Below the pieces are notes generated by a model that had not been told where the DNA came from, did no database searches, and worked only from the letters and a program-made list of their open reading frames with translations. A stretch of 64,000 nucleotides of DNA from a virus (lineage: Duplodnaviria > Caudoviricetes), in IMG/VR virus record IMGVR_UViG_3300046804_002963, positions 1,187 to 65,186 of that record; one strand, 5' to 3'. Below are positions 1 through 64,000 of this stretch, piece after piece. Within the stretch, counting starts at the first letter, position 1; every line of letters starts with the position of its first letter. A program made the position numbers and the translations under genes.

Positions 1-857
1 AGACTTACATGAGAGTGTCCAGGAGTAGTATTAGAAGATAAAGACATTCTAAATTGGCTATTATCTCCTACTGTTTCTAATACTCTTCTCATAGAAATAA
101 TAGGAAGTATCTGACCGTTTCTAAAAGTTTCTAAATTTTCATCAATCATATCACCTTCCCAAAAATAAGTATTAGATAAACTTTGACCAAATACCATAAC
201 GCCTTTTGGAAGTGTTTTAATTTTTGTATCTTTATTAGCAAGTTTAGGATCTACTAGAAGAGGTAAGATCTGAATACTTCTTACGCCTTGATATTGATTT
301 CTTTGTGCATCTGCAATATCGACGGTGTCGGGAAGCTCTCCCCAAGCAAGGTTTACTAGCTCAGTTTTTATAGATTCTACTCTATGAAAATGTCCAGAAT
401 GAGCACCTTTTTGATCATAGTAAGTATCTGTTGCAGCAGTTGAAGCAACATCCCCTGGGGCTAAACCATGCATATTAAGGATACGAGTTCTTGGAATAGT
501 AAGAGGTGTATGCGCACCACCTAAATTTAATAATGTAGCAGCGGAATCTGGCATATCTGTTGTAGCCATGTAGCATACACCAGTATTTGATTTCCAGTCA
601 TTAGCATTAGCAACACATCGAATTAATGGGTTGCCTTTTACATCTGGAATTATAGTACCATTCAATGTGAAGTTAGCAGTGGGATTAGTAATTTCAAAAT
701 ACGGTCTTACACTATCCTGTCCTAACTCACCATAGGTTTCTGTATTCCAATCAGAAGGTCGTTTGCAGTAAAACAATACTGAGTAAAAAGGAAGATATGC
801 TTCTTCAGTAGAAGAATTAGTTGTACCTGCAGTTCTTGTTCCCCATAAACCAAACAT
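1..857 (-). CDS. Fibre/tip protein with HxH motifs, truncated at the window edge (not in ORF track)
   Basis: Manual translation from ATG 857 (GAGG upstream) stays open to base 1: MFGLWGTRTAG...GGAHT...GAHSGHFH...LPKGVMVFG...PGHSHVS. Motifs resemble those of ORF 25287-26600. Confidence 0.7.
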   Translation of the reverse strand, partial: MFGLWGTRTAGTTNSSTEEAYLPFYSVLFYCKRPSDWNTETYGELGQDSVRPYFEITNPTANFTLNGTIIPDVKGNPLIRCVANANDWKSNTGVCYMATTDMPDSAATLLNLGGAHTPLTIPRTRILNMHGLAPGDVASTAATDTYYDQKGAHSGHFHRVESIKTELVNLAWGELPDTVDIADAQRNQYQGVRSIQILPLLVDPKLANKDTKIKTLPKGVMVFGQSLSNTYFWEGDMIDENLETFRNGQILPIISMRRVLETVGDNSQFRMSLSSNTTPGHSHVS

Positions 858-868
858 CAATTAAATCC

Positions 869-2272
869 TCATGCTGGGGTAGCAAAACCTTTAGCAGATA
901 ACATTCCGTACCAAGTAGCACCACCATCCATAGTTGTGAGTGTTACTATATCAGTATAACCTGCTTGAGTAGATAGAGTAGGACCTGTAGGCGAATATAT
1001 ACCTTCTGCTGTTGGCCAGTATATGGTATTTAATGACCAATCCACTGTTCTACTACCAGTTCCATCCTGTTTTAAATAAATTGATAAAGAGTAATGCTTT
1101 GAGTTAGGAGCTGACATCTGTACTGGAGTAATAGATCTATTAAGAGTCAATTTATAGATATTATAATGTAGAGCATTAATTAATACAGTACCAGAATTTG
1201 TTAATGTATCAAATAACTCTCCGTAACTTTTAAATACAGTATTTGCTGTAGTAGCACCATTAAAATGTACGGTAGATACTCCAATTGGATTAGTTAGTAC
1301 TGCAACGTTTGCAAATATAACGTTAGTTCCGCCGCTGTTTACCATTAAGAAAGTGTTAGCGTAACCAGAATAGCTATCTGGTGTATCTGTTAAGTCAAGA
1401 ATAGATCCGGTAACAGCGCCACCTAAACCAGCAGACCCTTGATAGCCAGTTGGACCAATATCACCAGCTGAACCCTGATAGCCAATAAGTCCTAACGGAC
1501 CTTCAGCTCCAGGAGAACCTGTATAACCAATAGACCCACTATAACCTACTGATCCTAAGTAGCCTGTTATACCTGCAGATCCTTGATAACCTTCTAACCC
1601 TCTTGATCCTGTATAGCCTGCAGAACCTCTAAACCCTGTTGCTCCAGTTGATCCAGTATAACCAGCAGAACCTGCATACCCGTCACCATCAGGTCCTTTT
1701 GAGCCATCATAACCTACTGATCCTTGAACACCTGCAGAACCAATATATCCTGCAGAACCTCTATATCCTTCTACACCGCGTGACCCTGTATAACCAGTAG
1801 TACCAGCTGAGCCTTGATATCCTAGAAAGCCAGAAGAACCGGTATAGCCAGCAGAACCTGAAAAGCCTACTGCACCACGTGATCCTGCATACCCCATCTC
1901 TCCTTTTGATCCAGTATAAGCTATGCCAGGATCACCTGCAGAACCCTTATAACCTAGAGATCCTTGATAGCCCGATGAACCTTGGTACCCTACTCCACCA
2001 ATAGAGCCAACATAACCTACTGAACCTCTATAACCCTCAGAACCTTTATAGCCTGTTGTACCATCAGTACCCTTAGATCCCATATAACCAGTAGCGCCAA
2101 TTGAGCCAGTATACCCAGTATTACCTGTAGAACCAGTAAAACCAGTATACTCTAGTTGACCTTCATACCAGTAGGGACCTTGAGAGCCTAGGTATATAAA
2201 ACTGCCAGATATAGCATTACTGCCATCCGGATTAGTTACATCTATCTGGGATACGAAAATCTTAGTGGTCAT
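869..2272 (-). CDS. Collagen-like (GYxGS repeat) fibre protein with C-terminal beta domain
   Basis: About 245 aa of Gly-X-Y triplets dominated by G[YF]xGS. C-terminus LKQDGTGSRTVDW...DIVTLTTMDGGATWYG is shared with 11073-11804 and 27117-33059. Confidence 0.85.
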   Translation of the reverse strand: MTTKIFVSQIDVTNPDGSNAISGSFIYLGSQGPYWYEGQLEYTGFTGSTGNTGYTGSIGATGYMGSKGTDGTTGYKGSEGYRGSVGYVGSIGGVGYQGSSGYQGSLGYKGSAGDPGIAYTGSKGEMGYAGSRGAVGFSGSAGYTGSSGFLGYQGSAGTTGYTGSRGVEGYRGSAGYIGSAGVQGSVGYDGSKGPDGDGYAGSAGYTGSTGATGFRGSAGYTGSRGLEGYQGSAGITGYLGSVGYSGSIGYTGSPGAEGPLGLIGYQGSAGDIGPTGYQGSAGLGGAVTGSILDLTDTPDSYSGYANTFLMVNSGGTNVIFANVAVLTNPIGVSTVHFNGATTANTVFKSYGELFDTLTNSGTVLINALHYNIYKLTLNRSITPVQMSAPNSKHYSLSIYLKQDGTGSRTVDWSLNTIYWPTAEGIYSPTGPTLSTQAGYTDIVTLTTMDGGATWYGMLSAKGFATPA

Positions 2273-2302
2273 TGTAGGTCCTGAATAATAGAAAATCTAT
2301 TA

Positions 2303-2310
2303 TATTTATA
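2303..2310 (-). promoter_or_regulatory. T4-type late promoter TATAAATA
   Basis: Exact TATAAATA on - strand in the intergenic gap about 30 nt upstream of ATG 2272. Confidence 0.75.
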
Positions 2311-2315
2311 ATACG

Positions 2316-5147
2316 CTAGCGATTAGCAAATGGTGTAGATGAAGGTGTAAAATTAGCGCTATATCGTGCAGTTTTTGAAATTCTTATTTCATCCAAGTAC
2401 CCCGTCATATAGGTATTATTATACGCACCTATTGTTAAACGTGTGCCTGTGCTGGATGTCCCATCAGCCACTAGAGTTGTAGCTGCATTACCTACACCGT
2501 TTACCCATATTCTATATCCTGTACCAGGAATATGAGTTACTGCAATATGATTCCAAGCATTTAAGTTAATAGTTTCAGTAGTTGTGGTGGTTGTGCCTTG
2601 AGGATTCCAATAATAATACCATGTTACCTGTCTTGAAGAATTTACACCTACACTCCAATAATTATTAGTGCTATTATAATCTGCATTACTAATAATAGCG
2701 CTAAGACCGGTTGCAGTAGAAGCATAAAGCCAAAATTCAATAGTAAATTCTGTTCTCCACCAGTCAAATCTTGCTGAATCATAAAACGCTTGAAGCGCAG
2801 TTGCTCCATCAAAATATAAACTAGATGGACCAAACTTTTTTTGCGTAGAAGAGAGATATACTCCATCTCTTGGAAATGCATAAAATACATTTCTTCCAGT
2901 TTGATCTATAATATTTCCATTATTTCCTTTAAGCTGTAAAACTGCAGCAGAAGAACCAGATATAGTTGGTAAGGAAGAAGAAGGAACAGTAAATGGTCTA
3001 GTGTATATACCACTACCTTTAATTACTCTTAAGTCTGCAATATAACCTGTCAATGCATTAGCACCTGCATACCCTGTACCTACTAATACTGGGCCGGATG
3101 CTGCATAGTTATTAGTATCAGTGTATGTAGATCCTACCTGTGTTCCATTAATGAACATTCTGGTAAAACCTGAATTTTTACATAAAGCTACATGAGTCCA
3201 AGTATTATAAAGAAGTAAAGTTGAGCCGCTAGTAATCTGATCAGCTACACCCATATACATTCTTAACTGTCTTCCAGCAATATAAAGTGTTGGGTGTGTA
3301 GTAGAAGTACCAGTTCTATTATCAAATATATTACCTGTGCTTGTACCAGTAAATATATTAACCCATGCTTCTATTGTCCAGTCGCCAGTACCAAAAGTAA
3401 AATTATTAGAAGCAGGAATAGAAAGATAGTCGTTTACATTAAAATGTAAACTTCCTCCGTAACCAGAAGAATAATCTATTTGAGGCATAACAGGGAAAGG
3501 ATGTTCAGGTTTAATAGAAGGACTGGATGTAGTAGTACCTATAGTAAAGGTATTAACACTATAATTATTAGCTTTTTCTATGTAAATATTATCTTGAAAT
3601 CCTAAAAATCTAGTATTAGTTATTGCAGTTAAAGGTTTTGTTGGAGGAGTAAAATTAGAAGTATACACAGCAGTGCCTACTACAATTCTAAAATTACTCA
3701 CATAACCATATGATCTATTACCTCCAAATTGACCCCCTACAACTAAATTTGAATTTCTAGCAACTGGTGCTACTGTTTGAGCTGTACCACCAGCATTTTG
3801 TAAGACACCATTTATATAGAGATACCAAGTTGTATTAACTCTTACGGCTGCTAAATGTGCCCATGCTCCATTAGAAATAGTACCCCAAGTATAGTTTTGT
3901 TCTGTTGCACCGTTTGAGTCGCCAGTAGAAAATGTAAGAGTAGTTCCATTTATTTTAAATGTATATTCACCTACGTTTGTTCCTGAAGCTCCATCCTTAT
4001 TAAAAATATAATCTGCAGCATCTTGGTTTGCTAAAGAATAAAACCACAATTCTATAGTACAATCACCTGCTGGACCAATAGATAAACTTGAAGGGATGTT
4101 GTAATATTCTACTGCGCTTGATCCATCGAAATAAGTTGACCAGTAGCCTGGAGGTTGCATATATGGTGAGAAAGAACCTTGTCCTACTCCTCCAGATCTA
4201 ACAACTGCAATTGTGCCTGAAGTGACGGCAGGGGTGCCTGATATGGCTATAGTAAAAGCATTAGTAGATCTATCAGAAATAGTTTCAGACTGACAGGATA
4301 AAAATTGTGTATTAGTTATTGCTGTTAAAGGTGATGTTGGAGGAGTAAATGCACCAGTATAAACTGCAGTTCCTCTTACCCACCTCATATTACTAATATA
4401 ACCATTAAAATCTACAGAAACGTCAGTTCTTCTTCCTATAACAACAGAAGACATTCCTGATTGCCAATTAGTGTAACTCAACGTCTGCTGTACAGCACCA
4501 TTTAAATATAAAGTTAAATTATTAGTAGTAGGGCCATTTCTTACTAGTGCAACATGATACCAGGTATTTAAATTAATAGCTGATAAACTGGCCATTACGT
4601 TACCAGTTTGTTGATCATCTACATAAATTTTTCCATCAGTACCTAAATTAGGAGCAAGCGCAGCACCGTTAGGAGACCAAAATTTAGCATCGAATGATCC
4701 AGGAAGCGCGAGAGCATAAAACCAAAATTCTAAAGTAAAATCTACGTCTTGGTCAAAAGCAGTCGCATTAGTAACTGTAGTAAGATAGTCGCCAGAACCG
4801 TCAAAATATACACTATATGTTCCAGGAAAAGGTACTTTATCTGATACTACAGTTTCGCCAACATAATTAGAATGATTATAATTACCTGTTCCGTCTATAC
4901 CATCGGCATGAATATGAAGAAGATTTAAATAATAATCAGTAGAAGGATCAACTGATGGCCATGTACTAGAAAATTTCTTTTGTGTACTTTGTACTGTACT
5001 CCATACACCAGATGCTGAAGTATTGCTTGTAGATATACTAGTACCTATATAACTGCCATAGCTCTTTCTGCTCCATATTGTATTAGCAGAAGCTGTAGTG
5101 TTTCTTTCTAATGATCCTATAATATTGCCAGGATAACGAACAGGCAT
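2316..5147 (-). CDS. Multi-LamG (concanavalin A-like) virion adhesin, 4 domains
   Basis: Four repeats of S.YFDG...FT[IL]EFWFY...W.H[VI]A.VR...LY[IL]NG...GY[IL]SN.R; ends YSANFTPSSTPF. Confidence 0.85.
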   Translation of the reverse strand: MPVRYPGNIIGSLERNTTASANTIWSRKSYGSYIGTSISTSNTSASGVWSTVQSTQKKFSSTWPSVDPSTDYYLNLLHIHADGIDGTGNYNHSNYVGETVVSDKVPFPGTYSVYFDGSGDYLTTVTNATAFDQDVDFTLEFWFYALALPGSFDAKFWSPNGAALAPNLGTDGKIYVDDQQTGNVMASLSAINLNTWYHVALVRNGPTTNNLTLYLNGAVQQTLSYTNWQSGMSSVVIGRRTDVSVDFNGYISNMRWVRGTAVYTGAFTPPTSPLTAITNTQFLSCQSETISDRSTNAFTIAISGTPAVTSGTIAVVRSGGVGQGSFSPYMQPPGYWSTYFDGSSAVEYYNIPSSLSIGPAGDCTIELWFYSLANQDAADYIFNKDGASGTNVGEYTFKINGTTLTFSTGDSNGATEQNYTWGTISNGAWAHLAAVRVNTTWYLYINGVLQNAGGTAQTVAPVARNSNLVVGGQFGGNRSYGYVSNFRIVVGTAVYTSNFTPPTKPLTAITNTRFLGFQDNIYIEKANNYSVNTFTIGTTTSSPSIKPEHPFPVMPQIDYSSGYGGSLHFNVNDYLSIPASNNFTFGTGDWTIEAWVNIFTGTSTGNIFDNRTGTSTTHPTLYIAGRQLRMYMGVADQITSGSTLLLYNTWTHVALCKNSGFTRMFINGTQVGSTYTDTNNYAASGPVLVGTGYAGANALTGYIADLRVIKGSGIYTRPFTVPSSSLPTISGSSAAVLQLKGNNGNIIDQTGRNVFYAFPRDGVYLSSTQKKFGPSSLYFDGATALQAFYDSARFDWWRTEFTIEFWLYASTATGLSAIISNADYNSTNNYWSVGVNSSRQVTWYYYWNPQGTTTTTTETINLNAWNHIAVTHIPGTGYRIWVNGVGNAATTLVADGTSSTGTRLTIGAYNNTYMTGYLDEIRISKTARYSANFTPSSTPFANR

Positions 5148-5150
5148 TCG

Positions 5151-5510
5151 TTATCCTATTATTTCATAAGAACATACTACTTGTAAATTGTTAGCGCCAG
5201 CTATAACACTTAAAGCATCACCTTCTTCAAGATAAATGTTAGCATCTTTTGATACTGCTATTAATGTAGAGTTAGCAGGAACAGTAATAGAAGAGGCAAT
5301 TCTATAGTTGATAGCTGATCTTAAAACGCTTGCTGTGATAGCAATATTGTTTGCAGTGTCGGTATTGGTAACTAAAAGACTATTAATCTTTACTACAGTA
5401 CCACTATTAGAAGCGTTTGTTATAACGTTAGAAGTGGCTGTACTGATTGCGTTTGCAACAGCAGTTTTTCCTGTAACCGTTGTAATACCTATTAAGTTTG
5501 GGGCTACCAT
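5151..5510 (-). CDS. Small beta-rich virion structural protein
   Basis: 119 aa, TVPANSTL...IYLEEGDAL pattern typical of small phage fibre-associated proteins; similar architecture to 14765-15094. Confidence 0.65.
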   Translation of the reverse strand: MVAPNLIGITTVTGKTAVANAISTATSNVITNASNSGTVVKINSLLVTNTDTANNIAITASVLRSAINYRIASSITVPANSTLIAVSKDANIYLEEGDALSVIAGANNLQVVCSYEIIG

Positions 5511-5511
5511 A

Positions 5512-5934
5512 TTATCCTCTTCCTAATATAATTCCATAAAGATATGAAGATGGAGCTGTGTTTGACCAATATACACCAGTTCCGTTTGATGTAAGCACTT
5601 GTCCAGAAGAACCAGAACTACTATTTGCAATTAACGCTGATTTAACATGGAGATTAGCATTAAATCCAAACGAAACTGTTATATTGTTGCTCCAATAAAC
5701 CTTGGTTGCATTAGATGTTAGAATAAATCCAGCAGAGCCTGCAGAACCATTTGCAGTCAATGCTGAATTTACAGTTAATCCTAAATTAGATATTAATAGA
5801 GAATTAAATGTAGCAACATTAGAAGCAGTTATTGTAGAGTTTGCAGTTACTGCAGAGTTAAAAAGTATTGTATTTGCAAATGTAGTTGCAACAGTACTAT
5901 CTACATAATCTGTTCTTACTTTAGTAATAGACAT
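5512..5934 (-). CDS. Short fibre/adaptor protein with two ANxSxGxxGxVLTSNxxxVYW motifs
   Basis: Motif seen twice here and in several neighbouring fibre ORFs; tightly packed in the operon. Confidence 0.7.
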   Translation of the reverse strand: MSITKVRTDYVDSTVATTFANTILFNSAVTANSTITASNVATFNSLLISNLGLTVNSALTANGSAGSAGFILTSNATKVYWSNNITVSFGFNANLHVKSALIANSSSGSSGQVLTSNGTGVYWSNTAPSSYLYGIILGRG

Positions 5935-5945
5935 TCAATCTCTCA

Positions 5946-6731
5946 TCAATATGTTGATGCTTCATCCCAATCAACAGAAACTACTAGTGCTGCAGTACCT
6001 GCACCTGTTGTTCCACCAATAAAAGCATTATCGTTCTTAATACGGAAGCCTTCACTACCGGATAATACTAGAGGATAAGTTGATAAATTAATACCATAAT
6101 CCATACCACCGTAAGGAGGAACATATGGCTGGAAGAAGTCTCTCAAACCACCTCCACTTAAACCGTTATTTGGAAACGGTAGCCCGTTTGAGCCTGCAGA
6201 TCCTACAAACCCATAGTGAGGGAATACAGTAATAACACCTGCAGGACCGCCCAATGCTACTTGAGCATAGGGAGATGTATCTTCAGTAGATGCTGTATCA
6301 CCAGTAATACCAGCACCAGAAGCATATATTACCATAGATGCTGCAGATGTTGGCATAGAAGTTCTTTTCTTGGCTACTAGAGAGTTACCTTGACCTGCAC
6401 CATACCCTGTACCACCTGTAGTACCTTGTGTGAAAGACGTAGGTACACGGTATAGAGAGAAGCCTTGTCTCGCTGTTGTAGTAAACCCAGTAGTAATAAT
6501 CTGCACACCAATTTGTACTGATCTAATCAAACAAAGATTAGAACCGGTATTTTTAAAGGTAAATAAAACACCGTTTGAAGCTGTAATGCTAGAAAAAGTT
6601 ATAGCGCTGCTTACTAATGATGTTCTATACGACCCTACTATTTCGTTAGGGCGAAGATTAGCTCTCATAGCAGCTGGAGTTCTATCAACTACTACGAGAT
6701 CATTAGATGCACCTGACTGAATATAACCCAT
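5946..6731 (-). CDS. Virion structural protein, paralog of 6759-7400
   Basis: Shares NLRPNEI.GSYR.SLVS, YPLVL...EGFRIKND.AF and the V.W.EA..Y terminus with the adjacent gene. Confidence 0.75.
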   Translation of the reverse strand: MGYIQSGASNDLVVVDRTPAAMRANLRPNEIVGSYRTSLVSSAITFSSITASNGVLFTFKNTGSNLCLIRSVQIGVQIITTGFTTTARQGFSLYRVPTSFTQGTTGGTGYGAGQGNSLVAKKRTSMPTSAASMVIYASGAGITGDTASTEDTSPYAQVALGGPAGVITVFPHYGFVGSAGSNGLPFPNNGLSGGGLRDFFQPYVPPYGGMDYGINLSTYPLVLSGSEGFRIKNDNAFIGGTTGAGTAALVVSVDWDEASTY

Positions 6732-6758
6732 GTTAATTTTTCCTTTTCAAGAGTTAAA

Positions 6759-7400
6759 TCAGTATGCTGTTGCTTCTTCCCACTCTACAGTTACTACAAG
6801 GTTACCTGAACCTGTTGCAGCAAATGCAGTATCGTTCTTGATACGGAAGCCTTCGTTCTGTGCTAGAACAAGTGGGTAAGCAGAAGCGTTATAAGGACCG
6901 ATAAAATCACGAAGACCGTCTACTGGAGTAGTAGTAATTGCAGCTGGAAGGTTTAAAAGAACGTGTGCGTATGCAGTTGAATCTTCTGCACCTGCTGTAT
7001 CACCAGTAATAACAGTTGTAGTAGAAATAACTGCAGAAGCGTTTGGTGTAGCTTGTGAAGTTCTCTTTTTATTAACTGAGAATGTAGTCAATGTACCGTT
7101 AGTAGTACCTTGTGTAAATGAAGAACGAACTACATATAGGCCAAGACGCATTGAACCTTGTGTATATGCAGTTGTTACCTGTTCACCAACTTGAACTGAA
7201 CGAACGATACAAACGCCAGTACCAGTATACTTAAATGTGTAAAGAACACCAGCTGCAGTAGAAGCAGCAATAGTACCTGAAACAAGTGAAGCACGATATG
7301 AGCCGGTAATTTCGTTAGGACGAAGATTTACACGAGCAGCGTTTAATGTAGGATCAACTGTCATAGTTGATGTTGATGCACCTGATTGAACAATAGCCAT
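6759..7400 (-). CDS. Virion structural protein (possibly high copy), paralog of 5946-6731
   Basis: Strong SD (GGAGA) before ATG 7400; frequent CGT codons; end-to-end similarity with the adjacent gene. Confidence 0.75.
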   Translation of the reverse strand: MAIVQSGASTSTMTVDPTLNAARVNLRPNEITGSYRASLVSGTIAASTAAGVLYTFKYTGTGVCIVRSVQVGEQVTTAYTQGSMRLGLYVVRSSFTQGTTNGTLTTFSVNKKRTSQATPNASAVISTTTVITGDTAGAEDSTAYAHVLLNLPAAITTTPVDGLRDFIGPYNASAYPLVLAQNEGFRIKNDTAFAATGSGNLVVTVEWEEATAY

Positions 7401-7411
7401 TTATTTTCTCC

Positions 7412-7852
7412 TTATGACAATATGTAATTAAAGAATCTGGTATTTGAAACTGGACCTGGAGTTACCGTAATGTAATAACTTATAACTCCATTAGATGAAA
7501 CATAAGCTGAACAATTATAGCCGTCAAATTCGTTTTCATCACCGTAATAAGATGTCGTTGATGAACCGTTTGATGAAGCTGCAGAGCTAAACATTGATAC
7601 TGCTGTTACATAGGTACTATTAGCAATAGCTAAAGAATCTGAAATTGTACCGTAAGCTTCATACGTTGCATTTGGACCAAAATCTACTCTGATAGTTTTT
7701 TGAGCTTTCTGTAAAGCCTGTCCACCTGCAAGTGATCCGTCATGTACATGAATAGTATCAGTATCTGTGTTAATAGCAATCTCACCTGCTGCGCCTGTAA
7801 ACGCTTGCATCGATGCAGTATTGCCTCTTCTAAATTGAAGTACAGTAGCCAT
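7412..7852 (-). CDS. Protein with major tropism determinant N-terminal (Mtd_N)-like domain
   Basis: VLQFRRGNTASMQAFTGAAGEIAINTDTDTIHVHDGSLAGG matches the Mtd_N/hyaluronidase-type fibre N-terminal motif. Confidence 0.75.
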   Translation of the reverse strand: MATVLQFRRGNTASMQAFTGAAGEIAINTDTDTIHVHDGSLAGGQALQKAQKTIRVDFGPNATYEAYGTISDSLAIANSTYVTAVSMFSSAASSNGSSTTSYYGDENEFDGYNCSAYVSSNGVISYYITVTPGPVSNTRFFNYILS

Positions 7853-7861
7853 TATTGATCC

Positions 7862-8203
7862 TTAAATATTTAAATCTATTGTAGCAGAACCGTTAAAAGG
7901 TGTAGAGGAACAATCATACGTATAGGCATATTTTGTTTCATTACCTAGAGTGTTTGTATAATCTTGAGATAGTGATCCAAAATCACCATAAGGAAATGAT
8001 AGTGCAGCAGTACCTAATTGTACCCAGCCACTTCCAGCAGTATTAGAAAAATATGTTTCAAATTGTCCAAGTGTTGAATTGAAGCGGAATTGTCCAGCTG
8101 AATATGTTGTCACACGATCAGTAGAAGTTCCTACTGCAGTAACAAACGAATTTCCAACAACTTGCAGGCCATTTTTGACCCTAAAATCTGATTGCGTAGC
8201 CAT
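7862..8203 (-). CDS. Small fibre-associated protein
   Basis: SDFRVKNGL N-terminus and GQFRFNSTLGQFETY motif typical of T4-like fibre segments. Confidence 0.65.
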   Translation of the reverse strand: MATQSDFRVKNGLQVVGNSFVTAVGTSTDRVTTYSAGQFRFNSTLGQFETYFSNTAGSGWVQLGTAALSFPYGDFGSLSQDYTNTLGNETKYAYTYDCSSTPFNGSATIDLNI

Positions 8204-8226
8204 CTTTCCCTTTCCAGATTGCTATG

Positions 8227-11073
8227 TTATTTATAAAGAAATCTACCAGGAGGATTATAATTAGAGTATAATGGTGTTAAAGTTCCATTTGCAGTAAAGG
8301 AATGTACAGTATTTCCGCCAACTTGAGTTATAGTTCCACCAGTAAATTTAGCAGGACTAGGATATGAAAAAACTACTATACCAGATCCACCAGATCCTCC
8401 TGTTTGATAACCAGATACTGCTTCTCCAGCACCACCTCCTCCACCTGTATTTACAACTCCGCTACCTGCAGTAGTGCTAATAAGGTAGTTAGAGCCGTTA
8501 GCGCCTCCTCCAGAACCACCTGGTCTTTGACCTGCTCCTCCTCCTCCAGCATAAGTTTGAAGAGTTCCATCTCTTAATGAAGATGATCTCCCTACGCCTC
8601 CTCTACCAGCACTTACTGATCCGACCGCAGCCTCACCCTGTTCTGATGCACCACCACCGCCACCACCCTGGCCCGGACCTGCACCTATACCTCCGTTATA
8701 CCCTTGTCTAGTAACTGAATTAATATAAGTTGAACTAGGATATACGCCAACTCCACCTGCTAATGTACCTGCACCTGTTCCTGTACCGCCACCACCAGAA
8801 CCTCCATTACCTCCTGTACTTCCACTACCACCGGCACCTCCACCAATAGCAGTAAAAGAAATACTAGTATCTGCGTTTATTATACTACTATTACTTCCAG
8901 CAGCTGCTGCAGCTCCTCCAAGCCCAACTGTTACTGTATAAATATCACCACTATTAAATAATGCAGTTGAAGTGGAGTTACCAGAATAATCATTAAACTC
9001 TAGCATTCCTCCGCCTCCACCACCACCTCCATTGTGGTTGCCTACAACAGATGATCCACCACCACCACCTCCTCCTACAATAAAAAATGAAGGATTAAAA
9101 GATTTAGAAGGATCTGGGTATCGAGCATAGTTAGAAACTCTTATATTATCCATATACCCTGAAAAATATAAACCGTCAGTTCCTCTAGCACCTATGTATA
9201 TGTTAGAAGGGGTAGATACAGGAGTTGAAGCAGGAGTATAAGGAGATCCTACTAAATTGCCATTTTTAAATACATAGAATGTATTATTTTTTCTTACCCA
9301 TGCTACATGAGTCCAAGTATTAAGAGAAATTGGATCTGTTAATAGACCTGTATTATTATCTACAGTATAAATTTGCCATTGTAAATAAGCACTACCACTA
9401 CCGTTACCTACAAAAAATTGAAATCCTGGTGATGTCCAATCTGTAGCAAATATGATTGCAGCAGATGCAGGAACTGCAGTTAAATAAATCCAAGCTTCTA
9501 CAGTAAAGTCACTATTAATTAAAGTAAGCGATGAGCCAGATGCTCGAAGATACCCTGTACTACCGTCAAAAAATATACTAGTTCCGCCAAATTTACTTTG
9601 AGTGTTAGAAATAAAAGTATTTCCGTAAGAAGTCCAGTTATTTTTACCTGTTAGATCTTTAACACCAACATTTGTATCACTAACTAAAAGAGAAGTGGCT
9701 CCGTTAGCATTTAAAGGGTATTGTGGAGAAGAAAAACTTTTAGTGTAAAGAGCTTCTTTTACTATTCTCATATTAGAGAGATAACCAGTATAGGGAAACC
9801 CGAGACCAAACTGTCTAACTCCAATATATAAATCACCTGTATCATTAGGTATAGATGCAGGAGAAGCACCATTTGCTTCTAATACTCCATTTATAAACAA
9901 TCTAGTTCTAGTTCCATCATCTGTAGCAGCTATATGATACCATTGATTGTTTGCTATTGTCGTAGTAGAAGTAATTAGAACACCGCCATCATTATAGTAC
10001 CCCATTTTTTGATTACTATCAATTCTAAATGTATATCCATAAACACCAGAATCATTTTTATTAATAGTATCATATCCTCCACCAGGAAGAAGGTTAGTAC
10101 CATACATCCAATATTCTATTGTATAGTTTGTTCCGCTTATTGAATGACTGTTACTAGCTGCTACAAGTAAGTAGTCTGGAGTTGAGCCATTAAAATATGT
10201 ACTTCCTCCATTCAAGGATTCTGAATATGCGGTTGGGGTATTAAATGGACTATTAGGAGATACTATAGGAGAACCTCCTACAGTTGGAGCTACTGCGTTA
10301 CAAATGTCTAAAAATCTATTAGATTGACAAGCAAGAAATGTTGTTCCTGGTATAGCAGTTAAAGGAGATGTGGGTGGAGTAAAAGTAGTAGTATATAGTG
10401 CAGTACCGACAACTACTCTTACATTAGAAAGAAACCCATTCAATTGATAATTAGCTGCAGCAGGCACGTTTCCGTCCCCACCCAACATAGGCCTATTCAC
10501 GCTACTTGTGTAGGTTTGAGTATCTGTGTAGGTACTGCCTGCTTGTATACCATTAATGAATAATCTAGTACTTGTTCCACTTCTAGATACTGCTATATGA
10601 TTCCATGTTCCTGGAGTAATAGCAGTACCTGTAATAACAAGACCTCCTGCAGTATAGTAATTTACAGTACCGGATCCTAACGCTATACCAGCTTTACCTG
10701 CATTAGAGGCTGTTCCAGTTGGTCTCTCATCGTAAAATGTCTGTATATTAGAGGTGCTTAAAACCATTACCCATAGTTCAATGGTAAAATTACCTGAGCC
10801 TAATGCAACGCTACTTTTACTAGAATTAATATAATCTGCGTTACCAGTAGGATTAAATTGTACTGACCAATAACCTGGAGGTTGACTAAATGGACTGAAC
10901 GTACCTTGAATAGGTCTACCACCATAAGTTATAGTATTTCGAGCAGGTCCATTGTCTGCCCAGGTAGTATTATTAGAGTTAATAACTCCGTCCGCATCAA
11001 TCATTACTAAATTATTTTTAAGTAATTGATCTCTTTTTAAATTAGTACGACGAAGATTACCTACTCCAGGCAT
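8227..11073 (-). CDS. Three-LamG adhesin with C-terminal glycine-rich (polyglycine) domain
   Basis: Three LamG repeats, then FFIVGGGGGGG...YAGGGG...NTGGGGGAG...GGSGGSGIVVFSY...TVHSFTANGT; shares FSP..QPPGYWS with 2316-5147. Confidence 0.85.
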   Translation of the reverse strand: MPGVGNLRRTNLKRDQLLKNNLVMIDADGVINSNNTTWADNGPARNTITYGGRPIQGTFSPFSQPPGYWSVQFNPTGNADYINSSKSSVALGSGNFTIELWVMVLSTSNIQTFYDERPTGTASNAGKAGIALGSGTVNYYTAGGLVITGTAITPGTWNHIAVSRSGTSTRLFINGIQAGSTYTDTQTYTSSVNRPMLGGDGNVPAAANYQLNGFLSNVRVVVGTALYTTTFTPPTSPLTAIPGTTFLACQSNRFLDICNAVAPTVGGSPIVSPNSPFNTPTAYSESLNGGSTYFNGSTPDYLLVAASNSHSISGTNYTIEYWMYGTNLLPGGGYDTINKNDSGVYGYTFRIDSNQKMGYYNDGGVLITSTTTIANNQWYHIAATDDGTRTRLFINGVLEANGASPASIPNDTGDLYIGVRQFGLGFPYTGYLSNMRIVKEALYTKSFSSPQYPLNANGATSLLVSDTNVGVKDLTGKNNWTSYGNTFISNTQSKFGGTSIFFDGSTGYLRASGSSLTLINSDFTVEAWIYLTAVPASAAIIFATDWTSPGFQFFVGNGSGSAYLQWQIYTVDNNTGLLTDPISLNTWTHVAWVRKNNTFYVFKNGNLVGSPYTPASTPVSTPSNIYIGARGTDGLYFSGYMDNIRVSNYARYPDPSKSFNPSFFIVGGGGGGGSSVVGNHNGGGGGGGGMLEFNDYSGNSTSTALFNSGDIYTVTVGLGGAAAAAGSNSSIINADTSISFTAIGGGAGGSGSTGGNGGSGGGGTGTGAGTLAGGVGVYPSSTYINSVTRQGYNGGIGAGPGQGGGGGGASEQGEAAVGSVSAGRGGVGRSSSLRDGTLQTYAGGGGAGQRPGGSGGGANGSNYLISTTAGSGVVNTGGGGGAGEAVSGYQTGGSGGSGIVVFSYPSPAKFTGGTITQVGGNTVHSFTANGTLTPLYSNYNPPGRFLYK
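8228..8235 (-). promoter_or_regulatory. T4-type late promoter TATAAATA
   Basis: Exact motif overlapping the last codons (TAT AAA TAA) of the 948-aa ORF, 24 nt upstream of ATG 8203. Confidence 0.65.
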
Positions 11074-11804
11074 TAGAAGTTTTGCCCTGAATTGAATCCA
11101 TACCAGTTAGTACCATCATTTAAGAACGAGAATATATCTCTCTTAGAAGTAGTAGTTGTTACAGTTGGAGCAAAACCATCAGGCCATGTAACTCCGTTCC
11201 ATGTTACCGCATAACCGCCACTACCAGTATTTAAAATAAGAGTAAAGCTCTTACCTGAATTAGCTGATGGCATTGATATAGTAGTATTAGATGTTAAAGT
11301 GAGTAGCTGTACTGATCCTAAACTAGGATCTACAGTATAAGAAGCACCAAATGTAGTATTTGAATATGTCTGATCTTTATAATTATTAAACGTAGCGTTA
11401 GAAACGTATGTAGAATTCAAGTTTGCAATAGTTACAGTATTAGAAAATGTAACTGCACTGTTAAATGTACTAGTATCATTATAATTTACTGCACCGTTAA
11501 ATGTCGTGGTAGTTGAAAATGTGACTGCATTAGTAAACGTTAAACTAGAGCTACCTATAATATCTGATATAGAACTCCAGAATACATTAGAAGTACTTCC
11601 TCCTGAAGTAAGAATATAGTTAACAGATCCTAAACTACTATTAGCCAGAATATATTTTAAATTAGTATTGCCAGTGACATTTAAAATGTTAGTATTAGTG
11701 GTAGAAAATATAGCAGGAGAAATAGTATTAGCAAATGTAACATTCTTATTAGAAGAAGTAGTTACTAAAGTACCAAGTGAAGAAAGATTACGAGATACTG
11801 ACAT
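11073..11804 (-). CDS. Short fibre/adaptor protein
   Basis: ANSSLGSVNYILTSGG..VFW motif, FxNxVTF repeats, and C-terminal GKSFTLIL...VTW..VTWP...DIFSFLNDGTNWYG domain. Confidence 0.75.
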   Translation of the reverse strand: MSVSRNLSSLGTLVTTSSNKNVTFANTISPAIFSTTNTNILNVTGNTNLKYILANSSLGSVNYILTSGGSTSNVFWSSISDIIGSSSLTFTNAVTFSTTTTFNGAVNYNDTSTFNSAVTFSNTVTIANLNSTYVSNATFNNYKDQTYSNTTFGASYTVDPSLGSVQLLTLTSNTTISMPSANSGKSFTLILNTGSGGYAVTWNGVTWPDGFAPTVTTTTSKRDIFSFLNDGTNWYGFNSGQNF

Positions 11805-12775
11805 TAAACACCTACCGCTACTCTATAAATTTTAACTGTATTATTTGAATTTGTTGGTGTCCCAGTGACAAACAAGCTACTACCAGCAATACTTGCATCA
11901 AAAGACATAAGAGAGTAGCTAGAATATAATGAGCCATACTCTGTAATAAATGCAGATGTTCCATTATGCAACACTAATAACTCGCAAAAATGATAAAGAT
12001 TGTTTGTTGTATCGGTTATCTGTACCATATATTTTGCTGATCTATAAGAGTTAATATTTAATACATCTATAGAAATTGCACTTATAGAAGAAGTGGTTAT
12101 TTGTCCTACAGTCTCAAAAGCAATAGATCCTATTGTTACTGAAGGAACAGATTGTATAGAGATAGAAGGTTGTACAAAACTTACTGCAGATTGTGATACA
12201 ACTTCTACAACATCTCCTTCATATAAATTGCTAGTAAATACAACAGATGATCCATCACTCGCAGTAAAGTCAATAGAAGGAACTTGTTTTACACCGTTAA
12301 TATATACTGTAATTGCGCCAGGCACATAAGATAGTATGTTAGTATTATTATCTGATCCTGAAAATGTATTAGCACCAGCGGTTGCAGTATAATAATAATT
12401 AGTAAGAGTAGTAGAAGTAGGATTAGAATAAATGTTAAAAGCACTAGGAGTTCTAACCTCTATAGCTGCTCCGTTTGCTATAGCTTCTGTGAATGTTATA
12501 GTGGTTCCAGATATAGAGTATGCAGAGGTAGGAAGCTGACCTAGACCTGAAACAAATACTAAGCTGTTATTAGTAGTGCTAGAAGTAGATAAAGAAAATA
12601 CCGTATTACTTCCATTACCAGTAAAAGTATCAGTAAAATAGTTTATTTGAGAATATATGGTTGAAGTAGATCCGCTAGATCCTGCCCATGAGCTACCGTT
12701 CCAAGTCCATGTCTTGTTATTCAGTGTGTATGTATCACCTACTACCGGTGAACTTGGAAAATTAATATTTGCCAT
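11804..12775 (-). CDS. Virion structural protein with FxGNG repeat domains
   Basis: N-terminal INFPSSP..GDTYT...WTWNG motif, two V..[SN]G..Q.P domains, C-terminal RSAKYMVQI...ELLVLHNG...ITEYG domain seen in cyanophage-type structural proteins. Confidence 0.75.
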   Translation of the reverse strand: MANINFPSSPVVGDTYTLNNKTWTWNGSSWAGSSGSTSTIYSQINYFTDTFTGNGSNTVFSLSTSSTTNNSLVFVSGLGQLPTSAYSISGTTITFTEAIANGAAIEVRTPSAFNIYSNPTSTTLTNYYYTATAGANTFSGSDNNTNILSYVPGAITVYINGVKQVPSIDFTASDGSSVVFTSNLYEGDVVEVVSQSAVSFVQPSISIQSVPSVTIGSIAFETVGQITTSSISAISIDVLNINSYRSAKYMVQITDTTNNLYHFCELLVLHNGTSAFITEYGSLYSSYSLMSFDASIAGSSLFVTGTPTNSNNTVKIYRVAVGV

Positions 12776-12794
12776 TTAATTCCTTAGTTTAAGA

Positions 12795-12802
12795 TATTTA
12801 TA
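12795..12802 (-). promoter_or_regulatory. T4-type late promoter TATAAATA
   Basis: Exact motif in the intergenic gap upstream of SD AAGGA and ATG 12775. Confidence 0.75.
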
Positions 12803-12806
12803 GAGT

Positions 12807-14753
12807 TTATATACCTCTAGTAAGTCTTATAATTACTGCACCGTTGCTGCCGTTTTGACCAAATACTATTGATGCACCACCTGCTCCATATAGACCACCG
12901 TTAACCACATTTCTATTAAAGAAGTAAAGCGGCCCACCGCCTCTAGAAGTTGCTGTTGTCGTGTTACCACCTGCTATACCTGATGGACCTTGTATTATGA
13001 ATGTGTTAGATCCAATACTATAATTATTACCACCGCTCGAAACTGCAGATGTAGTGTTTTGACTTAAACCTCCGTAGAAGCCTCCACCTCCACCTCCGTA
13101 TCCACCACCATCAGAAAGAAGTGAAGCAGAACCATTACCACCACTAAAGCTTACAGCACTATTACCATTATTCTGTATTCCACCGCCTGCAGCTCCAATT
13201 GATTTAGGGTTACCTTCGTTAGCACCACCACCACCAGCGCCTCCACCAGCAACTACCAAATACTGACTGTTACTAGTAACCATGACGCCAGACCAGCCGC
13301 CACCTCCTCCGCCACCACCTGAACTACCTGCACCACCAGCGCTACCACCAGCGCCACCTCCGTTAGATCCAGCATAACCTGCGGTGGCGGCAGTAGAACC
13401 AATAACGCCTGCGCCGCCGCCTCCACCCACATAAACAGTATAATTGACGCTATTGCTTACATTAAAAGTGCTTATTACTGCACCACCTGAGCCACCAGTA
13501 GCACCAGTAACACCATCAGTACCACCAGCGCCTCCACCAGCTCCAATTGCTATAATATCAAATGTTCCTGTCCCAGTAGAGGATGTAAGAGTAAAGGTGT
13601 ATGTTCCTGGTGTATTAAAAGTATAATAATCATATATGTCATATGATTGCAGATTAGCATTAACTACACTATTATTAGATGTAAATATAAAACTAGAATT
13701 GCTTCTTGATTCTATGGATTGCGCCGGAGAAACTAGCACTTTTACCAGAATAACACCGTTTGCCCCAGGTATACCACCAGATGAAGCTCCACCTGCTCCA
13801 TATGTATTAATAAATTGATTTTCTGGGTATAATGTATCCCATGTAAAGTTAATTACTGCACCCCCGGTGCCTCCCGCAGAACTGAGCCCTATAGTTCCAT
13901 TATCACCTCTGTAAGTGTATGAACTTAAAGCATTAGAGGAGACAAAATTACCGCCTGCGCTAGTTAGCCCATTATTAATATTTTGAGTTGCACCTGCATA
14001 TAAACCACCGCCGCCTCCACCATAACCCCCACCGTCACCAGCACCAAAAGCTGTACCGTCTGCTCCAGTCATACTAGTAGCGCTATTACCGTTAGGTTGA
14101 TTACCACCACCTACTCCAAAAAATAATCTTGCATTGCCTTCGTTAGCACCACCACCACCAGCGCCGCCTCCTGCAACTAAAATAAATGAATTTGATGTAT
14201 TGGCTATTCCAGACCATCCGCCACCAGCTCCACCACCGCCTGATGTACCAGTTGTACCAGCAATACCACCAGTACCTCCACCATTTATTCCTCCTACACC
14301 GCCGCCTGCGCCTAATGCACTTGATGTTGCTGCAGATCCTCCACCGCCAACCCATACATTATATCTTCCAGATGGTAAAATAAATGAGCCGTGTACTAGA
14401 CCTCCTGATCCTCCACCTGATCCTCTCACACCACCATCGGAGCCTCCAGCACCACCTCCTCCACCTACAGCTAATATTTCTAAAGTACTAGTAGTATCTG
14501 CAGCTGTACCAGAATTAATAAGATACAATCCATGAGAATTTTGAGAAGATGGTGTTGAAAAAGTAAAAAGTGTATATGCATTAGCATAAGTTACGCTAGT
14601 AGGATTAATAGCGTAGCCTAAAAGATAAGTGTTGCTAAAATATGGATCGTAAAAAAAATTACCTACAGATGTTACTGCTCGAGCTGTTGCTTTATTAGCT
14701 TTAATTGATTGCTGAGCTGATCTAGTAGTTTTTCCTATTAACTTAATAGTCAT
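12807..14753 (-). CDS. Glycine-rich protein with two tandem polyglycine (PGII-type) domains
   Basis: Two copies of I.A[VI]G[GA]GGGAGG.DG...VGGGG...GGGWSG...LVAGGGAGGGGANEGN...DGGGYGGGGGG.Y...G.NG.[IV]. Confidence 0.8.
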   Translation of the reverse strand: MTIKLIGKTTRSAQQSIKANKATARAVTSVGNFFYDPYFSNTYLLGYAINPTSVTYANAYTLFTFSTPSSQNSHGLYLINSGTAADTTSTLEILAVGGGGGAGGSDGGVRGSGGGSGGLVHGSFILPSGRYNVWVGGGGSAATSSALGAGGGVGGINGGGTGGIAGTTGTSGGGGAGGGWSGIANTSNSFILVAGGGAGGGGANEGNARLFFGVGGGNQPNGNSATSMTGADGTAFGAGDGGGYGGGGGGLYAGATQNINNGLTSAGGNFVSSNALSSYTYRGDNGTIGLSSAGGTGGAVINFTWDTLYPENQFINTYGAGGASSGGIPGANGVILVKVLVSPAQSIESRSNSSFIFTSNNSVVNANLQSYDIYDYYTFNTPGTYTFTLTSSTGTGTFDIIAIGAGGGAGGTDGVTGATGGSGGAVISTFNVSNSVNYTVYVGGGGGAGVIGSTAATAGYAGSNGGGAGGSAGGAGSSGGGGGGGGWSGVMVTSNSQYLVVAGGGAGGGGANEGNPKSIGAAGGGIQNNGNSAVSFSGGNGSASLLSDGGGYGGGGGGFYGGLSQNTTSAVSSGGNNYSIGSNTFIIQGPSGIAGGNTTTATSRGGGPLYFFNRNVVNGGLYGAGGASIVFGQNGSNGAVIIRLTRGI

Positions 14754-14764
14754 AATATACCCTA

Positions 14765-15094
14765 TTAAGTTATTTCAGTTCCAAATAAATTAAAGCTTAC
14801 AGAAGAAGTGTTAGCTAATACTGAAACTACATCAGTAGCGCCAAGCGTTATGCCTAATGTAAGTGCAATTGTATCGTTGCTAGGAACTAATGTATCATAA
14901 CTAATGTAGTGAGATGCTGTTACAGTAGCATTTGCAGGTCTTATAGCTACTCTATATGCAGCATTTGCAGCGCCTTGATTACAAATAGTAAGAGTGGAAG
15001 CAATAGAGCTAGTACCTGCAGGAACAGTGTATAATGTAGTAAGAGTATTTACTACCGGGTTAGATTGTCCTAATACTTTATATGAAACTGCCAT
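14765..15094 (-). CDS. Small beta-rich virion structural protein
   Basis: YKVLGQSNP...LYTVPAG...ICNQ...YD..VP.NDT..LTLGITL...FNLFGTEIT; partner-type gene preceding a Gly-rich domain gene. Confidence 0.7.
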   Translation of the reverse strand: MAVSYKVLGQSNPVVNTLTTLYTVPAGTSSIASTLTICNQGAANAAYRVAIRPANATVTASHYISYDTLVPSNDTIALTLGITLGATDVVSVLANTSSVSFNLFGTEIT

Positions 15095-15106
15095 TTTAAA
15101 TAACCT

Positions 15107-16300
15107 TTAAATACCTAAGAATAGGAAAGGATGTATAAACGTAGGAGCATCAGTCCAGTACACATTTCCTGTTTGACCGCTAGAAACTAATACCTGATTA
15201 GTATTACCTAAACTGTTATTTGCCGATACTCTAACTACCGTTAAAGTACTAGTAGAAGTAATATTACCAGAAGTTAAATTATTTATAGTAATACCATTAG
15301 CAACTACGTTGCCAGTTAAAGTTAGAGTTTTTGCAACTAAAGTATTACTTGATGTGATATTATTTGCAGTAATAGCATTTGCACCTAAGTTATTAGCTGA
15401 GATGTAAAGCGAGTTCATACTTGTTGATGCATTTACCGTAGCAGCTAATACCTGACCAAATGATAAGCTACCAGTTACTGTTAAATTACCAGTAGTAATT
15501 CCGCTTGTTACTGTTAGAGTATTAGCTGCAGCTGATCCAGTAACTGATAAAGAAGCACCAGATAAAGAATAAGTAACTGCTAGAGTATTTGCAGATATTG
15601 ATCCTGGAATTGATATGGAGCTAAAATAAGGATTAGGATTAGATGCATCTACCCAAGCACTTGAATCTACATCCTCATAATAAATCTTTAAAGTGCCTTC
15701 TTCACTATTCCACCATAAATCACCAGCAGCAGCTACTGGCGCAGAATTTGAAATAGTCACTGACGCTCCACCGCCACCGCCGCCAGCGCCTGCTGAGCCG
15801 GTATAACCTCTTAAACCTTGATCACCCTTAGAACCAACATAACCTATAGAGCCAGTATATCCAAGATCGCCATATGATCCTGTATACCCAACACCTTGTG
15901 AACCAACATAACCTATGGACCCAGTATATCCTAGTGATCCGGTATATCCTACAGAACCTGTAAATCCTATTGATCCTGTATAACCAACAGAACCATTATA
16001 ACCAGCCGATCCAGCAAAACCTACTGAACCTGTATAACCTGCACCAGTAGAACCTGTATAACCTACACCAGTCGAACCTGTGTATCCTGTTGTACCAAAT
16101 GAACCTGTATAACCAGTACTACCCAATGAACCTGTATAACCAGTACTACCCAATGAACCTGTATAGCCGGCTGATCCAGTATATCCAACTGTAGTAGAAG
16201 AAGCCTGCCAGAATCCTCCAGCAGCAATCCATGTCCAGGATCTACTACCTAGAGTATAAACTTGACCGTTTGTAGGACTATTTGGAAAATTTATTGCCAT
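15107..16300 (-). CDS. Collagen-like (GYTGS) short fibre protein
   Basis: MAINFPNSP N-terminal motif, about 130 aa of GYTGS triplets, APVAAAGDLWWNS...YYED...W knob, and ANNSLGNTNQVL..VYW motif. Confidence 0.85.
   Translation of the reverse strand: MAINFPNSPTNGQVYTLGSRSWTWIAAGGFWQASSTTVGYTGSAGYTGSLGSTGYTGSLGSTGYTGSFGTTGYTGSTGVGYTGSTGAGYTGSVGFAGSAGYNGSVGYTGSIGFTGSVGYTGSLGYTGSIGYVGSQGVGYTGSYGDLGYTGSIGYVGSKGDQGLRGYTGSAGAGGGGGGASVTISNSAPVAAAGDLWWNSEEGTLKIYYEDVDSSAWVDASNPNPYFSSISIPGSISANTLAVTYSLSGASLSVTGSAAANTLTVTSGITTGNLTVTGSLSFGQVLAATVNASTSMNSLYISANNLGANAITANNITSSNTLVAKTLTLTGNVVANGITINNLTSGNITSTSTLTVVRVSANNSLGNTNQVLVSSGQTGNVYWTDAPTFIHPFLFLGI
16100..16165. repeat. Exact 27-bp tandem repeat (about 2.4 copies) in a collagen region
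   Basis: TGAACCTGTATAACCAGTACTACCCAA repeated; encodes GYTGSLGST. Confidence 0.8.
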
Positions 16301-16325
16301 TTAAATTCTTTTGTTAGTATCCAAG

Positions 16326-16333
16326 TATTTATT
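16326..16333 (-). promoter_or_regulatory. Late promoter variant AATAAATA
   Basis: ATAAATA core in the intergenic gap upstream of ATG 16300. Confidence 0.55.
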
Positions 16334-16339
16334 CATATG

Positions 16340-17089
16340 TTAAAATATAATTCTATAAGAACCAGCAGCAGTCCATCTGTATATTCTATAATCACCTGAG
16401 GTAGTAATAGTAGGACTACCAGTAGTATTTGCAATTGGTTCACTTGCTAAATGTCTTAATATAACTGTACCAGTACCACCTTTACCGCCTGCTCCACCAT
16501 TCCACACATTAGGAGCTCCTCCTCCACCAGTACCGTCTGTGCCTGCTCCAGCAGGATACACACCCCCTCCAGCTGATGAAGTTCCACTCATTCCAGATCC
16601 ACCAGGACCTAATCCTACAAAACTTCCTGTTAAATAAGTTCCTTGAGAGACACCACCATTAGGAACATCACCACCGCCCCCAGCACCACCGCCACCTGGA
16701 CTACCTAATGCTTGACTTCCTCCAGAACCACCTGTATTTCCACCACCAGTTGTTATAGTGTCTGCTGTTCCTGCCTGCCCTCCAGTACCATATCTACCAC
16801 CGATTCCACCGCCAGCATAGTAATGATGAAATTGACTGTAACCTCCCGGGTTACCTAATCTTCCATCAGCAACGTTGCCAATTGTAGCTGCTCCACCATT
16901 ACCTACTACTACTGGATAAGGTACTCCTATATCGACACAAACTGTATTAGCAGTTTTTACACCACCTCCTCCACCTCCACCAGCAGTATAATTACCCCCG
17001 TTACCAGCTCCTGAACCACCTCCACCAGCAACGGCCAGATCTACAAATGTAACTCTTGGACGTCCTGCTATAACATTAAAAATAGACAT
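16340..17089 (-). CDS. Glycine-rich (polyglycine) domain protein; probable start ATG 17089
   Basis: MSIFNVIAG...VAGGGGSG...GGKGGTGTVILR...YRIYRWTAAGS. ATG 17089 lies just after the upstream stop, so the ORF-track start at 17140 is unlikely. Confidence 0.8.
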   Translation of the reverse strand: MSIFNVIAGRPRVTFVDLAVAGGGGSGAGNGGNYTAGGGGGGGVKTANTVCVDIGVPYPVVVGNGGAATIGNVADGRLGNPGGYSQFHHYYAGGGIGGRYGTGGQAGTADTITTGGGNTGGSGGSQALGSPGGGGAGGGGDVPNGGVSQGTYLTGSFVGLGPGGSGMSGTSSAGGGVYPAGAGTDGTGGGGAPNVWNGGAGGKGGTGTVILRHLASEPIANTTGSPTITTSGDYRIYRWTAAGSYRIIF

Positions 17090-17091
17090 TA

Positions 17092-20483
<3,392 letters not shown>

Positions 20484-20484
<1 letters not shown>

Positions 20485-21944
20485 TAGCTAATACTCACGT
20501 AAGTAGTTCCTGGCTGCAGAGTAATACCGTAAAGAGAGTAACTTTCTGCAATATAACCAGATGGGGGTGAATCTGGTTCTAAGTTAACTGAACTCGAGGT
20601 ATAAGAAACATCACTAAGAAGTGACGGGCTTGCACCTGTTTTAAATGATGTTGGCTGACTAGCTGATGTTCTTACACCTAACCAGAAAGCTTTAGGACTT
20701 GCATCTGCATTATTTACATATGCAGCATATGTTTTTACTTGATTGCCTAGTACTGTTGCTGCACTCTCAAATCCAGTACCATCAATAATATCAGCTCTTG
20801 AAGGAGGCGAAGAAGTGCTGCTTGTAAATATCCAGAAAGAAGGGTATGTGAAAGTTGCAGATACAGAAGCATTAGAAGATAAATCTGCACTATAAGCAGT
20901 ACCTTGAACAGCTACAGGACGAGTAAACGTAGTAAGCACATCAACTTTACGAGTAGTTGATGTGTTGTTTTTATGTACAGGAGTTGTAAAGGTAAATGTT
21001 CCTGATGTATTGGAATTATTTACTGTACCACCTGTAGGAGTGACTGAGGTAAGATAGTTTGCAGGGTCAGTAATATTAGTTATAGAAACAGTATATGTTG
21101 TAGATGTATATGTTTCTAGGAACGTATTACCTGATAATGCAGTTACTGAGCATGAGAGAGTAGGGGTGCGCCAGTTAACTGTTAGAGTAGCTGTGTTTGC
21201 AAACACGGAACTAGAACCGCTGTCACTAGCTACAAATTGAATAGTAGAAGTAGAAGTACCACCAGTTATTGTATTGCTACTTGAATAAATGTAAGCAGAA
21301 CCTGCAACAGTAAATGTTTGAACCCAATCAACTCCACCTGCAGGAGTCATAGATTTTGCACCAGCACTGAATGTAGATAAGCTACTAATAGAACCAGTAA
21401 CTGCTGCTAAACTATAAACGTTACTAATCCACTGTGATGGAAAATCAAAAGGGTTATCTACAGTAACAGTAAAAGATGATACTGGAACATCCCAGTTTAA
21501 AGTAGCAGAAGGAGCTGCAGTTGCAGTAAGAGTAGGAGTAAAAGAAGCGAGAACAAACTCAAGCAAACCACCACTAAATGAAGTAGTTCTTACTGGATAG
21601 GTAGTAGTACTTTCTTTATAACCTGTAACTGTACGTGAATAACCGTTAGTAGTAAATACTAAAGGAGATGCAGGAGTCCAATAGACTGCTGATCCGTTAC
21701 TTGTTAATACTTCACCAGCATTACCAATAGAGTTATTAGCAACTATAGACTTAACTGTAAGATTGCCTGATACTTTTGTATTAGTGTTGTTAGCACCAAT
21801 TTCAAACACAACTGAACCGTTACTGGAATATAAAATTCCATCGGTCATATTGAGCGCTAGCTCACCAGGATTTGAGAGAGTTGTTGTGTTAGCCGCGCGA
21901 CCAGATATAGAGGTGCGCTTGATCTGTATCAAGTTATTAGCCAT
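20484..21944 (-). CDS. Fibre protein with MANNLIQIKR N-terminal module
   Basis: N-terminus shared with 22234-24096 (IQIKR...GELA); ANNSIGNAGEVLTSNG..VYW motif; Ser/Thr-rich beta domains. Confidence 0.8.
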
Positions 21945-21957
21945 ATGGCCCTCTTAC

Positions 21958-21973
21958 AGCAGTATATACTGCT
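21958..21973. promoter_or_regulatory. Perfect 16-bp palindrome AGCAGTATATACTGCT
   Basis: Self-complementary, intergenic, just upstream of the SD (GAGG) of the 486-aa gene. Confidence 0.5.
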
Positions 21974-21986
21974 AAGTCAAAACACT

Positions 21987-22196
21987 TTAAAAATCTTCTG
22001 ATTTTTTTGTCTTAGTGTTAGCCTTATCTAAGGCTTTCTCTAGACTCCTTTGAAGATCTTCTACTTGTTTATTTAGGCTACTGTTTTGCTTTTCATAATA
22101 AGCAATTTGAGCTGACTGCAACAATGAAGTCTTAGTCAGCTCAGTAACCATTTGAATCAATTTTTCAATGTAGATATTAACTATTTCACTATTCAT
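21987..22196 (-). CDS. Small coiled-coil protein
   Basis: MNSEIVNIYIEKL...LNKQVEDLQRSLEK heptad pattern; ATG 22196 preferred over TTG 22202. Confidence 0.7.
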   Translation of the reverse strand: MNSEIVNIYIEKLIQMVTELTKTSLLQSAQIAYYEKQNSSLNKQVEDLQRSLEKALDKANTKTKKSEDF

Positions 22197-22213
22197 AATC
22201 AAGTACTTTCATA

Positions 22214-22247
22214 ATAAAAAATGAAAGTGGCACTTAGAAAGTGCCAC
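22214..22247 (-). terminator. Rho-independent terminator after the 620-aa fibre gene
   Basis: On - strand GTGGCACTT-TCT-AAGTGCCAC (9-bp stem) followed by TTTCATTTTTT. Confidence 0.7.
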
Positions 22248-24096
22248 CATCTAGAGAGCTGTAAACTAATGTTGTACCATTTGACTGAAGTGTAGTACCA
22301 TCAGCACCAATACCAAGCTTAGTAAGAGTGTTACCAGCGCCTGCAACTAGAATGTCGCCTACACTATAAGTGTTTAGACCAGTACCACCAGATGTTGCAG
22401 CAAGTGGTGTTGATAATGTTAAAGTATTAGCAACAATATCAACTGCTAGAGAACCTGTTGCAGTAATTGCAAGGTTAGTAGCATTAGATACAAGTGCACC
22501 AGAGTTTAAGTAAGCTTGTAATGTACCTTGCTTATAAGATCCATCACCTGTGTCCACATAAGTTGTTGGAGCAACTGTTAGACCTTGGAAGATCTTATAA
22601 ATGCCATCAGAAGCATCGCGGAAGAAACCTGTATGCTCATGACCACCACCATCAGCATTATAGTTGCCATAGAAACCAATATCAAGTGTATCTGATAAAG
22701 TATTATTAGCAGCTAACTGAATTAATGGGTCAGTTACAATATATGTTTCAACGTTAGAGTATACAACATTACCAGTAATAGATAATGTACCACCAATTGA
22801 AACATCATGATAGAATGTTGCTGTATTAGCAACAATCGAAGAGTTAACAGTAAGAGCATGTACTTCAACTGTATTACCAGTTGCAGAAACTACCGCTTCA
22901 CTACCAGAACCGAGTCTTAAACCACTAAACCAACCAGTAGAATAAATCGCACCAGGTGAACCAACATCATAAGTGTTGTTTACTGTTGGGATTAATGTAC
23001 CGTTTAAGCTACCATTAATGTCAATCTTATCTTGGATTGCATTACCAAGAGCAACGTTACCGTTTAAGTTAGTCTGACCACTTACTGTAAGTGAATCAAA
23101 TGTCTGTCCTGCTGTAGTATCAACAAAGAGACCTGAAGTATTAGAAACAAGACCAGCGCCTACGTTAATACTAATTACAGGTGTTGAACCTTCACCAGAA
23201 GTTACAGAAACATTAATACCATTTCCAGCAGTTACATTCTGGACATAATCACCAGTAGTTTTAGTACCAAGAGCGATACCATTATCTTTAACTTGAAGTG
23301 CCCCACCAGAAACTTCAATTGTACTGTTATCTACGTTTGCAGAAACAGTAGGAGTAGATGTTGCACCACCGGCACCTGATATAGAAATACCACCACCAGC
23401 AACTACGTTAGCAACGTATGCACCTTCTGTTTCTGTGCCGAGTGTAACACCGTTAGCATTATTAACTGTAACGCTGATGTTTACATCGCCTAAGTTTGTA
23501 AGAGTGCCGCTACCTGAAACATCACCACTTAATGTGATTGTTGGTGAACGGTTGATAGTTCCTACATTAAGGTTGTCAATTCTAGTATTTGCACCGGTAA
23601 ATTGAACATTACCTGAAAGTGTAGCATTTTCTGTCTTACGAAGATAATCCGAAGCTGCATAACCGCCAAGGTTTGTAGCATTATTAGCATTACCTGCAGA
23701 ATCTGCGAAAGCTGCATTAGCAACTTGACCACCAGTAACAGTAGCAATCTGACCATCTACGTAACGCTTAACTGCATAAGTAGAAGCAAGTTCATTATTA
23801 GCAGCAGAGCCTAAAGCAGTATTACTACCAGTAGTAATAAATGTATTAACAGACTTACCGTCGACGGTAAGTGTGCCAACTTTAATTTCGTTGATGTAAC
23901 TAGTTGAATTAGCTATTAGTGCTTGATTAGCAGTTAATACACCAGGGTTTCTGGCACCAGCAATGGCAACTACGCCAGATGTGTTGCCAATATAGAGTAC
24001 ATCTACTAGACTGGAATACGCAAGTTCACCATCAGCAAGAGAACCAGGTACTGCAGTCGTAGACGAACGCTTAATCTGAATAAGATTGTTAGCCAT
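22234..24096 (-). CDS. Major fibre protein
   Basis: IQIKRS...L.DGELAYS N-terminus, LGT.T.G.YV.NV.AG.GI repeats, V.DPLIQLA...DIGFYG...HTGFFRDASD domain, GGTG..TY..GDILVA, ends LDGGTF. Confidence 0.82.
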   Translation of the reverse strand: MANNLIQIKRSSTTAVPGSLADGELAYSSLVDVLYIGNTSGVVAIAGARNPGVLTANQALIANSTSYINEIKVGTLTVDGKSVNTFITTGSNTALGSAANNELASTYAVKRYVDGQIATVTGGQVANAAFADSAGNANNATNLGGYAASDYLRKTENATLSGNVQFTGANTRIDNLNVGTINRSPTITLSGDVSGSGTLTNLGDVNISVTVNNANGVTLGTETEGAYVANVVAGGGISISGAGGATSTPTVSANVDNSTIEVSGGALQVKDNGIALGTKTTGDYVQNVTAGNGINVSVTSGEGSTPVISINVGAGLVSNTSGLFVDTTAGQTFDSLTVSGQTNLNGNVALGNAIQDKIDINGSLNGTLIPTVNNTYDVGSPGAIYSTGWFSGLRLGSGSEAVVSATGNTVEVHALTVNSSIVANTATFYHDVSIGGTLSITGNVVYSNVETYIVTDPLIQLAANNTLSDTLDIGFYGNYNADGGGHEHTGFFRDASDGIYKIFQGLTVAPTTYVDTGDGSYKQGTLQAYLNSGALVSNATNLAITATGSLAVDIVANTLTLSTPLAATSGGTGLNTYSVGDILVAGAGNTLTKLGIGADGTTLQSNGTTLVYSSLDGGTF

Positions 24097-25188
24097 TTAA
24101 AAATTGCCTCCGTCCAGAGCTTGATTAGTTAAATCCAAAGGAAGTACGTAGTATTTATCATTTTGAGCAACGTAAGTTAAAATGTGACCATTTGATGGAG
24201 GGTTATTAGACAAATCACCTTCAAATACATCATTTAGAGCATCTAATCTAGGATATCCCCAAAAAATACTATCTCCATTAGAAGTTAGTATTTGACCAGC
24301 TGATCCAGAAACATTATTTGCAATTATTGTAGAATTGCCAGTTATTACAACGTTTGATTCAAAAGTAAGAACACCAGTTATAATATAATTGTTACCAATA
24401 TTGACATATTCTTCTGCGGACACACCACCTAAGTTATAAGCGTTATTAGCAGAATCTTGATTATCAGAAAGTACTGCTACTCTATTGCCTATCTGAATAG
24501 AAGTAGAATTAATAGTAGTATCACCAACTTCTATAGTAGAACCAGATATATAAGTACTTCCTATAGTAATACTATTATTAGAAATACCAACACTACCTAC
24601 ATTAATAGATTGCTCGCGTATTTCAGTGTTACCAATAATGATCTGATCAGCAGAGATGTAGGAATTACCAAAAGAAATAGCAATAGTATTAATACTTACT
24701 GTACCTACATCTATTTTTCCGTCAGTTACATAAGTTTGACCGGAAGATAGGCTGGTAGTGTTTATACTGATAGATCCTACATTAATATAGGAATCAGTAA
24801 TATAGATATTGCCTACATCTAATCCGCTAGTATAAATTCCTACGCTTCCGACATTGATACCGTTTGCAGATAAAGCAACTATATTATCAACTGTCGTATT
24901 ACTAATGAAAATAGCGTCACTAACTATAGATATATTACCTACAGTTATGCCACCTTCTGTAAATATTAATGCATCAGCAGTGTTGCCAATGCGGAGAGTA
25001 GAGCCGTTTAGATATACATTACCGGCCCAAATCTGCGTATTTACAGAATTATTACCAACACTTATATAATCTGGATAAACTAGCGCAGTATTTGACCAAG
25101 CGACACCCGTTCCGTTGGATGTTAAAACCTGCCCGGTTTGACTGTTATTAGCATTTATTTGAAATAAATCTAGTTTTATTATGGCCAT
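24097..25188 (-). CDS. Fibre protein with I.VG.V.I beta repeats
   Basis: About 12-aa [IV]xVGxVxI repeats (triple beta-helix-like), two GQ[VI]LTSNG motifs, ends LDGGNF. Confidence 0.78.
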   Translation of the reverse strand: MAIIKLDLFQINANNSQTGQVLTSNGTGVAWSNTALVYPDYISVGNNSVNTQIWAGNVYLNGSTLRIGNTADALIFTEGGITVGNISIVSDAIFISNTTVDNIVALSANGINVGSVGIYTSGLDVGNIYITDSYINVGSISINTTSLSSGQTYVTDGKIDVGTVSINTIAISFGNSYISADQIIIGNTEIREQSINVGSVGISNNSITIGSTYISGSTIEVGDTTINSTSIQIGNRVAVLSDNQDSANNAYNLGGVSAEEYVNIGNNYIITGVLTFESNVVITGNSTIIANNVSGSAGQILTSNGDSIFWGYPRLDALNDVFEGDLSNNPPSNGHILTYVAQNDKYYVLPLDLTNQALDGGNF

Positions 25189-25223
25189 TTATTATTCTTG
25201 ATAGTGCGCATGCTTGTCTATGA

Positions 25224-25231
25224 TATTTATG
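25224..25231 (-). promoter_or_regulatory. Late promoter variant CATAAATA
   Basis: ATAAATA core in the 98-bp gap upstream of ATG 25188. Confidence 0.55.
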
Positions 25232-25286
25232 ATATGTTTTTCTTATAGTTTGAGCACTGACGCATTACAAAAATATAAAGTTAGAC

Positions 25287-26600
25287 TTAGGGTAGGTATA
25301 TTATAAACGAAAATCCGCATGTGCATGGTTCGCAGTTGTCTGAAAACGGCCCAGTAGTACCTGTATGAGTATGCGGCCAATTGTATGTTTCATGGTGTTC
25401 TTGAATAGTTCTTCCTGAAGTAGTATTATAAGTTCCTAAGGCACTAGGATAATGTGCATGAGAATAGGGTGCAGGATTTGTAGGGCTCACAGGTGCTGCA
25501 AGCCCAGCTGCAGATAATGATACTGTATTTGTACCATTATTTACTACTGTTCCAGTTGCTTGAGCAGAGTCAAATTTAATAATATAACCGGCATTAAGAT
25601 TAGGAGTAGTTACTCCATTTACTGTTTGACCATTACAAAAATACCATCCTGCTGGTAATTCCGTACTTCTATCTCCCCAAAGAATTATAGTACCAGATGT
25701 TATACGGGCACCTCCTACTGGTGCAACAAATGCTTTAACAGTCATCCAGTTATTTACAGCAAATGTAAAAGCTCCAGTTGCTGATACTGTATGAGTATGC
25801 GCTCCACCTGTTGCACCATGTCCATTATAAATGCCAGATACTGCAACTATAGGTGATCCAATAGAAGTTGAATAAGTTTGAGTCGGTCCACCGAAATGAC
25901 TATGTCCGCCTGAAGATGATGTTGTAGATAGTGTAGTGCTTACCGTACCTCCAGAAGGTGTTAAAACTATGTTAAGTAAAGAAGATCCGCTTACATAATT
26001 TGCAAAATAACCATCATGCCCGGTATATGCTGAAAAAGAATTAGGGGTGCTTATACCAAGAACTACTGTACCTTGAGGTAAAATATTAGCACCAGGCTTT
26101 CTAAAAACACCTAAACCTTTTACTTGGTTTGCAGGGAATCTTCCTGATGCTGGTATAGTACTATCAGTATCAGACCATTTAACATTAATGGTATGTGTAT
26201 GCGCTCCAGAATCACCTCTCCATACAGTAACACCAGATTGAGTAACTCCCATAGCAGTATTAAAATATAATGGAGTAGGTGCTAGTGTACCATGTGTACC
26301 TGCTGATCCAACTGTACCACCTGCTATACCATTTGGAAGCCATCCAGGTGTAGCTGTAAATACTGATCCAGGAGATACTCCGCGAACAAGAACGTTCTTT
26401 AATCTAAATCCAGCATAAACGTTAAAATTACCACTAGTACCTGCTACACCGTAACTGCCAGACCATGTACCATTACCTGCAGTTGTTAAATCGGTATAAG
26501 CAAAAACATAGCCATTATTAGGCATAATGCCAAACGTAGGCGCTACACCATTAGGACCTAAATCACCAAGTTCCGAACCAAAAAGTTTATTAGCTAGCAT
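25287..26600 (-). CDS. Tail-collar domain protein with multiple HxH metal-binding motifs (fibre tip)
   Basis: GTIILWG...LPAGWYFCNGQ...TPNL collar motif; GAHTHT, GHSHF, GAHTHT, SHAHY, PHTHT. Confidence 0.8.
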   Translation of the reverse strand: MLANKLFGSELGDLGPNGVAPTFGIMPNNGYVFAYTDLTTAGNGTWSGSYGVAGTSGNFNVYAGFRLKNVLVRGVSPGSVFTATPGWLPNGIAGGTVGSAGTHGTLAPTPLYFNTAMGVTQSGVTVWRGDSGAHTHTINVKWSDTDSTIPASGRFPANQVKGLGVFRKPGANILPQGTVVLGISTPNSFSAYTGHDGYFANYVSGSSLLNIVLTPSGGTVSTTLSTTSSSGGHSHFGGPTQTYSTSIGSPIVAVSGIYNGHGATGGAHTHTVSATGAFTFAVNNWMTVKAFVAPVGGARITSGTIILWGDRSTELPAGWYFCNGQTVNGVTTPNLNAGYIIKFDSAQATGTVVNNGTNTVSLSAAGLAAPVSPTNPAPYSHAHYPSALGTYNTTSGRTIQEHHETYNWPHTHTGTTGPFSDNCEPCTCGFSFIIYLP

Positions 26601-26601
26601 A

Positions 26602-27105
26602 TTATAAATCTAACAAAGGCCAAATTACTTCTTCTATTGAATTATATTTTGTAGTTATATCTCTTAATTCCTGTCTATATGCTAACAATTTTTGATATTG
26701 CTCTGCAGTAATAGAAGTATTAATATTTAGTTCTAGCTGATCACGGTGTCTAATAACCATCCAATCAGTTTCCCATAACTTATTAGATCTTACTTCCTGT
26801 AAAGTAGGAAGAGGTGCTAATGCTCCATAACCGTTATCATAAGCAGCTTGAATTATTTTATCTCTATTATTAAGAATCCATTGAAATTGTTCTTGCTCTA
26901 TGCCTGATTGAACTACACCTCCTGGTAGTTCAACAGTAAAAAAATTTCTTACAGGTTCAAAAGACAGATTAATTATTTCATAATTAAACCCTGTTAGAGA
27001 AGCAAAATCATCATAAGATCTAAAAAGATGATCTACACCTTCTAATCTAACATACGCATGATTGTTAAATTTATCTAAAGTTATACATTCATATATTTCA
27101 CTCAT
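26602..27105 (-). CDS. Tail fibre assembly chaperone
   Basis: C-terminal R...L.ETDWMVIRHRDQ...YQKLLAYRQELRDI...WP, typical of phage tail assembly chaperones. Confidence 0.75.
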   Translation of the reverse strand: MSEIYECITLDKFNNHAYVRLEGVDHLFRSYDDFASLTGFNYEIINLSFEPVRNFFTVELPGGVVQSGIEQEQFQWILNNRDKIIQAAYDNGYGALAPLPTLQEVRSNKLWETDWMVIRHRDQLELNINTSITAEQYQKLLAYRQELRDITTKYNSIEEVIWPLLDL

Positions 27106-27116
27106 TATTATACCTC

Positions 27117-30100
27117 TTAGAATCTAGCTGCTAAGGAACCAAACCAAGAAGTTCCTCCATCAGTTGTAAACAATGTTACTGCATCTGTTTTAGTTGCTGC
27201 AGTAGAAAGAACTGGCGCTACTCCACCATTCCATCTAATAGTGCCTGGCCATGACACTAATCTACCACCAGTAGCATCTTGTGTAATAAGAAGAGTCACG
27301 TTGAAAGCTCTACCAGCAGATAAGCCAGTGGTTGATAGTGTAATAGGAACAGTTGCTGCTGCTAGAGTAAGTGATTGAGTATCTCCTAATGTAATATCAA
27401 TAGCAGTAGATGTTGTTACTGATCCTATTGCTCTTACTAATTCACTATAATATTGGAAATTAATAGCACCAGTAAATGTATATGAAGAAGCTGGGTTAAA
27501 AGCTCCCTGCGGCCCTGTAGGACCTGTGGCGCCTTGCGCACCTGTTGGACCTGTGGCGCCTTGCGCACCTGTTGGACCAGTAGAGCCCTGCGCACCTTGG
27601 GCACCAGTAGCTCCCTGTGGGCCTTGTGGACCAATAGGACCAACATCACTTATATTCCACGCAGCAATAGTTCCAGAACCACCAATAAAATCAACGTTTA
27701 CTATTAATGTAGTGCCAGAGAATGATGTTATTACACCATCCATAAAGTTTGTAGGTGTTGCAGACGATGCAACACGAACACGCTGTCCTGCAGCAAATGC
27801 GCTGGCAGTAGATGCTAGATTAGTGGTAAATGTTTGAGAGCCAGTTGCTATAGCAACTGATGTGGTACTAGTAAGACCGCGATAACCAATACCCTGCGCC
27901 CCTTGTGGTCCCTGCGCCCCTTGAGCTCCTGTAGCTCCTTGGGCTCCAGTTGCACCTTGTGGTCCTTGAGGTCCTGTAGCACCTAAAGTACCACTAACAC
28001 CTTGAGCTCCCTGTGAACCAGTATAACCTACTACACCCTGAGGACCAGTAGGACCAGTTGCACCTTGCGCACCTGTTGGGCCTGTAGCACCTTGAGCTCC
28101 CTGTGCTCCAGTTGGACCGGTTGAACCAGTTGGGCCGGCTGGACCAGTAGAACCTTGAGCACCTTGGGCGCCAGTAACACCTTGTGCTCCAGTTGCACCT
28201 TGGGCGCCTGTAGGTCCAGTTGGACCAGTAGAACCTTGCGCGCCAGTAGCACCCTGTGCGCCAGTTGATCCTTGAACACCTTGTGGGCCTTGAGCGCCTC
28301 TAGAACCTGTGTAGCCAGCATATTCTAAGAAGATTTCTGATACAGCCCACAGATCATTATTATTAGATGAAAATGTTGATTGATTATATCTTAAATAAAC
28401 ACCAGTAGCTCCTTTTGCACCTACAGGAATTATTACTGTATTAGTATACCATATACCTGGGGTGCTATCAGTAGCTATAATTGTATGTGCTGTTGTCCAG
28501 CTAGATTTATCTAAAGAATATTCAATAGTTACATCTTCACCAGATTCAGGAGCATTCCCCCACACTCCGTCACCAGCAACATAAGAAAATTTAAAGTTTA
28601 CAGCATTTTGTAAATATGATTTATAGTTTGAATAAATGTATCTATTTGCTTCACCGTTTAATACAGCTATTAAACTAAAGCCGTTCATATCTAAGCTAGA
28701 GCCAGTTCCATCTACATCGTTGTAAATTTGTATGAAGCTAGCTATACCATTTGCAACATATTGTCCTTCTCCAAAGCTTAAGCCCTTGAAAGAGGATATA
28801 GCAGGTAGCCCTCTAGAACCTGTGTAGCCTGTATTACCTTGTGGTCCCTGAATACCCTGTGCACCCTGTGCACCTGTAAGTCCAGTAGTACCTTGAGTAC
28901 CTTGAGCACCTTGTGGTCCCTGCGCACCCTGCGCACCTTGTGCTCCAGTTATCCCGGTAGGTCCAGTTGAACCAGTATCACCTTTTGATCCAGTATAACC
29001 AGCTGAACCAGTATAACCTATTGATCCTGTATAACCAGTAGATCCAGTATAGCCAGTAGATCCATCATAACCTGTGATACCTCTAGACCCAGTATATCCT
29101 ATTGATCCTGTATATCCTACAGAGCCTGTATAACCTTCTGAACCAGTATAACCAATAGATCCTGTATAACCTTCTGAACCTCTATAACCTATATTACCAT
29201 CTAAACCTGCAGACCCAGTATATCCTTCAGACCCAGTATAACCGGAAGAACCTGTAAATCCTGCTGAACCAGTATCACCTCTATCACCAGTTCTTGCAAA
29301 AGTAATGATAGTGTTAGTACTATCAGTAAAATACTCATCTCCGCTTACATAAGAAATAGGAACAGAGAAATATTCTTCAGTATAATTATCATATAATGTG
29401 CCTACAATAGCAAACATGCTAAAGTGTGCAGCATTTGTTAGATCAGTTATCTTGAAATGACCTTTTATTTGAGAAGTAGAATCATCTATAGTTCTCAAAT
29501 AAGAAGATATCTCATCTCCGTATGCATCATAATAACTAATATAGAGTGTATTAGCATCACCAAAAGGTTGATCATTTATTGTAAAAAAACCATTTGCAGG
29601 TGCTATTACACCTAAATCAGCATCTAAATTATAGTGAAAAGATGCACCGCCAAATTGACCTGTAGGTCCTTGAACTCCTTGAGGACCAATTGCTCCTCTA
29701 GAACCAACATAACCTAAGTCACCTCTTGAGCCAGTATAGCCTCTTGAGCCTGTAAATCCTATAGAACCAACATCTCCCTGTGGTCCTATAACCCCCTGAG
29801 ATCCTACAAAACCTGTATCACCTCTTGAGCCAGTAAATCCTTGACGAGATGCTACACCCTTCTCAACATTTCTTACTTCTACATAAGTGCCTTCAGGTGG
29901 TTCAAAAAGTAATACTAATGTATTACCAGAAATAGTATAAGTTACGTCTGGTACTTGAATAATACCATTTACTGATACAATGGCGTTATTTTGACTTCCT
30001 ATCCATTCAGCAAGAGAGAAAGTATTTTGTCCTGCTGTAGTAATAAATGATTCAGATGTAGAATTAGCTGCACCTGTTGAACCTGTATAACCAGTATCAC

Positions 30101-33059
30101 CTTGAGATCCTGTATAGCCTGCACCTCTAGAGCCTGTATATCCTATAGATCCAGTATAACCGTCGCGACCAATATATCCAGGTGAACCGGTATATCCAAT
30201 GGCAGCATATTCACCACTTGAACCAGTATAGCCGGCGCCCGCTGACCCGGTGTAACCAAATTCACCCTGTGATCCAACGTAACCTACATCACCTCGTTCA
30301 CCTATAGGTCCTATATCACCTTGTGAACCAACATAGCCTACATCACCTTGTGAGCCAACATACCCAACAGATCCTGTGTAACCTATTGATCCTGTATAAC
30401 CTAATGACCCATCGTAACCGGTGTTACCTTTTAGACCTTGTGACCCAGTAAAGCCAACAGATCCAAAGTAACCATGACTACCAGTATACCCAACAGAACC
30501 ATCATAACCAGTTCCAACAGAACCTGTATAACCTAATGAGCCTGTATAACCAGATGAACCAGTAAAACCAACAGAACCTGTATAGCCAGTGTCACCGATA
30601 TCACCTGTTCTTGCAAAAGTAATTACTACATCATCATATGCATTCCAATAATGAATACCATCAATAAATCCTACTGGAAGTCTATAACTAGTTCCTGTTT
30701 TAGTTGAATGACCTACTATAGTAAATAGAGAATACAATTCTCTATCTTCATATCTTCTAGTAATAGTAAAGTGACCTTTGATACTAGAAGTAGAATCATC
30801 AACAATTGCTAGATAGTCAGTTATATCTGTATTAGATATATCTTGAGTATCAATAACTAAAATAGTTGCTTCTGCAACATTAGCACTATTTAATTTTAAG
30901 TAGCCAGGTAATGTGTCTGATAAGTCAGTATTTGCATCAAAGTAGAACTGGAATGCTGCACCACCAAATGTACCTGGAGGTCCTTGTGAGCCGGTATAAC
31001 CTATCGGACCTGCTACATCACTTGCTGAACCAGTATAACCAGTAGAACCTGTATAGCCTTCACTACCAGCAAAGCCTCTCGATCCAGTAAACCCTGCGCC
31101 AGAAGATCCTGTAAACCCTCTAAACCCAATTACACCTTGTAGGCCGCGCGAACCAGTATATCCAAGTGAACCAGTATAACCTACGTCACCTATTGAACCA
31201 GTATATCCAGTTTCACCAGTTTCACCAAACGAGCCTGCTGCTTTTTCTACGTTTCTTACTTCTATAAATGTTCCCTGAGGGGCATCAAAGAGAAGGTGTA
31301 AAGTATTACCAGATATAACATAACTAAGATCTGGTACTTGTACAATACCGTTTACTGTTACTATAGCGTTATTTTGACTAACTATACTTTCAAATAATGA
31401 AAAAGTATTTTGACCATAATAATCTAAAGAAAAAGCTTGTGAGGTAGCATTCGTCATACCACCTGAGCCGGTATAACCGGTAGAGCCAGTAAAGCCCTTA
31501 GAACCTGTGTAACCTTTAGAACCAGTATAACCAGCACCAGTAGAACCAGTAAAGCCAGTCTCACCTATGAATAGATTTCTTAAACCTGAAATTGCCCAGT
31601 TATCAGAAGTACCTCCAGAACTATTAATTTGTTTAATTCTGAGATAGACACCTCCTGGAACTCTCATTTCTACTGGAGGTTCGATTCTTCTTTCTACCCA
31701 AACATTCCCTGCTACGTTTGCAGGGAAAACATTATCAACACTTATCCAGGTATTACTATTAACACTATATTGAATTGTTATACCTTCAGGTACTCCACCT
31801 GGAGGATTTTGATCTGGAGCATCTCCCCATACAGCAGCTTTATTAACATAATAAGAGAATAGATGTACGTCGGTAAAAGATCTTCTTATGTTAGAAGTAA
31901 TTACACGATCTTCTGTGAAACCTTCTAGCTTACCGAATAGAAATACCTTACCTAGGTAGTCGGTACTCATACCATCAATTAAGCTCGGGTAGTCAGTACT
32001 TACCGCAGAGCCAAGAGTAAGTATATCTAATGTTTCTGGATCTAGTAAGTAATCAGAAGATACACCTGGTGTGCCTCTTGATCCAGTAAAACCTATTGTT
32101 CCTTGTGAACCTCTTGAACCCGTATAACCAGTAGAGCCGCCATACCCTGCACCTGTAGAACCAGCATACCCTCTTAGACCTTGCTGACCGGTTGATCCAG
32201 TATATCCTAAAGATCCTGCATAACCTGTAGATCCAACATAACCAGAAGACCCAGTATAGCCTGCCTCTTCAAAAAATCTTACTTCTACATCTGCACCAAC
32301 AGCAGGTAAGTTAATGAATGTAAGAGTGCTACCATTTGCAGTATAGTCTGTGTCTGGTACTTGAATAAGACCATTTACAGATACAAAGAGATGTAAAGCG
32401 TTTTCTGTTTCTACATCAAGTGTGTATTCGGAAGAACCGTCTGCTGTTATAACTTGATTTCTTGTTGGAGCTCCTGCCGGGCCTCTTTCACCTTGAGAAC
32501 CAACATAACCTGAACCTCGAGGACCTTGTGTACCTGCAGGTCCTCTAGAACCTACGTAACCTATAGAGCCAGTAAATCCGGATAGTCCTTGTGAACCTTC
32601 TGATCCAGTATAACCTCGAGGACCACCTGGATCACCTTGTATACCTTTAGAACCTTGATAACCGGTTAACCCTTGTGAACCTCTATATCCTGTTTCACCA
32701 AAATATCTTATTTCAATATCAGCAGTGGCAGGAGGAGGTGAGTTAAAGAATATTAAATTGCCGCTTACATTATAATCTTCGGCAGGTAAAAGTACTAGAC
32801 CATTGGATATAACCATTATATGAACAGGGTTATCAATAACCTCTGTCATATTAAATTCAGTAGTTAATCCGTCACCAATAAATCTATCACTTTTTCTAGG
32901 AGCGCCTGGACCTCCTCGAGAACCAGTAAACCCGGAAGAACCAGTATACCCTACTTCTATATCAACTTGAAGCCAACGCTCACCATCATACTCCCATGTA
33001 TTGCCGTTAATATCGACAATATCACCTGGACTAGGATTATCTGGAAATACAATTGCCAT
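27117..33059 (-). CDS. Giant mosaic collagen-like fibre protein (1980 aa)
   Basis: GYTGS and GAQ/GPT collagen tracts interspersed with NGL.Q.P domains, two TFARTGD domains, two reelin-like domains and a C-terminal [11 protein letters not shown]...DGGTSWFG domain. Confidence 0.88.
27521..27578. repeat. Exact 27-bp tandem repeat (about 2 copies) in a GC-richer collagen tract
   Basis: GACCTGTGGCGCCTTGCGCACCTGTTG repeated; encodes GPTGAQGAT. Confidence 0.75.
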
Positions 33060-33062
33060 TTC

Positions 33063-35243
33063 TTACCTTACAACCGTAATATAAACATAAGCGCTATCAT
33101 AAGCACCAAAATTAGAAGAATTTATTGAAATATCAAAACAAGACGTGTTAGGTATTGTGTTGTAAGATAAATTAACCATTACCGGATCTGTTGAATTAGA
33201 TTCAGCTCTACACATGCCTGTAACTATATAATTTTCATCTGTTTGCTTATTATCAAAGAATATTCTATAACTACCTATATTTAGTTTTGTTACATAAGCA
33301 ATATTATTATTAGAACGCATAACTTGATTAGAATTATTAGAACCGGTTCCGTTAAAATTTACCCATGCTTGTAAACCAGATGTAGTACCTTTAGATCCTG
33401 TATAACCTATACCTGTTGATCCTGTATATCCAATTGAACCTGAGTAACCTAGATCCCCTCTTGATCCATCATAACCGGTTGAACCAGCATATCCTATAGA
33501 ACCTGTATAGCCTTTACCGCCAAATCCTTGAGAACCAGTATAACCTACTGCTGCATATGCACCACTAGAACCAGTAAAGCCTTTAGCGCCTCTAGGTCCT
33601 TTAGCAATACCTACCCAGTTATTAGCGTCTTCATAAAAAATATTTAAAATACCGTTATCTGTATCCCACCAGAACGTTCCGTTGTTTGGAGTGGGAGGAC
33701 CAGAATTACTCATATAAACTACTGTATAACCTTCACGACCAGCTGAACCTCTATAACCGGTTGAACCTCTATAACCGGTTGAACCAAAATAGCCAGCCTC
33801 TGCAAAGTATCTTACTTCTATATCAGAATTAATAGCAGGCTCGCTAATAAAATCGATATATGATACTTCAGTGTTTACATTATAATCAGTAAACGGCATC
33901 TGTAGTAGACCGTTTACTGTGACTAGAATAGTAACTGGATTGGTAACTGTATAGTTTAAAGGATAAGAAATAGATCCATTAGCAACAAAGAATTCAACGG
34001 TACTAGGAGCTCCTATCGGGCCCACAGAACCAGTATAACCTCTTCCTCCAGCAATGCCACTACTTCCAGTATGTCCAATAGAACCAGTATATCCTATTCC
34101 AACTGAACCTGTGTACCCTGCTCCAATAGAACCAGTATATCCTAAAGAGCCTGTATATCCTGTTGTGCCTCCTGGTGCACCTGCTGAGCCTTGATAACCT
34201 ACTGACCCCTTATATCCTACAGAACCTGTATAACCTGCAGGTGAGAAATATTTTATTTCTATATCAGAATTTAATGGTGGAGCATTAAAAAGTAGTAGCT
34301 TATATTGATCAGGGGCATTATAATTTACTGTGTAATCAATATCTGCTAATTGTACTAATCCATTTACTATTACGAATATGTGAAATGAATTAGATACAGG
34401 GAGTGATAAGTTATATTCAGTAATAGAACCGTTACTTACAAATTGTTCGCATAATGTAGGTGCACCAGCTGGACCCATTTGTCCTCTAGAGCCGGTATAA
34501 CCTGGAAAACCTCGAGGTCCTAGCGATCCGGTAAAACCAGTTGATCCCATATAACCGGTAGGACCTCTATCACCTACTGCTCCTACAGATCCTCTGTATC
34601 CGGTTGAACCTGGTACACTTCCAAAGTATCTTATTTCTATATCTGAATTATTCTCTGGTACGTTTATAAAAGTGATAATATCATCTTCAACCGTATAATC
34701 CAGAGATGGTAGTTGCATAAGTCCGTTAACAACTACAAATATGTACTCTGGTTTACCAGTATTTTCTAATAGATTATACGTATCACTTCCGTCAGCAACA
34801 AAAAATTGAGTATCAGTGGGACGTCCTGTTAAACCTCTTGACCCGGTATACCCAATACCAGTGTCACCTCTATCGCCTTTTGAACCTGTATATCCAGTAG
34901 GACCACCTGGAGCTCCTGGTGCACCTTCTGACCCTTGATATCCTTCATCGCCTCTAGAACCTTGATATCCTGGACCTCCTGCTCCTACTGAACCTTGATA
35001 TCCAACAGATCCTGTATAACCAGTATTATTTGCAGCAAAAATTTTTACTTCAATATCTGTTTTATTTACTGGAGGATATACAAAGGTTACAACACCATTA
35101 AAAATGGTGTAATCAATTTCAGCTAACTGTGACAACCCATTCACAATAACAAGCGCACTTTCAGTGCTTACATTACTAGTTAACGTGAATTGAGTGTTGC
35201 TTCCGTTACCTTGAAAATATTGACTGTTAATTACAATGGCCAT
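33063..35243 (-). CDS. Collagen-like fibre protein with four F..[DN]G/NGL.Q domains
   Basis: Four ~65-aa domains ending DIE[IV][RK].F, alternating with GYxGS tracts; C-terminal AWVNFNG...G.Y.I.F domain. Confidence 0.85.
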   Translation of the reverse strand: MAIVINSQYFQGNGSNTQFTLTSNVSTESALVIVNGLSQLAEIDYTIFNGVVTFVYPPVNKTDIEVKIFAANNTGYTGSVGYQGSVGAGGPGYQGSRGDEGYQGSEGAPGAPGGPTGYTGSKGDRGDTGIGYTGSRGLTGRPTDTQFFVADGSDTYNLLENTGKPEYIFVVVNGLMQLPSLDYTVEDDIITFINVPENNSDIEIRYFGSVPGSTGYRGSVGAVGDRGPTGYMGSTGFTGSLGPRGFPGYTGSRGQMGPAGAPTLCEQFVSNGSITEYNLSLPVSNSFHIFVIVNGLVQLADIDYTVNYNAPDQYKLLLFNAPPLNSDIEIKYFSPAGYTGSVGYKGSVGYQGSAGAPGGTTGYTGSLGYTGSIGAGYTGSVGIGYTGSIGHTGSSGIAGGRGYTGSVGPIGAPSTVEFFVANGSISYPLNYTVTNPVTILVTVNGLLQMPFTDYNVNTEVSYIDFISEPAINSDIEVRYFAEAGYFGSTGYRGSTGYRGSAGREGYTVVYMSNSGPPTPNNGTFWWDTDNGILNIFYEDANNWVGIAKGPRGAKGFTGSSGAYAAVGYTGSQGFGGKGYTGSIGYAGSTGYDGSRGDLGYSGSIGYTGSTGIGYTGSKGTTSGLQAWVNFNGTGSNNSNQVMRSNNNIAYVTKLNIGSYRIFFDNKQTDENYIVTGMCRAESNSTDPVMVNLSYNTIPNTSCFDISINSSNFGAYDSAYVYITVVR

Positions 35244-35246
35244 GAG

Positions 35247-35274
35247 TTGCCTAAATTAGCGTAAGATATATAAT
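35247..35274 (+). promoter_or_regulatory. Sigma70-like promoter for the glycosyltransferase (TTGCCT-N16-TATAAT)
   Basis: TTGCCT 35247-35252, TATAAT 35269-35274, SD GAGG 35298-35301, ATG 35307. Confidence 0.55.
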
Positions 35275-35288
35275 AATGATATTCGTTA

Positions 35289-35296
35289 TATTTATG
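35289..35296 (-). promoter_or_regulatory. Late promoter variant CATAAATA driving the collagen fibre genes
   Basis: ATAAATA core about 45 nt upstream of ATG 35243. Confidence 0.55.
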
Positions 35297-35306
35297 TGAG
35301 GTTATT

Positions 35307-38165
35307 ATGGATCGTATTTCGATCGCTTTTCTTGATTTAATTGGTCTAGTCTATGATGGTAATGCTTTAAATAAGCGCGGACTAGGCGGTTCAGAATCAG
35401 CTATTATTCTTATGTCTCGCGAACTCGTCAAGCTTGGTTTTGACGTTACAGTTTTTTGTGCATGCGAAGACGAAGATAATAAGCCTGGTACATATGATGG
35501 TGTAGTCTATAGACCTGTTGAATCGCTTGATAAAAACGACAAATTTGACATTGTAATCTCATCACGCACTGTTATACCATTTGTTCCAGATTGGATGTAT
35601 GAGCATTTTGATACATCTACTGCATTTCCTTGCAAGCTCTTTAAGACTATTCGTGATAATGCAAAGTATCGTATTCTTTGGATGCATGATACATTTTGCC
35701 GTGGTGATCAGGCTATCGAAGATCTTCTAGTGTACGGTAATATTGACAAAATTTTTACACTCAGCGATTTTCATACATCATATATCACTAACTGCGATCA
35801 TGGTTATAAGAAACGTAATTTTGAAGTTCTTAAGAATAAAACATTTATTACTCGCAACGGTGCAGTAAATTATTTTGATGAAGTAGATATTTCACAAAAG
35901 GATCCCTTCCTTTACGTTTATAATGCTTCACTTACTAAGGGAATGATTCCTCTTATTGATTATATTTGGCCAGAATTTAAAAAGCGTGTTCCTGAAGCTA
36001 AACTTAAAGTTATTGGTGGTTACTATAAGTTTCGTTCAGATGGTCCATTAGACGAACAGGGTGTTCGCTGGCATCAGCTTGTTAAAGAACAGAAGTATAA
36101 AGATCTTGATATTGATTTTACAGGTATTATTCCTCAGAGAGAGATTGCTGAAATTCTTTCTCGTGCTTCTTTCTTTGCATACCCTTGCGCTTTTCCGGAA
36201 ACGTTTGGTATCTCTACACTCGAATCACTTCTCTACAATACACCTGTGCTTGGTACACGCTTTGGTGCATTAGAAGAGACAGCTGTAGAAGCTGCATCAT
36301 ATCTTATAGATTATGCTATTGAACCAAATGGTCTGTTTCCTAAGATTGATGCTTCAGAACAAAATGCTAAATTTGTTGAAATGATGGTACGCGCTCATCA
36401 TGATAGTTACTTACACCAACAAAAGCAATACTATTGCAATATTGTTAAAGATGTTGCTGGGTGGGATACAGTAGCTCTTCAATGGAAGCAGCATTTTTAT
36501 AAGTTTTTTAAGAAATACCTTCCTGTAGAAGAATATAGAAACGTATCTTATATTAATGATAAGGTACATCGAGTGTTTGGACGCCGCTTTAGTAATCCTC
36601 AAGAATGGAATACACTTAAAGCTAATAAAGAACGTCACATTAATATTATTAGTCCATTTTATAATGCTGAGAACTATATTAAAGATTTAATTATGTCTAC
36701 TGCAACTCAAGATTATGAGTCGTGGACACATTATCTTTTAGATGACAGTTCAACTGATGATTCATTAAAGGTGCTAGTTGAAACATTAGCAGAATTACCA
36801 GTACATTTGCGAGCCAAATATAAGATTGCAGCATATAAAGAAAATAGAGGTGCAGTACGCAATCAGGTAGATGCTATCCGTGATTGTCAAGATGGCTCTC
36901 TTATCATGTTGCTGGATGGTGATGATTGTCTTATGCCAGACAATAACATTTTTAACTACTATAACCGTCTTTTCGAAAATGATAAGACTGAATATGCTTA
37001 TGGAAGTTGCTGGTCACTAGCAGATAATATACCGCTTATTGCGCAACCATATCCGTTGGAAGTAAGAAGAAATAAGTCTTATCGCACTCACAAATTTAAC
37101 TGGGGTATGCCATACCCACATTTACGAGTATTTCGTAAAGATCTTATCAATAATCTTGAAGACTATCTCTTCCAAGATGAAGCAGGCGAATGGTACCGCG
37201 CAGGTGGCGATAATGCTACTTTCTATAATATTATTGAACAAGCAGATCCAGATAAAATCGTTGCAGTTCAAGATATTTTCTACATTTATAACGATAAAAA
37301 TCCACTAAACGATTATAAAGTTAATGGTGAGATTCAAAACATTAATGCAGGTAAAATTGCTAATCGAGTTTATAAGCAACCTGCTGCAACACCAAGAAAC
37401 GCTGGTAGAAGTAGAAATAATTTAGGAAATTCTGCCAATAACCCACAACCACTTCCAGTTATTGAAATAGATCCTACTATCTCTAGAGTACCTCTCTCAT
37501 TTAAAACAAATGAAGGAAGAGAGAGTATTCAGGATAGTGAAACGGAGGATAGTAATATTACTAAAAAGAAGAAAATATTAATTGCAATCCCTATGGCAAA
37601 ATATATTGAAGTGCAGACATTTAAAGCTGTTTATGATCTTGATGTACCAGATAATGTAGAGACAGTATTTCAATACTTCTATGGTTATAATGTAGACCAG
37701 GTACGTAATCTCATTGCAGATTGGGTAGTCAAAGGAGACTATGATTATCTGTTTGCAGTTGACTACGATATTGCTTTCCCTTCAGATACTCTTACTAAGT
37801 TCCTATCATATGATAAGGACGCAGTTTCAGCTATCTACAAGCAACGTGTACCTGATAGACAAACAATAGAAGTCTTTAAGAAGAATGAACAAGGTGGATA
37901 TTATCATATTCCTTATGATGAACTTAAAGATAAGGGGTTAGTAGAAGTTGACGCATGTGGATTTGGTTGCGTACTTATTAAACGTAAAGTGTTTGAAGAT
38001 ATTGGATATCCTCAATTTGAATACAAGTCTGCAATCAGTCATGAGCATACATTCTCAGAAGATCTTGACTTCTGCAGAAAAGCTACAAATTTAGGATTTA
38101 AGATTTATGCCGATACAAGTGTGATATGTGATCACTACGGCCAATATAATTTTAGAATATCTTAA
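35307..38165 (+). CDS. Three-domain glycosyltransferase (GT4/GT-B + GT2 + GT2-like GT-A)
   Basis: aa ~1-440: GLGGSE, ILWMHD, ETFGISTLE (EX7E). aa ~442-690: IISPFYNAENYI, LLDDSSTDDS, LLDGDD. aa ~753-952: ILIAIP, LFAVDYD, GFGCVLIKRKVFE, SEDLDFC, H near C-terminus. Confidence 0.9.
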   Translation: MDRISIAFLDLIGLVYDGNALNKRGLGGSESAIILMSRELVKLGFDVTVFCACEDEDNKPGTYDGVVYRPVESLDKNDKFDIVISSRTVIPFVPDWMYEHFDTSTAFPCKLFKTIRDNAKYRILWMHDTFCRGDQAIEDLLVYGNIDKIFTLSDFHTSYITNCDHGYKKRNFEVLKNKTFITRNGAVNYFDEVDISQKDPFLYVYNASLTKGMIPLIDYIWPEFKKRVPEAKLKVIGGYYKFRSDGPLDEQGVRWHQLVKEQKYKDLDIDFTGIIPQREIAEILSRASFFAYPCAFPETFGISTLESLLYNTPVLGTRFGALEETAVEAASYLIDYAIEPNGLFPKIDASEQNAKFVEMMVRAHHDSYLHQQKQYYCNIVKDVAGWDTVALQWKQHFYKFFKKYLPVEEYRNVSYINDKVHRVFGRRFSNPQEWNTLKANKERHINIISPFYNAENYIKDLIMSTATQDYESWTHYLLDDSSTDDSLKVLVETLAELPVHLRAKYKIAAYKENRGAVRNQVDAIRDCQDGSLIMLLDGDDCLMPDNNIFNYYNRLFENDKTEYAYGSCWSLADNIPLIAQPYPLEVRRNKSYRTHKFNWGMPYPHLRVFRKDLINNLEDYLFQDEAGEWYRAGGDNATFYNIIEQADPDKIVAVQDIFYIYNDKNPLNDYKVNGEIQNINAGKIANRVYKQPAATPRNAGRSRNNLGNSANNPQPLPVIEIDPTISRVPLSFKTNEGRESIQDSETEDSNITKKKKILIAIPMAKYIEVQTFKAVYDLDVPDNVETVFQYFYGYNVDQVRNLIADWVVKGDYDYLFAVDYDIAFPSDTLTKFLSYDKDAVSAIYKQRVPDRQTIEVFKKNEQGGYYHIPYDELKDKGLVEVDACGFGCVLIKRKVFEDIGYPQFEYKSAISHEHTFSEDLDFCRKATNLGFKIYADTSVICDHYGQYNFRIS

Positions 38166-38368
38166 AAGAAACTAGGAACATCGTTATTAGTTCTTGGCAC
38201 TGTTGGTGTGGTGCCAAGAACATCAGATGCTCTCTGCTTAAGTACAGATAATGTTTCTATAATTCCATTATTATTTTTACAAATTATTTTAGTTTCTAGA
38301 GGTGCAGTTCTAGCAACAGTAACTAAAATATTATCATATTTTCTTATAGTTATTTTAGTATCACGCAT
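38162..38368 (-). CDS. Small hypothetical protein
   Basis: 68 aa, start overlaps the upstream stop (TAATG) in the - strand operon. Confidence 0.55.
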   Translation of the reverse strand: MRDTKITIRKYDNILVTVARTAPLETKIICKNNNGIIETLSVLKQRASDVLGTTPTVPRTNNDVPSFF

Positions 38369-38694
38369 TAGCGTGTTACTCCAGGATTAACTGTTATAAA
38401 ACCTTCAATAATTCTAGAAGTGACATTATTAGCAGACAGTTCTAAATCATATACATATCTTAATTGATTTAATGTTGATGTAGTTTCAGCATTCATAGAT
38501 AATGATATTAGACCAGCTCCTCCATCTACAGTAACATTCATAGATACCGAATTAGAAGAAGTGTATGTTCTTCTTAGTTGAGCTTCTCCGGTATAACCAC
38601 TGATATCAAATATATTACCGTCTTCATCTATAAGATATAAATTGTAGATAAAGTTAGCACCTTGATCGACAATAAGGTTAGTCTTTATTGCCAT
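38368..38694 (-). CDS. Conserved T4-like virion structural protein (NLIVDQGA type)
   Basis: NLIVDQGANF...DISGYTGEAQLR...G.ISLSM...RYVYDLE...RIIEG.ITV.PGVTR. Confidence 0.8.
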   Translation of the reverse strand: MAIKTNLIVDQGANFIYNLYLIDEDGNIFDISGYTGEAQLRRTYTSSNSVSMNVTVDGGAGLISLSMNAETTSTLNQLRYVYDLELSANNVTSRIIEGFITVNPGVTR

Positions 38695-40355
38695 TCGTTT
38701 ACCTTATAAGGGTTCTTTAGTCTATCTACTTCTTTAGATAGATCTTTAATAGCTTCTATAAGCAATGCTACAATTCTATCATACTTAACAGCTTTTGTAC
38801 CATCTTCTCTAGTTGTAACTACTTCTGGTAATACCTGCTCAATTTCTTGCGCGATTACACCTACGTCATGTTTACGTATAAATGTACCGTCTTCACCACC
38901 GTGAGTTGCAATATAATCATCAGTCCAGTCAAATTCTACACCTCTAATAGCGTTTACTTTTGCTATAGCATCCATAATTGGTAGAACGTTTTCTTTTAAT
39001 CTCTCATCTGATGAATAATAAGAAGTAATATTATCTGTAGCTCTTATCTCACCCGTTACGCCAGATGCACCAGTACCTACACCAAGTGATTTTACTTGAA
39101 GGTCATATGTTGGTCCAATATTAGGAATAGTGAACCAGCTTAATTTACCTGAACCATCAGTGGTTAGCAATTGACCTGCAAGACCAGCATCACCTGGTAA
39201 TGTTAGAGTATATGCACCAGCAGCTGCATTTGCTTGCAATTTAATAGAACCAGATGTGCTACCTAGTACTCTAATAGCACCATTTACAACTAATCTTTCA
39301 TTAATTCCGTTTCCAGTAATACCAATACCTAGGAACGAATTAGCAAAGTATGATAATGTTTCATCTACTCTAAATTGTTCTAATAAAGTTGGAGTACCAC
39401 CAGTGGTTGCTCCCTTAAAGTTACCAAATTCTAATTTAGTCTCACCCATTCTTAAATATTGACCAGAGGTGTTACCTGCTACATCAGAATTATCAAGTGC
39501 TTTATAAAGGTTTCTTGTAATCCAGGAAGCATTACCAGCAGCATTATAAAAGAATGATCTATTATCATTACCTACCCAAGAATGACTAAAACTTAATGCA
39601 TTTCCAGTTAAAGATACATTGCTGGTTAGTTTTAATGGGTATAAGAAAGCAACATTGGCGCCAGTAAAATATACATTGCTAGTTATTGTATTTACAGATA
39701 ATACATTGCAATTAATAGTGTTTGCCCAGATAGTATTAGCATGGATATTAGTAATCCATAAATCAGTTGCAGTCATCTTGGCATTAACGACGTAGGTGCC
39801 TAGAGGGTTATCATACACCTCAACCATTTTACGTGTTACATAAACGTTAGCTTCATTATCACCAAAACTGGCCGCGTTAGACACATTAATGTATCTAGAA
39901 TTAGCAGTATAAGTGTATGTAAATGTATTAGCTATCTTAGTAACACCTACCTGAACTGAGTTTGCAGAGTAGATGTCATTAGCTGTAATATTAGCAGAAT
40001 TAAGGATAGAAGAACCAATTGCTGCTTGTGTGCTAGTTAAAATAGCAGCACCACCATTTACTGATATTCCATTAGCGTTATAAACAGTATTTGAAGATGA
40101 ACTAGTTTGAATTAAAAGAGTAGTAGAGTTAGCAATTGCATTAGATGTTGAAGTGCTAAAACTTACAATACCAGTGTTTGGAACGTTAAATACGTTAGCG
40201 GTAAACCAACCAGATACTGCAGCATTACCTAGCGCTGTATTTGATTGAGTTGTAACTGCAAATGTTTTAATAGCAAAGAGAGCTTGATTGGTTCTGGTAA
40301 CCCATCCACCAAAAGAGTCTGTGCTTGTTTCTACGTTAGCTATAGCTATTGTCAT
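38685..40355 (-). CDS. Tail fibre with C-terminal intramolecular chaperone (peptidase S74)
   Basis: YYSSDERLKENV...RGVEFDW...DVGVIAQEIEQVLPEVV...VKYDRIVALLIEAIKDL; N-terminal TDSFGGWVTRTN attachment motif. Confidence 0.88.
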   Translation of the reverse strand: MTIAIANVETSTDSFGGWVTRTNQALFAIKTFAVTTQSNTALGNAAVSGWFTANVFNVPNTGIVSFSTSTSNAIANSTTLLIQTSSSSNTVYNANGISVNGGAAILTSTQAAIGSSILNSANITANDIYSANSVQVGVTKIANTFTYTYTANSRYINVSNAASFGDNEANVYVTRKMVEVYDNPLGTYVVNAKMTATDLWITNIHANTIWANTINCNVLSVNTITSNVYFTGANVAFLYPLKLTSNVSLTGNALSFSHSWVGNDNRSFFYNAAGNASWITRNLYKALDNSDVAGNTSGQYLRMGETKLEFGNFKGATTGGTPTLLEQFRVDETLSYFANSFLGIGITGNGINERLVVNGAIRVLGSTSGSIKLQANAAAGAYTLTLPGDAGLAGQLLTTDGSGKLSWFTIPNIGPTYDLQVKSLGVGTGASGVTGEIRATDNITSYYSSDERLKENVLPIMDAIAKVNAIRGVEFDWTDDYIATHGGEDGTFIRKHDVGVIAQEIEQVLPEVVTTREDGTKAVKYDRIVALLIEAIKDLSKEVDRLKNPYKVNEWQ

Positions 40356-40570
40356 TTATTTTTTTCCAAAACCTTTAGTAGTAGCTCTTTAATATCATTC
40401 AAATCATTTTTAATTGATTCTACTTCTTCTTCTACTTTATTTATTTTAGTTGCAGCGTTATGCATTTCAATTAACTTTTTACGCTGCATACGGTACTGTT
40501 CTAAACCATTATCGTCAGTACTTACAACAGTACCTTTATTAATAAATTTCTCAGAATTTTTAGCTAACAT
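40352..40570 (-). CDS. Small coiled-coil protein following VrlC
   Basis: VESIKNDLNDIKELLLKVL heptads; overlaps the next gene by ATGA. Confidence 0.7.
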   Translation of the reverse strand: MLAKNSEKFINKGTVVSTDDNGLEQYRMQRKKLIEMHNAATKINKVEEEVESIKNDLNDIKELLLKVLEKNK

Positions 40571-40573
40571 ATC

Positions 40574-43500
40574 TTACTTCTGTAATGCTATTGCTCTGAT
40601 ATCTCTCACAATTGGTATTGTGACAGGGTCTGTTGATAAGAATACCATCTTCAAGCAGAATGTAGAATAGCGATAGTACTGTACACCTGCAGAATCAAAG
40701 TAAGTTATACAATCAGCAGCACCTTGAGAAGAAAGTGAATTAGGATCTAAGTATGCGGTAGTTGAATTTGCTACTGAATTGCCAGTTGGAAGAGTAAATA
40801 CAAGTTCTTTATAATCTTCTCTATCTTTAGGAGAACTATAAAGTGTATATTGTGAAGTAGTTGTGAAAACTAATTCAGTCCATTCTTTAGTATCAAACAG
40901 GTCATTATCTGTTTGATTCTGAAACTTAGCGTATACCTTTACATCAGTCTTTACAGGACGATAAGCTGTCACGTAGACTAATAGATCTTCTGCTTCTTGA
41001 GTTAAAGATACATTCTTAGAAATATACTTATTGAGAGCACTACCATAACGAGTATTTTCGTTAGTAGTATCATTGTTAATTAAATTTTTAACAAAATTAA
41101 GTCTCTTAGTAGAAAGATCAACTACTGGTGATACGTATTCGTTACCAGTAAACATATCTATCACATATGTGGCAGATCCGTTAGCACCATATCCACCTTG
41201 AGCTAGTTCATTAGAATAACTACGCAATACTCTTTCATAATCACTTAATTCAAATAAACTTTCATTCTTTACTTTGAGAGGTAAAGTATCCTTAGTGAAG
41301 GAGTTAGTAGAATTACTAGTTCCAAAATAACTAATTTCTGCAATAGTGCCTACAGGCTCTAGAATAGAAAATTTAGGAACCATTCCATGATAAGCTTTAT
41401 CATCTACTGTTTTAAGAACAGCATTAGCAACTAGGTAAGTATTAGATAGATACGCTACATTTCCTACTTCTGGTACTCTAAATAATCTTAAGTGTGGGTA
41501 TGTTGTATTACTAAATTTACCTGTTGATGTATCGATAACTAACTTGTTATTTAATTCGTCAATATCTTGAATAATACCAAAAGGATAGTAAGTATTATCT
41601 ATTAAAATTTGGTTTACGTTAGCTGTATTAGCAGCATATATAACATCCCCAATAGCAGGTGCTACTGAATTGTTTGCTCTTATAATAGAATCTGTTGTTA
41701 AGTAATCATCTTTTTCGTTATTAAATACAGCCTTACCTGTTAAATATTTAAATTTAGCACGATATAGGTTAAATTTAATATCTTGAGATTGAATAGGGGT
41801 CCAGTTATTACCAGTAGATGAAGCGTACATAATTCCTACGAAAGGATTACCTGTAATAGCATTTCCAGAAACTTTATCTATTCCTCCCACCTCTGAAATC
41901 CAAAGTTCATAATCCGGATTTGCAAAGTCTGGTTCTAGATAGAAAGCATATTGTTGGTCTGATTGAAGCAATACTGGAGTTTCGAAAGTAAATACAGTTT
42001 CACCAGAAGAATCATCACTAGTAACAACCTCGCTTGATTCTTTTCTAGCATGTCCTAATATTCTATTTGTATTAGGAGCACCATTAGTAGTTTCACATAC
42101 GAATGCAGTTATGCCAAGAGATTGACTCTTCTTCTTAAAGAAAGCGCCTAATTGTGTTAAGTATATGCCAGGAATATTAGTTCCTGGAAGATTGTTAATT
42201 GTGAATGTTTGCGCAATAGGGTCTCTATTATGAGCAAGATAACCATCTGCATAGTAAGTATGATCGCCATCTAACACAAAATTATAAACTGTTTGTGTCT
42301 TGTCTATATCTTCATGTCTTTCAATACTCTTAACTATAACTGAACCATTATCAGTAATAATTTCATCACCAACATTTAATCTAGAAGTGTCAAGATAGTT
42401 AATATGTGGTTTAGCTAGACGGGTAAGAGCAGGATCTATAGACTTCCATCCACTCTTAGTTAGCAGAGGATGCTCAGAAGTAATAAAAGGACGACCCCCG
42501 TTGATACCGTAAAGGTATGGATCTCTTATTCCATCATCTAGTGGAGGATGATCAAAACCTAAAACGACATTATTTACATCTTTACCTTTGAGAATATCAC
42601 CTATCTCTACATTTTGAATTTCTTTATAGGAACCGTCTGCCATAGTAACTAGAGTACCGGCTGCAAAACAAGAAAGCCAAGTAGAGGTCGTAGTGGTAGT
42701 TGACCAATTAGCAGTATTTACTTCAACGCAAGTAGTAGGGTAGAACGTAGGATTAGTAATGTTAAAAGTAAGTTTAGTCTTTCTAGTAGAAAGAGCACTT
42801 GCCGTATACACACCTTCAGCAAAAGTTATAATAGCATCTTTTGCATTAATATCATCTACGTTAGTTAACGCTAAGATACGGTCTCCAGATCTAAAAGTGT
42901 TTGCTGGAAGATTAAAAACTAAGTATGCATTACCAGCACTATCAGAATAAATTTCACCATTATTTACATTAGAAGGATATAGAGCAGGAAAATAATCTTT
43001 ATAATTATTTACTGCTTTAAGAATATTATCTTCTTTACCTGCTGCACTTGCAATACCTACACCCCCAGCAAAATCTGGATTAACTATAGCGGGAGAACAT
43101 TTATCAGTTACGTTTACTTTATCAAAAAATGCATATAACTTTGTTAGTGGTTTTAAACCTCTAGCAATTACTGCAATTCTTCTTGGAAGCATGTAGTATA
43201 AGTTAGATACGTCAGTAACAAAATTACCAGCATCAACGTTAATGTTTTCAATATTAACACCGATGTCAGTAATTGTTCTTGTAGTTGTTTGAGAATAATA
43301 ATTTGTAGTAGTATCGTATCTTGTATTATTCTCTACATGTGAATCTACTAGAGTAGATCCTGTTAATCTTACTGGACCAACTACTGTATCAATATTCTGT
43401 GCAATTTTTGTTTGACGTAAAAATGTATTAAAAGCACCAGCAATATCAATGTTAATATTTTGTGGTGCATTATCTACGTTTTGATTTGAGTTATCATAAT

Positions 43501-43981
43501 TAGGGTATAAGTTAACAAACCCATTAAATCTATATTGTGCTTCTGTAGCGTTTCTATAAATGGTAGCATATTGATTACCTGCAAACTTTTCATTATCGTA
43601 ATCAATTAATGCAAGTCTACCCTTTACTTTAATATTTGAACTTATAGTAGCTTCTAATCTAAAATCACTAAAGAGTTCTTCAAAAGTAGGGCGCGCAATA
43701 GAACGGGAAGGACTAACAGCTATTCTATATTCTGCATCATCTGTCTTACCTAAAGTATGATCGTTGAATGGATCAGCAAAAATACCATTCTTAAAACGTT
43801 CTATAGTACCAGTTGCGTCTCTAATAGAAAGAGCTTTTGTTTCTAGTGCTAACGCATTTAAAGTAGCATAATATTCGAGTGTCTTGATACGTTCTTCTAA
43901 CGCACCAATTTCTTTCATAGTATAGCCTTTAGTGGCTCTAATATTTACTTTAACAGCAAGATCTTTTCTTTTATAAGACAT
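40574..43981 (-). CDS. vrlC: VrlC/DUF4815-like baseplate-associated protein, C-terminal half, with Hint insertion
   Basis: YTMKEIGALEERIKTLEYY, RFKNGIFADPF, DPIAQTF, QDIKFNLYRAKF, SPVVDL, KYISK.V.L, IRAIALQ. Confidence 0.8.
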   Translation of the reverse strand: MSYKRKDLAVKVNIRATKGYTMKEIGALEERIKTLEYYATLNALALETKALSIRDATGTIERFKNGIFADPFNDHTLGKTDDAEYRIAVSPSRSIARPTFEELFSDFRLEATISSNIKVKGRLALIDYDNEKFAGNQYATIYRNATEAQYRFNGFVNLYPNYDNSNQNVDNAPQNINIDIAGAFNTFLRQTKIAQNIDTVVGPVRLTGSTLVDSHVENNTRYDTTTNYYSQTTTRTITDIGVNIENINVDAGNFVTDVSNLYYMLPRRIAVIARGLKPLTKLYAFFDKVNVTDKCSPAIVNPDFAGGVGIASAAGKEDNILKAVNNYKDYFPALYPSNVNNGEIYSDSAGNAYLVFNLPANTFRSGDRILALTNVDDINAKDAIITFAEGVYTASALSTRKTKLTFNITNPTFYPTTCVEVNTANWSTTTTTSTWLSCFAAGTLVTMADGSYKEIQNVEIGDILKGKDVNNVVLGFDHPPLDDGIRDPYLYGINGGRPFITSEHPLLTKSGWKSIDPALTRLAKPHINYLDTSRLNVGDEIITDNGSVIVKSIERHEDIDKTQTVYNFVLDGDHTYYADGYLAHNRDPIAQTFTINNLPGTNIPGIYLTQLGAFFKKKSQSLGITAFVCETTNGAPNTNRILGHARKESSEVVTSDDSSGETVFTFETPVLLQSDQQYAFYLEPDFANPDYELWISEVGGIDKVSGNAITGNPFVGIMYASSTGNNWTPIQSQDIKFNLYRAKFKYLTGKAVFNNEKDDYLTTDSIIRANNSVAPAIGDVIYAANTANVNQILIDNTYYPFGIIQDIDELNNKLVIDTSTGKFSNTTYPHLRLFRVPEVGNVAYLSNTYLVANAVLKTVDDKAYHGMVPKFSILEPVGTIAEISYFGTSNSTNSFTKDTLPLKVKNESLFELSDYERVLRSYSNELAQGGYGANGSATYVIDMFTGNEYVSPVVDLSTKRLNFVKNLINNDTTNENTRYGSALNKYISKNVSLTQEAEDLLVYVTAYRPVKTDVKVYAKFQNQTDNDLFDTKEWTELVFTTTSQYTLYSSPKDREDYKELVFTLPTGNSVANSTTAYLDPNSLSSQGAADCITYFDSAGVQYYRYSTFCLKMVFLSTDPVTIPIVRDIRAIALQK
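42227..42670 (-). other. Hint (intein-like/BIL) domain, 148 aa, no endonuclease
   Basis: Starts CFAAGTLVTMADG...I..VEIGD (block A), ITSEHPLL (block B TxxH), VYNFVLDGDHTYYADGYLAHN (blocks F/G); followed by Arg. Confidence 0.88.
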
Positions 43982-43986
43982 ATTAA

Positions 43987-46920
43987 TTATTCTGCTTCTT
44001 TAAAGGTTAACGAAGGATAAGGAGGTACAACTATTTCTGCAACAGGAAGCCCTGTTTTATTTATTGATGGTGGAACAGGCTTAGCTGAAGGTGTTCCTTT
44101 TTTAACAGAAAGATTACCATCTTTATCAATAATTAGAATATCTATTCTAGGTAGATAGTAAGAAATATTATATGTAAAATCAGAACCAGGATCTGCTACT
44201 AAAATATTAGTAGTATTATATGATGTAGTATTATTAGCTGGATTCTCGGTTGCTGAAGCTAAAGTATTTGTACTTACAGCTGTATTAGCGAGTAATGGTC
44301 TAAAATCAATAAAGTTTCTTAAATCATATCTATTATTTAACGTATCATAGAATACTGGAATTTCAGCAGTAGCAATAGCGCTAGTATTAGCAGTATTAGC
44401 ATCATCGATAGGATATGAATCTATTGAGAAGAATCCAGCTTTAGATATAGAAGCGGTATTAGCTTCAAAATGAGAAACTTCAACAACTAATTTAGAAAGA
44501 TTGGTAAGTGAAGCAGCATATTGAGGACGTAACTTAAGGTAAGATAAACCATACGCGTATTCAGTTTGTCCGTTATCTAATTCAAACCAATCAATTACAT
44601 CAGAATTAGTAATATCATAAGTTGTACCAAAATATACTGCGTCTAGTCTATAAGCATCAGTAAGACCTAGACACCAAGGACCTGTAGTACCTGCAACATG
44701 AGTACCACAATCAATTTTTACATATCTTTTTTCTTTAACTACTTTTGGTGTTGCTACTGCAGAAGTTCTTTTTACTGGAATTTGAGCAGCCAAATTATAT
44801 ACACTAGTAGCAGGATCGATGCATAAGTTAACAGTAACTGAAGTACCAGAATTTACATAGAAGGTATTTCCAGAACCGTTAAAGTTAACATGGGTTCCTT
44901 TTTTAAAGAAATATTGTATACTTAAAGTATCACTTGGTATAGTAGCAGGAGATACTGTAATGGAGTTAGCTGCATTAATAGCAGACACTGTATTATACGT
45001 AGCGCTTGTAGTGTTACTTATTTTAACACCCATACCAACATACATACCACCTGCAAACCCAGTAGTAAGATGAGTAATATTTGCAGAAGTAGCATTAGCA
45101 ACACCACCTACTGCTAAGCTAGTAGCTACAGTATTTGATAAGGTATCTTGTGCAAAAATAACGTTAACATCTTCTGCATCTTGGTCAGTAAGATAACCTA
45201 CACCTAGATTAAATTCATCAGGACCTGCAATATTAAAGGTAGTTATTCCACCACCTGATGCTAAACTGTATGCATAAGAAGAAGTTACAATAGGCTTGTA
45301 GATAAATGTAGTATTGTTATTATTGTTACTATCTACTAGTGATTTAACTCCAGAGAGACCAGTATCAAAAATAGCTTTTTGAAGATCAACGTCAATAAGC
45401 GCTACTCTATTATTATTATCTAGAACAAAATCTGCATAACCTTTACCGTAAGTAGCGTCATTTACATATAAACTTTTAACATCAGAAGCAAAAAACTTAC
45501 CAGGATTCATACGAATATTAAAGAGATAAACGTTATGTCTTCCTTCTGGAATACCTTTAACATTCTGATCGTAGTTAAATCCGCGTATATTAGCATAACC
45601 TATTAAGTTACCTGAAGGGGCAGAACGAGACTGGTAGAGTGATAAGGTCTGTTGAGGTTGATCGTACAGTTCTACTACAGTAAGAGTTTGCGCGTTAAAT
45701 ATGCCTGCAACTTCATTAACTTCAGCATAGCTTCCTAAGCTAATTCGAATAGTTTCTGAAGTAAAGGAATTAGAAGAAACGGCGCGCTCAACTGGTATTT
45801 TTCTTGGAGAAAGAAATTCTACTCTATAACCATCAACATAAGCTACACCTGGTGAAGCATTATAATAGAACAATGAAGTATTTGATTCATGAGATGTTAC
45901 GTCAACTTGGAAAGGGTTAAGTACGTAATTGCCAGATTCTTCATAAGTTCTTTTAGCCATAACATCCATAAGAATGCTATATTGCGGATCCTTATTATAC
46001 TGAACTATACCACCATTACCACCGTCAAACTCAACTATAGGTAAAAAATTGCTAGGAATAGTAACTTCATTATTTGCTTTGTCGTAGCAGATAGGAACAG
46101 GATCTAGCTTGAGACGATATGCACCTGGAGCATTATAATTTGGTGAACCAACTGAATTATCATAAAGGGATGGATCTTCTGACGGTTTAACAATATATTC
46201 TTGAGTATCAAAACCAACAATCATGCCAGCCGCGTTCGATGTGTGTTCTTTTACTACAATATTTTGTGCTTTAGCGTTTTGAAAAAAACCTTTCTGGTAT
46301 ACTATACCAGGTGACATTCTCATAGCATATCCAACACTATGAGTATTAATTGTAGAATTTGCAGTTATAGTATAGATAGAGCCTAATAAATTAGAGCTGC
46401 TAAGAATGCCTGTCTTATCTTGTACTTCACTATAAACATCAATCTTCTCACTAGTAGAACTAAACATAAGTTCACCACCTGTGCCAGGCCAGATATAATC
46501 TACATATGCGCGATTAGTATCTAAACTACCTGCATCTACTAATGATTCAGCGCCTGTAAATGCTCTAAACACTGCAGCTCTAACACCTGTTGTGTTAGAA
46601 ACTAAAAGATAGCTATTACCAGTATCAAGATACTTGTCTACTAATAGACCAAAATCATATGTTACTGTATTGCTATCTTTAAATCTTACTTGCGTCTTTG
46701 TTGGATATGAAGTAAACCCGCACCCTTCTACTAAAGTACCATCTTTATAAATGCTGTTACCAAATCGAGATATTTGTCTTTGTAGAATAGTTTGAAGTTG
46801 AGTTAACTCACGAGCTTGTACAGCTGTAGCGCCGCGAAAAAGGATGCGGTAATATTGCTTTTCCTCATCGTAGTCGTCGTAGAACGGTGCGACGTTAAAA
46901 TTAGTTTGAAGCTCGGCCAT
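43987..46920 (-). CDS. vrlC: VrlC/DUF4815-like protein, N-terminal half
   Basis: FNVAPFYDDYD...YRILFR...VQARELTQLQTILQ.QI..FG, APGAYRLK, RTYEESGNY, DFRP, YYLPRID. Confidence 0.85.
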   Translation of the reverse strand: MAELQTNFNVAPFYDDYDEEKQYYRILFRGATAVQARELTQLQTILQRQISRFGNSIYKDGTLVEGCGFTSYPTKTQVRFKDSNTVTYDFGLLVDKYLDTGNSYLLVSNTTGVRAAVFRAFTGAESLVDAGSLDTNRAYVDYIWPGTGGELMFSSTSEKIDVYSEVQDKTGILSSSNLLGSIYTITANSTINTHSVGYAMRMSPGIVYQKGFFQNAKAQNIVVKEHTSNAAGMIVGFDTQEYIVKPSEDPSLYDNSVGSPNYNAPGAYRLKLDPVPICYDKANNEVTIPSNFLPIVEFDGGNGGIVQYNKDPQYSILMDVMAKRTYEESGNYVLNPFQVDVTSHESNTSLFYYNASPGVAYVDGYRVEFLSPRKIPVERAVSSNSFTSETIRISLGSYAEVNEVAGIFNAQTLTVVELYDQPQQTLSLYQSRSAPSGNLIGYANIRGFNYDQNVKGIPEGRHNVYLFNIRMNPGKFFASDVKSLYVNDATYGKGYADFVLDNNNRVALIDVDLQKAIFDTGLSGVKSLVDSNNNNNTTFIYKPIVTSSYAYSLASGGGITTFNIAGPDEFNLGVGYLTDQDAEDVNVIFAQDTLSNTVATSLAVGGVANATSANITHLTTGFAGGMYVGMGVKISNTTSATYNTVSAINAANSITVSPATIPSDTLSIQYFFKKGTHVNFNGSGNTFYVNSGTSVTVNLCIDPATSVYNLAAQIPVKRTSAVATPKVVKEKRYVKIDCGTHVAGTTGPWCLGLTDAYRLDAVYFGTTYDITNSDVIDWFELDNGQTEYAYGLSYLKLRPQYAASLTNLSKLVVEVSHFEANTASISKAGFFSIDSYPIDDANTANTSAIATAEIPVFYDTLNNRYDLRNFIDFRPLLANTAVSTNTLASATENPANNTTSYNTTNILVADPGSDFTYNISYYLPRIDILIIDKDGNLSVKKGTPSAKPVPPSINKTGLPVAEIVVPPYPSLTFKEAE

Positions 46921-46929
46921 CTCTATCCC

Positions 46930-48432
46930 TTAGATTTTAAAATATAATTTAACTTGCTCAGAAGAAGCACCAGATCTACTAATTGGTTCTAGGTTTCTAT
47001 AATAGTAAATTTTACCTGAATAAGGTACTAAATCTCTATTATTTATAGCTGTAGGAGTACAAGTTATACCTGATGTTGAACTAGTGATGGTTTCAAAAGG
47101 AATGAAAGTACCAATAGTTTCTCTTAAAACAAGAATATCTGCATCCATGTATAGTACAGTACCAGTAGCACCGCTTGTAAAGCCGTATACTTGCTCACCA
47201 GCAGCCATTGGCGCAAAGACATTAGTAATATTGAGAACTATGTATTGTACAAATGTAGAATCTTTATATACTGTATTATTTGCAGTTGCAAGTGGGTTAT
47301 AAAGAAGAGATACTTGTCTATACGTTGCCCATTCTGGAAAATTGTCTGTAGTATTAATGTCTAAAGATATACCTATTCTATCTACACCTAGTTCAGAAAT
47401 AACATCTGATCCGTGACCGCCTGGTGGTGAAATAATAGGATGTATATAACAATTAGAACCAAATAATGTGTTAGCTACTATAGTAGCTGTTGCATAATGA
47501 TATCCTTGTCCATTATCAATAACATCAATACTGGTAATAGCACCGGATATAGAATTAACAGTAGATAAAGCTAATGCACCAGTACCGTCGCCTACTATAT
47601 TAACTGTTGGGCTAATTTTATAAAAAGAAGTGGAGTCAATATTATTAAGCTGAGTTAATGTGGTAACATACTTACCAGAAGTGTTTACCGTATAATCTGA
47701 AATGATAGAGTAATCACCTCTACCTGTACCAGCAGCAATATAAATGGTAGAAAGATTATATGCACCATTAATACTTGAAGGTCCAGAATTGGCTAACTTA
47801 ATAAGAGAAGGGTTAACACTCACATCACAATATCCATTAGCAGCTTCATATCCGTTACCTAAACTATCTACTACTACTACATGAATAGCACCTTCTGTAG
47901 CATACTGAGGGACGTAATAGTCTGGAATAACTGGCATACTGCCAACTGAAGTAAACTTTTTATTTTGTAAACTATTAATAGTGTACATATACTTCCAGAT
48001 ATAACCATCTGAAGTTTTAAAGTCGCCAGTAGCAATAGTAGCTGTAGGTTCTACTGTTGAGGGTGCTCCACGATTATTATAAAGACACTTATAAACTCTT
48101 TTATCTGAGTTCATAACATAAAATTCTCTATTATATAAATCAGGATCTGTATGATCATAATAATCATAGACTGTATTAGATGCCCATGTAATTTTTCTAG
48201 CGCAGTATTGAATATCCGAAACACTTAATTTCTTGCCAAACATTAAGTCTTTTGAAACATCAAGATAGGAAGTAAGAATGCTAGAATTAGTAGCCGGAGG
48301 ATCATAGTCATCAGGCCACTCATAGCCTCTACCAAAGGCAACATAATAGGAAGAATTAGAAGCACTTACATCATCGATAAAGTCTTCTACAAACTTATTT
48401 TTAAAAGTACTGCTATATTTTCCTGCTACCAT
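46930..48432 (-). CDS. gp8: Baseplate wedge subunit
   Basis: W...TVYDYY, FYVMNSDKRVYKCLYN, TSDGYIWKYMYTI, IISPPGGHGSDV..ELG, SGKIYYY.N..PISR. Confidence 0.88.
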   Translation of the reverse strand: MVAGKYSSTFKNKFVEDFIDDVSASNSSYYVAFGRGYEWPDDYDPPATNSSILTSYLDVSKDLMFGKKLSVSDIQYCARKITWASNTVYDYYDHTDPDLYNREFYVMNSDKRVYKCLYNNRGAPSTVEPTATIATGDFKTSDGYIWKYMYTINSLQNKKFTSVGSMPVIPDYYVPQYATEGAIHVVVVDSLGNGYEAANGYCDVSVNPSLIKLANSGPSSINGAYNLSTIYIAAGTGRGDYSIISDYTVNTSGKYVTTLTQLNNIDSTSFYKISPTVNIVGDGTGALALSTVNSISGAITSIDVIDNGQGYHYATATIVANTLFGSNCYIHPIISPPGGHGSDVISELGVDRIGISLDINTTDNFPEWATYRQVSLLYNPLATANNTVYKDSTFVQYIVLNITNVFAPMAAGEQVYGFTSGATGTVLYMDADILVLRETIGTFIPFETITSSTSGITCTPTAINNRDLVPYSGKIYYYRNLEPISRSGASSEQVKLYFKI

Positions 48433-48443
48433 AATAGATCTGC

Positions 48444-50039
48444 TTAGTATGTAATTGTGATTTCTTCTTCGCTAACTTCAAAAGGTTCATCTATAACTTC
48501 TGAAATTACTGCTTTACCGAATACTTTATTACCAATAGGGTGAGCTACTTGTTTTAGTATATCAATATATTTATCAAGGGATTTTTCTAATTGAATTTCG
48601 TAAGAATATTCCTGATAATAATAGCTATCTTGTAGATATTTGTCTAAGTTAACATGACCTTGCTCATCAACCCATTCTCCACATTCTTTACCTACACCCT
48701 CTAAGCTTAAAACTAATGTAGCATAAAGATCGTTATTGCTAGTATTATAAAATTCTACAGTTTTACCTTCTGTATTAAATCCTAGACCAGATGAGCAAAC
48801 TACAACTTTATCAACTACACCGTTGCCACTAAACGCACCTCCAATAATATCGGCGTTATGTCCCCAGCGCTTACCTTTACTATCTAATATTCCATATGCA
48901 TATGTTATTGCTTCAAACACATCTCCGTTAACAGTACCATTATACTGCTTATCTCCGGAAGTAATAGCTCTTAAACTTGCAATTTTACCAATTGTTGCAG
49001 TTTTATATACTAATGCATCACTTAATGTAGAACTTATAAATGTATGGTTAAGATTTGCACCGTAATCGCCATCAATAATATTTCTATAAGCTTCTGGTCC
49101 AATTAATGTATCATTATAAGAGAATGTGGTAGTGTTAGATAACGACCCCACTTTAAAATTAGCATATTGACCTGAAGTGGCGGTTTTATAAGTTACCGCT
49201 ACATTAGAGTTTAAAGTATAACCATATCCACCGTCTAGAATCTTAAATGTAATATAGCCTTTAGTGAGCAAAGGATTTCTAATTGTAGAGACATAAAATT
49301 TTATATTTTCACCACTTGTGCTTATTGCAGCTAATTCATCACCTGGTTTATGGCCCTCTGTGGAAGAGTCTGCAGTAGCAATCATAGCAGATCCTCTAAC
49401 TACTGTAGCTTCTCTAACATCTAACCCATCATAAATTAATCTTTCTCCTACCATAAAGTTGGAGCCAGTTGATCCACCAGTTATGTTAGTAATATACAAC
49501 ACATAACAAATTTGATTACCTAGATAAATTTCTTCTGCGGAAGATACATAGGCAGTTGCACCGCTAGTAGTTCCTGTAATAAATTTATTATCGTAGCTAA
49601 AAAATGAAGGTCTATTTTCTACTTCAATGTATCTTTTTTCAACCCATTTACTACCAGAAGCTTTAAATATGTCTTTTTGTGGAACATATACTTCTATTTC
49701 TTGCTTGTAGAGAAGCGAAAATAATAATTTTAAGCCCTCTACTGATCCTTTAGATCTATAGACATCTAAGATATGTTTTTCTAAGAGTCTTCTGTCTGAA
49801 AGAATATTTTTAGGAATGCCGTAGAGGTATTTGTTAAAGAAGTGTTCTATATACTGATCTGCAGTATTATCGATATCTCCAGTTTCAAATAAATTTCTAT
49901 TTTTATAGATATCGCCTTGCTCTTCAAGCCATTCATAATATGCTTTAACAAACTGAACAAAGTTTTGTCCCTCTTCTTGATAAAAAGAAGGGAATTGAAG
50001 AGCTACTAATTCAGATATTTTTTTAAAATTTTCAGACAT
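48444..50039 (-). CDS. gp7: Baseplate wedge initiator (gp7-like, compact)
   Basis: QFPSF..E...FVQFVKAYYEWLE, YRSKGSVEGLKLLF, LQDSYYYQEYSYEI, HPIG; lies between gp6 and gp8. Confidence 0.75.
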   Translation of the reverse strand: MSENFKKISELVALQFPSFYQEEGQNFVQFVKAYYEWLEEQGDIYKNRNLFETGDIDNTADQYIEHFFNKYLYGIPKNILSDRRLLEKHILDVYRSKGSVEGLKLLFSLLYKQEIEVYVPQKDIFKASGSKWVEKRYIEVENRPSFFSYDNKFITGTTSGATAYVSSAEEIYLGNQICYVLYITNITGGSTGSNFMVGERLIYDGLDVREATVVRGSAMIATADSSTEGHKPGDELAAISTSGENIKFYVSTIRNPLLTKGYITFKILDGGYGYTLNSNVAVTYKTATSGQYANFKVGSLSNTTTFSYNDTLIGPEAYRNIIDGDYGANLNHTFISSTLSDALVYKTATIGKIASLRAITSGDKQYNGTVNGDVFEAITYAYGILDSKGKRWGHNADIIGGAFSGNGVVDKVVVCSSGLGFNTEGKTVEFYNTSNNDLYATLVLSLEGVGKECGEWVDEQGHVNLDKYLQDSYYYQEYSYEIQLEKSLDKYIDILKQVAHPIGNKVFGKAVISEVIDEPFEVSEEEITITY

Positions 50040-51819
50040 TGGTGTTTATATTTACTGATATTTTACTAAAATCTATTTTTAAAAATTTACTCTCTTTTAC
50101 TGTAATATCAGGAGAGTTTAGTCTAGCATATAAATCAATAGTTCCATTATAGTCATATGCATTAATATCAAAAGATAAAACCCCTGTATCATAATTTACA
50201 GTACCAATATTAGATTCCAATATAATTACTGGATTTAAAGGAGTAGAGTAATATATTCTTAAATTACCTACACCATCATCTGAAATAAATGCCTGGTAAC
50301 CAGAATTATTTTTAATATACGTAAATGCGTTACTTTTAATAGTTTCTGTTTGACCAGGAACATATGCGGCTGCAGGTTTAAAAAGCTGATTAGAAAATGT
50401 AAAATCTACTCTTGTTTTAACAGTCTTTCTTGGAGCTATTTTATAAATTGCTCTTAATTGCGTATCATTACCTACTACTGCTGCATCAGCGCTATCAATC
50501 ATAGCTGATAGTTTAGAGTGTCTTATATCGTCACCAAAATTAACCAAGTACATACTATCATAATCTTTAATCTTATTAATAATATCAGTTCTTAATTGAG
50601 TAACTGATTTATTAGAGAGTAAAGGGTTAAATGACACAGCACTAATTACTTCTGCATAAAGATACTCTGGATCTTTAATAATAGGTTCAGTAGTAATAGT
50701 TTTTGTTAAAAGATAATTAGATATTTCCGTTTTTAGCTCATCCGATACTATAGGAGATGAACCAAACGGAATCATTGTAACTATAGCTTTACCATACTGA
50801 GGTGGATCTGCTTCTTCTCCACCATATACGTTAACAGTTTTAATTTGAGGAAATTTTTGTTTAATTAGATTAATATAGTCATCTCTTGTTACTGCTCTAT
50901 TTTGAGTAGTAAAGAATCTAGGAGCATGAAATTTAATCTCATCTGTATCTTCACGTTCTGATCCATCAGATGCTGCAATAATAGTAGATACAACTACTGG
51001 ATACTTACCTTCTATATCATATGAAGGTTCAAAGTAACTAACTTTATTACCTTGTTCTCCGCTGCAAGAACGATAAAATACTTTTACAATATTACCGTTA
51101 ACTAGCGATTTTCCAGTAACATCATCTCCAAAAACTATCTCATACTGGTTGCTTTCATACCCTTGAATAAAGTAAGCTTTTGAATTAGGATTTAATCCAT
51201 ACAAGCTCTCAGCAACACTGTAAATTGAATTAGTTGAATCAGTTGATGAATTAATAACTGTAACTTCTATACTATTAGTATCAATATTTTCTGATTGAAG
51301 TACATATTTTGTAACTCCATCAACAGTAAAATATTCAGTTACTTGTTTACCTTCGTAAATGTAAACATAGTCAGATGTATACACTCCGGTTGAATCTGGA
51401 AGTACTACAATAGGTTCTAATGTAGAATATTCTAACTTTGTTCCATCTACCACTGCCTTACAGGCATAACCTTTAGGTATAAGAACAAAATTAGGTGTCT
51501 CATTACCAGTGTTAATAGTAAATTGAACTTTCGCGCGCGCCGAGGTTCTAGAACGAGGAACGTAATTTAATTCTTTAGCATGAGATACAACTGAACTCTT
51601 AATTTGAGAAGAGTCAAGAAACATTTCACTCCCTACCATATTAAGATAGTAGGAGTTAAGATATGTGTTGTATGATAGCAAATCAAGTAAAGCGCTTAGA
51701 TTAGATCCTTCAAAATCATAATCTTGAAACTCAGTTTTAGCCTTAAGAAAGTTCTTAAGATTGCTTTTTATACCATCAAAACTTACTTCTGATACACTTA
51801 GAAAACCTGTGTTAGCCAT
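50032..51819 (-). CDS. gp6: Baseplate wedge subunit
   Basis: FDGIKSNLK, DYDFEGSNLS.LLDLLSYNT, EMFLDS, AKELNYVPRS, YEIVFGD, QNRAVT..DY, YGGEEADPPQYGK. Confidence 0.92.
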   Translation of the reverse strand: MANTGFLSVSEVSFDGIKSNLKNFLKAKTEFQDYDFEGSNLSALLDLLSYNTYLNSYYLNMVGSEMFLDSSQIKSSVVSHAKELNYVPRSRTSARAKVQFTINTGNETPNFVLIPKGYACKAVVDGTKLEYSTLEPIVVLPDSTGVYTSDYVYIYEGKQVTEYFTVDGVTKYVLQSENIDTNSIEVTVINSSTDSTNSIYSVAESLYGLNPNSKAYFIQGYESNQYEIVFGDDVTGKSLVNGNIVKVFYRSCSGEQGNKVSYFEPSYDIEGKYPVVVSTIIAASDGSEREDTDEIKFHAPRFFTTQNRAVTRDDYINLIKQKFPQIKTVNVYGGEEADPPQYGKAIVTMIPFGSSPIVSDELKTEISNYLLTKTITTEPIIKDPEYLYAEVISAVSFNPLLSNKSVTQLRTDIINKIKDYDSMYLVNFGDDIRHSKLSAMIDSADAAVVGNDTQLRAIYKIAPRKTVKTRVDFTFSNQLFKPAAAYVPGQTETIKSNAFTYIKNNSGYQAFISDDGVGNLRIYYSTPLNPVIILESNIGTVNYDTGVLSFDINAYDYNGTIDLYARLNSPDITVKESKFLKIDFSKISVNINTNV

Positions 51820-52208
51820 TATCTTACTCTTCTTAATACGACTTCTAGAGTAACCGGGGTAATATTATTATTAACTGAAAAAACTATAGTTGCCAAATAA
51901 GCATTATCATCTGGTAGCACTTTAACTTGTACTTCTATAAGATTAGCTCTAGGCTCGTAATTACTAATTACGTCTTTAATTCTTTCTCTAATTAAATACT
52001 GTGTATCAGTATTAATATTTTCAAATAAAAAAGCTTTTAATCCTGCACCTATTTGAGGACTGAAAGGTCTTTCAAAAGGATCAGTAAATAATAGATTTTT
52101 AATAGAACGCTTTACACTATTAACATCATACAGCAATGACAAGTCACCTTTGATAGGATGAATGTCTAAATTAACGTTGAAATCTGAAAAAGTACTGTTT
52201 ATGCTCAT
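51819..52208 (-). CDS. gp25: Baseplate wedge subunit
   Basis: HPIKGDL...SVKRSIKNLLFT...ERPF.P.IG, YEPR. Confidence 0.9.
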   Translation of the reverse strand: MSINSTFSDFNVNLDIHPIKGDLSLLYDVNSVKRSIKNLLFTDPFERPFSPQIGAGLKAFLFENINTDTQYLIRERIKDVISNYEPRANLIEVQVKVLPDDNAYLATIVFSVNNNITPVTLEVVLRRVR

Positions 52209-52213
52209 TTAAT

Positions 52214-52221
52214 TATTTATA
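52214..52221 (-). promoter_or_regulatory. T4-type late promoter TATAAATA just upstream of gp25
   Basis: Exact motif, 5 nt before ATG 52208, overlapping the upstream stop codon. Confidence 0.5.
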
Positions 52222-53398
52222 AAGATGTTCTGCATGCTTCTAGATAAAGCGGTTGCTGTTTTTGAACATCATTTCCAACTGATGAAGCTAACTGCCATCC
52301 GCCTGTAAAATGCTTAGTGTTAAAAGGACATCTTTCTGATTCTGCTATACCGCTAGCTAATCCTATTAAGAAAGGAATAGCATTATCTGCTCTTCGAAGT
52401 TCTAAAGTAGCAGTAGTGGCTACATTAAGTACACTTGCTACATTAGAAATTATACCACCCATACTTTGTCCGATAAAAGTGCTAGGAGAAGGTAGTGATG
52501 TTGTGCCTATTATCATTTTAGATACTACACTACCCAGGCTTAATGCTCCTCCAAAAGATGCAAAGTTTTGCATACCAAAACTAACACACCCGTTACTTCC
52601 TTGCTCCTTATTAAAAGCACCTATTCTTCTGCAGAACAGTTGATCTACTGCTGGAATAGCCGTTGATCCTTCTCCAAAGAAAGCTTTGCCTTGATAAGAA
52701 GGAGGAGTAAGTGAAGGGTTACGTGCTATTTGCTGAGTAGTTAATCTGGTGCCTGTAAGTAATTCAGACATAAAATTACCTATAGCTAAACCGCCTGTTT
52801 GTTCAAGCAATGGTCCTGCTAGAGCTCCAGCAGCTCCTGCAATTGCAGCTACCTTATTTAATAGATTATCATGTTTGTCAGTCTTAGTTTGTACTGCATT
52901 AAATCTATTAGCAAAAGCTTGTATTACTGCAGAAACTGCATTAGCAAGAAAAGCTACTTTATAGATGTCTGGTATTAAGCATATATCTCTAATATTGCGG
53001 ATATATCTAGTATCTCCTAAATCAGGCACACCTATTACATCTGCAACAAATAATAAATCGCTTATATTGTCTATGCAAGCTAATATATAGAAAAATTTCT
53101 CTAATACATCATATGGAATAAATCCTAATAGAGATAACTCTATACATTTTATTCGAATAGCTTCTTTTTCTACATTAGTTAGAATATAGTTAGCATGCGT
53201 TCTAGTATAATTAGGAGGCGCAGTTCTAGAAGCAAGTACAGAAGCTGCTCCTACTAAATTAGCACAAATATTTACTGCTTTACCAAAATCAGAAGTTGAA
53301 GCTTTATTATTCGAATCACCATAAAAGCCTGGTTGAGTAATTACAGACTTCTGGATAAGTGCGGTTGATTCACAACCAATTACTACATCATCGGCCAT
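52217..53398 (-). CDS. Hypothetical protein between the gp5 locus and gp25
   Basis: 393-aa ORF translationally coupled to the upstream gene; Ala/Gly-rich hydrophobic helices; no motif recognised. Confidence 0.7.
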   Translation of the reverse strand: MADDVVIGCESTALIQKSVITQPGFYGDSNNKASTSDFGKAVNICANLVGAASVLASRTAPPNYTRTHANYILTNVEKEAIRIKCIELSLLGFIPYDVLEKFFYILACIDNISDLLFVADVIGVPDLGDTRYIRNIRDICLIPDIYKVAFLANAVSAVIQAFANRFNAVQTKTDKHDNLLNKVAAIAGAAGALAGPLLEQTGGLAIGNFMSELLTGTRLTTQQIARNPSLTPPSYQGKAFFGEGSTAIPAVDQLFCRRIGAFNKEQGSNGCVSFGMQNFASFGGALSLGSVVSKMIIGTTSLPSPSTFIGQSMGGIISNVASVLNVATTATLELRRADNAIPFLIGLASGIAESERCPFNTKHFTGGWQLASSVGNDVQKQQPLYLEACRTSL

Positions 53399-55173
53399 TA
53401 TGCACTCCTAATTCCTAAAGCGGCCTTTGCAAAAGAAGGAATAATTCCTTGTCTCTTTTCATTACAACCTGGATCAGCACAAGTTAATACTAGACCATTT
53501 GATCCAGAACCAACCGGTGCGGCCCAAACGTGGACGTGGATACCGCCTTGATTATTTTTTTCTAGAAACAATTGTCTTGTTGGTGTATTATCTCTCAAGA
53601 AAGCTGCCATTTCAGCTGTCAAGTCGTGACTACCTCTTGGCATAGCCGAGAAGTCGATAGCACCACCTGTACCGTGATTTTTAGTACCTTTTCTAAACCA
53701 ACTAGAAATTCTTACACGACTGCCATACTTGTCTATAAGTGGATCCATACAGTTCCATGCAGTATTCATTGCTTCTTTAATAACAGCCTGGAACTGATCT
53801 GGTGAACAAGATCTAATATCAAGAATATGACCAACAGTTAGATGTCTTGATATTTTTTCATTAGAGTTCATTGCTGATGAAGGGATAGGTAAAGGATTCT
53901 GTTCTGACTTACCAGCACCTGAAATACCTTGAGGTTTATCATAAGAAGATTGAGCAGGAGGAGGGATAGTCTCCCCACTTCTTTCTTGATTTTGTTGAGG
54001 TGCACCTGCGCCGTTGTTACCCTTTGCAGCTGCTTCTGCTCTAGGATTAATAGTATCACCATCCATCTTATACATAACAACCTTACTATCAGGCATTCTC
54101 ATAGCATTTTTAGGGAAGTCAGGAGCTTCTCTTACTGTTGTCATATTATCGATAATCATTTCTGGTGTAGCGTATTGTGCTTGAGGTGCTACTTTTGCTG
54201 TTGCCGGATCAACTGGGCTAGCTCCCCCTTCGTTTACATCTACTCTTGCACTACTTCTGATATCCATATTACCAGTAGAGTGTGTCGTCATAGTACCTTT
54301 AGTTGTAAACTTAGCATCTCCAGTAGAAGCTAACGTCATGTTATCTTTAGTAGATACTGACATAGCTTTATCTGCTTTAACATTAAAGCCTTTTTGAGAA
54401 TCCATGGCCATATCTTCTTTTGATTGCAATGCCATGTTCTTATATGCGCTTATTGATGTATTAGCATCAGCTCTAGCAGTAAAATTCTTTCCTACATCAA
54501 GTGAGTAATTACCAGTAACTTGAGTACGACCTTCTCCAGCCACCGTAGTTCTAGCATCTCCAGCAACTGTTATCATATGATCTTTAACGATTTCTTGAAT
54601 AAGTCTGCCGTCTGTAAACTGTTCAATAGAGCCTTCAACGTAAGTAGACATGTCACCGCCTACCCATATATCAAAATTACCACCTACGTTGAGATCTAAG
54701 TCACCGTTTGTTTCTAAAGTAATTTTTGACTCACCTTTAATGATAATATGACCTTGTGCATGAATAGCACCGTCACCTTTAGGAGCAACTACACCGAAAC
54801 CCTTTTTACCGGTAGAGATAATATGAATAGAGCCGTCAGCATCAATCATAACTGTTGCACCTGTATGATGATGCATAGTAATAACGTCACTTCCCATATT
54901 GTTATCGATAGTGACTCTGTTACCTGTTGGTGAAACAAATCCTTGCACATCGGTAGGTTTTCCAGCACCACCAATTGCGGTACCTGCATTTGGACCAGTA
55001 TGACCAATTGTTGTTTCACTACCTATACCAGGCTTTTCTTTAACATCTATACAATAGCCTGGTGTACGTATGGGAGCGTTAATCATCTGAGGTGAGTCGC
55101 CTCGAGAAGCACCGTCGCCTTCTCTATTAACTACTCTACGTGTACGTTCTGAGTCTGATGCAAACTGATCCAT
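53398..55173 (-). CDS. gp5 C-terminal beta-helix protein fused to a peptidase M15-like domain; probable start ATG 55173
   Basis: IDN..G...I...H.TG....I..DGS, V.G....V.G repeats, then KISRHLT...ISSWFR...HGTGGAIDF...IHVH. Confidence 0.78.
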   Translation of the reverse strand: MDQFASDSERTRRVVNREGDGASRGDSPQMINAPIRTPGYCIDVKEKPGIGSETTIGHTGPNAGTAIGGAGKPTDVQGFVSPTGNRVTIDNNMGSDVITMHHHTGATVMIDADGSIHIISTGKKGFGVVAPKGDGAIHAQGHIIIKGESKITLETNGDLDLNVGGNFDIWVGGDMSTYVEGSIEQFTDGRLIQEIVKDHMITVAGDARTTVAGEGRTQVTGNYSLDVGKNFTARADANTSISAYKNMALQSKEDMAMDSQKGFNVKADKAMSVSTKDNMTLASTGDAKFTTKGTMTTHSTGNMDIRSSARVDVNEGGASPVDPATAKVAPQAQYATPEMIIDNMTTVREAPDFPKNAMRMPDSKVVMYKMDGDTINPRAEAAAKGNNGAGAPQQNQERSGETIPPPAQSSYDKPQGISGAGKSEQNPLPIPSSAMNSNEKISRHLTVGHILDIRSCSPDQFQAVIKEAMNTAWNCMDPLIDKYGSRVRISSWFRKGTKNHGTGGAIDFSAMPRGSHDLTAEMAAFLRDNTPTRQLFLEKNNQGGIHVHVWAAPVGSGSNGLVLTCADPGCNEKRQGIIPSFAKAALGIRSA

Positions 55174-55178
55174 TTTAA

Positions 55179-55562
55179 TTACCCACAATAATTTCTATAA
55201 AGAGAATGTAAACCTAATTCTAATTTTTCACTATCTTCACAAGTTATTTCTGCTGAATCACCCCAACGAGAATGTTCTCTCATCATCTCATAAAGAGTTA
55301 CCTTCTGTGGTTCTGAGATATAATAATTTGAATTAATTCTCTTTGCCTTTTCGTTGACAAAAGTATCATCACCACCAATAATACAAACTGTAGCCGAATC
55401 TTCTCCAGGCTCCTCACCCATATACAACATACCATTAACGTCTAAAATATAGTTAAAAGAAGAATATCTATTAAGACTAATTGATTCGTTTCTTTTAGTT
55501 CCGGAAAAACTAAAAGATAAATTTTTTGAAAAAGAAGGTGCTCCAGGAGAAACTAACTTCAT
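55179..55562 (-). CDS. Degenerate amidase_2 (T7 lysozyme-like) protein
   Basis: NYILDVNG.LY.G...SATVCIIGG...SEPQKVTL mirrors the amidase pattern YHY.I..DG...G...SIGICLVGG...Q..SL but lacks the Zn-binding His residues. Confidence 0.5.
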   Translation of the reverse strand: MKLVSPGAPSFSKNLSFSFSGTKRNESISLNRYSSFNYILDVNGMLYMGEEPGEDSATVCIIGGDDTFVNEKAKRINSNYYISEPQKVTLYEMMREHSRWGDSAEITCEDSEKLELGLHSLYRNYCG

Positions 55563-56560
55563 GCGCTGTTTCCTTTAGCATTAGCTGATCCAGTATAGGA
55601 CATAGAAGAATATATTTTCTGTGCCATATTCATTTTAGCTCTAAATGTTCCTTCATTCTTATCTACTTGCCACACACCATTAATTTTTTTCCAAGCAGAA
55701 CCGCGTCCAGACATATAAACTGCAACCATTGCATCTTGTAAATTAGTTGCAACAAGGAGTCTATTATAAGCTTTCTTTTCAGACGTGTGTAATTCATGCC
55801 AGAAAAAATCTAACTGTTTTTCTAACGGTGGTAAATTTGGAGGTTGAACACGAGTACTTATACCGCAAAATCTTAACATAGGACCATAACGATCATATTT
55901 ACCTTCACGCCATTGTCCAATACCATAAGAAGCTTTATTACCCTCTTCTCTATTCCAGTCTGCAGCATTTTTAGCTTGTGGGTTAATACTCGCTCCAGAT
56001 TCATTTTGTAAGTGTCCCACTAATGCAGAACAAATTGCTTTAAGGTCTCCAGAATAAGCACCCTCTGAAGTAAACTTTTGCCAAAAATAATTGTAGCATT
56101 TTTGAGGGTTGCCTCCGCCTTCAAGCGCAGTAGTAGTGGGAGCTCCTGTATTACTATCTATATTTCCATTTGCTCTTGTTTCTGCTGGATTAGAAGAGTT
56201 AGATTCACTTGTATTAGTATCAGTATTATTACTTTGTTTAGGAGAAGAATCGCTTGATCCTTGACCCCCATTAACAACACCAAATACAATTGGTTGTTGA
56301 CTGTCTACATGGTCAGCAAAAAAGCCTACAACCCAGGTACCAGGTGTTAACGCGTGACTAACTGTCCCACCAGAAGCTCCTGTAGTTGTAGGCAGCAAAA
56401 CTAAAGCCCAAGGTAAGTCACCATCAGATACTTTAGTTGTGTCTTCGGTATGATGTATACCAAATATTCTTACGCGTACACGAGAACGATCATCGCCAAT
56501 ATCTTTGACGACGCCAACAAACCATCTAAATTTATCACCATAAAAATCTTCTGTTATCAT
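55559..56560 (-). CDS. gp5: gp5 N-terminal OB-fold fused to a phage tail lysozyme domain
   Basis: WFVGVV..I.D...RVRVRIFGIH...LPWA...GTWVVGFFAD...QQPIVFG; then ALVGHLQNESG...SYGIGQW...QLDFFWHEL. Confidence 0.85.
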   Translation of the reverse strand: MITEDFYGDKFRWFVGVVKDIGDDRSRVRVRIFGIHHTEDTTKVSDGDLPWALVLLPTTTGASGGTVSHALTPGTWVVGFFADHVDSQQPIVFGVVNGGQGSSDSSPKQSNNTDTNTSESNSSNPAETRANGNIDSNTGAPTTTALEGGGNPQKCYNYFWQKFTSEGAYSGDLKAICSALVGHLQNESGASINPQAKNAADWNREEGNKASYGIGQWREGKYDRYGPMLRFCGISTRVQPPNLPPLEKQLDFFWHELHTSEKKAYNRLLVATNLQDAMVAVYMSGRGSAWKKINGVWQVDKNEGTFRAKMNMAQKIYSSMSYTGSANAKGNSA

Positions 56561-57978
56561 TGTTTAGGTTTGCCAGTTTGTGGGTCTATTACAGTATCTT
56601 GCGAACGTTGATTACCACCATCACTATATTTGGATGATGTAGCCAGCCTATTCAAGTAACCATCTTTATTAACTCTCATAGTAGTAACAGCTCTATCACC
56701 TGCTGTTAGAACTTGTTTTACTTCTGTTACTATAAAGTAACCTGAAATATAGCCATCTTGTTCAACAATATTAAATGCGTGATTTTCTGGTAACTCACAG
56801 AATATTATATCACCTGCGTTTAATTCCATATTAGCAGGAACTGTAATGTTGAGATCTACTTGATTAAGAGCATATAGGTACTTATTAGCGTTGCCAAACT
56901 TATATCTAAAATTTTGAATCATCTGACTTTGATCATCAGAGTCTGGAAAGTTATTTAAGATATAACGAATTCTATTTGAGTATTCTTTTTGCTCTGGTTT
57001 ATTCTTTACGTAATCTATATATTCTTTTGTATTAAGAGGAAATTTACCTAATGTAACTTTACCGGGATTATCATATTCGAGTTCAGTAGGAGTGCTTTCA
57101 TAACTTTTTTGAAGCATACTAATCTCAAATAATTCATTTTGAAAATATCCACCCGCAACTTTTTCTATAGATGAAAATCTTTTATTAGTAACAAGATTAG
57201 TAATAAATCTTAAATCTGAATCACTATCTGTACTCTTTGCTCGACCAAGTTCTACATCCGAAACGTATTTGTATTTCTTATTTTCTATAGTTTTAGCGCC
57301 CGCTCCATCTAGCGCATCTTCTATTAACTTTTGAACTGTTAGAAAATTAAATTTATCCATATCTTCATAAAACAGATATAGAAAGTGGTCTTTATATTCT
57401 TTAGCAACTGCATGCTTAGCCAACCACTGAATAGCAGCTAATGGTCGCATATTTGGAATAACAAACTGTCTTACTTTAATAGATTCTTCTATTTTAAGAT
57501 CTTTAGTTACTTTAAATTTTTCTTCTGTATCTTTTTTAATATATTCTTCGTATAGTAGTTTAGCTGCATCTTCTGCACGTTCATTATATGCATGTGATAC
57601 CATCTTACGAGTGTTTTGAAGGAACTCAACACTAACAAGATCAATAATAAACATAAGGGCGCGCGCTCTATCGTCAGCTGCGATATCTCTTACACCTTTA
57701 ATAAGGAACTTAATACTTTTTGTTTCTTCTTTTGATCTCTCAGCAACATTTTTAAATGTATATGTTACGTCTACTATCTCTTCACCATTAAAAGGGTAAT
57801 TAACAAACAAACCGATATTATCGTTAATAAGCATCTCTGCTTGTATAACAGGTTCAAAGATAGATTGAAATAAAGAAAGTTCAACAAATTGCGGTAGGAT
57901 ACTTTGTTTAAAGCTTCCATTAAACTTATTGATAGTTACTTCTTGTATTTTAATCTGTAAAGGATTAAGATTAGCCAT
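56557..57978 (-). CDS. Baseplate hub/tail protein (gp27-like position)
   Basis: FQSIFEP...IND..GL...P..GEE, FYED...FNF, VPAN.EL.AGDII, SGYFIVTEVK; lies between gp53 and gp5. Confidence 0.7.
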   Translation of the reverse strand: MANLNPLQIKIQEVTINKFNGSFKQSILPQFVELSLFQSIFEPVIQAEMLINDNIGLFVNYPFNGEEIVDVTYTFKNVAERSKEETKSIKFLIKGVRDIAADDRARALMFIIDLVSVEFLQNTRKMVSHAYNERAEDAAKLLYEEYIKKDTEEKFKVTKDLKIEESIKVRQFVIPNMRPLAAIQWLAKHAVAKEYKDHFLYLFYEDMDKFNFLTVQKLIEDALDGAGAKTIENKKYKYVSDVELGRAKSTDSDSDLRFITNLVTNKRFSSIEKVAGGYFQNELFEISMLQKSYESTPTELEYDNPGKVTLGKFPLNTKEYIDYVKNKPEQKEYSNRIRYILNNFPDSDDQSQMIQNFRYKFGNANKYLYALNQVDLNITVPANMELNAGDIIFCELPENHAFNIVEQDGYISGYFIVTEVKQVLTAGDRAVTTMRVNKDGYLNRLATSSKYSDGGNQRSQDTVIDPQTGKPKQ

Positions 57979-58550
57979 TAGCTAATAAGATCTCTAAATT
58001 GCATTTTAAATTCAGAAATAAAATTTTCTCTAAGAAGTTTTATTTCTCTTTTACTTTCATTTACTTCATGTTCATAATCATAGATGGTTTTTGGTACCCA
58101 TCCTGCTACACTATTAACATCTTGAGCTAATTTATAATCATAAGTTTCAGGTGTCATAGTGTAGTTATATGAGTTTATTTCTTCTTTTGAATCTGAGTTT
58201 AGGCCTTTGTAGTAGTAGTGCTTAATTGATGATTGTATAACAGATGAAGCTAATCTTTCTGCAGCTGTATTATATTTTTGTTCGAGATATACTTTAAACT
58301 GGTTATCGTCCATAACCCAATCTTTGTAAGGATCAATTATCTTATTTACTACTAGCACAACCCAATCAAGTTTAGGATCACCATATTCATTATATGCAAT
58401 AATATCTGGACGCTCACCTTCTTTAACAACATAGTTATAAAAACGATTATAGTCTTTAAGGTAAGTATCTATAATAGCTACTTTACGAAGAATATGAGTT
58501 CCTACTTGATTATTATAGTCTATATACGGAAAATAGTTAAACATAGACAT
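57978..58550 (-). CDS. gp53: Baseplate wedge subunit
   Basis: FNYFP.IDY, Y.VKEGERPDIIA...YGD...DWVVL..N.IIDPY.DW, YE.E.NESKREIKLL. Confidence 0.88.
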   Translation of the reverse strand: MSMFNYFPYIDYNNQVGTHILRKVAIIDTYLKDYNRFYNYVVKEGERPDIIAYNEYGDPKLDWVVLVVNKIIDPYKDWVMDDNQFKVYLEQKYNTAAERLASSVIQSSIKHYYYKGLNSDSKEEINSYNYTMTPETYDYKLAQDVNSVAGWVPKTIYDYEHEVNESKREIKLLRENFISEFKMQFRDLIS

Positions 58551-59371
58551 TAGCCTAAACTCCCTGAGCTTCCGCCAGTGGCACTTCCTAATGTACTTGC
58601 TCTTCTATTTCTATTGAGAAAATTTTCTCTAGTTTGAATATTAATTTCTGTAAATCCTAATGTCATTTCAATTGTTACTGGTCGACCATCTTTAAAGAAC
58701 GCTGGTACACCTGACCCCATAGAGTTAATATCTAGACGAGTAATAAAAGAATCGCTTACTTCCGGAAGAAGGTTTGTATCACCTACATCAAACTCTACTC
58801 TTGCAATATAAGGATATTCAAGTGCAAATCCACCACCTAATATTCTTGGATGCATATAAGCTTTTATATAGTTAATAATATTTTCTATATCTTGAGCTTC
58901 TTCTTGAGAGCGAGGAGCAAGTTTCCAGTTGAAAGAATAGTTCTTCAGACGTACACCTTCAAAGATAGTAGTTAAGTGAGGGTTTCTAATAAACCCTGCT
59001 CTTGTTTGCGCATAACGACCTGCTACAGTATCAGAAATACCAGGAGCAACAGCAGCTGTTTCTACTGCTACTTTTTTAAGAAGATCTAGAGTAGGACCTT
59101 CAGACTTTAATTGCTTCCAATATTGTTCTGCTTTAGTAGCACCAGCGGCATATACTTCACCTGCTTTACCTAAATTACCTAACAAATCCATCTTTTCATC
59201 GTTAGTTGCGATGTTAAACGAATCAGTAAGATTCGTTGGCAGAGGAAGTCTAAAGACAGCTTCTGTTGTAACTGTCTGATTAGATCCTGGTGTGGGTCTC
59301 GAATACTTTCTCATGATGAGTCTAGTACCGAGATTCTCTTGTTCTCTAGGAAAGTTGTACTGTACAGCCAT
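58550..59371 (-). CDS. gp48: Baseplate tail tube cap
   Basis: LPLP..L.D, NPHLTTIFEGV.L..YSFNWKLAPRSQEEA, F.DG.PV...MTL.FTE. Confidence 0.8.
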   Translation of the reverse strand: MAVQYNFPREQENLGTRLIMRKYSRPTPGSNQTVTTEAVFRLPLPTNLTDSFNIATNDEKMDLLGNLGKAGEVYAAGATKAEQYWKQLKSEGPTLDLLKKVAVETAAVAPGISDTVAGRYAQTRAGFIRNPHLTTIFEGVRLKNYSFNWKLAPRSQEEAQDIENIINYIKAYMHPRILGGGFALEYPYIARVEFDVGDTNLLPEVSDSFITRLDINSMGSGVPAFFKDGRPVTIEMTLGFTEINIQTRENFLNRNRRASTLGSATGGSSGSLG

Positions 59372-59382
59372 TTAATTCCTCA

Positions 59383-59406
59383 AATAAATAGTTAATTATA
59401 TTTATA
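59383..59406. promoter_or_regulatory. Pair of opposite-strand late promoters in the gp48/gp4 divergence
   Basis: AATAAATA on + (59383-59390) toward gp4 and TATAAATA on - (59399-59406) toward gp48. Confidence 0.7.
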
Positions 59407-59418
59407 TGGTATCTCAGA

Positions 59419-59865
59419 ATGGCTTACAAAGGACGATTTAAACCTCATAACCCTCAAAAATATAAGGGTAATCCAACTAACATTATATACAGAAGTTTGT
59501 GGGAGTTAAGGTTTATGAGGTATTTAGATCAACATAATGATGTTATAGAATGGTCATCTGAAGAGATTATCATACCCTATAAGAGTCCTATTGATAATAG
59601 GTATCATAGATACTTTCCAGATTTCTATGTTAAAATGAAAGATCAAAACAACCAAATAAATACTATGTTAGTAGAAATAAAACCGAGAAATCAAGTTAAA
59701 GAGCCAGTAAAGAAAGATGGAAAAGTAACTAAAAGATATCTCAATGAAGTCTTTACTTTTGGTATCAATTCAGCTAAATGGAAAGCAGCTGAAGAATTTT
59801 GCAAACAAAGATCCTGGCAGTTTAAAATACTTACAGAGAACGAATTAGGAGTTGGTAAAGGTTAA
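59419..59865 (+). CDS. gp4: Head completion nuclease
   Basis: MAYKGRFKP.NP.KYKGNPTNIIYRSLWE...WSSEE..IPY...HRYFPDF...EIKP...NSAKWKAA. Confidence 0.92.
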   Translation: MAYKGRFKPHNPQKYKGNPTNIIYRSLWELRFMRYLDQHNDVIEWSSEEIIIPYKSPIDNRYHRYFPDFYVKMKDQNNQINTMLVEIKPRNQVKEPVKKDGKVTKRYLNEVFTFGINSAKWKAAEEFCKQRSWQFKILTENELGVGKG

Positions 59866-60455
59866 TGCCTATTTTTACAGATATTCTAGAAGAAGGTAGA
59901 AGATCTTTTAGTAAACCAGGTGGGTTAGATTCTCGAGACTGGTTTAGAGAAAGAGCACGTGAAGTTCGTAATGTTAATCCTAATAATATTATTAGAAGTA
60001 ATCGCGAGCTTAATCGCAATATAATAAGACCAGGCTTCTTATACCTGTTCAATTATGATCCTCTCAATAAACAAAAGCTACCATATTATGATAGATTCCC
60101 GCTTGTATTTCCTTTTCATGATGACGGCGATAGTTTTCTTGGTATGAATCTTCACTATATACCTCACATTTATAGAGCACGATTAATGGATTTGCTCTAT
60201 GATTTAACTAACAATGATAAGTTTAATGAAACTACTAAGATTAGAGCTTCATATCAATTATTAAGTTCTGCAGCTCGATATAAATATTTTACACCATGTG
60301 TAAAGAGATATCTCTATAGTCATGTTAAATCAAGATTTTTATTAATACCTGCAAATGAATGGGATATTGCTCTATTCTTACCATTAGAGAGATTTAATAA
60401 AGCAGGTCTTAATCAAGTTTATAAAGATTCAAGAAAGATAATAAATGGCCTTTAA
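59865..60455 (+). CDS. gp2: DNA end protector protein
   Basis: YDP..K.KLPYYDRFPLV, GMNLHY, CVKRYL..HV.SRF, W..ALFLP.E.F. Confidence 0.9.
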   Translation: MPIFTDILEEGRRSFSKPGGLDSRDWFRERAREVRNVNPNNIIRSNRELNRNIIRPGFLYLFNYDPLNKQKLPYYDRFPLVFPFHDDGDSFLGMNLHYIPHIYRARLMDLLYDLTNNDKFNETTKIRASYQLLSSAARYKYFTPCVKRYLYSHVKSRFLLIPANEWDIALFLPLERFNKAGLNQVYKDSRKIINGL

Positions 60456-61149
60456 AGTATCAGAAATGATGGGGAGCATAAACTCTCATGGCGGCTTAGT
60501 TAAGTCGTCAAAATATGATGTAGTTTTATATCCTCCTCAAGGCTTAGTAGGCGAAATTCTTACTAATGACATTCGCTTTATGTGTGAATCTGCTCAGCTT
60601 CCTGGGCTAACATTCCAGACTGATGAAGTAAGACCATCCGGGTATGGTAATATAGAAAAAAGACCATATACTACTATTATACAAGACGTTAATCTTTCTT
60701 TTTATATTGATAATGAAGGTAGAGCTATTAATCTTTTTCACGCTTGGCAACAAGCAGTTTACAACTTTAACGGTACTACTAGTCCTTATGCAGCATCTCA
60801 AAGAGGTCTACAGAAATGGCTGTTTGCTTACCCTAAAGAGTACTATGGTTCAGTTGAGATTAGATTGTATGACGAATCTGCAGGCAAAGAAGGTCCAGAT
60901 AGTGAGATAATTGTATATACTCTACATGAAGCTTATCCTCTTACTGTTGGAGAAGCTCAGGTAAGCTGGCAACAATCAGATCAATTACTACTTCTTCCAG
61001 TTACTATGACTTTTAATTATTGGACCACTCAGGCAATCGATCCTGGATCTGTTACAGAACAGGCTCGTACAAGAGCACAGGCTCTTCCTAGCACTCAAAC
61101 TAGAATTGATCCAAACCTTTCACAGATTAGAGAACGCGTTGAACTTTAA
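60445..61149 (+). CDS. gp54: Tail tube initiator (gp54/gp19-like)
   Basis: GG......Y.V, MCESAQLPG, F..WQ, Y.KEY.G, L.EAYP, L.VT..F.YW. Confidence 0.7.
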   Translation: MAFKVSEMMGSINSHGGLVKSSKYDVVLYPPQGLVGEILTNDIRFMCESAQLPGLTFQTDEVRPSGYGNIEKRPYTTIIQDVNLSFYIDNEGRAINLFHAWQQAVYNFNGTTSPYAASQRGLQKWLFAYPKEYYGSVEIRLYDESAGKEGPDSEIIVYTLHEAYPLTVGEAQVSWQQSDQLLLLPVTMTFNYWTTQAIDPGSVTEQARTRAQALPSTQTRIDPNLSQIRERVEL

Positions 61150-61173
61150 CATTCTATAGAATAGGAATTTGAA

Positions 61174-61869
61174 ATGGCACTACCTAAGATTAAACATCCA
61201 ACATATAAGGCTACAATACCTTCTACTAAAAAAGAAGTTACGCTTAGACCTTTTACTGTTCAAGAAGAAAAGATTCTTCTTATGGCTAAGTCTACCGAAA
61301 AGACTGCTGATATAGTATCTGCAGTAAAGCAAATTATTCAAAATTGTGTGCAAGAAAGTATTGATATTGAGAAGCTTGCTACATTTGATATTGAATATTT
61401 GTTTATTCGTTTAAGAGCTAAGTCTGTAGGTGAAATAGTAGATCTAGAATATACAGACCCGGATACAAAAGAAGTAATTAGATTTAAGCTTAACTTAGAT
61501 GATGTTCAGGTTAAATTTAACGATGGACATACAAATAAAATTAAGATTATGGATGATGTGGGCATTGCTATGCGATATCCTACATTGGAAGAGCTAAAAT
61601 CTATTGAAGAAGGTGGTGATGAGGAAAAGACAGTCACCACAGTATTAAAGAGATGTATTGATAAAATATATGATAAAGATAATGTATATACTGACTATAC
61701 AGATCAAGAATTAGATGAGTTTATTAATAGTTTACCTTTAGAGAGCATGACATCAATAAAGGAATTTTTTGATACTATGCCATCTTTAGAGCACACAGTA
61801 GAATTAAAGAATAAAGCAGGTGAGACTAAAAAGATTGTTCTAAAAGGAATTAATAGTTTTTTTACGTAA
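61174..61869 (+). CDS. gp26: Baseplate hub subunit
   Basis: MALPKI..PTY...IPST...RPFTVQEEKILLMA, FDIEYLFIRLRAKSVGE, MRYP, FFDTMP, GINSFF. Confidence 0.9.
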   Translation: MALPKIKHPTYKATIPSTKKEVTLRPFTVQEEKILLMAKSTEKTADIVSAVKQIIQNCVQESIDIEKLATFDIEYLFIRLRAKSVGEIVDLEYTDPDTKEVIRFKLNLDDVQVKFNDGHTNKIKIMDDVGIAMRYPTLEELKSIEEGGDEEKTVTTVLKRCIDKIYDKDNVYTDYTDQELDEFINSLPLESMTSIKEFFDTMPSLEHTVELKNKAGETKKIVLKGINSFFT

Positions 61870-62054
61870 TGACCGGGTATAGTAATATTGCGGTCTATTA
61901 TAATACATTATTTTCTTTAGTTCAACACCATAAATATACATTGACTGAGGTTAATGAGATGTATCCGTTTGAGCGTGATCTCTTCGTTGAGCTCATAGTA
62001 AAATATTTAAAAGAAGTAGAAGAACAAAAGAAGAATAATGGCCAGTCTTGGTAA
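61869..62054 (+). CDS. gp51: Baseplate hub assembly catalyst
   Basis: YY...FSLVQHHKY.L.E...M.PFERD....L..YL.E. Confidence 0.85.
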   Translation: MTGYSNIAVYYNTLFSLVQHHKYTLTEVNEMYPFERDLFVELIVKYLKEVEEQKKNNGQSW

Positions 62055-64000
62055 TCTAACTAAAAGAGTAGCAATGGCTCCTGTTAATGCGGTAACAGGA
62101 ACAGCCAAATTTGTAGGCAAAACTGCTAGCAATATTGGCAGCATGGTTGGAGGTGCAATATCTCAAAACCTTGGATTGGCTAGCTTTAAACCAAGCAATA
62201 TCTTTAGAAGCACAGTAGCAGCTGCAGGGTTAGGTGGAATTATACCTATGACTCTTGGCGCTGGTGGTGGTAAAGGAGGCGGCGGTAAAGGCGCAGCTCC
62301 AACTACTCCTACTACAGCAGCTCAACCTGGTGCTCCCGTAGCAGGTATGGCAACTATTAATATTGAAAGCTTATTAGGTAAGTTAGTAGATGTTAATAGT
62401 AAAATGCTAGAAACATTAACCAGCATTTCTGATACCTTACAGCAAAATAATAATCTTCTTTCAAAGCAGAATAATCAATTAAATGATCTTGCTGGTTTAA
62501 TTAGACAGCAAACGCTAGCTCAAATAGAAGCTCGTAGAGAAGCTGCGCAGCAAAAAGCTGGTGCGCCTGGTGGACAAGCTCCTGCAGACCCTACTAAGGG
62601 TAAAGGTGGAATACTAAGTGCACTTGGAGGTGTCTTTTCCGGTCTAATGAGTTTCTTTAGTGGTTTAATGAATATATTTTCTGGCGCTAGTAAACTCTTT
62701 AGTGGTATTCTATCACTTGCAGGTAGCTTTATTGGTGCACTAGGATCTGTGTTTAGCTTTCTATCAAGTATAGGTTCTGTACTATTAAACTTAGGTAAGT
62801 TCTTATTACGTTTTGCTGGACCAATTGCTGCAGTAGCAGCTATTCTTTTCTCATTAGAATCAAAAGACTGGGAAGCTTTCTTTGGCAAATTTACTGATGC
62901 ATTTAATGCATTATTAGAAGGCGACTTCCTAACAGCTATTGTTAATGTTGTAACTGCTATTCCAGAACTACTCATTAAAGGTATTGGTCGATTAATGGCT
63001 AATATTATAGAGTTCTTCGGCTTTAAAGATGCTGCTGATGCGATACGCAACTTCTTAGATACTTTTGATTTAGCTAAGATTATTAAAGATGCACTTAACT
63101 TTATCTGGGATATGGTTAAAGGAGCATTTAAAGCTTTTACAGATTTCTTCTCAAACTTCTTCGAAGGTTGGGATATTATAACACCTATTAAAGATGCATT
63201 CAACTGGATGTGGGATGGTATTACAGGTTTATTTACACGTGTAAAAGATGCTGTAGCCGATATCTTAAGCTTTGATCTAGTAGGTACTATAGGTAATGCT
63301 ATTAGTTCTGTAGTAAACGCTGTATGGAATTTCTTTAAGGATCTTCCTAAGAAAGCTGCTGATTTTATAGAAAGTCTTCTTCCTGACTGGGTAAAAAGTG
63401 CATGGAGAAAACTTTTTGGAGGAGGCGGAGAAGCTAATACAGGTACTCCACCACCTAACCCTACACCTATTCAACCTAGAGCAGCAGCGCCTGCAGCTGC
63501 GGAACAACCTGCTGCGCAGCAACAAGCTAATGCTAATCCACTTAATTTAAATCCAGAAAATCCTCCTCCAGGTATTAATGTAGGAAGAACTGGAAGCGGT
63601 GATACTTTCTTTATGAATAGAGAAGGTCAACAAGTAGGTTTCATACCTGGTACTGTTACTCCTACAACTACTAGAGCTGCAAGTGCTAATGTTACTCCTA
63701 CAACACCAGTACAACCATCTACTGCTGAAGCTTTTTCCGGTTTAATGGGTACAATGATAAAAGCTGTAGAGGGTAAAGCAGAATTAACAGATGTAATGGG
63801 TGCTGGTTTAGGAGTACTAGGTGCTGGTGTTAATGAATTTAATCAGCGTTCTGTTAATAGTGCAGCTTCAAAAGAACTAGAAGTTTCTCAACCTGTAGTT
63901 ATTAATAATACTGCAGGTGCTTCTGGTGGACAACAAGAAGGCAGCTCTGCCCAAAGAAGTTCAGGAGCTGCCCGTACGTCTGTACAGCAATCCCATATAG
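62038..64000 (+). CDS. Tape-measure/baseplate hub (gp29-like) protein, truncated at the window edge (not in ORF track)
   Basis: ATG 62038 (MASLGNLTKRVAM...); frame checked at several points and still open at 64000; amphipathic F/W-spaced helical repeats; follows gp26-gp51. Confidence 0.72.
   Translation, partial: MASLGNLTKRVAMAPVNAVTGTAKFVGKTASNIGSMVGGAISQNLGLASFKPSNIFRSTVAAAGLGGIIPMTLGAGGGKGGGGKGAAPTTPTTAAQPGAPVAGMATINIESLLGKLVDVNSKMLETLTSISDTLQQNNNLLSKQNNQLNDLAGLIRQQTLAQIEARREAAQQKAGAPGGQAPADPTKGKGGILSALGGVFSGLMSFFSGLMNIFSGASKLFSGILSLAGSFIGALGSVFSFLSSIGSVLLNLGKFLLRFAGPIAAVAAILFSLESKDWEAFFGKFTDAFNALLEGDFLTAIVNVVTAIPELLIKGIGRLMANIIEFFGFKDAADAIRNFLDTFDLAKIIKDALNFIWDMVKGAFKAFTDFFSNFFEGWDIITPIKDAFNWMWDGITGLFTRVKDAVADILSFDLVGTIGNAISSVVNAVWNFFKDLPKKAADFIESLLPDWVKSAWRKLFGGGGEANTGTPPPNPTPIQPRAAAPAAAEQPAAQQQANANPLNLNPENPPPGINVGRTGSGDTFFMNREGQQVGFIPGTVTPTTTRAASANVTPTTPVQPSTAEAFSGLMGTMIKAVEGKAELTDVMGAGLGVLGAGVNEFNQRSVNSAASKELEVSQPVVINNTAGASGGQQEGSSAQRSSGAARTSVQQSHI

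Follow-up and report, generated by a model that had tools for sequence, protein, structure and literature searches.

A three-domain glycosyltransferase gene beside Thr-rich collagen-like fibre genes in a freshwater T4-like phage: a candidate for fibre glycosylation

Results

The DNA analysed here (the window, 64,000 nucleotides) comes from an uncultured freshwater T4-like phage. Its positions 27000-45000 gave no megablast match among 50,697 phage records. Over about 59 kb, baseplate and fibre genes run on the minus strand and only one real gene runs on the plus strand, a glycosyltransferase gene (GT) flanked by T4-type baseplate, tail and fibre genes (Table 1). All other plus strand open reading frames of at least 100 aa between positions 1 and 59400 lie within or overlap minus strand genes. 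A gap of 63 bp (35244-35306) separates GT from the divergent first member of a set of five collagen-like genes. An earlier note on this DNA had described both the lone plus strand gene and its head-to-head neighbour, and the listing of open reading frames bears it out on both counts.

Downstream, GT converges on a gene for a 108-aa protein from a family whose annotation partly refers to fibre assembly; open reading frames of about 110 aa occupy the equivalent position in seven relative loci. The window also codes for proteins of the Laminin_G_3/Gly_rich_2 type (2316..5147, 8227..11073 and 16340..17140). Five of about 40 genes in the region are collagen-like, and to find one of them next to a given gene by chance would not be rare.

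Table 1. Features at the locus and the other collagen-like genes of the window.
Feature	Position	Strand	Basis
Collagen-like protein, 467 aa	869..2272	-	PF01391 9.1e-34; 7 G[YF]TGS
Collagen-like protein, 397 aa	15107..16300	-	PF01391 7.4e-15; 14 G[YF]TGS
Collagen-like fibre protein, 1130 aa	17092..20484	-	PF01391 1.2e-88
Tail-fibre assembly chaperone	26602..27105	-	PF16778; phrog_188, phrog_8716
Collagen-like fibre protein, 1980 aa, with discoidin/reelin-like globular inserts	27117..33059	-	PF01391 1.3e-103, PF21471, PF00754
Collagen-like fibre protein, 726 aa, head-to-head with GT	33063..35243	-	PF01391 2.9e-25
Sigma-70-like promoter (predicted), TTGCCT-N16-TATAAT	35247..35274	+	32 nt upstream of the GT start codon; 10/12 consensus matches
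Late-promoter-like CATAAATA	35289..35296	-	46 nt upstream of the 726-aa collagen gene
Three-domain glycosyltransferase (GT), 952 aa, soluble (predicted)	35307..38165, stop codon included	+	ORF, Pfam, PHROG, AlphaFold2
GT domain 1, GT-B fold, GT4-like, EX7E E298..E306	35307..36596, aa 1-430	+	PF00534, PF13692, Foldseek
GT domain 2, GT2 (GT-A fold), DGDD at 537-540	36624..37361, aa 440-685	+	PF00535, profile matches
GT disordered linker	37371..37559, aa 689-751	+	pLDDT <50 throughout
GT domain 3, A197-like GT-A, D819xD821 and S917-E-D919	37560..38162, aa 752-952	+	phrog_1574, PDB 2c0n
Conserved small protein, 108 aa, convergent with GT	38368..38694	-	phrog_1084 7.6e-25, phrog_3304 6.5e-19

The earlier note read GT as a fusion of one GT4-type and two GT-A domains, a description that Pfam, Foldseek and invariant motifs all uphold. 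Domain 1 is a GT4-type GT-B domain by its Pfam matches above the gathering score (PF00534 at residues 199-336, 37.6 bits, cut-off 26.4; PF13692, 37.1 bits, cut-off 27), its EX7E motif and its two-Rossmann fold. By Foldseek it matches 6kih, 3c4q and 2gej, with TM scores by target of 0.65-0.69 (0.62-0.69 when 7qsg is included). Domain 2 combines a DXD motif with a match to PF00535 (residues 447-614, 57.6 bits, cut-off 23.3, 1.9e-15), which places it in GT2; its profile matches are the N-terminal domain of TagF (3l7i), GalT1 (5hea) and 5tze/5tz8. Domain 3 has no Pfam match over residues 752-952. It matches phrog_1574 at 2.6e-23 and, by fold and DXD motif, is a GT-A domain like STIV A197 (PDB 2c0n; Foldseek E 1.6e-10, TM by target 0.69, 22% identity; profile E 7e-4). 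The Atlas clusters nearest to it are 79-100% viral. The structural model (AlphaFold2, mean pLDDT 79.2) is of the whole chain, and the fold ranks of domains 2 and 3 are drawn from it.

Across 22 aligned homologues (51-58% identity) the residues E298..E306, D537-G-D-D540, D819/D821 and S917-E-D919 are invariant. Because all three transferase domains are intact, the enzyme could have the capacity to build an oligosaccharide of several sugars. GT has no membrane segment, as no 19-residue window reaches a Kyte-Doolittle value of 1.6. We rejected a named NCBIfam equivalog for GT, every match being far below its cut-off. Three riverine metatranscriptome runs contain 7 contig pieces in all whose sequence is identical to that of the GT gene, and DNA carry-over is possible. 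These RNA-library contigs cover GT and none of the fibre genes and are uninformative on fibre expression.

The collagen-like proteins are Pro-poor and rich in hydroxyl groups, with Thr at Yaa and Ser at Xaa, as had been proposed before. In 699 triplets from the five proteins, Thr fills 35% of Yaa positions (27-42% in the individual proteins), Ser 33% and Tyr 23% of Xaa positions, and Pro only 6% of Xaa and less than 3% of Yaa positions. The repeat type is G-Y-T-G-S-x, with 143 copies of G[YF]TGS in total: 54 in the 1980-aa protein (282 triplets), 52 in the 1130-aa protein (209 triplets, 42% Thr at Yaa), 16 in the 726-aa protein (84 triplets, 27% Thr at Yaa) and the remainder in the two shorter ones. 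At the DNA level, the window has 19 copies of a pattern for GYTGSxGYTGS, and 100 shuffles gave 0. Thr at Yaa is also common in collagens of phages that do not carry this GT (47% in CRP-114, 22% in W70). With tblastn the 1130-aa protein had 1288 matching records, which reflect generic collagen similarity and do not discriminate. A GYTGS-rich piece of 118 aa matched 9 Staphylococcus phage records at 30-36% coverage, a search that is uninformative about GYTGS in cultured phages because the low-complexity filter was on.

The GT family counts at least 1853 clusters (90% identity), every one of them from phage-sized metagenome contigs, none of which is longer than 570 kb. A search of 185,579 species genomes with its two most conserved motifs confirmed no relative, and no entry among 50,697 phage records contains as much as 80% of GT. 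The six carriers that are at least 90% complete all have a T4-type capsid gene. Identity within the three-domain core stays at about 50% among GT-bearing T4-like lineages (170-380 kb), with many residues invariant. Twelve of the 14 relative loci scanned have an FkbM methyltransferase, either fused to GT or in the next gene; the domain is missing from the GT of the window and from that of one relative. At all 25 representative loci GT lies among late structural genes (fibres, neck, capsid), and a single one of them, L072, has replication or nucleotide-metabolism genes, on one side only. Homologues of domain 3 were found in four cultured cyanophages, three of which (S-TIM5, S-SKS1 and S-SRM01) have no PF01391 match and no collagen gene. 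In the cultured cyanophage S-CAM7, fibre genes for collagen with Thr at Yaa (gp217, gp218, gp222 and gp223) lie between an annotated glucosyltransferase and a domain-3 homologue (30% identity, E 2e-13), gp215 and gp224 being the flanking pair.

Of 23 informative clusters, 8 have GT and a collagen-like gene head-to-head; they come from several deep branches of the GT tree. In one further cluster the collagen-like gene is 863 bp away. In the other 14, where collagen adjacency is lost, GT has Laminin_G_3 or Gly_rich_2 fibres, neck genes or ribonucleotide reductase beside it. At the level of genomes the association is broader. When contigs of at least 30 kb were picked solely by the GYTGSxGYTGS DNA motif, 22 of 28 carried the GT family, including 5 of 5 that were at least 90% complete; the six without GT are 11-64% complete. 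Two motif-bearing contigs, labelled as giant virus or other (L156, L118), were outside the GT search. Conversely, the GYTGS motif is present in four of five large GT-bearing contigs in which the two genes are not adjacent.

Neither GT nor GYTGS occurs in ten control T4-like records, a small set. Five are neutral-marker contigs, one of them a complete 162-kb T4-like genome: four come from a sample drawn through gp15 (80 loci, nearly all on contigs below 45 kb) and L085 was added. The other five are cultured or SAG-derived records of the Kyanoviridae type. A synteny control through the neighbouring 977-aa structural protein gave 2 loci, too few to use. The association between GT and GYTGS collagen that the earlier note proposed to look for is therefore found. 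It may stem from common descent and not from function, since every complete carrier is a T4-like phage.

GT homologues are preceded by sigma-70-type promoters more often than other genes are (12 of 25 versus 14 of 231; Fisher p 1.9e-7), and the promoter call for GT itself rests on consensus and comparison. The exact T4 late motif is found opposite the GT strand at 9 of 25 homologous loci and on the GT strand at 0 of 25. In the window, the minus strand carries CATAAATA in front of the 726-aa collagen gene, which we take to be a late promoter from the T4 consensus; over the whole window the motif TATAAATA is not enriched (9 found versus 14.1 expected). Early transcription of GT, by host RNA polymerase in its unmodified form, is probable. 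The promoters upstream of GT, together with the lack of late motifs on its strand, argue that it is not co-regulated with the fibre genes.

Discussion

Our preferred reading is that GT glycosylates the phage's own collagen fibres. We give it a probability of roughly 0.4, with the gene neighbourhood as the sole pointer to the acceptor. The earlier note had already suggested fibre glycosylation, and part of its case has become stronger: the three domains are intact, the protein has no membrane segment and the association with GYTGS collagen is real. Other results weaken it, namely the early-type promoter, the 14 of 23 clusters in which the genes are not adjacent and the collagen-free cyanophages that carry domain 3.

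If the fibres are the acceptor, GT would be a cytoplasmic, phage-specific enzyme with three active sites in series. Transcribed early by the host polymerase, it would be in place by the time expression of the late fibre genes begins. Before assembly or in its course, GT could then attach to the fibre proteins a short oligosaccharide, about three sugars long at most, with one domain starting the chain and the other two extending it. In most relatives the FkbM methyltransferase might cap the glycan. The likeliest acceptors would be the hydroxyls of Thr (Yaa) and Ser (Xaa) in the Pro-poor G-Y-T-G-S-x tracts. We infer which molecule and residue accept the glycan, how many sugars it has and of what kind, when GT acts, and what the glycan might do for the helix or as a shield. 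A bolder version is more doubtful: a phage-restricted, multi-site glycosyltransferase would O-glycosylate Thr and Ser of these fibres, and the glycan would both coat the fibre and substitute for hydroxyproline in keeping the helix stable. No bacteriophage has yet been described as having such "glycocollagen", which on this view would be widespread among T4-like phages of aquatic habitats.

The main rival explanation, which we consider unlikely, is that GT remodels the host envelope. An early enzyme could extend or cap a glycan on the surface of the host (LPS O-chain, capsule or S-layer) from the cytoplasmic side, which would block superinfection by rival phages or keep progeny off cell debris. 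GT would then sit among fibre genes because receptor-binding and receptor-modifying genes travel together. The sigma-70-type promoters and the lack of late motifs on the GT strand fit this explanation. Enzymes that make O-polysaccharides are similar to multi-domain GT4/GT2 proteins with a methyltransferase, the nearest NCBIfam names for GT are cell-wall polysaccharide transferases (all far below cut-off), HldE-like sugar-nucleotide genes adjoin GT at one relative locus and the domain-3 homologue of S-TIM5 lies among host-like auxiliary genes. It is also how the glycosyltransferases of the tail-fibre region of pelagimyophages have been read (PMC7029224). However, neither GT nor its neighbours provide a membrane segment, flippase, transporter or ligase, and Pfam scans of the window proteins and of the relatives' neighbours contain no Gtr-type O-antigen module (GtrA/GtrB/GtrC-like membrane proteins). 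No relative was confirmed in cellular genomes. A core with about 50% identity across T4-like lineages is hard to square with variable host O-antigens, and GT tracks a repeat type that the phage itself encodes.

It is also conceivable, if improbable, that GT modifies another part of the virion, such as a Laminin_G_3 lectin-type or Gly_rich_2 fibre, a neck or whisker protein or the capsid, and that collagen adjacency is incidental synteny. In a co-directional clade of 7 clusters, a large Laminin_G_3 and/or Gly_rich_2 protein is encoded just upstream of GT or beyond one short open reading frame, and such proteins are present in the window too. GT abuts the neck genes gp13/14/15 at three loci, is near the capsid gene at two, and at two lies 2 kb from a gene for a protein with 34% Thr. 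These neighbours vary between clades, though, whereas GYTGS collagen recurs at the genome level.

A third alternative, that GT assembles several sugars on a modified base in the phage DNA in the manner of the T-even glucosyltransferases, would agree with an early-type promoter, as expected of DNA-modifying enzymes, and with the GT-B fold that domain 1 shares with T4 alpha-glucosyltransferase (PDB 1ya6, rank 47, TM by target 0.57), but it is very improbable, as that match is generic to the fold, GT lies among structural genes and not in replication or nucleotide modules (one side of L072 excepted), and known DNA glycosylation needs far less than three transferase domains and a sugar methyltransferase. 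That phage glycosyltransferases often act on DNA, as one review states (PMC12619734), counts in its favour.

If GT does glycosylate the fibres, then in many abundant aquatic T4-like phages (170-380 kb) the fibres that recognise the host would be modified by the phage itself, through an enzyme family without cellular relatives. Virus-encoded virion glycosylation would then extend from chloroviruses, mimiviruses and mycobacteriophages to phage collagen-like fibres. It would also be a second natural case of sugars in place of hydroxyproline, the first being the cuticle collagen of Riftia. Compact multi-domain transferases of this kind could serve to make glycosylated collagen-like materials. The similar arrangement in S-CAM7, which is cultured, leaves the general idea open to bench testing.

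Comparison with known systems

One of the systems closest to GT is A064R of the chlorovirus PBCV-1. It is a soluble, cytoplasmic, early protein with two glycosyltransferase domains and a methyltransferase, and it builds the terminus of the capsid glycan (PMC9614988). Like GT it is a soluble chain of several transferase domains, and its glycan is placed on a structural protein of the virus itself, as we propose for GT. Relatives of GT have the order of glycosyltransferases followed by methyltransferase, of which the GT of the window lacks the last part. In contrast to GT, A064R belongs to a virus of eukaryotic algae, acts on the N-linked glycan of the major capsid protein and lacks a GT-B domain; the PDB matches listed for GT include none to it by sequence or fold.

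For the collagen there is a bacterial parallel. SgtA of Clostridioides difficile is encoded beside bclA3 and O-GlcNAcylates Thr in GPT collagen repeats, as demonstrated in vitro and with a mutant (PMC7157674). As described, a gene for a GT-A-type transferase there directly adjoins a collagen-like gene with Thr at Yaa, just as in the window. The differences are that BclA3 is on the surface of a spore, that SgtA has a single GT-A domain and TPR repeats, and that its substrate is a Pro-rich GPT repeat and not a Pro-poor GYTGSx repeat. No TPR family is among the Pfam matches of GT. BclA of Bacillus is a comparable collagen system.

Mimivirus has genes for collagen-like proteins and also for an enzyme that adds sugars to them (L230/R699; PMC9614988). 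The tandem GT-A part of the GT model aligns with R699 (9e92), LH3 (6fxr) and COLGALT1 (9evk), with TM scores of 0.15-0.32 and an rmsd above 20 A, so that the resemblance is only the generic one of tandem GT-A domains. The L230 system and the animal LH3/COLGALT1 system also differ in that hydroxylysine glycosylation requires a lysyl hydroxylase. Pfam scans of 31 window proteins gave no 2OG-Fe(II) oxygenase or lysyl hydroxylase, and PF13640 (2OG oxygenase) genes lie beside GT only at three relative loci.

STIV A197 has its fold and DXD motif in common with domain 3 and differs in being a stand-alone protein of an archaeal virus; to our knowledge its acceptor is unproven too. Mycobacteriophages decorate virion proteins with glycosyltransferases of their own (Freeman et al. 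2023, as cited in PMC12619734). There, capsid and tail-tube C-termini of actinobacteriophages are modified, and collagen has no part in that account.

Another comparison is with the pelagimyophages, whose glycosyltransferases in the tail-fibre hypervariable region were interpreted as modifiers of host O-chains (Zaragoza-Solas et al. 2020; PMC7029224). They are aquatic and T4-like and have glycosyltransferases among tail-fibre genes, some with collagen repeats. Unlike GT, these enzymes are mainly GT8, and the article's passages on them mention neither a three-domain family nor a link with GYTGS. If our reading of GT is correct, it bears on the annotation of the glycosyltransferases in phage fibre regions generally, which are now read as modifiers of the host O-antigen.

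Results

Everything that the earlier note had observed here was confirmed, from the open reading frame and the head-to-head gap to the domains, motifs and collagen composition. The 952-aa glycosyltransferase (GT) is the only real gene on the + strand between positions 1 and 59,371; other + strand ORFs of at least 100 aa are embedded in - strand genes. By PHROG and Pfam naming, the - strand carries T4-type baseplate, hub, tube and fibre genes, encoding gp6-, gp25-, gp5-, gp48- and gp53-like proteins, Laminin_G_3 and Gly_rich_2 fibres, a fibre with an S74 chaperone domain and tail-fibre assembly chaperones. In one of its proteins a Hint/intein-like segment apparently interrupts the sequence (Hom_end_hint 5.3e-6, PT-HINT 6.3e-4, each under its Pfam cut-off). 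The window covers nearly all of its source contig (linear, 65,186 bp, viral in IMG/VR, about 40% complete by CheckV). No near-identical record occurs among 50,697 deposited phage genomes; judging by run labels, near-identical DNA comes from freshwater, lagoon and riverine samples.

Coordinates of features in the window, in the GT protein (residues) and in compared loci (L-handles)
Feature	Position	Strand	Description
Collagen-like ORF	869..2272	-	
Collagen-like ORF	15107..16300	-	
Collagen-like ORF	17092..20484	-	
Collagen-like ORF	27117..33059	-	
Collagen-like ORF	33063..35243	-	726 aa, divergent, 63 bp from GT
GT	35307..38165	+	952 aa
GT domain 1			GT-B fold, GT4 type; PF00534 + PF13692; EX7E at E298/E306
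GT domain 2			GT2; PF00535 (1.9e-15); DGDD at 537-540
Linker before domain 3	residues 689-751		disordered
GT domain 3	after linker		phrog_1574 (2.6e-23); D819xD821
TTGCCT-N16-TATAAT	63-bp spacer	+	ends 32 nt before GT start codon
GAGG ribosome site	63-bp spacer		GT strand
CATAAATA, late-promoter-like	35289..35296	-	46 nt before collagen gene
Inverted repeat	38190-38221		perfect 11-bp stem, loop ~10 nt, T-run on neither strand; in 202-bp spacer of convergent GT and 108-aa genes
phrog_358, C-terminal half	40574-43981	-	1135 aa; Hint/intein-like segment at residues ~438-585
phrog_358, N-terminal half	43987-46920		gene preceding 40574-43981
L054, split enzyme	3921-6791		487- and 466-aa ORFs, break within GT2 domain
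L016, PF13640	9098-10000		2OG-Fe(II) oxygenase
L030, PF13640	5845-7065		2OG-Fe(II) oxygenase
L072, PF13640	13447-14013		2OG-Fe(II) oxygenase
L071, downstream of GT	15044-16534		cytidylyltransferase-like, PfkB kinase, cupin/mannose-6-phosphate-isomerase genes
L063, Thr-rich protein	7170-10268		1032 aa
L081, Thr-rich protein	7186-10284		1032 aa
L253, phage P19250A	21390-24995		281 Gly-X-Y triplets in annotated tail length tape-measure gene
L342, cyanophage S-CAM7	168000-188000 (NC_031927.1)		collagen-like fibre genes and flanking GT genes

The GT is, as had been claimed, a fusion of a GT4-type and two GT-A domains. Their catalytic motifs are intact, and none of them varies among 22 aligned homologues (51-58% identity to the window's GT). 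By Foldseek, domain 1 resembles sucrose-phosphate synthase, MshA and PimA, at TM by target 0.62-0.69. Domain 3 has no Pfam match and resembles the STIV glycosyltransferase A197 (PDB 2c0n; E 1.6e-10, TM by target 0.69). The GT sequence has no membrane-like segment.

Counting over the 699 Gly-X-Y triplets of the five collagen-like ORFs bore out Thr at Yaa (35%) and Ser at Xaa (33%); Xaa is Tyr in 23%, Yaa is Lys in 6% and Pro is rare. G[YF]TGS occurs 143 times across these ORFs, and the window's DNA holds 19 GYTGSxGYTGS patterns versus 0 in 100 shuffles. Three cultured phages without the GT have other collagen types (P19250A G-Y-S, CRP-114 G-P-T/G-P-Q, W70 G-P-Q/G-P-T). Since phages without the enzyme carry Thr-Yaa types, Yaa-Thr is not special to this system; its distinctive feature is the Pro-poor GYTGSx type. 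In the Methylophilaceae phage P19250A the triplets follow G-[YFI]-S, 80% of Yaa being Ser, and form a distinct proline-free, hydroxyl-rich collagen.

An IMG/VR scan confirmed 82 GT relatives, for which 80 loci were retained (46-62% identity, mostly full length). Among 5.8 billion proteins the family has at least 1853 clusters at E <=1e-10; the best 120 are all metagenomic, from contigs no longer than 570 kb, with purely automatic names. No phage record among the 50,697 contains at least 80% of the GT, a search for its two most conserved motifs in 185,579 prokaryote species, each represented by one genome, confirmed no relative, and the nearest Atlas clusters of domain 3 are 79-100% viral. The family is modular: a short form of about 870-970 aa (the window's type), forms of about 1120-1150 and 1350-1390 aa with a C-terminal FkbM methyltransferase, a long form of about 1560-1620 aa (most metagenome proteins with FkbM; the 1578-aa L080 has a second GT-B domain and no FkbM match) and a split form, with domain 3 and FkbM on a gene of their own after the GT-B/GT2 gene. 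FkbM (PF05050) is fused to the GT (L002, L043, L059, L024, L071) or is the next gene (L026, L039, L052, L044, L007, L072) in 12 of 14 relative loci scanned; it is in neither the window's GT nor L054. In L054, 68% identical over the first 482 residues, the split of the enzyme may stem from a frameshift or a sequencing error, or may be real. In L016, L030 and L072 a 2OG-Fe(II) oxygenase gene directly adjoins the GT or the neighbouring collagen gene, a hint that some lineages combine hydroxylation with glycosylation; there, Lys at Yaa is a further candidate site. No such gene was found among the window proteins scanned with Pfam. The genes just downstream of the GT in L071 resemble an HldE-type module for supplying sugar nucleotides.

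Genes were called in 81 loci, and grouping the GT proteins at 90% identity gave 28 clusters including the window. In eight (the window, L007, the L034 and L042 groups, L052, L054, L059 and L062) a divergent collagen-like gene lies immediately upstream, with a gap of 42-119 bp. In one (the L029 group) it lies 863 bp off with two short ORFs between; 14 have no adjacent collagen gene, six of them with a collagen-like ORF 2-9 kb off within the fetched flanks, and in five the flank is too short for scoring. In a maximum-likelihood tree built from the first ~700 residues of 25 representatives, head-to-head collagen genes occupy several deep branches (window and L054; L007; L039/L043/L062; L059/L052). 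Most non-adjacent arrangements fall into two well-supported clades, of which one is co-directional (7 clusters, support 100/100). Hence, adjacency looks old or recurrent, yet lost more than once. Part of it is plain block synteny, since the head-to-head group also shares a conserved downstream block of small genes, one of which encodes a ~110-aa phrog_1084 protein. In non-adjacent loci, the GT has as neighbours genes for large Laminin_G_3 and/or Gly_rich_2 proteins, the neck (gp13/14/15) or the capsid and, once, for ribonucleotide reductase. Two such loci (L063, L081) have, about 2 kb from the GT, a protein of 34% Thr and 11% Ser without Pfam matches.

Co-occurrence extends beyond adjacency. 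All five large GT contigs (179-383 kb) without an adjacent collagen gene contain PF01391 genes, and four contain 9-28 GYTGS-coding motifs (reversed control pattern 0); the exception is 52% complete. Conversely, GYTGSxGYTGS matched at least 167 IMG/VR stretches, and the GT family is present (all E <=1e-166) in 22 of the 28 contigs of 30 kb or more examined, three of which already belonged to the GT-derived set. All five contigs with at least 90% completeness are among the 22; the six without GT are 11-64% complete. For at least 16 of the 22 carriers, subtracting coordinates places a listed motif no more than 10 kb from the GT. The control sets are small and non-random: contigs retrieved with gp15 or the 977-aa structural neighbour as neutral markers, among them a 162-kb genome that is complete and has terminal repeats, gave GT 0/5, GYTGS 0/5 and any collagen 1/5, and cultured or SAG-derived Kyanoviridae-type records gave GYTGS 0/5 and collagen 1/5. 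The genomic association that the earlier note had wanted checked is therefore present.

Common descent can still explain this co-occurrence, since every carrier at least 90% complete is T4-type (Gp23 capsid gene in 6/6). Their Gp23 scores form three tiers (~1e-150, 1e-97 and 1e-82) and so suggest that these T4-like phages belong to three deep sublineages; no unrelated phage group with both GT and GYTGS collagen appeared among the genomes examined.

The spacer between GT and collagen gene carries promoter-like sites on both strands. With 19 such sites in a 4-kb region versus 18.3 expected, one consensus match by itself means little. Across 25 representative loci, a match of at least 10/12 lies within 90 nt upstream of 12/25 GT genes versus 14/231 other genes of at least 100 aa (Fisher p 1.9e-7, which overstates independence because the loci are related). 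L002, L044 and L071 have a perfect TTGACA-N16/17-TATAAT. The T4 late motif TATAAATA is upstream on the GT strand in 0/25 and on the opposite strand in 9/25. We infer that the GT is an early gene, transcribed by the host polymerase, inside a late operon. Seven contig pieces of 151-290 nt in three riverine RNA libraries match parts of the GT gene exactly (window 35331-38119) and are compatible with transcription in nature; DNA carry-over is the alternative.

Discussion

Our results partly support the proposal of a multi-sugar glycan on the fibres. The association is real and the three-domain build suits such a glycan; the fibres are a candidate acceptor, suggested by that association. Three intact domains on one soluble chain with a flexible linker could build an oligosaccharide stepwise, and the terminal methyltransferase of most relatives would cap it. 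Judged by its sequence, the enzyme thus fits a short, defined, capped oligosaccharide rather than a polymerase role.

What would the glycan be attached to? First, phages whose genomes differ greatly in size share a conserved core, and the two-motif search confirmed no cellular relative; both points favour a phage-encoded acceptor. Second, GYTGS collagen steadily accompanies the GT and often lies head-to-head with it, which points to the phage's own GYTGS collagen fibres. We tentatively give these fibres a probability of about 0.4. Against them count the domain-3 homologues of S-TIM5, S-SKS1 and S-SRM01, all three without collagen genes.

In S-TIM5 this homologue sits among host-like auxiliary genes, as would suit remodelling of host glycans. 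Early timing suits that role too, and modification of the host O-chain is how one study reads glycosyltransferases in the same region of aquatic T4-like phages (PMC7029224). We consider host remodelling less likely than the fibres, and their strongest competitor. Another virion protein would also be phage-encoded; given the company of GYTGS, it is a less probable acceptor again. DNA modification likewise suits early expression and is improbable, and something else takes the remainder. Timing leaves the function undecided: virion glycan, host remodelling and DNA modification fit it equally well.

The cultured Synechococcus cyanophage S-CAM7 has four collagen-like fibre genes (Yaa Thr in 29-57% of triplets) flanked by two GT genes. 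Its gp224, an annotated glucosyltransferase, is dissimilar to the window's GT (BLASTP), and gp215 is a domain-3 homologue (30% identity over 152 aa, E 2e-13). This is an independent parallel arrangement and a possible bench system for fibre glycosylation.

The full-text literature, with few subscription journals covered, held no account of the GT family or of a glycosylated collagen-like phage fibre. Two known systems resemble parts of the proposal. For SgtA, encoded beside bclA3, experiments have proven that it modifies the Thr of Gly-Pro-Thr repeats with O-GlcNAc (PMC7157674); there, as in the window, the transferase gene adjoins the collagen gene. The glycosyltransferases that build the capsid glycan of PBCV-1 are soluble and early-expressed (PMC9614988), as we predict for the enzyme of the window.
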